In this document: positions 1 through 64,000 of the stretch, one piece after another
Layout of the letters: the number at the start of each line of letters is the position of its first letter
How positions within the stretch are numbered: position 1 is the stretch's first letter
DNA from: Octopus sinensis
Lineage: Eukaryota
Direction of reading: 5' to 3'
Length of the DNA stretch: 64,000 nucleotides
NCBI RefSeq assembly: GCF_006345805.1
Contig: NC_043001.1
Span: 99,634,001 to 99,698,000, forward strand
Notes under the pieces: generated by a model
Database searches by the model: none
The model's input: the letters and a program-made list of their open reading frames with translations, nothing else
Told to the model about the DNA's origin: nothing
Position numbers and translations under genes: made by a program

Positions 1-988
1 TGACAAAGGGCCTCTCGCTCAGAGTAAAAGGTAGACTGTATGAAGCATGTGTACGAACAGCCATGCTACATGGCAGTGAAACATGGCTGTGACTGCTGAG
101 GACATACGTAAGCTCGCAAGGAATGAAGCCAGTATGATCTGAAGGATGTGTAATGTCAGTGTGCATACTCGACAGAGTGTAAGTACCTTGAGAGAAATGT
201 TGGACCTAAGAAGCATCAGATGTAATGTGCAAGAGAGACGACTGTGCTGGTATGGTCATGTGGCGAGAATGGATGAGGATAGCTGTGTGAAAAAGTGCCA
301 CACTCTAGCAATTGAGGGAACCTGTGGAAGAGGTAAATCCAGGAAGACCTGGGATGAAGTGGTGAAGCATGACCTTTGAACATTAGGGCTCACCAAGGCA
401 ATGACTAGTGACTGAGACTTTTGGAAATATGCTGTGCTTGAGAAGTTTCAGCAAGCCAAATGAGATCATAACCTCATTGCCTATGCTAGGGGTGTAACCA
501 GCCCACTTATGTGTACCTTCCTTTCATTGGACACTGCTTTCGAAGACCTGTTGAGGCAAGTGAAATCGAAATCAAATTCGATGACTGGCATCCATGCTAT
601 TGGGGCACTAAGAGCACCATCCGAGCATGATCATTGCTAGAGCTGCTATCTGGCGTTCATGCCAGTGGCACGTAAAAAGCACCATTCAAGCGTTATCGTT
701 ACCAGCGTTGCCTTACTGGCACTTGTGCCGGTGTGCAGTTGGCATGTAAATAAAAACTTTTGGGTGTGGCCATTGCCAGTACCGCCTGACTGGCCCTCAT
801 GCCAGTGGCACATAAATGCACCCACTACATTCTCGGAGTGGTTGGCGTTAGGAAGGGCATCCAGCTGTAGAAACTCTGCCAGATCAAGATTGGAGCCTGG
901 TGCAGCCATCTGGTTCGCCAGTCCTCAGTCAAATTGTCCAACCCATGCCAGCATGGAAAGCGGACGCTAAGTGATTATGATGATGATA
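1..988 (+). mobile_element. RTE-clade LINE, 3' end of ORF2 plus modular 3' UTR and (GAT)n tail
   Basis: ORF 146-379 reads ERRLCWYGHVARMDEDSCVKK...GRGKSRKTWDEVV (RTE ORF2 C-terminus). It is followed by GGCACGTAAAAAGCACC modules, the TTAGGAAGGGCATCCAGCTGTAGAAAC...CCAACCCATGCCAGCATGG block and an ATG/GAT tail. Confidence 0.85.
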
Positions 989-1039
989 TATATATACATA
1001 TACACTCAATCACACACATACACACACATATATATAAAG

Positions 1040-1257
1040 GGTGTGTGTTGTGCTCTTGAGCAAGACACTCCATTTCATGTTGCTCCAGTTCACTCAGCTT
1101 TAGAAATGAGTTACAATGTTACTGGTACCAAGCTGTATCAGCATTTGCCTTTCCCTTAGGTAAAAACTGTGGCATGGAGAGGGGGCACTGCTGGACTTGT
1201 GCCTCGAATGGTAACTTTCTAGGTGTGATCCAATGGTCATTCATGATTGAAGTGGGG

Positions 1258-1260
<3 letters not shown>
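1040..1260 (+). mobile_element. CORE-like SINE fragment
   Basis: GTGTGTTGTGCTCTTGAGCAAGACACT resembles a CORE domain; the body is homologous to the fuller copy at 42297-42625. Confidence 0.55.
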
Positions 1261-1297
<37 letters not shown>

Positions 1298-1299
1298 TG

Positions 1300-1632
1300 A
1301 TGTCATGTAACAGGCACCCTTTCTAGTGGCACGTAAAAAGCACCCTTGGAATTTTGGGCCTCATGGAGGTGATCACTGAGACTTTTGGCGATATGCTGTG
1401 CTTGAGAAGACTTGTCGAGCCGAGTGGACTCACAGTTGTGACTGATGCTGGTGTTACATAACTGGCACCCATGCCATCAGCACACAAAAAGCACCAGTTG
1501 TTGGGGTTAGAAAGGGTGTCCAGCTATAGGAACCATGCCAAATCAGATTGGAACCTGGTGCAGCTCTCCAGCTTACCAGTTTCAGTCAAACTGTCTAACC
1601 CATGCCAGCATGGGAAGCAGACACTAAATGAA
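1300..1632 (+). mobile_element. RTE 3'-UTR-derived short element (degenerate)
   Basis: GTGGCACGTAAAAAGCACC module plus TTAGAAAGGGTGTCCAGCTATAG...AACCCATGCCAGCATGG tail block. Confidence 0.6.
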
Positions 1633-2210
1633 ATGAGGATATCTATATACAGTTGTCTCTTTGTTCGTATGGTACTCAACTTTGATGGTTTTCTTTCAGC
1701 ATATTTGTTTTTACATCTATTAGAAATGCCAATAGTAGAACTAGAATAAGAAACAGAGAGAAGGCTGGAGCTAGGATGATTGAAGGATCTTTATAATTTT
1801 GAAATACACATCATACATACATAGTAAAATTATGGGATCAATGGAAATGCTGTATTATTTTGGAGAGAAGGAAATGCCAAAAAAATTTCATTTATGTATA
1901 AATGTGTTTAGTGAAGAACTTGTAAGGAAATTTGGAAATATTGTCAATGTAGTCATATATATCTTGAACACAATCATATTGTCAATAAAATATATATTCA
2001 AAGTAAGTAATAAATGAATTTAAGTAGTTTAAGAATATATATTTTACATAAATAAGAAATAAAATTATAAAAAAAATATCATGTAAAAATTAGTATTAGA
2101 GAGTTTATAGCTATCTTAAAAGCAATGAATTATAAAATACAAATTCATAAAAAAAAATTTACAAAATTTTACAGAATATTGTAATTTTTTTTCCAGAAGT
2201 ATTGATAACT

Positions 2211-2350
2211 ATGCCTGTTTCAAATAATGATGAACCTTACTACTGTTCAGAACAAATTAAAATACCTCTTGACTTGCCTGACATTATGAAAGAATTCACT
2301 AAAGCTGCAATTCGTACCCAACCTAAAGATATACTAGGATGGTCAACTTC
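2211..2350 (+). CDS. ROPN1L: Ropporin-1-like protein (RSP11), coding exon 1, RIIa/D-D domain
   Basis: Acceptor ttttttttccAG ends at 2196, ATG at 2211, donor GTGAGT at 2351. Translation MPVSNNDEPYYCSEQIKIPLDLPDIMKEFTKAAIRTQPKDILGWST matches the ropporin RIIa motif QIxIPxxLPDIxKxFTKAAIRTQPxDxLxWS; 140 nt, phase 2. Confidence 0.93.
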
Positions 2351-2530
2351 GTGAGTTTCAATTTTTTGTCATTCTTATTTGATATACTCTTTGATGGGAC
2401 TAAGTGAAAGAATATTTACCAACATAATCATTGCTAATAGTCTGAAGAACTGTTTTAAAGTAGAATTGTAATTACATCTAAATTACAAGCATCATTGTCA
2501 TCATCATCAACATTATTGTCATTGTCGTCA

Positions 2531-3240
2531 TCATCGTCATCATCACTTCTCCAGATGTCTCACTTGATCGAGGGCTTCAGTAGTACTTTGCTCTGATACA
2601 AACCCAAACTCTATCTCTTTTAGGCTAATTCTCTTTCTAATCAGTTATGGAATAACCTTTTGTTTCGTTTATAACTCAGTTCATCACTCTGATATATCTA
2701 GCTACTTTTTGTCATGGCATTTCCTTTATTCTTGATACCATTATGTCAGATATCTAGTATTTCATTCACTAACATGTCTGCTACTTCACCAACAGCTAGT
2801 TCTTTTTTCCACTTTCTTCCAGGCTTTTTTATTCAGTAAATTAACAATTCTATGCTCCTTTCTTCTCAGCCTCAGTATTCCAGTGCCATTCTGCACACAC
2901 TTTTTTATATTGATGTCTTAATTCAAACTGACATATAAACTTGCAAAATGGAACAGTTCATGTTTCTGATTTTCTCATAGCAGAACATTTGTAAACCTCT
3001 TACTTACAACTTCACTACAATATTGAAACCTAGTTTTTCTTCTCTTAACCTGATATTGTTTGCTGCTCTCCAATTTCTTCGTCTTTCTATACCTGTCTCT
3101 TAACACCTGTAACTTTACCATTCCATTCTTAAGTTATCTTCAATTTGGTCTGAACCTTGCTTCTACAACAGATCTTGTCTGTGGCTTGCAGCAGGTTGTC
3201 TTGTTGCAACTTCCAGTTATACTTTTATAACTGTATCCTC
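2531..3240 (-). mobile_element. Highly degenerate RTE-like LINE RT fragment
   Basis: Manual minus-strand translation gives EFGFVSEQSTTEAL (cf. QFGFMPGRSTTDAI) and KNKGNA (cf. YKNKGD); many stops. Confidence 0.45.
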
Positions 3241-4651
3241 TACCTACTGCTGCTGCTGCTATTGTTGTTAAGCAACAAGATGGGTAAGGGTGATTAGGTG
3301 ATGGTCTAGGGCTTAGGGGTGACCCCAGACCTTGGAAAAAAAAAATTTGGTTGTCTTGTAGTCAAGGGCTCTTTGTTGATGCCCAACACCACTGGGAGGT
3401 GGCCCTCAAGTCACTGGAAATGGAGATCTCCAGGTCCAAATCCTTGGACGGCTGGTGGTGGTGATGGTGGTGATGATGATGAACATATTCATCACTTAGA
3501 ATTCATCTGAATCTATATCTAATAGAGAGATTTTCCAACCTCATTATTTTGTAGTCCAGATTGTCTTGTTTCCCTGTGTCTGCTTAGCTCAGACTCTGAT
3601 ATCCAGCATTTTCCAATTGAAGCTCCCATAAATCCCTAGGATTTTGTGAGAGGTCATTAAGAATTCCATTACAATCAGTGATAAGCAGGTTAATTATATG
3701 CAAATGCATTTTTGATACATTCATTTTATATTTGTAATGTTTTTCATACATTCATGGAATATTCCATAAAGTAATAAGGAAACTTCTTGATACTTCTTAA
3801 TGGGAAATTATAGAGGAATTGGATCTAAATAAGGTCTCGGTTAAGACAACTTTCTTAAACCTTCTTTGTCACATCTGAAAATTTATAATTTCTAAACATT
3901 TCAAACACAATTTTATGCTTTGTTTAATCTCTTACACAATTTAACTTTATGAAAAGGAAAGATCAAGAGAATTATATAATAATTTGTATTTAGGAATTCT
4001 CTGAGACATGGAATGTATTTCATGGGTTCCTGTAAGAGTAAAAATTTCAATAGTCTATGTTAGCTGGTGTGTTCTTCAATGAGGAAAAACTTAGTATTTA
4101 CAACCAGTTTTCTTTCTGGCCTAGAATGTCGTAGTCAACACTAATGTAACTAGTCATCTGACATCGATGCAACTTTAAATATTTAAGGTTGAAAAATTAA
4201 CTACAATTATAAAGCTTTAAGAGTTTCTGCTGATACAGGCACATGCACACCCCTGAGAAACAGAAATAGTATTTGGTTAGGCAAATATATATAAAAAAGA
4301 GTTTGTATGTGTGTGTATGCATATGTTCCTTATGCATTCGAAGACTGAGTTGCCAATTTTGATGTTTGGGGTATCAAATGATTCAGTAACCTTTCGGCTA
4401 CCAAATAAACTTTATTTTCATTTACATATTTTCTACGTTATCTCAACAACCAACTTTAGTTATTTGAAAGCCACTGCTCTACAACGACCAGGTTTCATTA
4501 GAAAGTGAAATAGTTTGACACTTTCAATTTGGACCAAAATCACAGTGTTGCATAATGAGAGTGACAATGTGTGAATAATGAAAGTAATGTTTCTCTGAAT
4601 TAGTCACATTTGTACTATGATAAAGATAGCTGCTTATCATCTATCTATATA

Positions 4652-5561
4652 TGTTGGGTCATTCCAGAAGTAATGCACTTTTTCCAGTTGCGTGAACTAA
4701 AAGTCGGAGGGGGACGAGATAAACTATCTGCATCAACTTGCTATAAAAACAGTTAGTAATTTTAATTTCTTAGTACAAGTTATGAAGCGTACAGTTCGAT
4801 TTTAACAGTTATTTTTTAAAAGCCATAATGGAAGTGTGGCAACGAAAAGTGCAAGGAATATTAATGAAGTATATGGGGATCAGACAATAAGTGTAAGCCA
4901 GTCTCAACTGTGGTTTCAGAAATTCTCAGCCAGACACTACAACCTAGAAGATGAGCCTCATCCTGCAAGATCTGTACAGCTCGATGAGAACATTCTGCAA
5001 ACCCTAGTGGAACAAAATCTCATCATATCTGTTGAAGAACTAGAAGAGAAGCTTGGATTTGGTCAGTCATCATAACTGTTGAAGAACTAGAAGAGAAGGT
5101 TGGATTTGGTCAGTCAACAAGTCATTCAAATCAGCACTAGAAGGAAAATTACCATCTTTGGTTTCAAGACAGAAGGTGTTGTTACATCAGGATAATGCTC
5201 AGCCACATACAGCAAGGATGACATTCCAAAGGCTGGATCAGTTTCAATAGGAAATGGTACCTCACCCACCATTTTCGCTGGACATTGACCTATCTGATAA
5301 TTATTTTTTCCGCAGTCTTCAAAATCATTTGGATGGAAAAAATATGAATTCTGTAGATGAGGTCAGAACATTACTGGAGGAGTATTTTTCATCACAGTCA
5401 AGTAAATTTTGGAAGAGGGGCCTTGCAAGTCTACCAGATAGCTGGAAGAGCATTGTAGAAAATGAAGGAGAGCATATTTTAGATTAAAAAAACAACTTTA
5501 TGTTAATTTTGAAAAATAAAAGAAGTCTAAAAAAACACATTATTTATGGGATGACCCAATA
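4652..5561 (+). mobile_element. Mariner (DD34D-type) transposon, internally deleted, non-autonomous
   Basis: Imperfect ~30-bp TIRs (TGTTGGGTCATTCCAGAAGTAATG / CATTATTTATGGGATGACCCAATA) flanked by TA. Transposase relics: HTH WFQKF...LEDEPH, HQDNAQPH, and PHPPFSLDIDLSDNYFFRSLQNHL. A 48-bp internal tandem duplication lies at ~5029-5118. Confidence 0.85.
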
Positions 5562-6554
5562 TAAAGGCTACCAAATAACCTATGCTTTTGGCTCAACAAC
5601 TCTTTTCTAACTAATAAAATAACCCCGGAAACAAGGTCAGGTCACACAATTTTAAGGTCATTTTTGGGCAATATTTTGATTTGTTCTAATGTTTCACTTT
5701 TGTCTGATGTTTCACATGTGCGTAGAATTCTATTCAGACAAAAATTTATGAAAATGTACACATAAATATTGTATTAAAATAAGCCACAACCAAAAATATT
5801 TCATTAAAAGACATCCATTTCTCTATATGTTATGAGGAGTCACTTCCTCTTACATGCACACTTACACGCACACATACAGACAAAACAAATGTATGCATAT
5901 GTATTTATGTATATGTATATGAAAGATGTGTGTGTGTTTATGTGAGAGAGAGAGAGAGAAAGCAAGTGCCACTTATACATACATGCAAAAAAATACATAC
6001 ATGACAACACACACCTTCACTCACTTTCTCTCACACGCACATGCACACACACACACATATACACATGTCCATTTCATATACACGTATATACATCTTTCAC
6101 TTTCCTGTCTCTCTCACTTTCTGTTATGTTGCATGTTCGGATGCCTTCTACTCAACTCTACTCTTCTCTCTACTCTGCTACTCTCCCGACATCTAGGCTT
6201 CCCCCTCTATATCTATGTATTGGGCTAGCCTACTTCATCGTCTGGGGGCTTCAACACAACACCTCCCCTTTTTGAGTTTTTTAAACCTGAATTTATCAAT
6301 TATATTTCCTTGGTGAGAAACTGGCACATCTTTTTCTCTTAGCATTAATTTCCATCATTTCTGTAGGTTTTCTCTTCCTGTTTGACTTATGTGTCAGTTT
6401 TGCTTTTGCTTGTGGTTCTGGGACCTCGAACACTTTCGCTTGTGGTTCTGGGACCTGGAACAAATCATACCATAAATCCATTGGTTTTTCTCACCTCTTG
6501 GTTTTTGGTATATCTTTTTTTAAATTTGTTTAAATGCCTTCTGTATTCATATTT

Positions 6555-9500
6555 TGCTACGAAATCCTCGTTGCCACTGTTATATCGCAATGCTACACAG
6601 TGGCTGTGTGTGCTATGAAAACCTCGTTGCCACTGTTATATCTCACTGCTACACAGTGGCTGTGTGTGCTATGAAATCCTCGTTGCCATTGTTATATCAC
6701 AATACTACACAGTGGCTGTGTGTGCTACAAAATCCTCGTTACCACTGTTATATCGCAATGCTACACAGTGGCTGTTTGTGCTACGAAATCCTCGTTGCCA
6801 CTGTTATATCGCAATGCTACACAGTGGCTGTGTGTGCTACGAAATCCTCGTTGCCACTGTTATATCGCAATGCTACACAGTGGCTGTGTGTGCTATGAAA
6901 TCCTCGTTGCCACTGTTATATCTCACTGCTACACAGTGGCTGTGTGTGCTATGAAATCCTCGTTGCCACTGTTATATCGCAATGCTACACAGTGGCTGTG
7001 TGTGCTACGAAATCCTCGTTGCCACTGTTATATCTCACTGCTACACAGTGGCTGTGTGTGCTACGAAATCCTCGTTGCCACTGTTATATCGCAATGCTAC
7101 ACAGTGGCTGTGTGTGCTATGAAATCCTCGTTGCCACTGTTATATCTCACTGCTACACAGTGGCTGTGTGTGCTATGAAATCCTCGTTGCCACTGTTATA
7201 TCGCAATGCTACACAGTGGCTGTGTGTGCTATGAAATCCTCGTTGCCACTGTTATATCTCACTGCTACACAGTGGCTGTGTGTGCTACGAAATCCTCGTT
7301 GCCACTGTTATATCGCAATGCTACACAGTGGCTGTGTGTGCCACGAAATCCACGTTGCCACTGTTATATCGCAATGCTACACAGTGGCTGTGTGTGCTAC
7401 GAAATCCTCGTTGCCACTGTTATATCACAATACTACACAGTGGCTGTGTGTGCCACGAAATCCTCGTTGCTACTGTTATATCATAATACTACACAGTGGC
7501 TGTGTGTGCCACGAAATCCTCGTTGTCACTGTTATATCTTAATGCTACACAGTAGCTGTGTGTGCTACGAAATCCTCGTTGCCACTGTTATATCTCAATG
7601 CTACACAGTGGCTGTGTGTGCCACGAAATCCTCGTTGCCACTGTTATATCACAATACTACTCAGTAGCTATGTGTGCCACGAAATCCTCGTTGCCACTGT
7701 TATATCTTAATGCTACACAGTGGCTGTATGTGCCACGAAATCCTCGTTGCCACTGTTATATCACAATACTACACAGTGGCTGTGTGTGCCACGAAATCCT
7801 CGTTGCCACTGTTATATCTTAATGCTACACAGTGTCTGTGTCTGCCACGAAATCCTCGTTGGCACTTTTATATCTTAATGCTACACAGTGGCTGTGTGTG
7901 CCACGAAATCCTCGTTGCCACTGTTATATCACAATACTACACAGTAGCTATGTGTGCCACGAAATCCTCGTTGCCACTGTTATATCTTAATGCTACACAG
8001 TGTCTGTGTGTGCCACGAAATCCTCGTTGCCACTGTTATATCTTAATGCTACACAGTGTCTGTGTGTGCCACGAAATCCTCGTTGGCACTTTTATATCTT
8101 AATGCTACACAGTGGCTGTGTGTGCCACGAAATCCGCGTTGCCACTGTTATATCGCAATGCTACACAGTGGCTGTGTGTGCAACAAAATCCTCATTGCCA
8201 CTGTTATATCGCAATACTACACAGTGGCTGTGTGTGCCACGAAATCCTCGTTGCCACTGTTATATCGCAATACTACACAGTGGCTGTATGTGCTACGAAA
8301 TCCTCTTGCCACTGTTATATCATAATACTACACAGTTGCTGTGTGTGCCACGAAATCCTCGTTGCCACTGTTATATCTCAATGCTACACAGTGGCTGTGT
8401 GTGCCACGAAATCCTCGTTGCCACTGTTATATCACAATACTACACAGTAGCTATGTGTGCCACGAAATCCTCGTTGCCACTGTTATATCTTAATGCTACA
8501 CAGTGTCTGTGTGTTCCACGAAATCCTCGTTGCCACTGTTATATCACAATACTACACAGTAGCTATGTGTGCCACGAAATCCTCGTTGCCACTGTTATAT
8601 CTTAATGCTACACAGTAGCTGTGTGTGCCACGAAATCCTCGTTGCCACTGTTATATCTCAATGCTACACAGTGGCTGTGTGTGCCACGAAATCCTCGTTG
8701 CCACTGTTATATCACAATACTACTCAGTAGCTATGTGTGCCACGAAATCCTTATTGCCACTGTTATATCTTAATGCTACACAGTGGATGTGTGTGCCACG
8801 AAATCCTCGTTGTCACTGTTATATCACAATACTACACAGTAGCTATGTGTGCTACGAAATCCTCGTTGCCACTGTTATATTGCAATGCTACACAGTGGCT
8901 GTGTGTGCCACGAAATCCTCGTTATCACTGTTATATCGCAATACTACACAGTGGCTGTGTGTCCTACGAAATCCTCGTTGCCACTGTTATATCGCAATGC
9001 TACACAGTGGCTGTGTGCTACAAAATCCTTGTTGCCACTGTTATATCGCAATACTACACAGTGGCTGTGTGTGCTACGAAATCCTCGTTGCCACTGTTAT
9101 ATCGCAATGCTACACAGTGGCTGTGTGTGCTACGAAATCCTCGTTGCCACTGTTATATCGCAATGCTACACAGTGGCTGTGTGTGCCACAAAATCCTCGT
9201 TGCCACTGTTATATCGCAATACTATACAGTGGCTGTGTGCTACAAAATCCTCGTTGCCACTGTTATATCGCAATACTACACAGTGGCTGTGTGTGCTACG
9301 AAATCCTCGTTGCCACTGTTATATCGCAATGCTACACAGTGGCTGTGTGTGCCACAAAATCCTCGTTGCCACTGTTATATCGCAATACTATACAGTGGCT
9401 GTGTGCTACAAAATCCTCGTTGCCACTGTTATATCGCAATACTACACAGTGGCTGTGTGTGCTACGAAATCCTCGTTGCCACTGTTATATCATAATACTA

Positions 9501-10408
9501 CACAGTTGCTGTGTGTGCCACGAAATCCTCGTTGCCACTGTTATATCTCAATGCTACACAGTGGCTGTGTGTGCCAAGAAATCCTTGTTGCCACTGTTAT
9601 ATCTCAATGCTACACAGTGGCTGTGTGTTCCACGAAATCCTCGTTGCCACTGTTATATCACAATACTACACAGTAGCTATGTGTGCCACGAAATCCTCGT
9701 TGCCACTGTTATATCTTAATGCTACACAGTAGCTGTGTGTGCCACGAAATCCTCGTTGCCACTGTTATATCTCAATGCTACACAGTGTCTGTGTGTGCCA
9801 CGAAATCCTTATTGCCACTGTTATATCTTAATGCTACACAGTGGCTGTGTGTGCCACGAAATCCTCGTTGCCACTGTTATATCTCAATGCTACACAGTGG
9901 CTGTGTGTGCCACGAAATCCTCGTTGCCACTGTTATATCTGAATGCTACACAGTGGCTGTCTGTGCCATGAAATCCTCGTTATCACTGTTATATCGCAAT
10001 ACTACACAGTGGCTGTGTGTAACGAAATCCTCGTTGCCACTGTTATATCTCAATACTACACACTGGGTTTGTGTGCCACGAAATCCTCGTTATCACTTTT
10101 ATATCGCAATGCTACACAGTGGCTGTGTGTAACGAAATCCTCGTTATCACTTTTATATCGCAATACTACACAGTGGCTGTGTGTAACGAAATCCTCGTTG
10201 CCACTGTTATATCGCAATACTACACAGTGGCTGTGTGTGCTACGAAATCCTCGTTGCCACTGTTATATCGCAATGCTACACAGTGGCTGTGTGTGCTACG
10301 AAATCCTCGTTGCCACTGTTATATCGCAATGCTACATAGTGGCTGTGTGCTACGAAATCCTTGTTGCCATTGTTATATCGCAATGCTACATAGTGGCTGT
10401 GCGTGCTA
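6555..10408. repeat. Tandem minisatellite array, 56-bp unit, about 69 copies, each with an 8-bp-stem hairpin
   Basis: Consensus GCTACGAAATCCTCGTTGCCACTGTTATATCGCAATGCTACACAGTGGCTGTGTGT; GCCACTGT/ACAGTGGC is an internal inverted repeat; some units are 54 bp; 3854/56 is about 69. Confidence 0.97.
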
Positions 10409-10496
10409 GTTCTAGATTTAGAACCTAAATCAAAAACAAAGATAAGAAACTGTTTTGCTTCTTATCTAAAGATGTATAATTTTTTATCTCTTTTAG

Positions 10497-10620
10497 ATAT
10501 TTCGTTGCTCTTTATAATGGAGAGGAACCTCCTGTGAAAGAAAGATATGAAATTCCAATGGCTACACAGAAAACTGATTCAGGTTTAACAATAGGTATTT
10601 TGAAGATCTTTCATAAACAG
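10497..10620 (+). CDS. ROPN1L: Ropporin-1-like protein, coding exon 2
   Basis: ctcttttAG|...|GTacc; 124 nt; completes the phase-2 codon, then YFVALYNGEEPPVKERYEIPMATQKTDSGLTIGILKIFHKQ (cf. vertebrate ROPN1L PVKDRMEMPTATQKTDTGLTQGLLKVLHKQ). Confidence 0.95.
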
Positions 10621-13600
10621 GTACCATTTTTATTATATGTACTATTTGATATTTTTTCATTATTATTAAAAAATTTTATCATCAAAATCCATACATTAAA
10701 GGGTCAATAAGGTGTATTAATTAATAAAAAAGGAGAATTGTAAATACATAAGATACTTTGGAAAAGCTGACAGCAAGATTAGATGTAAACTTTTGTATGT
10801 GAATACCTTGCTTTTAGAAGTATATAAATTCTGTTACCTGAGTTGACTTGTCTTAGAGATTGAGTTCATATTGACTATTTTGTGGCTAAGGTACAGTAAC
10901 TGTGAGTTTTGTTTTTAAACCACTTGGTTATCCTGATACTTACACATCAGCTAGTTCAAACAACGGAGTACATTGTTGTTTAGCCTGTTTTGCACTGGTT
11001 GAATAGCCCTTATTATCAAAGGAGTTCCAGCCATGACTGTTTTGTCATTTTTATCTGACAATGGATATCAAACAACAGCTTCCAGTGTGATCATCTCTTT
11101 TTGTGTGATTCCTGGAAGATGTGCTTTCTATTTCTAGTTGGTAAAGTTTTGGTTTTGTTGAAAGTAACATACAACAAATAGTTTCTACCTTTATGTCACA
11201 GACTTTAAGATATATTTATCTAAATGTTGTGATCTTAAATGGAAGAAAAACATAGATATTTACTGTAGGATAGTGGTCCCCAACTTGTGTTGTCCCATGC
11301 ATCCTTTCCACTATATTTTACTCCTTAGTTTCAAAGATTGTCTGAAACAAAGTAGATTTACTAAATAATATGCATGAAATACTGAAACTCTTATTTTTCA
11401 CCACCATCACTGCCACTGCTGCCACCACCACCACCACCACCACCACCATTTAATGTCTGTTTTCCATGCTGACAGGAGTTGGGCTATATTAGTTCCTATG
11501 CATTTACTGAAATATTTGTATAATGTAGTTTTACAAATTTAATAGTAATAGAAAATGCTGATGGATTTTAGAATGGATGAAAGTTTTTTTCCCCCACTTT
11601 TATATTTGTAACTAATTACTTAACAAACAAAAGTTATTGAGGCATGCTTTAATAAACAAAATTCCAGTGCAATGATAGGATATTGCAGTTCATTATATTT
11701 CAAAGGTTATGGTCAAGGAAAATGCTTGTGTTTAGCCCATTTTGTCAATTATTGGATACATGAAGGAGTGCTTGAAAAGGCATAACACAGATCATTATTT
11801 TTTTAAATAATTTCCTGTTTAGTTTGTTGCTCTGTTTTCATTTGTAAAATAATTGAAAAGCTTGACTCAATAAGATACGATGACAAAATGGATGTAATGT
11901 ATGTATGGCTCTTTCTACCAATTTTGCCAAGGAATCATACATCATGGGCTAAAATTCTGTAACTTCTCATTGATTATGTCACTTGCATCTGAATAAAAAT
12001 GAACCGCGCCAGAAATTTATCTTTACAATAACCAAGAATTTTTGAACTGCAATTTAAATTAATTTTGCACTAAACAAATTTGTCATCACTGAATTCAGGA
12101 AAATATTAACTGAAGTTATTTTCTACAGCTACCAAGATGTTGCAAAATTTCATGATTTGTAAATTCTGAAGAAGAATTGGCCTTCATCTCTAAGCAACAA
12201 GGATTGATAACAGTTTTTCAAACATTGTAAAATTTCTATACTGATTCTTTCAATTTTCCAATTTGCTTAAGAAAGTTTCCAAGGCGGCAGCATATTTTAT
12301 TATATTTGTAATCTTTAATTGTATCTTAATATTCAGTTTATTTAGTTAACAGGCAAGCTGCTTCTTCTATTCCTCAACATTCAACTGAACAACAAATTCC
12401 ATCTAATCCTAAATGTTAAAAAGATAATTGGAGTTCATCTCTAAGCTCAAATTCAGCTGCTTCTCTCTTTTGGAAGACATTCACTATTCATGTAGAAAGG
12501 AGCAAGTGATAACTTATATCCATTTCAATCTTATGATATTGTAAAGTAATACGTTTAGTGTCTCTTTTGGCAAAATTCACAATTTGAATCATTTGATCCC
12601 AGTCCTTTCCTTGGGGATACTGTGTTTTGGAATTGGTATACCATATTTCTGCATGTTTTTAGTAAGAGACGATTGAAAGGACTGGGAATAAGAAGAGCGT
12701 TTTTATACCTCATAAAATCTATTAAATCCATGGAAAGAAAGGTATGATGATGGTTATGGTGGTGATTGTACTCCAGGTAATTTGAAATCAAAGTCCCTCA
12801 CTAATCAAATTTGTATGCAGCCTTCTGGCTTGCCAGCCCCCAGTCAAACCGTCCAACTCATGCCAGCATGGAAAGCAGATGTTACAACAACGACAATGCT
12901 TCCTTTACCGAGTCACAATGGTATTCTTTTACAGAGTGATACATATAATAGATAGAAATAATGGGTTATACACAGTTATTCATTATTATAGGCTTGCAGC
13001 TGTTTGAGTGTGTTCATGGTACAATATTATCAATCGATCAATTGATCAACTGAATATATATAGAATCCACTTTACCAAAGCTATCTTCTTGAATGCGGAA
13101 ACAAGCCATTTGCCAAAGAAAAGAAAAATAAGGAAGGAATTTGGTCAATGTAGGACTAAGTTATGTATTTTTATCTATCAAACTTAAACCATTGTTAGCT
13201 CTTTCCATGGGTGAATAGTATTGACTTCCAATAAATAAATTTAATACCCTACAACCTCCTGTGGTCAGTGGCAGGCTGTTAGTGATTACAACTTTATTTG
13301 AAAGAAAAATGTCAAGGGGTGATATTTGCAATTATACAGACTAAAAGACAGCTAGGGTAATACTAATTATTTTAAACCTGAAGCATCAAAACCTATTTAT
13401 TTGCTAAATAGTCAAATAAGTCAAATAAAAAGTTAACAGTAATGGTTAAAACAAGCAACAAGAGCTTGTAAATAAACTGTAACAGATGAAAATAAGACTA
13501 AGACTACAAGATAATCCTTTTTAATTTTGTTTCATAAATGCATGTATGTATGTATGCATGTATGTATCTATGTATGTATGTATGTATATACATAAAAACA

Positions 13601-13642
13601 AACAAACAAACAATAAATCATTTTTAAACGATTATATTTCAG

Positions 13643-13804
13643 CTTTCTAGTTTTGTCGATGTTACTAGACAAATAATTGAAGAAAAATGGGAAGCACTGT
13701 CCCTTCCAAAAGAACTTCTGGATGAAATACTTCATGTTGGAAATTTAAATGGAATGTTCAGTTGGAGAGAATTTCTTGTTATTGCAGTTGTAACCATTTC
13801 TATT
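13643..13804 (+). CDS. ROPN1L: Ropporin-1-like protein, coding exon 3
   Basis: atatttcAG|...|GTaaga; 162 nt, phase 0/0; LSSFVDVTRQIIEEKWEALSLPKELLDEILHVGNLNGMFSWREFLVIAVVTISI (EKWxxLxLPKE and WxxFL motifs). Confidence 0.9.
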
Positions 13805-14993
13805 GTAAGAATTTGTTTCTTTACTTTTATCTCAAGTGCAACTCCACTCAATTGTTTGGTTGGCTCCATTTTATCTTTAATTATTTTCTCTTACATTGAC
13901 TTTTCGGTCTTAAGCTGCTGCATTTTCTTAACATGTATTTTTAGCTGAGGAATGTTTAAAACTCAGACCAAATACTTTTGGATATATAATAATTTTTAAT
14001 CTTTTTAAATTTCCCCATCAGTAGCTAGTTTTTCTTTCTATAATCTTTTAATTTTGTTTTTAATAAAACCTTTTGATTCTAAAACATTCCATGGGAATCT
14101 ACTTAAATAGATTTTTTTAAATAATTATTGATAGATGACTCTCATAAAATTTCCTCTCACATAACTACATGCTTAGTCATGTGGTTAAGAAGTCTGCTTT
14201 GCAACCAGGTCATTCTAGGTTCTAGTCTGCTGCTTGCCACCTTAGACAAATGTATTTCCCAATTATTTTATGTTGATCAATACTTCATACATAAATATGT
14301 ATGTATGTTCACACATACATACATATGCACACACATGTATGCATGTGAACATGTACACATGCACATACATTGCATATATATATTTATATATTCATGCACG
14401 CACATACACATGTACACAAACATAACATATGCGTGCTTCTACACACATGTACATGCATGTATGCATGCATACACACACACATGCATGCACATATGTACAT
14501 ACAAATGTATACACAGCAATCACTCGCCATTTTGCGCTTCACCTATCGTGCACTCAGTACATCATGGTTCCCCTGTTGCATCCCCAATATATCGTGGTTC
14601 ATCTATTGTGCCTCCAGTACATTGTGGATTTTTCTGGTTAATAAATGTAAATTTATATCACAGACTCCTCAATATATCACAGCTTTCTGTGGCTGATAGT
14701 TATTTGTTATTTTTGTGGGAGGTTTTGGAATGTAACACCTGTGATAGTCAAGGGATTATTGTATACACATTTGTACGTGCATACATATCAGTGTAATGTA
14801 GACAAGGTACCATGGATCAAACAAAAATAAATGTCTTTCATTTCTCATGAGATCTATAGAATAAGTTTCAAACAAAGTACTGAAGCCAATTTAATTGACT
14901 AAAAAAAATAAATCTTTTGAAGGCAAAGCTCCAACATAGTGCAGATAATGACTAAAACTGGTAAAAAAATATAATTTTACTTACCTCTTTCAG

Positions 14994-15169
14994 GATATCC
15001 AATCTGCTTTAAAGAACATATGTGATATCATAACTGATGACCCAGAAGGTGGACCAAGTCGAATACTTTATAATGATTTTGAATTCTTTTTTAATCGTTT
15101 TATACAACTGGATGGAGGAATTCCAGCAGAAAATGCAAAAGAACTAATTGCATATTTCAAAATGACGGC
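14994..15169 (+). CDS. ROPN1L: Ropporin-1-like protein, coding exon 4
   Basis: ctctttcAG|...|GTaagt; 176 nt, ends in phase 2; DIQSALKNICDIITDDPEGGPSRILYNDFEFFFNRFIQLDGGIPAENAKELIAYFKMT contains the hallmark ALKxxCxIxTDDPEGGPxRI. Confidence 0.95.
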
Positions 15170-15589
15170 GTAAGTAGTTATTTCCTTTTGAATATATAAA
15201 GAATAAAAGAGTATAAGATTTTAGGATGCATATAGTTTTAATAGCAGTTTAAGATTTTTATTTCTGGCTAATAATATAATGTAGTATAATATTATGTTAA
15301 TGGAATAACATTTAAGAATTTAAATACGTTTATCATTCTACTTGCTTTTAAATGATTTACATTGGAAAATTTATTGAATTTCCTTTAAGAAAACTTAACA
15401 AAAATTAAAGTAGTTAGTTCTAGATTTGGAAACAGATGTGAACACATCCTACTCTATCTTAAAAATAAAGAAAAATTGTCCTGACTTATACAGTTCATTG
15501 ATCACTCATCAAGGAACAAGTACCCTGTCATGCTTCTGCCCATGAAGAGAACTTATATTTATTTTTGTTGTACACAAAAAATATCTGGC

Positions 15590-17575
15590 AGTGTCAGCTA
15601 TAGCCTGGACACCTGTATAGTTAACCAGGTGATACAGGAAGGAGTCATACCCAATGACTGGTGTAGCAGCATAATAGTCAACTGCTACAAAGATAAAGGT
15701 GACACTTTAGATACAAATAATTACAGAGGTATCAAGCTGTTGGATCAGGTAATGAAGATCATGGAGGGGGTCATAGCCAAACTAATTAGGGAGAGAGTCA
15801 GTTTGGGTTCGTGCTAGGGAAAAGCACCACTGATGCTATATTTCTGGTAAGACAGCTGCAGGCCATGTACAGGGACGCTGTCAGTAAGGTGAGGGTTGGC
15901 AACGAGTACAGTGAAGAATTCCAGGTAGCAGTAGGGGTCCACCAGGCTTCACTCCTGAGCCCCCTCCTATTTATCATAGTCCACCAGACAATAATGGAGA
16001 AATTCAAGACAGGAGGCACCTGGGAGCTCCTCTATGCTGATGACCTTGTTCTAATTGCTGACTCAGAACTAGAGAAGTTTCAGGTGTGGAAAAATGGTTT
16101 ATAATCGAAGGGCCTTAGAGTCAACCTAACTAAAACCAAAGTCCTAATAAGTAGGAAGGCAGGCAAACCACAAATCCCTTTAGGTAGATGGCCCTGCTCG
16201 ATCTGTAGAAAAGGTGTAGGTAGAAACTCTATAAGATGTACCCAGTGTAAGCTACAGACACATAAGAGATGCAGCAACATCGAAGGAAGGCTAACTGGGA
16301 GGATAGTTTTTGTACGTGGCAGATGCTTGGGAGCTATAAATAACACTGAAAATATGCAGAGCACAACTTCCGTCACATTCCAGGGAGAAAAACTAGAAGT
16401 AGTTGATAGCTTCCATTGCCTAGGTGACCAAGTCAGTAGCGGGGGGGAGGGTGCGCTGAAAGTGTAGCTGCTAGAATAATAGCCTGGGCTAAGTTCAGAG
16501 AGCTCTGGCCTCTGCTGGAGACAAAGGGCCTCTCGCTCAGAGTAAAAGGTAGACTGTATGACGCATGTGTACAAACAACCATGCTACATGGCAGTGAAAC
16601 ATGGGCTGTGACTGCTGAGGACATGCATAAGCCCGCAAGGAATGAAGCCAGTATGATCTGATGGATGTGTAATGTCAGTGTGCATACTCGACAGAGTATT
16701 AGTGCCTTGAGAGAAAGGTTGGACCTAAGAAGCATCAGATGTGGTGTGCAAGAGAGATGACTGCACTGGTATGGTCATGTGGCGAGAATGGATGTGGATA
16801 GTTGTGTGAAAAAGTGTCACACCCTAGCAGTTGATGGAACCTGTGGAAGAGGTAGACCCAGGAAGACCTAGGATGAGGTGGTGAAGCACGACCTTCAAAC
16901 ATTGGGCCTCACTGAGGCAATGACTAGTGACCGGGACCTTTGGAAATATGCTGTGCTTGAGAAGACTCAGCAAGCGCAAGTGAGACCATAACCCTGTGGC
17001 CTATGCCAGGGATGTAACAAGTTCGCTTATGCGTGCCTTTCCTTCATTGGACACTAAATTCTGCTTGCGAAGACCAGTTGAGGCAAGTGAAATCAAAATC
17101 AAACTCGGTGACTGGCATCTGTTGCTAGTGAAGCGCTAAGAGTACCATACAAGTGAGATCGTTGCCAGAGCAAGAAGCTGGTCTCCATGCCAATGGCACG
17201 TTAAAAACTCCATTCGAGCATGATCGTTACCTGCGTTGCCTTACTAGCACATGTGCTGGTGACACGTAAAAAAAAAACTTTCAAGCGAGGTTGTTGCCAG
17301 TGTCGCTGGACTGGCTCCTGTGCAGGTGGCACATGAAAAGCACCATTTGAGCATGGCCATTGCCAGTAACACCTAACTGTCCCTCGTGCTGGTGGCACGT
17401 AAAAGCACCCACTACACTCTCGGAGTGGTTGGCATTAAGAAGGGCATCCAGCTGTAGAAACTCTACCAGATCAGATTGGAGTCTGGTGCAGCCATCTGGT
17501 TCGCCAGACCTCAGTCAAATCGTCCAACCCATGCTAGCATGGAAAGCAGACGTTAAACGATGATGATGATGAAGA
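15590..17575 (+). mobile_element. RTE LINE, 5'-truncated, with internal deletions, stops and full 3' UTR/tail
   Basis: RT relics NYRGIKLL, GKSTTDAIFLVRQL, GVHQASLLSPLLF, LLYADDLVL; C-terminal CSICRKGVG zinc-finger-like segment; tail GATGATGATG at ~17560. Confidence 0.85.
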
Positions 17576-18049
17576 GGACAATGAAGGACTTAGCTGTATG
17601 TGCACTTGTCAATGTGATGAAGTAAATAATAAATATTTATATGTATTACAGAGCATGTAGTAGGAAAACCTAAAAGAACACTTTTAAGACTTTAACTATG
17701 GAACTTGAAGCAGGTGAAAATATATCCTGTTGCTCACTTTGCATAAAGGAAAATAAAGATATTTCACAGTTTGTTGACCAGTAGGATATTTATCTGTTTT
17801 TAGCCAACACCTGAATGTTACACCAACAATAGATTACACCAATCAATAGATTGATTCAAGACAAGCCAAACACATGAAATGAGAAGTTGAAAGCTTGTAA
17901 CATGAGACACATCGAGATTGAACATCCACATGTGAAGACAGTTGTCCCCATCAATATGCACTGTTTATGCTGAAACCTTTGTTTAAACAAAAATTTCAAC
18001 TTTCCAATTGCCATCAAGTGGTTGCTATACTTAACACGCTGTACTCCCA

Positions 18050-19100
18050 TCTGAGAGGTAACTTTGAAAAGACTTAAAACTCAGGTTGAGAAGTTGAAAT
18101 GGAAATTAAGACATACACTAAGAAAACCAAGTTTCTCAAAACAAACATCTTGAATGGGATAAAAAAAAAAAGGAGCTACGACAACACTACTAAGTGATAC
18201 GAATATAATCGTACTACTAGTAGACAAAGGCAAAGTATCTGTGGCGATGAAAAGGCTGGAACATGCAAATAATAGCCAGACTCACTAAGGACAATTTATA
18301 AAAATAATGAATGATCTGACTCTGATAATCAAAAGAAAGCTATCATAAATGAACAAAGATCATTTGACATTGACTGAATAGAGATAGTTGAATCAACATT
18401 ACAGTAGGTTAACACATACTTACAATCTTCTCAGAATTCACAAAGATAGTATTCCAAGAGGACCAGTGGTGAGATATCAGAGCTCACCGTCATCTGTGGT
18501 GCAGATTCTTGGTAGATAAAATCACCCTGTGATATACAGAGGTCACAAGTTACCTTCACCTGACAACAATGTTTATTTCCACTAATCATACAAAGAAAAG
18601 ATTTGCCCACAGCCCAGAACACAGAGCAAAAGTCATAAGTGATAATCCAGATACATAACAATAAAAGATGATAAGGTATGTAAAAATTCAGAATAACAAC
18701 CACCCTGCAAGCTTTGGTATCATTTCTAAAAGCAAAGATATCATAATCAAGAATATTTGCCATCTTATATCAGAAACTTGTTAGAAATAAATTGAGACCT
18801 GAGATTTATACAGCAGTCGGACAGTATTAAAGAGTAGATTTACCTTTCAGCATTACGTTTTCCCAAACAAAGCATCCACCAGAAAAGATTATGACCAACA
18901 GCTCTCTATATCCTGCCCCATGCAATTGTAGCAGTAAATCTAAAGTTGAGACCAGCCACTTATTAAAAGTAAAGCTAGAGGAACATTATAAAACAGTAAT
19001 CAGTTGAGATGGAAAAAAATCAGACCTGAAGTATTATTTGTGGAGGCTGAAGAGAAGTTGTAAACTCTCATTCTCTCCACGAAAGAAGCAATAAGCAGGC
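18050..19100 (+). mobile_element. Degenerate Penelope-like element RT/GIY-YIG relic
   Basis: Manual translation shows DKGKVSVAM (cf. ADKGNATVVM) and RIHKDSIPRGPVV (cf. KIHKPGIPLRPIV); heavily decayed, boundaries approximate. Confidence 0.4.
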
Positions 19101-19384
19101 TATAAAAAAATAGTAACTGCACAACACCTTCTTCATGATGAGCCAGTGAGGGAGGTCATCAAATCTTCAAATCACATTCTTTCAATAAAGGAAAGGCCAT
19201 AGTGGATATTGTAATCTGAGATGAGCCATATGCAAAAGTAGGAAAGAAGAGTTACCTCCCTTTCAATAATTCTTGCTGAGGCTAAAATGGGGCAGTTTGA
19301 GTGCATTTTTTCTCCAGTTCTCTGACCACGTTTCTAAAAGATGAATTTTCTGACATAAGGATGTCATCTAAGAATTTCAAAAGC

Positions 19385-19620
19385 ACCAGCTGATCGTGGC
19401 CGTTGCCAGCCTCCCCTGGCATCTGTGCTGGTGGCACGTAAAAAGCACCCACTACACTTATGGAGTGTTTGGCGTTAGGAAGGGCATCCAGCTGTAGAAA
19501 CACTGCCAGATCAGACTGGAGCCTGGTGCAGCCTCCTGGCTTCCCAAACCTTGGTCGAACCGTCCAACCCATGCTAGCATGGAAAATGGATGTTAAACGA
19601 TGACGATGATGATGATGAAT
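19385..19620 (+). mobile_element. RTE 3'-tail short element
   Basis: GGTGGCACGTAAAAAGCACCCACTACAC...AGGAAGGGCATCCAGCTGTAG...GTCCAACCCATGCTAGCATGG plus (GAT)n tail. Confidence 0.75.
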
Positions 19621-19880
19621 TCAATAAGGCATCCAGATCATATATATTTTTAGGATCATTATCCTTTCAGCCAAGCAACATTTGCACCGTCTCCTTCTGT
19701 TGAGGTTTGGCCCAGGTTGTTCCAGCAGCTTCCAGTCAATTTTGTATGGCGTTCCTTCTTCTTTTAATCCCCATATATAGCTTATTAATGGCTTACTGTT
19801 GCACCTCTCTGGGATTCTCAAAGAGGACCTGTAGTTATTTAGTCTGGCCTACAAGGGGCCCTCCATTACTCCATTATGTT
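19620..19880 (-). mobile_element. Penelope-like element C-terminal (post GIY-YIG) fragment
   Basis: ORF 19621-19821 SKPLISYIWGLKEEGTPYKIDWKLLEQ...RRCKCCLAERIMI resembles the PLE terminal motif LSKYIWxLKxxxxxYxIxWxIL...RCxLCLxEKxxI. Confidence 0.5.
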
Positions 19881-19919
19881 TCTGTGTACACCTATCCATT
19901 ATTGCTGCTGCTGTTGCTG

Positions 19920-19976
<57 letters not shown>

Positions 19977-20387
19977 TCATCATTAATTTAACATTCACTT
20001 TTCTATGCTCACATGGGTTGGATAGAATTTTTTGAGAATCCTTTCTACAGCTGGATGCCCTTTCTGTTTGTTAATCTTTTCCTGCTTTCATAAAATATTA
20101 TTTTCCCCCATGACTAGACATATTTTCACAAAAACTTGGAAACAAATGATACTGCTTGGCTTACAACTATTACACATTGCCAGTTGTACATGCAAGTGAT
20201 GTAGCAGTTGTATATGTATGTATATATTACTGTTTCTATATATATGTATATATATATACACACACATATACACACAAACAATATTTTTATGTATATTATC
20301 AGGGATCCCTACATGGCTAATTATGATCCTGTTAATTAATATTGGTGTAGCCCCAAAGAAAATATTAAAATTTTAAATATAACAAAT

Positions 20388-21212
20388 TTTATTTTGATGT
20401 TGATGTACTTGACTCAATAGTTTTCCTCACGCACAGCAGGTCATGTGCCACCGGCACAAAAGCCAGTCAAGGCAGCGCTGGCATTGGCCACGTTCGGATG
20501 GTGCTTTTTACATGCCACTGGTACAGGTATCACAACTACAATTTCCATTCGATATTTATTTTGATGTTGACATACTTGACTCGATAGGTCTCCTCAAGCA
20601 CAGCAAGTCGCCCTACGTTCCAAGGTAAGCACAGCAGATCGTTCTGCAATCCAAGGTACTTTGGATGGGCTTGGGCTAAGCAAAACTGGTGCAGGAAGCA
20701 GCCATGAACTCACACTATTTGTCAGGGCTTTGCAGTCATAGCATATCTCCAGAGATCTCGGTCAAAATAAATATCAAATGGAAATTGTAGTTGTGATACC
20801 TGTGCCGGTGGCATGTAAAAAGCACCATCCAATGTGGCCGAAGCCAGTGCCGCCTTGACTGGCTTCTGTGCCTGTGTCACATGACCTGATGTGCTTGAGG
20901 AGACCTATTGAGTCAAGTACATCAATATTAAAATAAATATCAAATGGAAATTGTAGTTATGATACCTGTGCCGATGGCACATAAAAAGCACCATCCGAAT
21001 GTGGCCGATGCCAGTGCCACCTTGACTGGCTTCTGTGCCAGTGGCAGGTAAAAAGCTACTCTCACGGAGTAGTTGGTGTTAGGAAGGGCATCCAGCTGTA
21101 GAAACACTGCCAGATCAAACTGGAGCCTGATGCTGCCTTCTGGCATCCCAGACCCCGGTCGAACCGTCCAACCCATGCTAGCACGGAAAATGGACATTAA
21201 ACGATGATGATG
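20388..21212 (+). mobile_element. RTE-derived insertion with 5' inversion (twin-priming-type), TSD AACAAAT
   Basis: AACAAAT at 20381-20387 and 21213-21219; 20388-20763 is RTE 3' sequence in - orientation, 20762-21212 continues in + orientation to the (GAT)n tail. Confidence 0.8.
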
Positions 21213-21524
21213 AACAAATGTAATCATAACTCTAACATTTGGAACAAATATTAAGCTAAACTGGATTTAACATATCCTTTCTTTTCGTGTCATATCTAAA
21301 AAAAACTGCTAATCCATTACCCAAAGTAATTCAAATATTAATCTTATCCTAAAATATTTATCAATTTAATAAAATTTAAATATAATTAATTTGAATGAAA
21401 TTGAATTAAATAATAAAACGTTTGTACACTTTGATTGTCTAATTAAGAAATAAATCATGCATGTAATTAGGCTTACATTTACTGAAATTTAATTATATTA
21501 TTCTCATCTTGAAATCTATTTCAG

Positions 21525-21600
21525 AAATAAAAATAATGGCTTTGTGCAACCAAGTTTTTTCAAAGCCAGTGACTGTCCTACTTGGTCCATGAAAGACTGA
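21525..21600 (+). CDS. ROPN1L: Ropporin-1-like protein, terminal coding exon 5
   Basis: ctatttcAG|A completes the phase-2 Ala codon, then NKNNGFVQPSFFKASDCPTWSMKD-stop(TGA). It resembles the ropporin C-terminal NGxVxPxxF...CP motif; total CDS 678 nt = 225 aa. Confidence 0.8.
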
Positions 21601-21634
21601 TTTAATGAAAAGAAAAAGCAATATATGATTGATA

Positions 21635-21640
21635 AATAAA
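21635..21640 (+). promoter_or_regulatory. Candidate polyadenylation signal of ROPN1L
   Basis: AATAAA 35 nt after the stop codon; the region is AT-rich, so chance occurrence is plausible. Confidence 0.3.
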
Positions 21641-21784
21641 CTGAAGATTATATATATGTAAATTTTGAATTTTTATTTTTTATTTAAATATTAAAAAATT
21701 TTTTATTTATTATTAAACATTTTTTATTTAAATATTTTCTTACAATATGAAATTTTTGAAAGCTTTCTATGTTTTCAGTGAATA

Positions 21785-22075
21785 TCATCATCATCATTTA
21801 ATGTCCACCTGCCATGTTGGCATGGGTTGGACAGCTTGACAGCAGCTGGTCAGGCATGGTTTTTATGGCTGGATGCCCTTCCTGCAGAGTGGACTGAGTG
21901 CTTTTTATGTGGCACCAGCACAAGTGAGGTCAGTTTTGGCATGGTTTTACAACTGGATGCCCTTCCAAGTGTCACCAAATAACTTGGAAGACAAGGAATC
22001 TTTGAGAGGGGAGGGGACATTGGAGCAGGTGCTCTTGTGTCAGATGATGAAAGGTTAGAGTGTGACAAGGAGACA
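21785..22075 (-). mobile_element. RTE-tail-like short element (degenerate)
   Basis: CATCATCATCATTTAATGTCC...CATGTTGGCATGGGTTGGAC and CTGGATGCCCTTCC blocks, the reverse complement of the family tail. Confidence 0.55.
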
Positions 22076-22971
22076 GAAGTAGCATCATTTCAACATCCTC
22101 TTCTCTATACTTGCATGGGTTGGATGGAATTTATTGATGGTCAGATGCCCTTTTTATCACTAATATTCTAACATTATGCAAAAGTCTATGCAATTGTTGA
22201 TTTGTGAAGTGTCATTGACATTTTATTGAATTCAACTCTTCAGAATTAGGCATAAAAGTTATTGCTACATAATACAGCAATATTCATGACATTGATATTA
22301 GATGGAAACTATTGTAATGAAATTATTTGCTCACTCCATATATATATATATCATCAGTCAATCATAAATTTGAAATAGAAGCACACCCTAAGTTATAGAC
22401 CAGTAGAGTTATTAAATAAAGATAGTTATGGCCAGTCTATGGGGTTACCATGGGTTTCACATTCATAAAGCACTTAGCTTTATGTCATTTCTTCAGACCC
22501 CAGTGTCCAGTGGTCTATAACCTCTCTTCAAAGTAGATGGAGAAAAGATCTCATAGCTATTTTTTGAATGGAAAGACAAAGGGTGAAGTGTGAGGGAATG
22601 TCTCCCTTAAACTGTTATCTGTAGCTGACGTGGTCAGCTTGTGAGTTCCAGCACTTCAGAACTCATGTTAAAGTAGCTATGAATATTACTTGTCACTACA
22701 ACTACTGCATTGATCTCTTAGATTTTAGAACTAGCTTTTTTGCATGTTGCAAAATCAGCAATTGTGCATTCGCTTCAAATATATATATTGCATGCAGAAG
22801 CGAGCTGCTATCATCTCTAGCAGAGGAGATGTCCAGTACTGAGGAGTGGCTACAAATATTACATAATGTATATGTGTGTGTGTGTGTATATATACATATA
22901 TATGTATGTATGTGTATATATATATGTATGTATGTGTATATATATATATATATGTATGTATGTGTGTATAT

Positions 22972-24352
22972 ATCATCTTCATCATCATCGTTTAACGTCC
23001 GCTTTCCATGCTGGCATGGGTCGGACAATTTGACCGAGGACTGGCAAACCAGATGGCTGCACCAGGGTCCAATCTTGATCTGGCAGAATTTCTACAGCTG
23101 GATGCTCTTCCTAATGCCAACCACTCCGAGAGTGTAGTGGGTGCTTTTATGTGCCACCGGCATGGGGGCCTGTCAGGCAGTACTGGCAACGACCTCACTC
23201 AAATCTTTTTACACATGCCCCTGGCACAGGTACCAGTAAGGCGATACTGGTACAGATCATGCCCTCAAGTGGTGCCTTTCACGTGCCACCAGCACGGAAG
23301 CCAGTTAGCTGCTCTGGCACGATCACGCTCGGATGGTGCTCTTAGCACCGTACTAGCATGGGGCTCAAGTGCCAGTAAGGCGATGCTGGTAATGATCACA
23401 CTCAAATGGCGCCTTTTATGTACCACTGGCACAGAAACTGGTTAGTCACTCTGTCAACAATCACACTCGTATGGTGCTTTTTTTCACCCCGCTAGCACGA
23501 ATGCCAATCATCGATTTTGATTTTGATTTTGATTTTTGCTTTCACTCGCCTCAACAGGTCTTCGCAAGCAGTGTTCAATGAAGGGAAGGTACGCATAAGT
23601 GGGCTGGTTATGCCCCTGGCATAGGCCACGAGGTTATGGTCACATTTGGCTTCCCGGGTCTTCACAATCACAGCATATTTCCAAAAGTCTCGGTCAGTAG
23701 TCATTTCCTTGGTGAGGCCTAAAGTTCAAAGGTCGTGCTTCACCACTTCATCCTGCCCAGGCTATTCTTTTTCTAGCAGCTACACTTTCAGCACATCCTC
23801 CCCTCGCTACTGACTTGGTCACCAAGGTAACGGAAGCTATCAACTACTTCTAGTTTTTCTCTCTGGAATGTGGTGGAAGTTGTTCACTGCGCATTTTCAG
23901 TGTTTATTGCTCCTGAGCATCTGGCACATACAAAAACTATCTTCCCAGTTAGCCTTCCTTTGATATTACTGCACCTCTTATGTGTCCATAGATTACACTG
24001 GGTACATCTTATAGAGTTTCTACTTATGCCTCTACTACAGATCGAGCAGGCCATCTACCTGAAGGGATTTGTGGTTTGTTTGCCTTCCTACTTACTAAGA
24101 CTTTGGTTTTAGTTAGGTTGACTCTAAGGCCCTTCAATTCTAATCCTTGTTTCCATACTTGAAACTTCTCTTCTAGTTCTGATAGTGACTCAGCAATTAG
24201 AGCAAGGTCGTCAGCATAGAGGAGCTCCCAGGGGCATCCTGTCTTGAATTCCTCTGTTATTGCTTGGCGGGCTATGATAAATAGGAGGGGGCTGAGGACT
24301 GAACCTTGGTAGACCCCTACCTCTACCCTGAATTCTTCAGTGTACTCGTTCA
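22972..24352 (-). mobile_element. RTE LINE, 5'-truncated with an internal deletion, multi-module 3' UTR
   Basis: ORF 24024-24392 contains GVYQGSVLSPLLFII...LLYADDLALI; deletion junction near 23757; tail CATCATCATCGTTTAACGTCC at ~22975. Confidence 0.85.
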
Positions 24353-24599
24353 CATATATATATATGTGTGTGTGTATGTATATATACGTCAAGAATAACT
24401 ATTGTTTCTTTCAAAAGTGACAAAGGTTTAATAGGACTGCAAAAAAGAAGTGCTCAAATAAATGAGGCAAGGATAATTAAACATTGGTTATAGTACAAAC
24501 ATTAAAATGAGTTAACGACTATATACGGTATCAAACCACAAACATACATCATATCATCAATAAATATTACCATGGCTTTCATAATATATAAATCAAAGT

Positions 24600-24830
24600 A
24601 AGGCGGCGAGCTGGCAGATACATTAGCATGCCAGGCGAAGTGCTTAGCCATATTTTGTATGCCATTATGTTCTGAGTTCAAATTCCACCGAGGTTGACTT
24701 TGCCTTTCATCCTTTCGGGGTCAATTAAATAAGTACCAGTTACACTAGGGTCGATGTTATTGACTTAAACCCTTTGTCTATCCTTGTTTGTCCTCTCTAT
24801 GTTTAACCTCCTGTGGGCAATAAAGAAATA
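24600..24830 (+). mobile_element. tRNA-derived SINE with Deu/Nin-like central domain
   Basis: A-box-like GGCGAGCTGG, B-box-like GAGTTCAAATTCC, then GCCTTTCATCCTTTCGGGGTCAATTAAATAAGTACCAGT resembling the Deu/Nin domain. Confidence 0.7.
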
Positions 24831-25332
24831 AATATATAAATCAAAATATATAAGACACACAAATACAGAAAACTACCAAGGTAAAAATATACATATATGC
24901 AAAAAAAAAAAAAAAGAACGTTTAGGAACACCCTATCAAAAGACCACTAAAAATTTATAAAATACTTTAAAATACTAAATATATGTCTTGCTGAAAAAGT
25001 TGAGAAAGCGGGTAAACAAATAAAGAATAAATCAACTAAAACGTTATATTTACTTCACTCACACCAAAAGGTAATAATCCATGAATAAAGATTTTTTTTT
25101 TCTAATAAAAAAATACGTCCACACAGAATATAATTTGTTCACCAATTAAACTAAACACATCATCTATGGCCATTTCGGGAGCACATCACCATAGCTAGCA
25201 GATGATGCATATCATGGCAATGGCTCCCGTCATCAGGATGAAAAGAGTGATAGAACACATATACAAAACCAGGACAACCTTATCATACCGCAAGCCTACT
25301 TTATTACTTAGAAGGGAAAAAAACGTTGTCTA

Positions 25333-25675
25333 TCTATATATATAAAAGTGAAGTTGTGTGAGTGTCTGTCTCCTACGATTTAGATTCCTAACTACTCCCA
25401 CATTTTGCGGTGCAGTTTAACCAAAACCGGGTATCTTATAGTCGTGATTCATATCGAGCCCTTCTGGGTATTAGCGCGCATCTACGATGAGTCTACGATT
25501 TAAAAAAAAATTTACCATAATTTTTTCCATTTTAATGCATTTTTCGCTATTATATAAGGGAAGTAACTCTCTAAAAATGTCTACGATGAGTCAACGATTT
25601 AAAAAAAAAATTACCATCATTTTTTTTTCCATTTTTAATGCATTTTTTGCTATAACTCTCGGGCGATACTGCTAG
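25333..25675 (+). mobile_element. Non-autonomous Helitron-like element
   Basis: Inserted between A (25332) and T (25676); begins TCTATATATATAAAAGTG and ends GCTAG; no TSD; internal ~90-bp tandem duplication (CTACGATGAGTCWACGATTTAAAAAAAAA...); 3' hairpin only partial. Confidence 0.65.
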
Positions 25676-26016
25676 TTTCTAATAAAGCTAAAAATATAAG
25701 ATGTAAGCCAGAATAAAGCAGAAAACACCCACAAAAATTAAAGTTACAGATTTATCTCCCCTATACTGCAAAGTAACTGAGTGAACAATTATCTCCCCTT
25801 GCAGTATTTTTTCCCTAGCAATTTTATCTCTTTCAACTCTCAGTTTCATGAGCAATGCGAAACTGGTCCTTACTTCAATTATTTTGAAAGAACAACTTAT
25901 TTTGTATAAAATTTTATATCTTTATTATCATGGCTGTAATATATTCTTAAATCCTGTAAAACAAGTCTGTGTTTTTCGTCTTATGTCTCTGTCTGTCTCT
26001 GTCTGTCTGTCTGTCT

Positions 26017-26047
<31 letters not shown>

Positions 26048-26064
26048 GTGTGTGTGTGTGTGTA

Positions 26065-26290
26065 ATATATGAGTAATTTTTTGCCTCCTCTTCGGAGACA
26101 AACGTAACCGACATTGAGCCGTATTTCTTTCCTGTGCAGAAGGTGGTTACCTTCTTTATTTCTTGGAGACATTTTCCCACCTCCTCCTGCATCGCCATTT
26201 CTATCCTCTTTGACGTCAGGGACGACGTTCTGTAAACGATTTATTTCTTCCGCGCTTTTATAACTTCCTCTTTGGATTTATAATACCCTT
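26065..26290 (-). mobile_element. Fragment resembling the N-terminal part of a non-LTR ORF1 (gag-like)
   Basis: YRTSSLTSKRIEMAMQEEVGKCLQEIKKVTTFCTGKKYGSMSVTFVSEEEAKNYS, truncated by a microsatellite; resemblance to ORF1 RRM-like segments is from recall only. Confidence 0.3.
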
Positions 26291-26334
26291 TTCCTGTATA
26301 TCATCATCTGAAATCCAGACATAAACTACTGTCC

Positions 26335-27312
26335 TTGAATGCCCGTAGTTTATGCAACAAGGTGCATCTTTTTGTCTCCTACGTCAAAAGTATCAACCCA
26401 GATTTCATCACAGTCACGGAAACATGGGCACACTCTGCACTCTGTGATGGAGTTTTCAGCATAACCGGCTACAACCTGTTCCGCAAAGACCGCATTAATC
26501 GCCGTGGAGTGGGTGTGATGATTTATGTTCGATCAAATCTATCGGCAATCCCCTGTGATGATTTGAACCAATCTCAGCAGGAAGTATTTTTCTGCAATAT
26601 ACACATGACCATGTCAACACTTCTGCTCGGAGTCGTTTACCGTCCTCCAAATTATCGCCAAGACGCACAGCTTTTTGATATCCTCAGAGCTGCTGCCATG
26701 AAAACAGCCACATATGTGTATATTGCGGGCGACTTCAATTTCCCTGAGATTGACTGGGAGGCCTTCCGTTGGCCGCAAAGTGCAGACGATTTCCTTGAAC
26801 TGGTGCTGAATTCAAATTGGTCCCAAGTTGTTACCTCCCCCACAAGGGGTAACAACACTTTGGATCTGCTACTTACCGCTTCTCCTGAAACAATCATTAG
26901 TGTCACTACCGAAGAAACTTTAGGTGACTCTGATCATTCCATGATCATGGCCGACTTGTCTCTGATTGGTTGTAATAAAAAACACAACCATCTTCAGACT
27001 GCCTGCTTTGACTGGAATAAAGCAAACTGGAGCTCTTATTGTACTGAGCTGCAACGCCCAAACTGGCGCGAATTTTATGCCTCTGGAGATGTGGACACTA
27101 TACTCCAGAACATTCTGAATTCAATATGGGCAGCATGTGCAGCATCAGTACCACGCAAGCACAAAAAACATCCAGTAGTGCAATTTGGGAGACTGCAGCA
27201 GTCCGACTTGCCAGGAAAGAACGCTGTAATGCTGAACAAGAATACAAATTGCACAAATCAGAGAGCAACAGGAAAAAGCGCAATAGGTCAGCCAACCACC
27301 TCAAGCAGGTGA
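26335..27312 (+). pseudogene. APE-type endonuclease domain of the CR1-group LINE (frameshifted)
   Basis: The reading frame shifts in the A6 run near 27163; a second shift, apparently a short deletion, at ~27365 separates it from the RT frame. Confidence 0.85.
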
Positions 27313-27516
27313 CAAAAAAGGCAGTGCTTGAATTTGAACAACGCATTGTAGCTAACCCTGACAGTTGGTCCCCTTCGCAATCCCCACACAGGACAGATTA
27401 CTGGCAATCCCGAAGAATGTGCAGAAATCATTGCTGGATGCTATGCCGGCATCTTTACTGTCGAAGACCAAAATGTTCCATCTTCATCACCACTGACATC
27501 GGACTCTAAATCTACT

Positions 27517-29043
27517 ATGCAATTTACACCAGCAATGTTGCAACGCCACCTTAAGAATAAACGCAATTATGCCTCTCCTGGTCTCGATGGTGTTACATAC
27601 CTACTTCTCAAACGCGGTGGGTACTTTCTTCTAAGCCAAAGCCAACTTTCTTTATTCTTCCAATTCTGTCTTGACAATGGTGTTACTCCAGAACAGTGGA
27701 AAACTGCCAGTGTCATCCCTCTGTTCAAAAAAGGCGACCGCACATCGCCTGTCAACTATCGCCCCGTCAGTCTTACTAGCTGCATCGCCAAACTGATGGA
27801 ATCCTGTATCAGAGAAGCCCTTTGGATCTTCTGGAAGTCTCACAGCCTCATCCAGCCGTCACAATTCGGATTTATTCCTAACTCCAGCTGCTGTAATCAA
27901 CTCATCGAGTTTCTTGAGGACGTTACCCAAATCACTGATCGCAGATCGTGGGTAGATGTTGTTTACCTGGACTTTGCTAAGGCTTTTAACTCTGTGCCAC
28001 ACAAAAGACTTATGGTGAAGCTTTCTGCGTTGGGTGTAAGAGACGAACTCTATAACTGGTTGAAGTCCTTTATTTTCAGCCGAAAAGAGGTTGTCACAGT
28101 TCTAGGACAGCACTCTTCGCCCTATGAGATGACATCTGGTGTACCACAGGGATCTGTTCTTGGCCCCCTTTTATTTGTTGCATATGTTAATGACATAGGT
28201 GCCAACTTAATGAATGCCACAGTGCTGAAATATGCAGATGACATCAAGCTGTACCTCGAAATAAAGAGGTCAAATCCTGTACACTATAGATCTCTATTGC
28301 AAGCAGACCTGGACACAATGCAGCAGTGGATCATGGACTGGCAACTCAAGCTGGCTGTGGACAAATGTACCACCATGCATTTTGGGAGGAGAAACCCAGC
28401 GTCCACCTACTCCCTCCACAACACTAGTCTCAAAAAGTCTTCATGTGAACGTGACCTGGGTGTTATTGTCGACAGTGATTTGTGTTGGACAAAACACATC
28501 GCTAAAATTGTCAAGAAGGCTGAGGGTGTCTTGGCATCACTCACCAAATCCTTTGTGAGCCGCTCTCCGGCTATCTATCTGCGGCTCTATATAGCTATGG
28601 TAAGACCTCACCTGGAATTTGCATCACCGGTCTGGAACCCCTATCTTGCCCAGGATATCAATCGTCTGGAAGCTGTTCAGCGACGTGCAACCAAAAGAAT
28701 ACCCTCCATCAGGCATTTGCCATATCCTGAACGCCTTACTTCCCTGGGCATGGACACATTGAAACTCCGACGTCTGGCAGCTGACTTGGCAGACACCCAT
28801 AAAATTATCAACCATCGTACAAACAATAACTCTGAGTACCTTTTCAAACTCCACCCATCTAACACCCGTGGACATATTTACAAAGTAAGAAAACAGCACA
28901 GCTCCCATGACTTCAGGAAACATTTTTTCACACTGAGAGTTGCTGAAGCATGGAACAAACTGCCGGCATCAGTTGTTAGTTGTCGGAGCACTGCATCCTT
29001 CAAAACTTCCATGCTTTCTGAGATTCGCCAACACTACACCTGA
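27517..29043 (+). CDS. Reverse transcriptase domain of the CR1-group LINE ORF2 (508-aa open segment)
   Basis: Uninterrupted ORF with all non-LTR RT motifs; it is part of a broken ORF2, not a host gene. Confidence 0.88.
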   Translation: MQFTPAMLQRHLKNKRNYASPGLDGVTYLLLKRGGYFLLSQSQLSLFFQFCLDNGVTPEQWKTASVIPLFKKGDRTSPVNYRPVSLTSCIAKLMESCIREALWIFWKSHSLIQPSQFGFIPNSSCCNQLIEFLEDVTQITDRRSWVDVVYLDFAKAFNSVPHKRLMVKLSALGVRDELYNWLKSFIFSRKEVVTVLGQHSSPYEMTSGVPQGSVLGPLLFVAYVNDIGANLMNATVLKYADDIKLYLEIKRSNPVHYRSLLQADLDTMQQWIMDWQLKLAVDKCTTMHFGRRNPASTYSLHNTSLKKSSCERDLGVIVDSDLCWTKHIAKIVKKAEGVLASLTKSFVSRSPAIYLRLYIAMVRPHLEFASPVWNPYLAQDINRLEAVQRRATKRIPSIRHLPYPERLTSLGMDTLKLRRLAADLADTHKIINHRTNNNSEYLFKLHPSNTRGHIYKVRKQHSSHDFRKHFFTLRVAEAWNKLPASVVSCRSTASFKTSMLSEIRQHYT

Positions 29044-29589
29044 TTTTCTCCCCTCCATACACACACAGGCATGTATCTGACTCATACATTGTTCGCTTTC
29101 CAGACATTTCTACATTACTGCATGTACTTTATATGCACTTTCTGACAAGTTGTGGTGTACCTGAGCACTGTATACAATAATTTCATTATTATTATTATAA
29201 TATGAAGCCAAATACATAATATAACATACAGTGCCAAAAGATATGAAGGACTACAAGCCGTTCTGCTATTTGAGAGAGAAGACTTTATTTACAGTGTACA
29301 AAGTGAAAGTGTTGTGAGTGCTAGCGAAGTGGGCGATCTTCCGTTACAAGAACACTACAAAACACGTGTGTTTATTTACATTTGTGAAGATGTCGTCGAT
29401 TTCTGTAAATTTTTAAAAATATTTTTACATATGGGGTTGAGGGTAAATGGGATCTTTTGATGTTGGCGTGAATCGGAAGATTTGATGTGCGTGCGTGCGT
29501 ATATGTGTGTGTGTGTTTGATGGGGTGTGCGAGACACATACACACATACAAATACTTACACACACACATAGGATGATACAATCTTAAGC

Positions 29590-29998
29590 AGAAAATCTGG
29601 TAAAATTGGCAGAGACGGTGAATGTAGGAGAAACGGTGATGAAAGTGTGAGTGGCGGGCAGAAGCCCTTACTGCTATAAATGTCACCAAAAAGGGCCACA
29701 TTAGAGCGGACTGCCCTCAAAACACAAGCAAGCCAGGAGAAAGCCGAGAATGAGAAGATGGTGGAAGATAATGATGAAACAGACGAGGAAAAAGTATGGA
29801 GTGTGGCTGGAAGGAGAAAACAGAGGAAGAAGAAGAAGGACAGTCAAAGTGAGCCCCAACCCGTACCCACCCCACCCATACCTTCACAGCCCCACCCTCC
29901 CGCTGCAGACACCAAACCCACCCATTCCCCACCGACACAAAAACAGAAAAAAGAAGTGCAAACACACACAAATTCACAAAACTCCCCTGCCTTGTGTT
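29590..29998 (+). mobile_element. Zinc-knuckle ORF1 relic of a non-LTR retrotransposon
   Basis: Removing one A from the A5 run at ~29688 gives VAGRSPYCYKCHQKGHIRADCP (CX2CX4HX4C), followed by a basic WSVAGRRKQRKKKK segment. Confidence 0.55.
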
Positions 29999-30236
29999 TG
30001 TTGTTGTTATATATATATAATGTATTGAGTATTAAAGGAAGTAGTGAGTACTTAGTATGAAAGATTAAGAAAATGAGAGAGACTGAAAAAACGTGTTAAC
30101 GATACGAGATATTTTATTAGACTGCCGTTGTTGTACAAGGTATTTGTTGTGGCGGGAAACTTATTGAATGTCCTTGTATCAAGGGAGACAATGGGCAACG
30201 TTGATTGTTCATGTTTGTTGTGATGATTACATAACA
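29999..30236 (-). repeat. 3' LTR (238 bp)
   Basis: Starts TGTTATGTAATC and ends AACAACA on -; differs from the 5' LTR by 2 substitutions and 2 fewer AT units. Confidence 0.95.
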
Positions 30237-30250
30237 TCTTCCTTTTTTTT
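30237..30250 (-). promoter_or_regulatory. Polypurine tract of the Gypsy element
   Basis: AAAAAAAAGGAAGA immediately precedes the TG of the 3' LTR on -. Confidence 0.85.
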
Positions 30251-31279
30251 ATTATCATCATCTGTATCTACAGGGAATAATTATTCGTCGTCCACTTTTT
30301 GTGGTTTTATTATTTTGTAGTGTTGAATTCTGTAGTTGTGCTGTTTTTGTTTTTTCATGCGTGTTTGTTGACTTTGGAAATATATTTTCATAATCTAATT
30401 CTTCTGTTATGCGAACGTGTTCGTTTGTTTTAAGAATATGTTGTCTATTTCGTTTGACTGTATTACCTTCCTCTGTTATTACTAAGTATGAACGAGGTTG
30501 CTCTAGTTTTTTTAATTATTTTGCCCCTTCTAAACCAATTGTTGTTAAACTTAATTCTAACCGTGTCGTGTGGTTTTAACTCTTGGAGTTCTGTTGTAAT
30601 GTTTGATTTCTTCTTTTCGTGAGGCCTGATACCAATTTTGTCGTGTAGTAAGTTTGGGAGATTTGTTCGCAATATTCTATTCATTATTTGATTTGCAGGG
30701 GATGGTGCACCATTTTGTAATTTAGTCGTGCGTAATGCTAAGAGCGCTAACTGAGGTTCTTCGCCACTCTTGAATGCCTTTTTTAGCGTCTTTTTTATTG
30801 TCTGTACATTTCTCTCAACCATGCCATTCGCTTGATGATAATGCGGGCTTGTCTTCGTGTGATGAAAATGCCAATTTTTTGCAATTTTTTGAATTCAGCC
30901 GAATTGAATTCTGGACCGTTGTCACTTACAACTGTTTGCGGAATTCCGAATTTAGCAAAAGTTTCTTTTAATTTTTGATTACGGTTTTTGACTGGCAATC
31001 ATTTATTTCGTGTAGATCAAAAAATCTTGTTGTATAGTCAATAATTGTGACATACGAATTTCCAGACAGGTGAAATACGTCTGTACCCACTTTGGTCCAT
31101 GGTGTAGTAGGTATTTCATGATTTATTAGTGGTTCGGCTGATTGTTGGTTTTTGTAGTCGATGCAGTATGAGCATGTGTTAATCATGTCTTTGATTTGAG
31201 CGTTAATGCCAGGCCAGTATATACATTCCTTCGCTCTCTCTATGCATTTTTCGATACCCATGTGTCCGGTATGTATTTC
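30250..31279 (-). pseudogene. Gypsy integrase (frameshifted, separated from RT/RH by the hAT)
   Basis: HTGHMGIEKC...YWPG...CSYC zinc domain, catalytic segments VGTDVF, VSDNGPEF and NGMVERNVQTIK, C-terminal TKSGRRIIIPCRY; shifts at ~30975, ~30885 and ~30510. Confidence 0.9.
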
Positions 31280-31287
31280 CTGTAGAG

Positions 31288-33662
31288 CAGTGATTCCCAA
31301 GGTGGGGCGTACGCCCCACTGGTGGGGCCTGAGAAAATTCAGGTGGGGCGCGGGGCATAGACGTGGGCTGTGAAAATATTTGTACATGACGAGCGGTCAT
31401 CGCGGGCACAACCTTAGATTCCGTCTTTCCTTTGAAGCCTCCACATCGGAAACTCTCGCACCCCAGCGAGACAAAGAAGATCCCGCACTGAGCAATAAAC
31501 TTACTATTCAGATAAGCCAATCAATTGCCTCAATTAGTTTGCCTCAATTAGTCTTTTGTTAGCCCTATTGAAAATGAGCAAACCAAACAAGAAGAAGACT
31601 CGTCAATACGCGGTGGAGTTTTTGAAGTTTGGATTCATTCCTGATGAGCATGATGAGCGTAAACCGTTTTGCTTATTATGTAATCAGACGATGAGCAATG
31701 AGTCAATGAAGGCAGGTAGGCTGGAAGCGCACTTAAAGGTAAGACATCCTAATAATTCTAATTTAGATTTGGAATACTTCAAATCATTGAAAGAAAAATT
31801 TAAAAACCGAACAAAACTCACTTCACTATTTCATGCAAAACAAGCGCCTCATACTCGTGCCCTTGAAGCCAGCTACGAAATCTCCTTGCTTATAGCAAAA
31901 CATGGAAAGAATCACACTATTGGAGAGCAACTGATTAAACCTGCTATCTCAATATTCTTAAAAACTGTATTACAAAAAGATGATGGAGATATCAGGACTA
32001 TGCCACTCAGTAATAACACTGTCTCGAACAGAATAGATGAAATGGGGCAAGATGTTGAAAGCCAGCTCATTGAGAAATTAAAATTGCGTAAGTTTTCATT
32101 ACAAATGGACGAATCCACAATCCGGGACAGTGAGGCTCTGTTATTGACTTATGTGAGGTATATTGACCACGAGGAGTTTCAGGAAGAGATGCTGTTCTGC
32201 GAATCGTTTGAAACCACCACAACTGCAAATGATATTTACATCAAAATCAAACATTATTTGGATGCAAACAAAATACCAAAGGAAAACTTACTGGCATGTG
32301 CGGCAGACGGTGCACCTGCCATGATGGGCAAGAATACGGGATGCTTAAAAATGATGAAGGATGAAAATCCAAACATGTTGACTGTCCATTGTGTAATACA
32401 CCGAGAAAACTTGGTTGCCAAGAAATTGTCCCCTGTTCTTAACAAGATTCTTCAAAGTGTGATCAAGTGTGTCAACAGCATTAAAAGAAATTCTAAATCT
32501 GAACGTCTTTTTAAGCAGTTTTGTATAAATCAAAGTGCCGAACATGTTCGATTATTGCTTCATACAGAAGTAAGATGGCTATCAAGTGGAAACTGCTTAA
32601 AGAGGTTCATGGAATTATTTGATCAGATTAACGACTTTCTTAGTGATAAATGTGAAATGAAATTGCTGTCAACAACGGATGGAAAAGCATTTGTCAGTTA
32701 TTTGACAGACATATTTGAGAAACTTGGAAACTTGAATAAACAACTTCAAGGTGCAAACATGACACTTATTGATGCAAAAGCAAAGATTTTTGGATTTATT
32801 ACAGCTCTCGAATTATGGAAAAAGAAATTTTCCAAAAGAAATTTCAGTGAACTTTACTGGTTGAGTAAATGTGAAATAACGAATGATGCTGGCATTGTAA
32901 TTATTGATCATTTAAATATCTTGATAAAGGATTTCAATGACAGATTTTGCGATTTAAAGGCAATGAATTTTCCTTCTTGGTTAACTCAACCGCTTCTGAT
33001 TAACGTTTCTGATGCTACAATCCAATACCAAGAAGAGTTATCAGAATTACAACATGATGAATCAGTGAAGACTTTGTTTAAATTGAAAGGTACAAAGATG
33101 TGGCTATATGACGAGGTTGAAAGAAAATATCCTAAAATTTCTACATCAGCGAGAGAGCTACTGATTCCTTTCCCTTCGTCTTATTTGGTCGAATGTGGTT
33201 TTAGTGCAGTTGATAATTTGCTCGAAGCCAAGAGAAACCGGCTTGAGATTACAAAACGTGGCGATTTACGACTGAAATTAACAAAGTTGTCTCCTCAAAT
33301 TAAAAACTTGTGCTGTATGCATCAGGCACAGGGTTCTCACTAAATTAGTCGAGCTGACCGTCAAATAATTGAACTGAAAAAACGTGTTTCTTTATTCTTT
33401 ATAAATTGACATTTTTTAAAAACATGAGAAATCGTAATAATTTTATCGATTTATTGGGTGTTATGCACTTTCAGTGCCTGTTGTTTCAATTCTCAAACTA
33501 TTTTTTTGTATTTTGAATACAATTTTTTAATTTTTGATTTTTTTTCAATTGTAAGTAGGCCCACATGTACTTGTAAATGTGAGTGGACATGGGAAAAGGT
33601 GGGGCGTAAAAACTTTTGCTATGAAAAAGTGGGGCGCCGGGAAAAAAGGTTGGGAAACACTG
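31288..33662 (+). mobile_element. hAT transposon, Buster family, full length, apparently autonomous
   Basis: TIRs CAGTGATTCCCAA / CAGTGTTTCCCAA (12 of 13 match); perfect 8-bp TSD CTGTAGAG (31280-31287, 33663-33670) with central TA; repeated subterminal GTGGGGC motifs; 2375 bp. Confidence 0.97.
31574..33343 (+). CDS. Buster-type hAT transposase, 589 aa, intact ORF
   Basis: BED finger CLLC...HLKVRH; QMDEST (D1), ADGA (D2), HCVIHRE (CxxH), EVRWLS, SSYLVECGFS (E); C-terminal HQAQGSH typical of ZBED5/SCAND3/Buster-like proteins; no stops or shifts. Confidence 0.95.
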   Translation: MSKPNKKKTRQYAVEFLKFGFIPDEHDERKPFCLLCNQTMSNESMKAGRLEAHLKVRHPNNSNLDLEYFKSLKEKFKNRTKLTSLFHAKQAPHTRALEASYEISLLIAKHGKNHTIGEQLIKPAISIFLKTVLQKDDGDIRTMPLSNNTVSNRIDEMGQDVESQLIEKLKLRKFSLQMDESTIRDSEALLLTYVRYIDHEEFQEEMLFCESFETTTTANDIYIKIKHYLDANKIPKENLLACAADGAPAMMGKNTGCLKMMKDENPNMLTVHCVIHRENLVAKKLSPVLNKILQSVIKCVNSIKRNSKSERLFKQFCINQSAEHVRLLLHTEVRWLSSGNCLKRFMELFDQINDFLSDKCEMKLLSTTDGKAFVSYLTDIFEKLGNLNKQLQGANMTLIDAKAKIFGFITALELWKKKFSKRNFSELYWLSKCEITNDAGIVIIDHLNILIKDFNDRFCDLKAMNFPSWLTQPLLINVSDATIQYQEELSELQHDESVKTLFKLKGTKMWLYDEVERKYPKISTSARELLIPFPSSYLVECGFSAVDNLLEAKRNRLEITKRGDLRLKLTKLSPQIKNLCCMHQAQGSH

Positions 33663-34020
33663 CTGTAGAGCTTCTCTACGTAATGACTTAGGTACAATTA
33701 TTCTTGAACCTTTTAGAACGAGACCATTGACGATTGATATTTCATCACGAACGGAGACGAATGGTTTTATGTTTATTGGTATTTTGTCTTTTGGGGGCCA
33801 TTCTGTTCTTGTATATGTGATGAGTGTCTGTAGTGACGGGTCGTCTGCAGTGGCTTCTTTATACTCGTTTAATTTAGTGTCGGTTATGGGGTAATTTTTT
33901 ATTACTGCATGTATGTGCGATTTCATATCTTCGTCTGATACTTCTGGAGTATTTTGCTCAAGGTATGCACGTGATAGGGTATCTGCAACAATTGATTCTT
34001 TACCAGATATGTGGTTTAGG

Positions 34021-36582
34021 TCAAAACCATATGTTAGTAGAAATCTTTGGATTCTGGGGGGTGGGGGGGCATTTAGTGATCGATTTTTTGAATATTTGCT
34101 TCAACGGTTTATGGTCATTTTCGATTCTGAAATGAGTTCCGTATATAAACTGATTAAATTTCTTGCATGCGAAAACTATACTGAGAGCTTCGCTCTCTAT
34201 CGGACAGTAGTTTTGTTCCGCTTGAGTTGTTGCACGAAATACAAACGAAACAGGTAGCCATCTTTCGTTGTGTTTCTGCTCAAGTATCGCTCCGAGCCCA
34301 TGCTTACTAGCATCTGTAGTTATTTTTATTGGTAGATCTGGATTATAAAATTGTAGCACTGGTTTTCTGGTAATCATTTCTTTTAGCTTTTTTATTGCTT
34401 CGATTTGTGGTTTGTCGAATGACCATAACGTGTCACTCTGTAGAAGCTGGCGTAATGGTGCTGTAACTTCGGAGTAATTTGATAAAAATTTACATAGGTA
34501 ATTTGTCATACCTAGGAATCTTTGTAATTCTTTTTTACTTGTTGGCAGTGTCATGTGAATGATTGCTTGTACTTTGGTTGGATCTTGTTTTATCCCTTCG
34601 CTGGTTGATAGATGCCCAAGGTACGTGATTTGTGATTCATAGAAGATACACTTTGATTTATTTAACTTTAATCCGTGCTTTCGGATTCGATCGAAAACTT
34701 GTTGTAGTCTATTTGTGTGTTCTTCTAAAGTGCTGGACCAGATTATGATGTCATCCTGTGAATTTCTTGCTCCTTCTATGCCCTCTATTATTTTTGCAAT
34801 TTCTTTTTGGAAAACTTCACTGGCGCTGTGAATTCCAAAGGGTAGTCGTGTGAAGCGATACCTTCCAAAAGGTGTGTTGAACGTTAACAGATGGGAGCTT
34901 TCTTTGTCAACTGGAATTTGCCAGTATCCATTAGATGCATCGAGTTTCGAAAAATATTTAGGGTTATGCATTTGTGCAAAAATGTTCTCCGCTGTAGGGA
35001 GTTTGAAATGTTGCCTTTTTATGGCTTTGTTTAGATTCTTGGGGTCTAAACAGAGTCGGAGTTTTCCGTTGGCTTTTTCAACGATGACTAGGGAATTTAC
35101 CCAGTCTGTAGGTTCACTAACAGGTTTTATGATACCTAATTCTGTCATTCTTTTTAATTCTTTGTTGAGTTTTTCTTTTATAGAAAAAGGAACCGATCTT
35201 GGTGGATGAATTACAGGAGTTATTTGTGGACCCACTGTGATATGATGTGTTATTGACAAAGTGCCGATTTCTCCGAAACAGTCTTCATATTTTTCTATTA
35301 TGTCGTTTGTGTTCGACGAGTTTATTTTTGAAGTTCTCTGAATTAGGTTCAGATCTTTAGCTGCCTTTGCATCTATAACTGCGTGCGAGTTTGTTTTTGC
35401 AACAATGAATTTTATTTGTTTTGATAATTCTTTGTATTTAGTGACTGCTGTGCATTTTCCTAGCACTTTTATAGCTGTGTTATTGTAAGCTGATAATCGA
35501 GTTGAGGTTTTTTGCAGTTGTGGTTTTGGAATTATATTTTTATATTCTCTGAATGGCAGTACGGTTACGTCTGCTCCAGTATCAATTTTGAATGTTACAT
35601 TCGAGTTGTTCACTTTTAGTTCGATCGTCCAAATGTCTTTTGGAGTCTTGAACTTTTCGATTTTGTGCACGCGGGAATTATTTGAAGTGATCATTTCGAG
35701 TGCATGTGTATCGTCATCTGTTTCATCGTCGGTATGTATCTCTACTTTATGTACAAATTTTCTTGATTTGCACATTTTTGCATAGTGTCCTTGTTTCTTG
35801 CATTTTTCACATGTCTTGTGAAATGCTGGGCATTTATTTCTTTTGTGATTATAACCACAATAGTGACAGTTAGTGACGTAGTGTTGACTTGGCGCTTGAA
35901 ACTTCGCGGGCTTTCTGTCACTTCCGCCTTGTTCGTTTTGATGTCTGGATTGCATATGGCGAGTTATTTGAGTTTTGGCGCCTTTTCTGTCGTGTTGACT
36001 ATATACCCTCGAGATTTCGTTATCTCTTGTTTCGGATGTGGCATTTAGCATCCTTGATTGGAGTCGTGTTTGCTCTGCACTCTGACCTGCTTGAATTGTT
36101 TTTTGTAAGTCTAAATTTGGTTCTCTCAATAATCTTTCTCTTAATCTCATGTCTCTGATTCCACATATCAGAATATCTCTGGTGAGACTGTCTGTGAGGT
36201 TGCCGAATTCGCACTGTTGTGCCTTTTGGCGCAACTCTACCACGTACTCATCGAATTTTTGATGTTCCGCTTGTCCACATGTGAAGAATTTGTGTCTCAG
36301 GAAAGTTATGTTTTTCCTGGGTTCACAATATGCATCGAATTTTTCGATTACTGTTTGAAGGTTCATTTCTTCGTCGGGTGAATCGAAATCCAGAGTGGAA
36401 TGGATGTCTCGGCCTTTGGAACCGATGCAAGTTAAAAACATTGACGTTTTTACTTTGTCTGGCTTCATGTCACTTTCTGTTGCTATCAAAAAGAGATTGA
36501 ATTCTTTTTTCCACTTTTTCCATGCTGCGGCTAGATTTTCCTGATTAAAGTCTAGGTCTTTTGGATGCGGTAAATTTTCCAT
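34021..36582 (-). CDS. Gypsy Gag-Pol polyprotein (gag, two zinc knuckles, protease, RT, RNase H), ending in a frameshift
   Basis: ATG at 36582 (MENLPHPKDLDF); CHYCGYNH...C and CEKCKKQGHYAKMC; FKIDTGAD; LDASNGYWQ; SQDDII; TTDASKHGLGA; NDHKPL. A shift in the G6-T-G7 run at ~34056-34069 is followed by an in-frame continuation to LRREALQ at the hAT junction. Confidence 0.93.
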   Translation of the reverse strand: MENLPHPKDLDFNQENLAAAWKKWKKEFNLFLIATESDMKPDKVKTSMFLTCIGSKGRDIHSTLDFDSPDEEMNLQTVIEKFDAYCEPRKNITFLRHKFFTCGQAEHQKFDEYVVELRQKAQQCEFGNLTDSLTRDILICGIRDMRLRERLLREPNLDLQKTIQAGQSAEQTRLQSRMLNATSETRDNEISRVYSQHDRKGAKTQITRHMQSRHQNEQGGSDRKPAKFQAPSQHYVTNCHYCGYNHKRNKCPAFHKTCEKCKKQGHYAKMCKSRKFVHKVEIHTDDETDDDTHALEMITSNNSRVHKIEKFKTPKDIWTIELKVNNSNVTFKIDTGADVTVLPFREYKNIIPKPQLQKTSTRLSAYNNTAIKVLGKCTAVTKYKELSKQIKFIVAKTNSHAVIDAKAAKDLNLIQRTSKINSSNTNDIIEKYEDCFGEIGTLSITHHITVGPQITPVIHPPRSVPFSIKEKLNKELKRMTELGIIKPVSEPTDWVNSLVIVEKANGKLRLCLDPKNLNKAIKRQHFKLPTAENIFAQMHNPKYFSKLDASNGYWQIPVDKESSHLLTFNTPFGRYRFTRLPFGIHSASEVFQKEIAKIIEGIEGARNSQDDIIIWSSTLEEHTNRLQQVFDRIRKHGLKLNKSKCIFYESQITYLGHLSTSEGIKQDPTKVQAIIHMTLPTSKKELQRFLGMTNYLCKFLSNYSEVTAPLRQLLQSDTLWSFDKPQIEAIKKLKEMITRKPVLQFYNPDLPIKITTDASKHGLGAILEQKHNERWLPVSFVFRATTQAEQNYCPIESEALSIVFACKKFNQFIYGTHFRIENDHKPLKQIFKKSITKCPPTPQNPKISTNIWF

Positions 36583-36649
36583 TTCGTCTTTGAAGTATGA
36601 TTTCAACTTCTTTTTTCTTTTGGTTTCTGTATTTTGGGTTCTTTTAGTA

Positions 36650-36660
36650 TTCTGACACCA
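36650..36660 (-). promoter_or_regulatory. Primer binding site, tRNA-Leu-like
   Basis: TGGTGTCAGAA directly follows the 5' LTR and is complementary to a tRNA-Leu 3' end (...UUCUGACACCA); tRNA identity is from recall. Confidence 0.75.
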
Positions 36661-36902
36661 TGTTGTTGTTATATATATATATATAATGTATTGAGTATTA
36701 AAGGAAGTAGTGAGTACTTAGTATGAAAGATTAAGAAAATGAGAGAGACTGAAAAAACGTGTTAACGATACGAGATACTTTATTAGACTGCCGTTGTTGT
36801 ACAAGGTATTTGTTGTGGCGGGAAACTTACTGAATGTCCTTGTATCAAGGGAGACAATGGGCAACGTTGATTGTTCATGTTTGTTGTGATGATTACATAA
36901 CA
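36661..36902 (-). repeat. 5' LTR (242 bp)
   Basis: Near-identical partner of 29999-30236. Confidence 0.95.
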
Positions 36903-37637
36903 CCTAGTGTTCCGTCTTAGTTTATCAGGTATATTGTGTTGGTAGTTGTTTCTTCCGTAGTGCATTTGTTGTTTGTTAGGTTTGTATGGTTGGTTCCTAG
37001 GGTGGATGTTTGGTGGTAGAGTTTTAGTTTGGTTATGTGGATTGTATTTCATAGAATTGTATGTTGTAGCCCTTTGGTTCGTGAAATGGTGTGGTGGGCC
37101 CCTGTAAGTGTTTTGGGGTTGGTGTAGGTAGTGTGGGGTGTGTTTTAAATGTATTTTTCTGGTGTAGAGTGTGTTTGGATTTCTTGGTGGTTGTTCCGTT
37201 CTGTTGGTATTTGGTTTTGTTTTAGTTAATTTTATGAAGGGGTTGTTGGATATGTGTTCATTTTTGAAGTTGGTTTCATAATCCAAGAACCAGATGGCGC
37301 TCTTTTCCCATCGTTGGAGGGACTTAAGTTCCTCTTTTTCACATTCTTCTTTCCATAGTGTTAGTAATGTTTCAGTATTGATGTCGTCTATTAGTTTGAT
37401 GACTTCTTCGTTGATTTCCTCATCTATGGTTTTTACTTTTTCTTCATTCGTCTTAGCTCTCAGCTTAAGTAGTTCTATTTCCATCTTCATTTTTTCTAAT
37501 GACATTTTTTCTCTAAGTCTTCTTTGTTCTTCTGGTTCTTCCAAGATGGGTTTAATTTGTAATTTGCGGGGTATGATTAGGGGTGTTGAGTCTAGCCACT
37601 TTTGGTAAATCTCTGCTTTATTCTGATTTTGTATCAT
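36903..37637 (-). other. Open 245-codon coiled-coil plus N/H/P/Q-rich ORF, probably a retroelement ORF1 relic cut by the LTR
   Basis: Stop-free from 37637 into the LTR; E/K heptad-rich region LEEPEEQRRLREKMSLEKMKMEIELLKLR...WKEECEKEELKSLQRWEK followed by a low-complexity tail; family not confidently recognised. Confidence 0.4.
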
Positions 37638-37701
37638 TTTCCAAAAAGCGAATTTTCTGTTTCGCTGTAGTGTTCTCCATATATATATATATATACATAC
37701 A

Positions 37702-39319
37702 CAGTTGTGGCCAAAATGTTCAGAACAGCATTGTTTTCGTCAGAAAAGTAGATATAATTTTTTATCAAAATTGTTTTATATTCTATAATTTTCACAGACA
37801 ATAAATACGATATTATTTGTTATTGCCTGAGATTTTGGTGTAATTTGAGAGGATAATACAAAAGTTATGGATGATTTAGTGATTTACTGCAAAACCCATG
37901 GCGGCCAAAATGATCAGAACAGTTGCTTTTACTTCGTGTTTTAGTATATTTAACCGGCGAACTCTAATGTTTTGAATTTGTTTACGTGACGGTTTGTTTA
38001 CTAAACATTAGTAAGAATATTTGCAGCGTACTTTGTTAATATAATGCCACTTACTCAGTTACCAATTCGTCAGCAGATTATTAAGCTTCGAAGGAAGGAT
38101 AATTTAAGTATTGGATCTATTGCAAAGATTGTTAACAAGTCAAAAAGTGTTGTACACGGTATTCTTAAGGTCTACGATGATTGTGGTTCGTGTGAAGCAA
38201 GAAAGTTTACAGGTAGGCCAAGAAAAACGACCAAGAGAGAAGATCGTGCTATGGTAAAGTTGGTTAAAAGGACAGATTTAAAACTGCTGCTGCTGTTTCT
38301 CGGAAAATGAGCATTGTATTGAAGAAAACTTTATCTAGAAAAACTGTGTCTCGTCGTTTAGTTGAACATGACCTACAAGCAAGAGCACCTGCAGTGAAGC
38401 CACTGATCAGCTCCAATTATAAAAAGTGTCGTCTTACCTTTGCAACCGAACATGTGTTGTGGTCTCAAGAAAAATGGCAAACGGTGCATTTCAGTGATGA
38501 ATCTAAGTTAATGCTATTTGGCTCAGATGGGAAAAGTAGAAAAGTAGGTGAAAAATTGCTGCCTAAATGCCTTAAGACTAGTGTTAAATTCGGTGGAGGA
38601 AGTGTCATGGTTTGGGGAATGATATCTGGAGATGGTGTGGGCCCTTTGGTGCGATTACATGGAAAGGTAAATGCAGGAGTTTATAAACAATTTGTAAAAG
38701 ATCATGTCTTGCTTATGCTGAGAAATTCAACTAAGCGACCACCCATATTCATGCAGGACAATGCCCCATGTCACAAGGCTAAGGTGGTCATGAACTTCCT
38801 CAAGGCTGAAAAGGTTATTGTTATGGATTGGCCAGCTCAAAGCCCAGATCTCAATCCTATTGAAAATGTGTGGAATATTCTAGGAGAACGTTCGAAAGCC
38901 TGAAATCCTAAAACAACTGAGCAATTATGGAATGCCCTTCAGGAAGAATGGAATAAGGTCACCCAGCAAGAAATTGAAAATTTAATTTCCTCATGCAGTC
39001 GAAGATGTCAGAGTGTGATTGAAGCTAAAGGGCTTCACACTAAATATTAAATAATTCCAGTATTCTCTGTCATTTTTGATTATTTTGTTATTTTTTCAAC
39101 CGTTCTGATCATTTTGGCCGCCATGGGTTTGCAGTAAATCCCTAAATCATCCATAACTTTTGTATTATCCTCTCAAATTACACCAAAATCTCAGACAATA
39201 ACAATTAATATTGTATTTATTGTCTGTGAAAATTATAGAATATAAAACAACTTTGATAAAAAATTATATCTACTTTTCTGACGAAAACAATGCCGTTCTG
39301 AACATTTTGGCCGCAACTG
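37702..39319 (+). mobile_element. Tc1-family transposon with long IR/DR terminal repeats
   Basis: TIRs of ~219 bp (37702-37920, 39102-39319) starting CAGTTG, each with outer and inner direct repeat GYGGCCAAAATGWTCAGAAC; TA on the right, CA (mutated) on the left. Confidence 0.95.
38044..39050 (+). pseudogene. Tc1 DD34E transposase, inactivated
   Basis: Paired-like HTH with GRPRKTT, FSDESK, QDNAPCH, SPDLNPIENVW; frameshift near 38270 and premature TGA at 38901; natural end HTKY-stop at 39050. Confidence 0.9.
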
Positions 39320-39672
39320 TATATATATATTTTATTATTTATTTATTTTTTATTTATTTAAAAATAAATAAATATAACTATCAAAAAGAATAAAAAATTT
39401 AATATAAGATAAAGAGTAAAACCACAACGATCGTTTCAATGCCCATAATCTAATTTGAATAACAATAATTTAAATTCAATTAATAATTCGAATTATGGTT
39501 ATAGTCAATCTTCAGGTTTAAATTATTGTAATTCGAATTAGATTATGGGCATGAAACGATCGTAGTGGTTTTACTCTTTATCTTATATTAAACTTTTAAT
39601 TCTTTTTGATAGTTATATTTATTAAAAAAAAATAATAATAAAAATAAAAATAATAAAATATATGTATATATA
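39320..39672. repeat. Fold-back inverted repeat, ~155-bp arms, ~40-nt spacer
   Basis: ...TATAAGATAAAGAGTAAAACCACAACGATCGTTTCAATGCCCATAATCTAATT... is mirrored by ...AATTAGATTATGGGCATGAAACGATCGTAGTGGTTTTACTCTTTATCTTATA...; a few mismatches. Confidence 0.85.
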
Positions 39673-39899
39673 TAATAATTTAAATTTTGAATTTTATATT
39701 TTGTATATTTTGTATATTTAATTTTTGTATATTTTGTAATTAATTTATTTCTATTTATTGGTTTATGTTTTTCACTGTTTGATTTGCCGAATAGTGGTTT
39801 TATCTCTAATTTAATATAAATATATATATTTATACTGTAAAATTAGATTTAATCCTAAATCTAATTTTTCCCTGTAAGTTTGGATTTACTCCCTAATAT

Positions 39900-39931
<32 letters not shown>

Positions 39932-39935
<4 letters not shown>

Positions 39936-42273
39936 CAATTAGAAGCATGAAGACAGGGAAAGCCCCAGGCCCATCAGGAATTACTGCAGTGATGCTCAAA
40001 ATATCCGGCAGTGTCGGCTATAGCCTAGTCACCCGTATAGTTAACCAGGTGATACATGAAGGAGTCATACCCAATGACTGATGTAGCAGCATAATAGTCA
40101 ACTGCTACAAAGGTAAAGGTGATGCCCTAGATATAAATAATTACAGAGGTATCAAGCTGTTAGATCAGGTAATGAAGGTTACAGAGAGGGTCATAGCCCA
40201 ACTGATTAGGGAGAGAGTCAACTTGGATGAGATGCAGTTTGGTTTCGTGCCAGGGAAAAGCACCACTGATGCCATATTTCTGGTGAGACAGCTGCAGGAG
40301 AAATACTTAGCCAAAGATAAGCCCCTGTACCTGGCTTTCGTTGACATGGAGAAAGCCTTCGACAGGGTCCCCCGATCCCTTATCTGGTGGTCAATGAGGA
40401 AACTGGGGATAGATGAATGGCTGGTGAGAGCTGTGCAAGCCATGTACAGGGATGCTGTAAGTAAGGTAAGGGTTAGCAACGTGTACACTGAAGAATTCAA
40501 GGCAGAGGTTGGGGTCCACCAGGGTTCAGTTCTCAGCCCCCTCCTATTTATCATAAGCGTCCAGGCAATAACGGAGGAATCCAAGACAGGATGCCTCTGG
40601 GAGCTCCTCTATGCTGACGACCTTGCTCTAATTGCTGATTCACTATCAGAACTGGAGGAGAAGTTTCAGGTGTGGAAACAAGGATTAGAATCAAAGGGCC
40701 TTAGAGTCAACCTAGCTAAAACCAAAGTCCTAATAAGTAGGAAGGTAGACAAACCACAAATGCCTTCAGGTAGATGGCTCTGCTCGATCTGTAGAAAAAG
40801 TGTAGGTAGAAACTCTATGAGATGTACCCAGTGTAAGCTATGGACACATAAGAGGTGCAGCAATGTCAAAGGAAGGCTAACTGGGAAGATAGTTTTTGTA
40901 TGTGGTAGATGATCAGGAGCAATAAACACTGAAAATCTGCAGAAAACAACTTTCCAGGGGGAAAAACTAGAAGTAGTTGATAGCTTCCATTATCTAGGGG
41001 ACCAAGTCAGTAGCGGGGGTGGGTGTGCTGAAAGTGTAACTGCTAGAGTAAGAATAGCCTGGGCAAAGTTCAGGGAGCTCTTACCTCTGCTGGTGACTAA
41101 AGGCCTCTCGCTCAGAGTAAAAGGCAGACTGTATGATGCATGTGTACGAACAGCCGTGCTACATGGCAGTGAAACATGGGCCATGACTGCTGAGGACATG
41201 CGTAAGCTCATGAGGAATGAAGCCAGTATGATCCGATGGATGTGTAATGTCAGTGTACATACTTGACAGAGTGTAAGTACCTTGAGAGAAATGTTGGACC
41301 TAAGAAGCATCAGCTGTGGTGTGCAAGAGAGACGATTGCGCTGGTATGGTCATGTGACGAGAATGGATGAAGATAGGTGTGTGAAAAAGTGCCAAAACCT
41401 AGCAGTTGAGGGAACCCGTGGAAGAGGTAGACTCAGGAAAACCTGGGACGAGGTGGAGAAGCACGACCTTCAAATTTTAGGCCTCACTGAGGCAATGACT
41501 AGTGACCGAGACCTTTGGAAATATGCTCAGCATGAGAAGACCCGGCAGGACAAGTGAGTCCATCCCAGCCAGCCCACTTATGCATGCCTTTCCTCCCTTG
41601 GACACATGAAGACCTGTTGAGGCAAGCAAAGTCGAAATCGAACCTCATCCGATGACAGTTACCCATGTCAACCTCCCTTCATTGGACACTAAACTCTGCT
41701 TGCGAAGACCTATCGGGGCAAGTGAAATCGGAATAGAAATTGAACCAATCCTATGACTGGCACCCAGCAGTTGCCAGGGCCGCTGGACTGGCTCTTGTGC
41801 AGGTGGCAAGTAAAGAAACACCGTTTCAACCTTGTGCTTGAGGAGATCCATTGAGTCAAGTACACCAACATCAAAACTCATTGGAAATTGTAGTTGTGAT
41901 CCCTGTGCTGGTGGCACGTAAAAAGCACTATCTGAACGTGGCCGATGCCAGCGCCGCCTAGACTGGCTTCCGTGCTGGTGGCACATAAAAAGCATCATCT
42001 GAACGTGGCCGATGCCAGCGCCGCCTTGACTGGCTTCCATGCTGGTGGCGCATAAAAAGCACCAATCCGATCGTGGCTGTTGCCAGCCTTACCTGGCATG
42101 TAAAAAGCACCCACTACACTCACAGAGTGGTTGGTGTTAGGAAGGGCATCCAGCTGTAGAAACACTGCCAGATCAGCCTGGAACCTTGGGCAGCCTTCTG
42201 GCTTCCCAGATCCCCGGTCGAACCGTCCAACCCATGCTAGCATGGAGAACGGACGTTAAACGATGATGATGAT
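39932..42273 (+). mobile_element. RTE LINE, 5'-truncated, RT largely open, 3' UTR with ~65-bp tandem modules
   Basis: ORF 40172-40912 QFGFVPGKSTTDAIF...DMEKAFDRVP...GVHQGSVLSPLLF...YADDL; tail TTAAACGATGATGATGATG at ~42257-42273. Confidence 0.9.
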
Positions 42274-42296
42274 GTATGTGTGCATATATATGGTGA

Positions 42297-42621
42297 AGGT
42301 AACATGGCTCAGTGATTAGAGCATCAGACTCACAATCATTAGGTAGTGAGTTTGATTCCCAGAATGGGCTGTGTGTTGTGTTCCAGAGCATTCATTTCAT
42401 GTTACTCCAGTTCACACAGCTGTAGAAATGAATTGTGATGTCACTGGTGCCAAACTGTATCAGCCTTTCCCTTGGATAACTTCTGTGGCATGGAGAGGAG
42501 AAGCTGGTATGCATGGGTAATTGCTGGACATCCGTAAACAACCTTGCCTGGACTTCTACTTCAGAGGGGAACTTTCTGGGTGTAATCACATGGTCATTCA
42601 TGACCAAATGAGGTTTTTACC

Positions 42622-42625
<4 letters not shown>
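42297..42625 (+). mobile_element. tRNA-derived CORE-like SINE
   Basis: A-box TGGCTCAGTGATTAGAGC, B-box-like GAGTTTGATTCCC, then GTGTGTTGTGTT...; same family as 1040-1260. Confidence 0.65.
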
Positions 42626-42665
<40 letters not shown>

Positions 42666-43189
42666 TAGATAGTTCATGGCACCATCAATGAAGTATTGTG
42701 TATCATATTGTCACGAACAAGGATGTGTTGAACGTGTTTATTTTTGTATATTTGTGGAAATGACAGTTTCTACAGAATGCTTATGTTAAGAAAAAACAAA
42801 CACTTCTGAGTTTGTTGTAGGTTAGCCTACATGTTGTTTGATAACTTCCTTTTGAAATTCTCCGAGGATATACTCAATTCACTGGTTTCAAATATGATTT
42901 TTATTTCTGAAATTAAAGAATTGTGTGTGGAGACAACTGTAGGTAGAAATTTCTATGTATGAATTTGAATGTCTTTAAATAAAAAAAAACCATCTGTATG
43001 TAAATTTTTATCCATTTTCTTCATTTTCTTATTTAAAAAGGTTTACTTAAATACCTATGTGTTTCGGTGATAAACTAATATACTTGGTTTTCTCTGAATT
43101 ATGGTATGAACCGGTGAACTAGGATGCTAGCATCCCTTAAGGGACTTTAGTTCCTTGACTAATTAAATGAAATTATATATGCAAGGTGT

Positions 43190-43930
43190 TCAGGCAAAAT
43201 TTGGCTGCTTGCATAAAGGGAAAAGAAAACACATCTAAAAATAAAAGTATTTTAAATTAAAAAAATTACAACTAGATTATGAGTGGGAAATAACAGTTTA
43301 CTCAAAGTAGTTGCTGTCAGTGTTCACCATCGCGTCAAGACAGCTCTGGAACCTGGTACCTCATTGTGTTCCTACAAAGATCTTCAAACATTTCCTTGAA
43401 CTTGACCCACCAGCTTGACCTTGATGTTGCAGTCAAAACAGTTGATGTTTTTCCCAAATGTGTTCTACACATAATAATCCATGGAATTACACTCGGGGGA
43501 AATTTGGAGGCCAGAAATCGGGGCTGATGGAATTGTGGAAATTTGACTGACAACCACTCCTAACTTTTTCCATAGCAATGGCAGGGAATGAATCCTACTG
43601 CAACACATATGGTCTACCAGTAGCAACCTTCTCCAGGCAGAGTTTCACTATAGTTTCCACCAACTTCATGTAGCCATCTGAATTGAGCCTAAGGCCCTTG
43701 TCCTGAATGTGTTGAATGAATTCTAGTATGTGGATACAGCCAGAATTCTTACAGTGTCCGTTCCTCCTGGCCACAGTTTTATAGTTTCCATTGCAGTTGT
43801 TTGTGTCATGTCTTACAATGTTTACAGTGTTCACAGAGCATTGAGCAGCAGTTTGAATTAACCAAATGTTGGTATTTGAACACCAGGCATGAATCATAAG
43901 ATAGGTAACTCTTTTCTAATATTAAGATGG
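43190..43930 (-). mobile_element. Degenerate Tc1/mariner (maT/DD37D-like) transposase relic
   Basis: GLRLNSDGYMKLVETIVK...GRPYVLQ, and with one shift DFWPPNSPECNSMDYYV (cf. WPPNSPDLNPLDYYVW). Confidence 0.6.
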
Positions 43931-45156
43931 CTTCCAGTCCTCTATCAGCTTTTTCTCAACTACAACTTTAATCTTTATGCTCTCCAATGCCATTGACTGT
44001 TGACCATCACACCAAGCTGTTCTTGGCAACATAAAAATCAAATTTAGCGTGAACATGCTTAGTATACAAGTACATTGTTGCATGTATGTTTGTATGTGTG
44101 TGTGTGTGTATGTATATATATATATATATAATGTACTGGGTGCATTTTATTGTGCCACTGGCATTAGAGAAGTTGACTTGAGGTCTAAAAAGTCCTATCT
44201 ATCATGGTTTTTATTCTGAGTTACTAGTCTCCTTGATCAGATGCCCAGATTGTGGCTTCAAGCATAGACTGATGCCTGGCAAAATAGCAGCAGCTATGAA
44301 TAAGGTATGTAGTTTGAATGAAAGGAAAGGGATTTGCTAGTCAAAGCACTTTCAGTGCATTAACCTACATGAAAAGTTAATAAAGTTGTGTTTTTTGCCA
44401 TTATAACGTCTATCTTAAATCAACTTTCTAGATAGCTTGAATTGAGTCAAAAACAGAAAGAAATCGATGTTTCTCTGTCATCCCCAAAACTGACGTTTTT
44501 GAAGTCAAAAGGAAAATTGAAGAGAAACACGAAGACCCTTATGTATAAAAACTCCAGCAATGCCCTCCTCCAGCTCTTCCTTACCATCTTTGTTTCCATA
44601 TGTTTTATAAGAGGATTGGCCTTCTCTCACATCAGTTGTGGAGAACCATTTGACAAGGAAGAAATTGAAATTCTCGGACATAACACAGATAACTGTGTGT
44701 GTTTGCATGTATACCAGCATTGGCATAGTTTTAACTTTTGCATGTTTCAGACAGAATACATTGTGGCACGTTTTCTATGGATGGATACCCTTCTTAATGC
44801 TAACCCTCAGCTGTTTCCAAGCAAGGTAATATTTCCTCATGGCCAGACATGTTTCCACAAAACATTGGAAAGGAATAATACAGTTTGCCTGACAGAAGTA
44901 CCCTCTCTCTCTCCTCCTCTTCCTCTTTTATATGTATGCATACAATGGGCTTCGATCTCACAAATTCATTCAGTAGGCTTTGGTTGAAAATACAAAAAGA
45001 ACTGCCTGCATCTTATACAAATAACTGTAAACCAATTATGTATATTTATTGGTTTACCAAAGAATCTCTACTTATGATAATTTTAAAGAATTGCATTTTC
45101 TGATTCAAAATCTTTTGCTTCTAATGAGCTTTTGGAATTAACAAACATAATGATTC

Positions 45157-46230
45157 ATTACTGAAACAATAAATCTGGTAAAATATAAATAATGTACATT
45201 TCAATGGACATGTTGGACAATGTGCAGGGGGCTTCCATGGCATACATAGAGGCTATGGTTTTGGTTCCCACAATGAGGAGGGAACCAGACTGCTGCAGTT
45301 CTGCGATGCAAATGATCTTATGGTTTGCAATACCAACTTCAGGAAACCCGCCCGTCACCTAGTCACCTATCGTTCTGGCAGACACACTAGCCAAATTGAC
45401 TATATCCTCACCAGAAAAAGGGAAAGAGGGCTGCTTATAAATGCCAAAACCTTCCCAGGCAAAGAATGTACCCCTCAACATAGATTAGTAGTTAGCAACT
45501 TCAGGATCAGGGCTGAATGGATGCCCAGAAGAAGACCAGCCTGGAGGAGAAGGGTCTGGAAGCTTAAAGATCCTGTAAATGGGCAGAGATTTAGAGACGT
45601 ATTACTCGAAGCTTTCGATGAAATAGAAGGGGATATAGCATCACATAATGTGGAAGACAACTGGAGGTTTCTACGGAACAACCTGCTGAGAGCCACTGAC
45701 CAGATCTGTGGATGGTGCAAAGTCCCCTCTCGACCCAAGGTAACGTGGTGGTGGAACAATGTGGTTGACAGGGCTATTAGACAAAAGAAACAGTTTTGGA
45801 AGGACTGGAAGAACAGAAGTAGCAGGGAATTGTATCAGACTGCCAGAATGGAAGCTAGGAGACAGGTTTATTTAACCAGAGGGGAAGCAGATAAGAAAAA
45901 ATTTGCCAATGTTCTGCGCTGTGAGGACCAAAGACTTGAAGTATTTTGTGAGAGAGAATCGGGATGTCGTAGGAGAGAAATGTGTCCGTATGGATGATGG
46001 TTGACTTGCACTAAATGAGACTGCAAAGAGAGAGGTTTGGAGACGCCACTATGAAAGGTTGTTTAATAAAGAGAATGAATGGGAGAAAGAGAGTCTGCCA
46101 AATGTCAACCCAACAGAGGGACCAGCTATCCGAATTGACAGTACCTTGGTAGTTAAAGCAATCAAGAGTATGAAGGCAGGGAAAGCCCCGCTCATCAGGA
46201 ATCACTGCAGAGATGCTCAAAATATCTGGG
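45157..46230 (+). mobile_element. RTE LINE fragment (endonuclease end and linker)
   Basis: NTNFRKPARHLVTY...SQIDYIL...QHRLVV...WWWNNVV; truncated at the start of RT. Confidence 0.8.
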
Positions 46231-46249
46231 TACCACAGAATCTACATAT

Positions 46250-46700
46250 TACAAAGAAATATCACCTTCATTTACCAGTTGTTCCAGTTTGATGCAGCTT
46301 ATCAAAAGAATAGGACCATTCTTTTGTGACAAAATTGTGATATATCATTTACTTGAAATTGCTGTGACAATCTGTCATGTTAAACATTAAAGAAGTCTTT
46401 TAAAACTGTCAGCTAACCCTCATACTACCATAGAAATGTAAGAGCCTACCTTGATGCAATTTAGCGTAACAGGTGAACTGGACAAAGAGGTTCTGTAGAA
46501 CGATTTCCACATTCACCATATCTGACACCATTAAGCTCTTTTTTTTGTTTTATAGGGATACTTAAAAGATAAAGTTTATGGTACAAAACCAGAGACAGTC
46601 CATTGAATGCAAAAGCACACAAATACTGAACAAAATACTTTTTGGTGTTTATGATTTAGAACAATCATTGGTTTGGAAATGGATTCATAAAAAATTAAAT
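46250..46700 (+). mobile_element. Degenerate mariner-like transposase relic
   Basis: Manual reading NVRAYLD...RWTGQRG...PHSPYLTPL...GYLKDKVYGTKP resembles RWIGRRG..WPxRSPDLTPLDFFLWGYLKDKVY. Confidence 0.5.
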
Positions 46701-47589
46701 TCTGTTTGTAGATTCAATTGAATTTTGAAAATAATTCTTTCTTGTGGCAATAATTCTTTCTTGTGGCAACTTAAAATGAACTTTCGTGTCTGTGGTTGCT
46801 TCTGTAAACTGTAAACATTAATATTAATTCATCAAATAACTTCCAAATTTGCAATCTAAAATAATAATCCCTTCCCTTGTTTTTGACCACATCTATGTAT
46901 TTTGTACTGTTCACTAAAAAAATTTCCTTCTTGTCTGTACCTCTTGTACCTCTTGTTTCTTGTTGCAATGGCTATTTCTCTTTCAAGCTTAGGCCAAAGC
47001 CTGCCATCTTTGTCCATTTCTGGCTGTTGCTGCCACACCTGTTTCAGACTTGCTGCCACACCTATCAGACTTGCGTTAGTTTATTCCATGTGTTTGGCTA
47101 ATTGAGGACACTCAAAAATATGCACAGCTAAGCTAAGAATTTCTCTTGTTTTTAATCACTTCATTTATTCAAACTCACCTATTCTCTAAAATAATTCTTT
47201 CTTGTTTGCTCTAACCCAACTATAACTCACCTTGTTTCTTGACTACATGTATATACATATTTCGTACTTTTCTCTAAAATAATTCTTTCTTGTTTTCTCT
47301 ACCTCTTAAAATGACCTTTCATGTCAGTGGTTGTACCCACCCTTTCCCACCCCCACTACCAATACTGGAAATCTCTTTCTCTTACCAAGCATCCAGTTCC
47401 CATTCTCCTCTTTTATTGGTAATCTTGTCAACCTCTCCTTTCTCTCCCAACCCCATCTAGTCTTGCAGACCCAAGCTGGTTTTGCAGACCCAAGCTGGTC
47501 TTGCAGAATGGTATAGCTACAATATCTCTGCCTACACCCCACAAGCAGGCCTACAAAAATGAATAGAAGGATCCCTTTTATGATTTTCT

Positions 47590-50500
47590 TCTGCAGGCTA
47601 CCTCAAAGACAAGTGACAATGATCTCATCTTTGTGGCTTGAGATTTTAATGGGCATGTCGGACAGTAACCTGGTATCTTCCATGGTGTACATGGAGGCTA
47701 TGAAGTTTGTATCAGAAATGAAAAGGGAATGAGGCTCCTGGAGTTCTGTGATGCAAATAACCTATTGATCTGCAACACCAACTTCAGGAAGCCAGCTAGC
47801 CACCTGATAACCTATCAATCAGGTGACTTTGTTAGCCAGATTGATTTAATTCTCACCAGTTTGTGGGATGCATGGTTGCTCTTAAATACAAAGACCCTCC
47901 CTGGTGAAGAATGTACCTCCCAACATAGACTAGTTATTAGTGACTTTAGATTCGAGGCCAGAAGGATGCCAAAAAGCAGACCAGTCTGGAAAAGGAGGAT
48001 TTGGAAGCTTAAGAACCCTTCACATGGTCAGAGATTTAGGGATATCCTTACCAAGAAATTTGATGATTGGGAGGAGTAGCTACAATACTGTGACATAGAA
48101 GGCAACTGGGAATTCCTGTGAGACAGCTTGTTAGTGCCACAGACCAAATCTATGGCTGGTGCAAAGTCCCTTCCAGACCTAGGGTAACATGGTGCTGGAA
48201 CAACACTGTAGACAGGGCCATTAGAACAAAGAAACAAGCTTGGAAGGTGTGGAAGAGTGGGGGTAGCAGGAGAATGTATCAGATAGTCAAAAGGGAAGCT
48301 AGGAGAGGTATATATAGCCAAGGGAGTAGCAGAAAAGAAGTTTTCCAGTGTTCAGCGATGTGAAGACCAAAGAGGTGAAGTATTTCAGATTGCAAGACAG
48401 TGTGTGAGAGAAAACCACGATGTCATAGAGAAATGTGTCCGCATGGATGATGGTGCCCTTGTGTTTAATGATTCTGCAAAGAAAGAAGCTTGGAGATGAC
48501 ATTATGAAAGACTGCTGAATGTGGAGAATGAATGGAAGGAGGAGAGTCTGCTAAATGTTGACCCAATTGAGGGACCAGCTACTCAAATTGACAGTACCCT
48601 AGTAGATAAAGCAATTAAGGATATGAAGACAGGGAAAGCGCCTGGCCCATCAGGAATCACTGCTGAGTTGCTTAAAATATCGGGCAGTGTGGGATATGGT
48701 CTTGTCACCTGTATCGTAAATCAGGTAGTTCATGAAGGAGTCATACCCAATGACTGGTGTAGCAGCACAATAGTTAACTGCTACAAGGGTAAAGGTGATG
48801 CTCTAGATAGAAATAACAATAAGGGTATCAAATTATTGGATCAGGTAATGAAAGTTACAGAGAAGGTCATAACCCAACTAATTAGGGAGAGAGTTAGACT
48901 AGATGAGATGCAGTTCAGTTTTGTGCCAGGCAGAAGCATCACTGATGCTATATTTCTGGTAGGGTAACTGCAGAAGAAATACCTAGCCAAAGATAAACCT
49001 CTGTATTTGGCTTTTGTTGACTTGGAGAAAGCCTTTGACAGGGTCCCCTGATCCCTTATCTGGTCAATGTGGAAACTAGGGATAGATGAGTGGTTGGTGA
49101 GAGCTGTACAAGCCCTGTACAGGGATGCTGTCAGTAAGGTGATGGTTGGCAACAAGCATAGGGAAGAATTCTGAGTAGAAATAGGGGTTCACCAAGGATC
49201 AGTCCTCAGCCCCCTCTTATTCATTATAGTCCTCCAGGCAATAACAGAGGAATTCAAGACAGGCTGCCCCTGGGAGCTCCTCTATGCTGATGACTTTGCC
49301 CTAATTGCTGATTCACTGCAAGAACTAGAGATGAAGTTTAGGGTGTGGAAGCAAGATATAGAATTGAAGAGCCTTAGGGTCAACCTAGGAAAAACCAAAG
49401 CCTTAGTAAGTAGGAAGGCTGTCAACCCACAATTCCCTTCAGGTAGATGGCCCTGCTTGATCTGTAGAAAAGGCAGGGGTAGAAACTCAATAAGATGTAC
49501 CTGGTGTAAGCTATGGACACAAGAGAGGTGCAGCAATATCAAAGGAAGGTTAACCGGGTAAATAGTTTTTGTGTGTGGCAGCTGCACAGGGACAATAAAC
49601 ACTGAAGATGTACAGTAAACAGATTCCATCACATGCCAGAGGGAGAAACTAGAAGTAGTTAATAGCTTCTGCTACCTAGGCATACAAGTCTGTAGTGGGG
49701 GTGGTTGCTCTGAGAGAATAGCAGCTAGAATAAGAATAGCCTGGGCAAAGTCCAGAGAGCTCCTACCTCTGCTGGCAACTAAGGGCTTCTTGCTCAGGAT
49801 GAAAGGTAGACTGTATGATGCATGTGTATGAACTGCTATGCTATGCGGCAGTGAGACATGGGTCATGACCGCTGAGGACATGCATAGACTTGAGAGAAAT
49901 GAAGCTAGTATGATCCACTGTTTAATTTCAGTGAGCACACACGACAGAGTGTAAGCACCCTGAGAGAAAAGTTGAACATAAGAAGCATCAAAAGTGGTGT
50001 GCAAGAGAGATGACTGCTGGTATGGTCATGTGTTATGTATGGATGAGGATAGCTACTTAAGTACCATTCCCTAACTGTGGAAGGAACTTGTGGAAGAGGT
50101 AGACCCAGGATGAGGTGGTGAAGCATAACCTTCAAATATTGGGCCTCTCAGAGGCAATGACAGGAGACCGAGACCTTTGGAGATATGCTGTGATTGAGAA
50201 GGCCTAGCAACTAAAGTGAGATCACAGCCACACACGTCCAGCCCAGTTAAGAGTACCCCTGATACATCATGCAATATGATATGCTTGAGAAGACATGTTG
50301 AGTCAAGTAAAACCAATATTGTAGCTGTGGCCAGTGCCCCCTGACTGGCTCCCATGCCAGGCACGTAAAAAGCACTATCCAAACGTGGTCAATATCAGGT
50401 CCACCTGACTGGATCCCGTGCCGGTGTCACGTAAAAGGCACCATCTGAACGTGACCAATGCCAGTACTCCTTGACTGGCCCCTGTGTCAGTGGCACATAA

Positions 50501-50720
50501 AAAGCACTATCTGAACATGATTAATGCCAGGCTCGCTTGACTGGCTCCTGTGCCTGTGGTATGTAAAAAGTACTCACTACACTCTGAGTGGTCGGTGTTA
50601 GGAAGGGCATCTGGCTGTAGAAACATTGCCAGATTAGATTAGAGCCTGGTGCAGCCACTGGCTCTCCAGACCCCAGTCAAATTGTCCCTTCCATGCCAGT
50701 ATGGAAAACGGACATTAAAT
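47590..50720 (+). mobile_element. RTE LINE, long degenerate copy (EN, RT, 3' UTR modules)
   Basis: DFNGHVG, LLEFCDANNL, QIDLIL, KAPGPSG, QFSFVPGRS, GVHQGSVLSP, YADDF; multiple stops; 3' UTR modules at ~50330-50580. Confidence 0.85.
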
Positions 50721-50748
50721 GTGTATGAACATTTTTTGAGACACCATT

Positions 50749-50763
<15 letters not shown>

Positions 50764-50836
<73 letters not shown>
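50764..50836. repeat. (GA)n microsatellite
   Basis: About 36 GA units with rare GATA interruptions. Confidence 0.9.
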
Positions 50837-50837
<1 letters not shown>

Positions 50838-52425
50838 AGTGGAAAGAGTAATCTAAATTATTCAGCTAGGGAAATGCTTCCATTAACATCCTCTCAACAT
50901 TTCTCTACATACCTACACTATCTATCTTGAGTCTAGAGGGTTATTAAGCAAAATTTTATTCCTGTTTCTTGTGATGTTTGACACTTAGCATTCAGATTGC
51001 TCTGTCAAACACAATGCATATTCATTCATATTGTTTTGCATTATCTTGTAGCTTCAGGATTTTAATGATGTGGCTGTTTATTTTTTAATATTGTAGGAGA
51101 GGTATGAAACGTCAGATCTGATTGGTATTGAGCATAAAACAGAATATTTGGGTTGTATATGGCCGTTTTAAATGACTGAAAGTACAACACCACAGACATA
51201 ATGGGGTACCAGTTCGTGTATATAAGTCGTTGGCTTATACCACAAGGCTCTATCCCCACGTGTTGCCAAGATTTTGTCAGGCTGTTGAAGAGGCTCAGTT
51301 CTCTCTCTCTCAATCCTTTCCCCTTGGTTATATCAAGTATGCCTTGAGACTTTTGTTATGCGGTAGCAAGTGCAGTTAAATAGCAGAACTCAACATTAAA
51401 ACTTGTGTCAAAATATTTGGCTTGTCAAGAGAATTACTATTACACTACTGTAATTTTACGCACACACAATCACAAGCCAAAAGGAAGACTATGTAATCAT
51501 TTAACCTGCAAAAATTAGCAACCAGACCACCCTCAAGTCAAAACCCTCCACTTTAAATAAGGATGGATGCATTATATAATGCAGTCCTAGAAATCTCTAG
51601 AATAATGAAATGGTCTTGACTGGATTGTTTTTGAAATGAGGTTTGCACAGAGATGGCCTTGCACTAATTGACAGCATGAGTAACACAACACAAAAGTCTT
51701 TTGTGTTTTAATTAGGTCACTTTCATCAAAGGTGAAGACTTTACTTCAGAATATACAAATATTTGCTAAGCAGAAATAGTTTCTTTTTATTATATATTTT
51801 TAGATTTAAAAAAAAAAAGACAAAAATTTTTTTTATTGCACCTCAGTTCCAACCAAACAACATCAACAACAACCATTAAAGCTAAAGTTAAAAGAACATT
51901 GAATTTGCCTATGAAATGTATGAAAATAGAAAGGCAGATATATAGTTCTGAACTGTGCTGTAATGGCTTCATACCAAATACTCAAAATAATCTGGACTTT
52001 ACCAAAGTATTTTCGCTTTCCTTCATTTACAAAAGATAATCTCATGTATTCCCACATTTTGCCCGATGAAAAAGAGAATGAATGCTTGCTTCAGATTTAT
52101 ATTTATGTATTACAGGCACTATATTAATGTGTGTATATGTATATATACATGTAATGTATGGAATATGTGTATATATACACACATATACAGTATATAAATA
52201 TAAATGCTGATTGTGTGTGTGCATATATATATGTGTGCATATATATATATAGATATATATATATATATATATACATATATACATACATGTATGTATGCAG
52301 ATTAGGTATATATACTTAATATTATATGAAAGTATGTATATATATATATATATAATATATATATATATACATATATATATGAAAGTATGTATATATATAT
52401 ATATATATGTGTGTATGTATATATA

Positions 52426-52460
<35 letters not shown>

Positions 52461-52466
52461 CATATA

Positions 52467-52640
52467 TATAAAATATTATTAGAGACAAAACCACTATTTT
52501 GCAAAACAAACAAGGAAAGACTTAATCAATACATAAAATTTTAATAAATAGTCAAAAAATTATTAAAATTTTATGTATTGATTAAGTCTTTCCTTGTTTG
52601 TTTTGCAAAATAGTGGTTTTGTCTCTAATAATATTTTATA
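52467..52640. repeat. Perfect palindrome, 81-bp arms, 12-nt spacer
   Basis: 52467-52547 is the exact reverse complement of 52560-52640; spacer ATAGTCAAAAAA. Confidence 0.92.
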
Positions 52641-52728
52641 ATATTTTACTATAAAATTGGATTTAATCCTAAATCTGATTTTTTCCCTGTAAATTTGGAT
52701 TTATTCCCTAATATTTATTATTTATACA

Positions 52729-52764
<36 letters not shown>

Positions 52765-53026
52765 CATTATTTAAAAGCTGCAGAAATATAACAAAAGCTG
52801 AATGTGTCCGCTGAATTTTTTTCTAGAGAACATTCTTTCTTTGTAGTTTGATCATAGGTGATCTATTTCTAGCATATGGCTGTCCACGTAGTGGTTTTTA
52901 GCCCTTAAAATATACACATGTATTAGAATTTTCTCTGATTTTTCAGATTTTTGTATGCTAGGCTACTGGTTTAAAATTGATATTAATTAAATTAATATTC
53001 AATTTATCTCCCTCATTATTTAAATG

Positions 53027-53071
<45 letters not shown>

Positions 53072-53418
53072 GTATGTATGTATGTGTGTATATATATGAA
53101 TGTATGTATGTGAATATATATATATGAAAGTATGTATGTGTATATATATATATGAAAGTATGCATGTATATATATATGAAAGTATGTATGTATGTATATA
53201 TATATATATGAAATGATATATGTATATGAAAGTATGTATGTATATATGTGTATGTAGGTATATATATATATATGTATGTACATATATCTAATTAAATATA
53301 TATATATATACATACATACATATATATGCATATATATATATATACACAGTCAGCATTTATATTTATATAATGAATATTTGTGTATATATTCACATATTCC
53401 ATACATTACATGTATATA

Positions 53419-53481
<63 letters not shown>

Positions 53482-53550
53482 TCAGCATTTATATTTATAT
53501 AATGAATATTTGTGTATATATTCACATATTCCATACATTACATGTATATA

Positions 53551-53594
<44 letters not shown>

Positions 53595-54071
53595 TATACA
53601 CATTCATACATAAATAGATGCATACATATATTTATATATTTATATATATACACATGCATTCATATATATATATACATACATTCATATATATAAACATACA
53701 TTCATATACACATGCATAGATACATACATATATATATATATAAAATGTATGTATATAATTTATGTATGTATATATATATTTATGTATATATGTAGATATA
53801 TGTGTGTGTATATATGTATATATATATGAATGTATATATGTATGTATATATATATGTGTATGTATATATGTATATATATATATAAATGTATATATGTGTG
53901 TATATATATATGTGTATATGTATATATATATATATATATATATGTGTATGTATATATGTATATATATGTGTGTGTGTATATATATATGTGTGTGTGTGTG
54001 TATATATATGTATATATATGTGTTTGTATATATATGTATATACATGTGTGAGTATATATACGTATATATAT

Positions 54072-54440
54072 ACCACTGCTTGGTGCCAAGGACTCCAAAT
54101 TTGCCATCAAGATGTAGGACAAGATACTGTGATAGCTTGGGCTTCAGAGGCCCACAGCTCTTCAATATCCTCCCGAAGAACCTGAGGGACCTGCATGGGG
54201 TGGATGCAGATGTCTTTAATGTAGGACTGGATCTCTTCCTGTCAGGTGTCCCAGATGAACCAACTTCACGACAGGAGGTGCAGATGAGGGCAGCTGCATC
54301 GAACTCTCTCATGCACCAAATGGCAGTTGCTAAAAAGCATTTGTGAAGTAAAATCATGTAGCAACACCAAATGGCGGTGCCCCAGCATGGTCACAGCTCG
54401 TGAGCTGAAACTAGATAAAATAAAATAAAATAAAATAAAA
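54072..54440 (+). mobile_element. 3' end of a CR1-group LINE (same family as 57770-60442) with (TAAAA)n tail
   Basis: HCLVPRTP...[42 protein letters not shown]; tail GGCGGTGCCCCAGCATGG...CTGAAACTAGATAAAATAAAA. Confidence 0.8.
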
Positions 54441-54481
54441 TATGTGTGTGTGTATATATATTATATATATCTATATATATA

Positions 54482-54515
<34 letters not shown>

Positions 54516-55785
54516 ATGTATATATATATGTATATGTGTGTATGTGTATATATGTGTGTGTGTGTGTATGTATATATATATATGCGTGTACATATATATG
54601 TATATATATGTGCATGTATATATATGTATATATATGTGCATGTATATATATATGTGTGTATATATATGTATATATATATATGTGTGTATATATGTATGTA
54701 TATATATATATGTGTGTATATATGTATGTATATATATATGTGTGTATATATATATATGTGTGTATATATGTATGTATATATATATATTTGTGTCTATATA
54801 TGTGTGTATATATACATGAATGTATATATGTACATACATGTATATATCGGCCATCACCATGATTGAACGCTAGCTACTAAAGTTTTCTCTCTGTCTGTTT
54901 TCTCATGTTCCTTTCTGTTGAAGAGCATAAGCTCGAAATGTAAAGACCTCACCTTCCTAAGCATTGATCTAATACTTCTGTTTGTTGTTTACACACCTGT
55001 CTTCCTCTTTTGTTTTTGTAAATTCCAACTATATTCATGTATATATATGTACGTGTAGATCTGTGTGTATGTATATATGTGTGTACATATGTGTGTGTGT
55101 ATATATATATGTGTATGTATATATGTATGTATCTTTGTGTATATATATATATATGTGTATATATGTGTATATATATATATGTGTGCATATGTGTGTATAT
55201 ATATATGTGCATATATGTATGTATGTATATATATATATATATCTGTGTGTATATGTATATATGTGTATATATAAATACTGTTGTGTCTGGGGAGAGTCAT
55301 TCTCTTTTGGTGCCTTGAAATTTAACATACTCACCGGTAAAATTTCCACTTATTTCTTTTTTATTTTTCTAAAATTTTCATTGCCTCTTGCAACCTTTTT
55401 AATTTATATATGTATCCATATATGTGTACATACATGTATATAGATATGTGTATATATATGTGTGTATATGTGTGTATATATATATATGTATATATAAGTA
55501 TCTACATATATGTATGTGTATATATATAAGCAAAATAATTGATATTCAGATGAATTATGTACTTAAGTTGAGGAACCAAAAATTAGTGTGGTATTATCAG
55601 TACAATTTCAAAATAAGGTGAATAAAATCAATATAAGCAGCAGGACATGCAGAGGTGATGCAGTACAACCATATATGTATGTATATATATGTATATATAG
55701 ATATGTGCATATGTGTGTGTATATATATATATATATACATATGTATATATATATATATATGGATATATATATGTGTGTATATATG

Positions 55786-55821
<36 letters not shown>

Positions 55822-56553
55822 GGATATATGTATATATGTGTTTAGGTATATGTACATGTATATGTATATATATATATGCGTGTAGGTATATGAATATATA
55901 TGTATAAGTTTATATATAGATGTGTGTATATATATATGTATATATATGTGTATATGTATATGTATATATATATGTATATATATGTGTATATATATATGTA
56001 TATATATGTATATATATGTGTATATATCTAATAACTCCGTGCCAAAGGCCCTACTAGTTATTTGTACATTAAATGTAAAGTTGTTTCATAACTTTTATTT
56101 TTATCAGCTTTTCATTGATGCATTTAAACCAAGAGCCTTTTTTTTTGTTGCCCCTCTTTTCCAACTCTTATATTACATGCTAGCCACTGTATCTCCTCCC
56201 TATCATCTTCTATTTCTCTCTGTTCATGTTTGTTTACTAATTTCTTCAGTATTAAAACTAGCTTTTCTCATGGTATGAGACATAAGAAATGAACTTTATT
56301 TAATATGAGGCCAGCTCCCAGAATGTGTAGCTGTAGCCAGTATCTCTGGTAATGACATGTGACATGACACACTCCCTGGCTAAATGTGCAACCATCCAGA
56401 TTTCTGAGTGCCTTCTTTTTTCTAATATATAATACCTTTACATCAACTCCAAACCTTCTAATATATGTATAGGTATATATGTGTATATATATGTACATAT
56501 ATATACAGGTACATATGTGCATGTATATGTATGTAGATATGTAGGTATATATG

Positions 56554-56612
<59 letters not shown>

Positions 56613-56705
56613 GCACCAAAATTAGTGTGGTATTATCCGTAAAATTTCAAAGTAAGGTGAATAAAATCAATATAAGCAGCAGGATATCCAGAGGTACAAC
56701 CATAT

Positions 56706-56925
56706 ATCATCATCATCATCATCATCATCGTTTAACGTCCGCTTTCCATGCTAGCATGGGTTGGACGGTTCAACTGGGGTCTGGGGAGCCTGAAGGCTGC
56801 ACCAGGCCAGTCAGATCTGGCAGTGTTTCTACAGCTGGATGCCCTTCCTAACGCCAACCACTCCGAGAGTGTAGTTGGTGATTTTATGTGCCACCGACAC
56901 TGGTGCCAGACGAGGCTGGCGATTT
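56706..56925 (-). mobile_element. RTE 3'-tail short element
   Basis: (CAT)n GTTTAACGTCCGCTTTCCATGCTAGCATGGGTTGGAC...CTGGATGCCCTTCCTAACGCC. Confidence 0.75.
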
Positions 56926-56959
56926 ATATGTATATTTATATGTATATATATATGTATAT

Positions 56960-56992
<33 letters not shown>

Positions 56993-57088
56993 GATGTATA
57001 TTATATGTATATATATATATATAATATTATATTATATGTATATATGTATGTAATATATATATTTATATATATGTATATTAATATATAG

Positions 57089-57121
<33 letters not shown>

Positions 57122-57189
57122 AATATATCTGTATATATATATGTATATATATACATGTATATATATATATATATACATGTATATATATG

Positions 57190-57233
<44 letters not shown>

Positions 57234-57769
57234 GTATATATATATGTATATATATATGTTATATATATGTATTGTAATATATGTATATATATATGTATAT
57301 ATATATATATGTGTATATATATGTATAATATATATATATGTGTATATATATATGTATATATGTGTTAATATGTATGTATATGTGTATATATGTATATATA
57401 TTGTATATATGTATATGTATATATATGTATATGTATAATATATGTATATATATATGTATATATATATATATGTTATATAATATGTATATATATATATATG
57501 TGTATATATATATGTATATATGTGTATATATGTATATATATGTGTATATATGTATATATAGGTGATATATGTATATGTTATATATGTATATGTATATATA
57601 TGTATATATATATGTTTGTATATATGTGTATATATATATGTATGTATATATGTATATATATATGTATGTATATATGTATATATATATGTATGTATATATG
57701 TAGGTATATATGTATATATGTATATATGTATGTATATATGTATATATGTACATATATATATGTATATAT

Positions 57770-59563
57770 ATATTCTTTTTTTGCTTGTATGTTTCATTTC
57801 AAAGCTGCGGCCATGCTGATGCACTGCCGTTTTGTGCTACACTGTTATTACTAAGAGCCTCCTCTAATATGTGGCACTTGGTGAAGAATGGAGTTTGATA
57901 TAGCTACCCTCATTTGCACCTTTTTGCCGTGAGGTAGGTTCATCTGAGACTCTCGACAGGAAGATGTCCAGCTTTGATTTAAAAACTGCTACATCTACTT
58001 TGTGCAAGTTCCTCAGACTCTTTGAGAGAATATTAAAAAGCTGTGGGCCCTTGAAACCCAGGCTGTTGCAGTAGCTGGTCCTGAAGCGTGATGGCATTGC
58101 TGGGATCTTTGACACTATGCAGTGTCGTCCCTTTTTAGCATTGGTGTAGCTTACAATGCTAAAATTTGGCACAATTCCTTCCAGGATCTTCCAGACATAT
58201 ATTACTGCATACCTCTCCCATCTTCTCTCCAGGGTGTAGAGTCTTAGCTGTTTCAACCTTTCCCAGTAGCTGAGCTGTTGCAAAGAGACGATCTTCTCTG
58301 GATTGCTTCAATGTCCACTGTTAATTTCACACTGGTGGGTGGCCATAGCTGTGAGCAGTAATCCAGGCGGCTGAGGACGAATGTCTGCCAGAGGACCATC
58401 ATGGTTTCCTTATCTCTGGTTCTGAATGTTCTTAGGATCCATCCAGCCAGTCGTCTGCACTTTGTCACCATCCTGGTAATGTTCACTTGGAAAGCGGTAT
58501 CATCACTCATGTCGATACCCAGGTCCCTCACAGACTTAGGCTCTGGGATTGAAATTCCCTGTGGACCAGTGTATCCTGTAAGTTTAATATTTAGTTTTGG
58601 ATGCTGGTAGTGCAGGGCCTGTAATTTTCCAGCATTAAACAGCATATTATTATCCTCAGCCCATCTGTAGATTGAGTCCAACTCCTGCTGCAGGTGTGCA
58701 ACATCACTGGGATTCTGTATTTTTCTGCGAGACTTTCGTATCATCTGCATAGCTTGCCAGAGTGGCTATCCGGGCATTTAAGGGCATATTTGAGAGGCCC
58801 ACTATAAAAAGCAGTGGTCCCAAGACAGTGCTCTGTGGAACACCACTCACTATTTGTGTGTTCATATAGGTGGCTCCATTAACCACTACTGCCTGACTCC
58901 TATCTTTCAGGAAGTCATGTAACCACACTCCAAGTTTTCCAGCTATGCCGAAGTCATGCAGTTTGTGGCATATCATACCATGATCCACCTTGTCAAAGGC
59001 TTTTTCAAAATCAAGGTAGATTACATCCACATTTGATTTGTTAAGTAACTACCTCAACAACCAGTCATAATGTTGTAAGAGCTGGGTCAGGCAGCTCCTA
59101 CCTGGTCGAAAACCATGCTGGGTATCACTCAGCAAGTTATTTTCCTCAAGGAATGCGATTAGTTTCTTTCTGACTATCCGTTCCATGACTTTGCTGATGT
59201 GTGAAGTCAGAGAGATAGGCCTATAGTTTTTGGCATCTGCTCTACTTCCCCCTTTATGTATTGGGCATATTATTCCCTCCTTCAGCTTGTTTGGCAGTTT
59301 GCCATTTGTAAGAAAGCTCTGGAAGAGAATCTTGAGGGGTTTTGCCAGGGCATGCTTACGCACTTTGAGGAGGATTGCTGGGAAACCATCTGGACCAGCA
59401 GTTGAGTTTGTGTCCACTTTATCTATGGCTAGTAGGACATCTTCACTAATGTCAATACATTCTATTGTAACCGCCTCGCTGGTTATAGTTGAGGCGGCAA
59501 AGAAGTCCACTGGTTCATTCACTTTTCTGTGTTCCAACGGGGTGGTAAAGACACTTTTGAACT
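57770..59563 (-). mobile_element. CR1-group LINE, copy A (RT to 3' tail), degenerate
   Basis: [65 protein letters not shown]; several stops and shifts. Confidence 0.88.
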
Positions 59564-60442
59564 GCTCATGTCAATGCCCAGGTCACGCACTGATTTTGAC
59601 TCAGGGATTGCAATTCTTCCCGGGCCAGTGTATCCAGTCTGCATGTCGTTTACCTTTGTGTGCTGGTAGCGCAAGGCCTGGAACTTACCTGCATTAAATT
59701 GCATGTTGTTGTCCTCAGCCCACCTGTATATTGTATCCAACTCCTGTTGCAGATGTGCAATATTTCCAGGGTTTTGTATTGTGTGGGAGACTTTTGTGTC
59801 ATCTGCATAGTTAGCAAGGGTGGCCATCTTAGCAACTGAGGACATGTCTGAAAGGGCCACTATGAACAGCAATGGCCCGAAGACAATACCCTGTGGAACA
59901 CCGCTTGTTATTTGTGTTTCCTTGGAGGTGGCTCCATTGGTCACAACTGCCTGCCTTCTATCTTTTAGGAAGTTGTGCAGCCACTCTCCAAGTTTTCCGC
60001 CTATGCTGAGACCACGCAGTTTGTGACAAATCATACCGTGGTCGACTTTATCAAAGGCTTTTGTAAAGTCGAGATATATCACATCCACATTTGAGCCATT
60101 TAGTAGCTGTTTTAACACCCAGTCATAGTGTTGCAGGAGCTGTGTTAGGCAGCTTCTACCTGGTCGAAATCCATGCTGGGTATCAGTCAGCAAGTCATTT
60201 TCTTCAAGGAACATGATTAGTTACTTGCGGACTATTCGTTCCATGACTTTGCTGATGTGTGAGGTCAGAGAGATAGGCCTATAATTTTTAGCATCTGCTC
60301 TGCTTCCTCCCTTATGGATAGAGCATATTACCCCCTCTTTCAATTTGACTGGGAGCTTACCGCTTGCAAGAAAGCTCTGAAAAAGAAGCTGTAGTGGTTT
60401 TGCAAGGGCTTGTTTGCACGATTTGAGAAGGAACGCTGGAAA
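59564..60442 (-). mobile_element. CR1-group LINE, copy B (RT core only), fused to copy A
   Basis: [10 protein letters not shown]...[10 protein letters not shown]...YLDFTKAFDKVDHG...YADDTKV...RDLGIDMS, then a switch into copy A at a GCTCA microhomology. Confidence 0.85.
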
Positions 60443-60470
60443 TATATATATATATGTATATATGTATATG

Positions 60471-60502
<32 letters not shown>

Positions 60503-60861
60503 TATATATATGTATGTATATATATATATGTATATGTATGTATATATATATGTATGTATACATATATGTATGTATATATATGTATGTATACATATATGTA
60601 TGTATATATATGTATGTATGTATATGTATGTATACATATATGTATGTATATATATGTATGTATACATATATGTATGTATATATATATATGTATGCATATA
60701 TGTATACATATATGCATGTATATATATGTATATATATATATATGTATGCATATATGTATACATATATGCATGTATATATATGTATACATATATGTATATA
60801 TATGTGTATACATATATGTGTGTATGTATATATATATGTATACATATATGTATGTATATAC

Positions 60862-61275
60862 TCTTACTCTTTACTCTTTTACTTGTTTCAGTCATTTGAC
60901 TGCAGCCATGCTGGAGCACTACCTTTAGTTGAGCAAATCGACCCCGGGACTTATTCTTTGTAAGCCCAGTACTTATTCTATCAGTCTCTTTTGCCGAACC
61001 GCTAAGTGACGGGGATGTAAACACACCAGCGTCGGTTGTCAAGCAATGCTAGGGGGACAAACACAGACACACAAACACACACATACATACATATATTATA
61101 TATATATATACATATATACGACTGGCTTCTTTCAGTTTCCGTCTACCAAATCCACTCACAAGGCATTGGTCGGCCCGGGACTATAGCAGAAGACACTTGC
61201 CCAAGATGCCACACAGTGGGACTGAACTCGGAACCATGTGGTTGGTTAGCAAGCTACTTACCACACAGCCACTCC
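60862..61275 (-). mobile_element. tRNA-derived CORE-like SINE with LINE-related 3' tail
   Basis: A-box TGGCTGTGTGG, B-box GAGTTCAGTCC, CTTGGGCAAGTGTCTT core, internal microsatellite, tail GGTAGTGCTCCAGCATGGCTGCAGTCAAATGACTGAAACAAGTAAAAGAG. Confidence 0.8.
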
Positions 61276-61414
61276 ATATGTCTACATATATGTATGTGTA
61301 TATATATGTATACATGTATGTGTATATATATATGTATACATGTATGCATGTGTATATATATGTATACATGTATGTGTATATATATGTATACATGTATGCA
61401 TGTGTATATATATG

Positions 61415-62077
61415 CTGTCATCTGCCTGTTGGCTCCTCTCCTGCAACGCAGCTTGATTTCGAGCCAGGTCATCTGCTGCTGGAGAAGACCGACTAGGTAA
61501 AGGACCTGGGTATCTTCGTGGATCCTTTCTTTTCGCCTTCGGCCCAATACGTCCACGCTGCCAACAAAGCACGCGGAGTTCTGTTTTTGATTTGACGGTC
61601 ATTGGGAATGCTCTCAGCAGTCATATTCCTACCACTCTATGTCACGCTGGTGAGACCCATATTGGAGTACGGGATTCAAGCCCCTTCTCCTTATCTCCTC
61701 AAAGACATACATCATCTTGAAAGAGTCCAGAAGCTGGCTACACGCATGGTTCTTGGTCTCAAGCATTTGTCTTATGAGGAAAGGCTGAAGATTCTCGACC
61801 TTTATTCTCTTGAGAAACGCTGCCGCCGTGGTGATCTCGTTCTCACTCACAACATCATAAGCGGACAGTGTAACCACTCAAAAGAGCTGTTCTTTACTCC
61901 TGCTCCAGAGCGTGTTGGCTGCGGGGTCACTCCGAAAAGCTCTATCTATGACGATTTCATCTCAATTAAAGGAAAGGGGTTTTCTCTGTCCGGGTTGCGA
62001 ATCTGTGGAATAAGCTGCCAGATGAGATAGTGAAGATGCTGACGACTGCTCGGTTCAAAGTCTCTTTTGACCAGAAG
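61415..62077 (+). mobile_element. CR1 LINE 3' fragment (different family)
   Basis: KDLGIFVD, LYVTLVRPILEYG, LERVQKLATR, YEERLKILDLYSLEKR..RGDL, RVANLWNKLP. Confidence 0.85.
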
Positions 62078-62940
<863 letters not shown>

Positions 62941-62949
62941 ATATTATGA

Positions 62950-63338
62950 GTTGCCAGAGCAAAAAGCTGGCCTCCGTGCCGATGGCACATTAAGCACACC
63001 ATTCAAGTGTGATCGTTACTGCGTCGCCTTATCAGCACTTGTGCTGGTGGCATGTGAAATATTCAAGCGAGGTCATCGCCAGTGCCACTGGAGTGGCTCC
63101 TGTGCAGGTGGCAGATATAAAGCACCATTTTGGCATGTCCGTCGCCAATACCATGAAACTGGCCCTCGTGCTGGTGGCATGCAAAAGCACCCACTACACT
63201 CTTGGAGTGGTTGATGTTACGAAGGGCATCCAGCTGTAGAAACTCTGCCAGATCAGATTGGAGTCTGGTTTGCAAGACCTCAGTCAAATCGTCCAACCCA
63301 TGCTAGCATGGAAAGCGGACGTTGAATGATGATGATAA

Positions 63339-63340
<2 letters not shown>
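62950..63340 (+). mobile_element. RTE 3'-UTR element with modules and (GAT)n tail
   Basis: GTGGCATGCAAAAGCACCCACTACACTC...AAGGGCATCCAGCTGTAGAAAC...GTCCAACCCATGCTAGCATGG. Confidence 0.75.
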
Positions 63341-63382
<42 letters not shown>

Positions 63383-63555
63383 GTATATACGTATGTATAT
63401 TATATGTATGTATATATGTATGTATGTATGTATATGTATGTATGTAATATATGTATGTGTGTATGTATATTATATGTATATATATGTATATATATGCATG
63501 TATATATATGTATATCTATGTATATATATAAGTATATGTGTATATGTATGTATAT

Positions 63556-63593
<38 letters not shown>

Positions 63594-64000
63594 ATAGTAT
63601 ATATATGTATGTATATGTATGTTATGTATATATAATATATATATCAACAATTGAGGGTAAAATTAATTAATTAATCAATTTCACCAAGTGTTCAGTATGT
63701 AAAAGGACCATTTAAGGCGAATTCAAAATATTACGTTATATAATTAGGGCTTAGTAAAATAAATTACTTTGCCACATACTGAACTTAGTAGAAATAGCAG
63801 CCAAAAAAAATTTTTCTTAGCATTTCTACTACTTAAAGAAAATTTCTCTCAGATAATGTTTACTCTAGACAGCTCACGAAGGTTTGGGGGTAAATACAGA
63901 AAAATATCACAAGTACATAGATCGTTTGAGTACGTCAACGTTTCAAGATTAGCCAAATAAAATCAGCATTTCTTTCGTGGGTGGAATGGGGAGTGCAGAA

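What the first reader, a model, noticed from the sequence alone, without database searches (positions are those of the whole stretch)
31280..33670. Intact, very recent Buster-family hAT nested in a near-identical-LTR retrotransposon: candidate active cephalopod DNA transposon
Seen: uninterrupted 589-aa transposase with BED finger, DDE, CxxH and RW motifs; 13-bp TIRs; a perfect nnnTAnnn TSD; an 18-bp perfect subterminal palindrome GTGGGGCGTACGCCCCAC (31302-31319) with further GTGGGGC copies at both ends. It most likely post-dates its host, whose LTRs differ at only 2 substitutions. Established: Buster hATs (TcBuster, SPIN) prefer TA-centred 8-bp targets, are prone to horizontal transfer, and are used as gene-delivery tools. 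Inference: this is the only DNA transposon in the window that could still be mobile, and a possible native transgenesis vector or horizontal-transfer marker.
Basis: partly seen in the sequence, partly recalled or inferred. Interest (0 to 1): 0.72.

Follow-up and report, generated by a model that had tools for sequence, protein, structure and literature searches.

The report
Intact young Buster hAT transposon, octopus
This is a complete, undamaged copy of a cut-and-paste "jumping gene" (a Buster-type hAT transposon) in the East Asian common octopus genome; near-identical copies elsewhere in two octopus species and a close relative in a snail-like mollusc show it moved recently and has crossed species lines, which is a solid but fairly ordinary find.

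Summary
Window 31288-33662 is a 2,375-bp hAT element. It has a perfect 8-bp duplication (CTGTAGAG), 13-bp inverted ends (12/13 match), an 18-bp palindrome, clustered GTGGGGC motifs and an uninterrupted 589-aa transposase.

The window is Octopus sinensis chromosome CM016863.1. Five more copies at unrelated sites in O. sinensis and O. vulgaris are 99.6-99.9% identical. Each complete copy has its own 8-bp duplication. Every difference among the six copies is private to one copy, and the window copy equals their consensus.

Removing the insert restores the integrase reading frame of the host Ty3-like retrotransposon. The predicted protein fold matches only the Hermes hAT transposase. Sequence relatives and TA-centred targets (11 of 12) place it in the Buster group.

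A 4.2-kb relative has six copies at least 99.9% identical to each other in a gastropod-like genome. It shares 83.5% coding identity and an identical first 32 bp with the octopus element, although a neighbouring host gene is only 50% identical to octopus. That points to horizontal transfer.

Verdict: a new member of a known kind. It is structurally competent and recently mobile. Present-day activity is untested. Recently active hAT families in O. vulgaris and Buster transfers across phyla are already published.

The parts
31288..33662 (+). Complete autonomous hAT (Buster-group) transposon, 2,375 bp
   Evidence: Bounded by inverted ends and a perfect 8-bp duplication. Five other copies at 99.6-99.9% identity begin and/or end at exactly these bases.
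31280..31287 (.). Left copy of the target-site duplication, CTGTAGAG
   Evidence: Identical to 33663-33670. TA sits at positions 4-5.
33663..33670 (.). Right copy of the target-site duplication, CTGTAGAG
31288..31300 (+). Left terminal inverted repeat, CAGTGATTCCCAA
   Evidence: The same 13-mer is found in relatives L003 and L014-L019.
33650..33662 (-). Right terminal inverted repeat, CAGTGTTTCCCAA on the minus strand; 12/13 match to the left end
   Evidence: The A/T asymmetry at position 6 is conserved in L003 and the ERZ25071447 element.
31302..31319 (.). 18-bp perfect palindrome GTGGGGCGTACGCCCCAC, made of two abutting inverted copies of the subterminal motif; inferred transposase binding site
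   Evidence: It is 100% conserved in L003 and the ERZ25071447 element, although the rest of the untranslated region cannot be aligned.
31322..31349 (+). Two further GTGGGGC subterminal motifs, at 31322-31328 and 31343-31349
33599..33635 (+). Two GTGGGGC(G) subterminal motifs at the right end, at 33599-33605 and 33629-33635. Read from the right terminus they are GCCCCAC at positions 28-34 and 58-64.
   Evidence: The same positions are occupied in L003 and L020; in the ERZ element the outer site is a perfect GCCCCAC and the inner site is degenerate.
31574..33343 (+). Transposase gene: 589 aa, no intron, intact. Zinc finger C33/C36/H53/H58; catalytic D179, D245, E540; C273-x2-H276; R334-W335.
29998..30238 (-). 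3' LTR of the host Ty3-like retrotransposon (the element reads on the minus strand)
   Evidence: 241-bp match to 36663-36904 with 2-3 substitutions and one 1-bp indel.
36663..36904 (-). 5' LTR of the host retrotransposon
34021..36606 (-). Host gag-protease-RT-RNase H reading frame, 861 aa
   Evidence: Pfam RVT_1, RT_RNaseH and gag-asp_proteas.
30463..33926 (-). Host integrase region, split by the hAT between codons ...ALQ | EIH... of its HHCC zinc finger. It is also broken by frameshifts near 30970 and about 30860.

Best explanation
The feature is a complete autonomous DNA transposon of the hAT superfamily, Buster group, in Octopus sinensis.

Mechanism, inferred from the Hermes and TcBuster paradigm and not shown here: the 589-aa transposase binds the GTGGGGC/GCCCCAC motifs near both ends through its N-terminal CCHH (BED-like) finger. 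It pairs the CAGTG...CACTG termini and cuts the element out with its D179/D245/E540 RNase-H-like site. It reinserts into an 8-bp staggered cut, preferring C-T-n-T-A-G-A-S, and repair of the cut creates the 8-bp duplication.

Shown here: this copy landed in the integrase gene of an already resident Ty3-like retrotransposon. It has not diverged from the family consensus. Sister copies with their own duplications lie at unrelated sites in two octopus species, so the family transposed recently. At 3.6e-9 substitutions per site per year, this copy is under about 0.35 million years old and the other sampled copies are under about 1 million years old. The transposase lineage evolved under purifying selection (dN/dS 0.14-0.21 against relatives). 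A sister lineage sits in a gastropod-like genome, which implies horizontal transfer among marine molluscs.

The copy has everything a mobile element needs. Whether it jumps today is inference.
For: - Anatomy.
- Source genome.
- Other copies: L001 differs at 2 of 2,375 bases (duplication CTGTAGAC). L010 has 8 mismatches and 1 indel (ATGATAGC). L011 has TTCTAGAG, L013 has CTTTAGAC, and L012 is 5'-truncated.
- Star-like pattern: all variable sites are singletons and the window copy equals the consensus.
- Empty site: deleting the element and one duplication copy gives a continuous ...SLRREALQEIHTGHMGIEKC... This stretch is also uninterrupted in integrase homologues P0149-P0152, closest in P0150.
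- hAT fold: profile hit to Hermes at E=2e-4, aligning E540 with the Hermes SERTFS glutamate and RW with the Hermes RW. AlphaFold model with pLDDT 84; its top 12 PDB fold hits are all Hermes, E 6e-10 to 9e-8.
- Buster: Pfam PF27073 and PF27046 on homologues, and ZBED5/SCAND3/FAM200-like names. TA-centred targets in 11 of 12 sites. The nnnTAnnn consensus is from PMC3499496.
- Selection and transfer: dS 0.55 and dN/dS 0.21 against the ERZ25071447 element. That element has perfect duplications and lies 4.8 kb from a ZNF423 gene that is 65% identical to Haliotis and only 50% identical to Octopus.
- End motifs are conserved across four lineages.
Against: - No transcript, excision footprint or presence/absence polymorphism could be examined.
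- The orthologous O. vulgaris site could not be fetched.
- Copy sampling went through annotated proteins, so it is biased towards intact copies. Many members of the 34-protein cluster are truncated, at 272-558 aa.
- One of six octopus duplications (ATGATAGC) is not TA-centred.
- The local Pfam library did not recognise BED or hAT-dimerisation domains.
- No explicit tree with TcBuster, AeBuster or SPIN was built.
- Ages depend on a borrowed substitution rate.
- The organism behind ERZ25071447 is inferred from a single host gene.
Confidence: 0.85

Rival explanations
1. The copy looks intact but the family is no longer mobile. It may be silenced by small RNAs or chromatin, or may carry a subtle inactivating change. 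The near-identity would then only reflect a burst that ended within the last million years or so.
For: No evidence of current activity was obtainable. Sampled sister copies already carry deletions: 25 bp in L013, 20 bp in L011 and a 5' truncation in L012. Many cluster members are truncated.
Against: The window copy has zero differences from the consensus. All conserved catalytic, zinc-finger and terminal motifs are intact. At least four sampled copies keep full 589-aa reading frames.
Confidence: 0.3
2. It is a domesticated host gene of transposase origin, like ZBED5, SCAND3 or FAM200, and not a transposon. This is what the database names suggest.
For: Automatic names on the closest proteins read 'SCAN domain-containing protein 3-like' and 'ZBED5-like'.
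Against: It has inverted ends, subterminal repeats and a perfect 8-bp duplication. It is nested in a retrotransposon. It occurs at several unrelated loci, each with a different duplication.
Confidence: 0.02
3. The copies were spread by segmental duplication or assembly error, not by transposition.
For: None found.
Against: Similarity stops exactly at the termini. Flanks are unrelated and each copy has a different duplication. Copies occur in two independent assemblies.
Confidence: 0.01
4. The similarity to the element in ERZ25071447 reflects vertical inheritance or contamination, not horizontal transfer.
Against: - dS of 0.55 corresponds to tens of millions of years, not the more than 500 million years since gastropods and cephalopods split.
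- The element is integrated with perfect duplications in six contigs of up to 1 Mb. One copy lies 4.8 kb from a Haliotis-like ZNF423 gene.
- It differs from the octopus element by 16% in the coding region and by about 1.8 kb of extra sequence, so it is not octopus contamination.
Confidence: 0.05

Closest known systems
TcBuster / AeBuster1 / SPIN and the recently tested AnBuster, CrBuster and related elements (Buster family of hAT)
   Same: - Single intronless transposase reading frame of about 600 aa.
- Total length of about 2.4-3 kb.
- Inverted ends of 13-16 bp.
- 8-bp TA-centred duplications.
- Essential subterminal sequence beyond the inverted ends.
- Patchy, transfer-prone distribution.
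Sources: PMC12637253, PMC3499496. From memory only, SPIN and TcBuster ends also start CAGTG..TTC.CAACC.
   Different: - The host is a cephalopod.
- At 589 aa it is slightly shorter than the 597-677 aa range reported.
- The target preference appears more extended (CTnTAGAS, near-palindromic).
- The left end carries a conserved 18-bp perfect palindrome.
- Activity has not been tested.
- Placement relative to the reference elements was not tested by a tree.
Hermes transposase (Ac family of hAT; PDB 2BW3, 4D1Q, 8EDG)
   Same: The overall fold is the same: RNase-H-like catalytic core interrupted by an all-helical insertion, and a C-terminal region carrying the catalytic glutamate. The RW motif and an N-terminal zinc finger are also shared. 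From memory, Hermes also recognises short GTGGC-like subterminal repeats through its BED domain.
   Different: Only about 15-18% sequence identity. It belongs to a different family (Ac), whose target consensus is nTnnnnAn rather than TA-centred.
Human ZBED5, SCAND3 (ZBED9), FAM200A/B/C and GTF2IRD2 (Buster-derived host genes)
   Same: They share the same Pfam families, and automatic names are transferred from them. The Buster origin of ZBED5 is stated in PMC10027918.
   Different: Those are single-copy, immobile host genes without ends or duplications. This is a multi-copy element with both.
The 21 'recently active' hAT families annotated in Octopus vulgaris (Bonar et al. 2026, PMC13282606)
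   Same: Same genus. The criterion there is 2% or less divergence from consensus and 90% or more of full length, which the O. vulgaris copies L001, L010 and L011 would meet.
   Different: That paper gives counts only. It gives no element anatomy, no Buster assignment and no cross-species or transfer analysis. Whether this family is among the 21 was not checkable.

Membership tests
hAT superfamily | 8-bp target-site duplication | tested here: met
   Perfect 8-bp duplications in the window, L001, L010, L011 and L013, and in five ERZ25071447 copies. Definition from PMC3942097.
hAT superfamily | Short terminal inverted repeats (10-25 bp) | tested here: met
   13 bp with a 12/13 match.
hAT superfamily | Transposase with a Hermes-like fold: DDE in an RNase-H-like core split by a helical insertion, RW motif, and a C-terminal region carrying the catalytic E | tested here: met
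   Profile hit to Hermes at E=2e-4 with the E and RW motifs aligned. The top 12 Foldseek hits are all Hermes, probability 1.0, TM 0.42-0.56. D179, D245 and W335 are invariant; E540 and R334 are at least 90% conserved.
hAT superfamily | N-terminal BED-type zinc finger | tested here: inconclusive
   C33-x2-C36-x16-H53-x4-H58 is invariant in 29 homologues, and a beta-beta-alpha fold is predicted. However, Pfam zf-BED was not hit; the only hit was a weak Spin-doc zinc finger at E=0.07.
Buster family of hAT | Target-site consensus nnnTAnnn | tested here: met
   TA at positions 4-5 in 5 of 6 octopus sites and 6 of 6 sites of the ERZ25071447 relative. The consensus is given in PMC3499496.
Buster family of hAT | Transposase sequence groups with Buster and Buster-derived proteins | tested here: met
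   Pfam FAM200-ZBED5_RNase-like and FAM200-GTF2IRD2-like on the exact protein. The closest named proteins are ZBED5/SCAND3/FAM200C/ZBED8-like.
Buster family of hAT | Placement inside the Buster clade in a tree with the TcBuster, AeBuster, SPIN, Ac and Tip references | not tested
Currently active autonomous transposon | Intact reading frame, both ends intact, and several near-identical copies at different sites | tested here: met
Currently active autonomous transposon | Insertion polymorphism, excision footprints, transcripts, or activity in an assay | not testable with these tools
   There was no access to population reads, RNA data or the orthologous O. vulgaris site.
Ty3-like LTR retrotransposon (the host element) | LTR pair flanking gag-protease-RT-RNase H-integrase | tested here: met
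   LTRs. RVT_1, RT_RNaseH and aspartyl protease. Integrase zinc finger (PF17921 on homologues) and core.
Ty3-like LTR retrotransposon (the host element) | Short target-site duplication flanking the LTRs | tested here: not met
   No matching 4-6 bp was seen at the inferred TG...CA boundaries. The boundaries are uncertain by 1-2 bp.

The most novel reading that the evidence does not exclude
The family entered, or swept through, both Octopus vulgaris and O. sinensis after they separated, through horizontal transfer or introgression from a pool of Buster elements circulating among marine molluscs.

Three copies sampled from each species trace back to one identical 2,375-bp master with no species-diagnostic site. 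The split is dated at about 2.5 million years (PMC10700109). At that date a neutral rate of 3.6e-9 per site per year (derived from PMC13282606) predicts about 1.8% divergence.

A sister lineage is multiplying in a gastropod-like genome.
Probability: 0.3. Interest if true: 0.6.

Novelty: new member of a known kind. Interest (0 to 1): 0.4.

Why it matters
It gives a concrete, fully delimited candidate for a native cut-and-paste vector in cephalopods: exact ends, subterminal motifs, target preference and an intact transposase. It is a well-resolved example of a young DNA transposon nested in a young retrotransposon. It adds a mollusc-to-mollusc (gastropod-like to octopus) case to the known horizontal spread of Buster elements. 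The identical master sequence in two octopus species is a testable hint of very recent cross-species movement. None of this changes how hAT elements are understood.

Tried and rejected
- The local Pfam scan of the transposase returned no hAT or BED family. The relevant families, PF27073 and PF27046, are newer than the local library.
- A single-sequence search against PDB found nothing. A 29-sequence profile was needed.
- I searched for near-identical uninterrupted copies of the host integrase, to serve as paralogous empty sites. Only relatives at 73-81% identity turned up. They do run uninterrupted through the junction.
- I tried to measure nuclear divergence between O. sinensis and O. vulgaris from the ZNF423 locus. 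Both gene ranges exceed 100 kb, so no DNA was returned.
- I tried to name the organisms behind ERZ25071447, ERZ27264081 and GCA_037975485.1 through literature and through shared repeats with octopus flanks. Neither gave anything. Only the ZNF423 neighbour helped.
- The extra upstream reading frame of the ERZ25071447 element has no Pfam hit. By eye it looks like a retroelement fragment. It was not pursued.
- PMC2579371 (the SPIN paper) is not held, so the resemblance of the ends to SPIN and TcBuster remains a recollection.
- I considered that CTGTAGA belongs to the element, because L001 has CTGTAGAC at both ends. This was rejected because L010, L011 and L013 have different duplications.
Full report
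**1. Observation**

The sequence at 31280-33670 is as described.
- An 8-bp direct repeat, CTGTAGAG, sits at 31280-31287 and 33663-33670. It brackets a 2,375-bp segment.
- The termini are CAGTGATTCCCAA on the left and, reverse-complemented, CAGTGTTTCCCAA on the right. That is a 12/13 match. These are the only exact matches to CAGTGWTTCCCAA in the 64-kb window.
- The 18-bp palindrome GTGGGGCGTACGCCCCAC lies at 31302-31319.
- GTGGGGC occurs 8 times in the window against 2.7 expected; none of 100 shuffles reached 8. Six of the eight lie within 62 bp of the left terminus or 64 bp of the right terminus.
- One reading frame, ATG 31574 to stop 33343, encodes 589 aa without interruption.

**2. Where the window comes from**

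The exact 589-aa protein is annotated in two assemblies.
- The O. sinensis locus (GCA_006345805.1, CM016863.1) is 100% identical to the window over 9.77 kb, so the window is Octopus sinensis.
- The second locus, O. vulgaris OX597822.1 (L001), shares only the element.

**3. It is a transposon insertion**

Other copies were recovered through the protein cluster, which has 34 members at 90% identity. Similarity to the window stops exactly at the termini in every copy.

| Copy | Species, record | Difference from window copy | Duplication |
|---|---|---|---|
| L001 | O. vulgaris OX597822.1 | 2 mismatches in 2,375 bp | CTGTAGAC |
| L010 | O. vulgaris OX597815.1 | 8 mismatches, 1 indel | ATGATAGC |
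| L011 | O. vulgaris OX597842.1 | 20-bp deletion near the right end | TTCTAGAG |
| L013 | O. sinensis CM016859.1 | 25-bp deletion that truncates the reading frame | CTTTAGAC |
| L012 | O. sinensis CM016861.1 | 5'-truncated at element position 580 | right flank ATCTAGAC |

Deleting the element plus one duplication copy restores a continuous host reading frame...IVPKSLRREALQEIHTGHMGIEKC.... The stretch across the junction also runs uninterrupted in integrase relatives from elsewhere; the closest, P0150, reads ...PKSLHREALQKIHTGHMGIEKC....

The host is a Ty3-like LTR retrotransposon on the minus strand.
- Its LTRs lie at about 29998-30238 and 36663-36904.
- An 861-aa frame carries protease, RT and RNase H.
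- The LTRs differ by two transitions, plus one substitution and a 1-bp indel at a (TA)n edge.

**4. What the protein is**

- The local Pfam library gave nothing. Precomputed annotation of the exact protein lists FAM200-ZBED5_RNase-like and FAM200-GTF2IRD2-like.
- In 29 homologues at 43-89% identity, C33, C36, H53, H58, D179, D245, C273, H276 and W335 are invariant. R334 and E540 are at least 90% conserved.
- A profile of these homologues reaches the Hermes transposase at E=2e-4. It aligns E540 with the Hermes catalytic glutamate and aligns the RW motifs.
- An AlphaFold model has mean pLDDT 84 and pTM 0.71. It shows a beta-beta-alpha finger at residues 21-57 and a beta-rich core at 174-272, followed by a long helical region.
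- The 12 best PDB fold matches are all Hermes, with E from 6e-10 to 9e-8. The next hit is a bacterial IS transposase at 8e-4.

This is a hAT transposase.

**5. Buster assignment**

The family is defined by transposase sequence and by TA-centred 8-bp targets (PMC3942097, PMC3499496).
- The closest named proteins are ZBED5/SCAND3/FAM200C/ZBED8-like. These names derive from human Buster-derived genes (PMC10027918).
- Five of six octopus targets and all six targets of the nearest related family have TA at positions 4-5.
- Pooled, the targets read C-T-n-T-A-G-A-S, a near-palindrome.
- Size, a single reading frame and short inverted ends fit the Buster elements shown to be active in human cells (PMC12637253).
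- I did not build a tree with TcBuster or SPIN.

**6. Age and activity**

- In an alignment of the six octopus copies, every variable site is a singleton, and the window copy equals the consensus at all of them.
- The O. vulgaris repeat paper equates a JC distance of 0.09 with 25 million years (PMC13282606). That gives 3.6e-9 substitutions per site per year.
- At that rate, zero changes in 2,375 bp gives an upper bound of about 0.35 million years for this copy.
- The other copies are 0.08-0.38% from the consensus, which is at most about 1 million years.
- The host LTRs (K of about 0.008-0.0125) date the host to about 1.2-1.7 million years. The nesting order and the dates agree.
- Four sampled copies keep the full reading frame. 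Sampling through proteins favours such copies.
- No other transposase reading frame of 220 aa or more exists in the window. The other large frames are LINE or RT fragments.
- Current mobility remains an inference.

**7. End architecture**

Related elements were recovered from three other sources. Outside the coding region their untranslated sequences barely align with the octopus element.

| Source | Coding nucleotide identity to the octopus element |
|---|---|
| L003 (metagenome contig) | about 90% |
| L014-L019 (ERZ25071447) | 83.5% |
| L020 (GCA_037975485.1) | 77% |

Despite this, some features are conserved.
- The first 32 bp, including the whole palindrome, are identical in the octopus element, L003 and the ERZ25071447 element.
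- At the right end, a GCCCCAC site lies at about 27-34 and another at about 57-64 from the terminus. Both are kept in the octopus element and L020. L003 keeps the inner site, with the outer one reduced to GCCCCA. The ERZ25071447 element keeps the outer site and has a degenerate inner one.
- At the left end, the same orientation sits at 26-32, with extra copies in the opposite orientation at 15, 35 and 56.

Conservation of this kind marks functional sites. By analogy with Hermes, I infer that they bind the zinc finger. This inference was not tested.

**8. Horizontal transfer**

- The ERZ25071447 element is 4,181 bp long. Six copies are at least 99.9% identical to each other. Five have perfect TA-centred duplications, on contigs of up to 1 Mb.
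- One copy lies 4.8 kb from a ZNF423 gene. The best matches of that gene are Haliotis (65%), Patella and Lottia (54%) and other gastropods and bivalves. Octopus reaches only 50%.
- The host is therefore a gastropod-like mollusc, yet its transposase is 78% identical in protein and 83.5% identical in DNA to the octopus one.
- dS is 0.55 and dN/dS is 0.21. That corresponds to tens of millions of years, not the more than 500 million years separating the classes.
- The next named relatives are a mantis shrimp, spiders, scorpions, a beetle, a lobster, a shark and a snake, at 62-68% protein identity, and no other named mollusc.
- This patchiness is typical of Buster elements (Guan et al. 2022, cited in PMC12637253).

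**9. An unresolved point**

- O. vulgaris and O. sinensis are said to have split 2.5 million years ago (PMC10700109). Even so, the three copies sampled from each species share one identical ancestor sequence.
- At the rate used above, about 1.8% divergence would be expected.
- Three explanations are possible: the rate or date is too high, the master was unusually conserved, or the family reached both species after the split.
- I could not calibrate this with orthologous DNA.

**10. Verdict**

The finding is real and correctly interpreted. It is a new member of a known kind. Recently active hAT families in O. vulgaris are already counted: 21 families and 153 insertions (PMC13282606). Buster transfers across phyla are established. 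The practical interest lies in a fully delimited candidate vector for cephalopods. There is also a possible very recent cross-species spread.

Noticed in passing
window 6400-10100: A large tandem array with a 56-bp period, at least 67 copies in register, 90-99% identical in the core.
   Followed up: no
window 26335-29043 (+): LINE-like endonuclease (Exo_endo_phos) and reverse-transcriptase reading frames. They end about 1 kb before the LTR element that hosts the hAT.
   Followed up: partly
window 23754-24350 / 40478-41065 and 22979-23148 / 42103-42272: Two nested pairs of inverted repeats (89% and 85% identity) bracket the LINE, the LTR element and the hAT. They may be two inverted copies of another repeat, or the long ends of a large element.
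   Followed up: no
window 37691-37925 / 39097-39330 and 39320-39668: A 235-bp inverted repeat pair at 95% identity, and an adjacent 350-bp self-complementary stretch.
   Followed up: no
window 30238-31060 and 33900-34080 (-): The host retrotransposon's pol is defective apart from the hAT insertion. The integrase core runs through three frames, shifting near 30970 and about 30860, and there is another shift between RNase H and integrase near 34030. No flanking duplication was seen at the LTR edges. Long-read indel errors in this assembly could account for some of these shifts.
   Followed up: partly
L014-L019 (ERZ25071447), element positions about 740-2065: The gastropod-like relative carries an extra 387-441-aa reading frame upstream of the transposase. 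It has no Pfam hit and by eye resembles a retroelement C-terminal fragment. All six copies mobilise it together with the transposase.
   Followed up: partly
L012 7190-7275 (O. sinensis CM016861.1): This 5'-truncated hAT copy starts at element position 580. It is directly preceded by a duplicated TTTTTTCTTCATCTAG and by most of the expected target sequence. This looks like an abortive repair or deletion product. A 41-kb gene model (P0003, 610 aa) fuses upstream exons to it.
   Followed up: no
L003 (ERZ27264081, 2.9-kb metagenome contig): A full-length relative with 89% protein identity whose two flanks (ATCTAGTT and CACTACGC) do not match, although both are TA-centred. This may be an assembly collapse of several copies.
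   Followed up: no
window 62105-62290: A short-period repeat that also occurs next to the O. vulgaris copy, at L001 1827-1914.
   Followed up: no
window 46195-46207 and 48650-48662 (-): Two identical 13-mers, CAGTGATTCCTGA, lie 2.4 kb apart on the same strand and resemble the hAT terminus with 2 mismatches. No GTGGGGC motif is nearby, so they probably belong to a different repeat.
   Followed up: no
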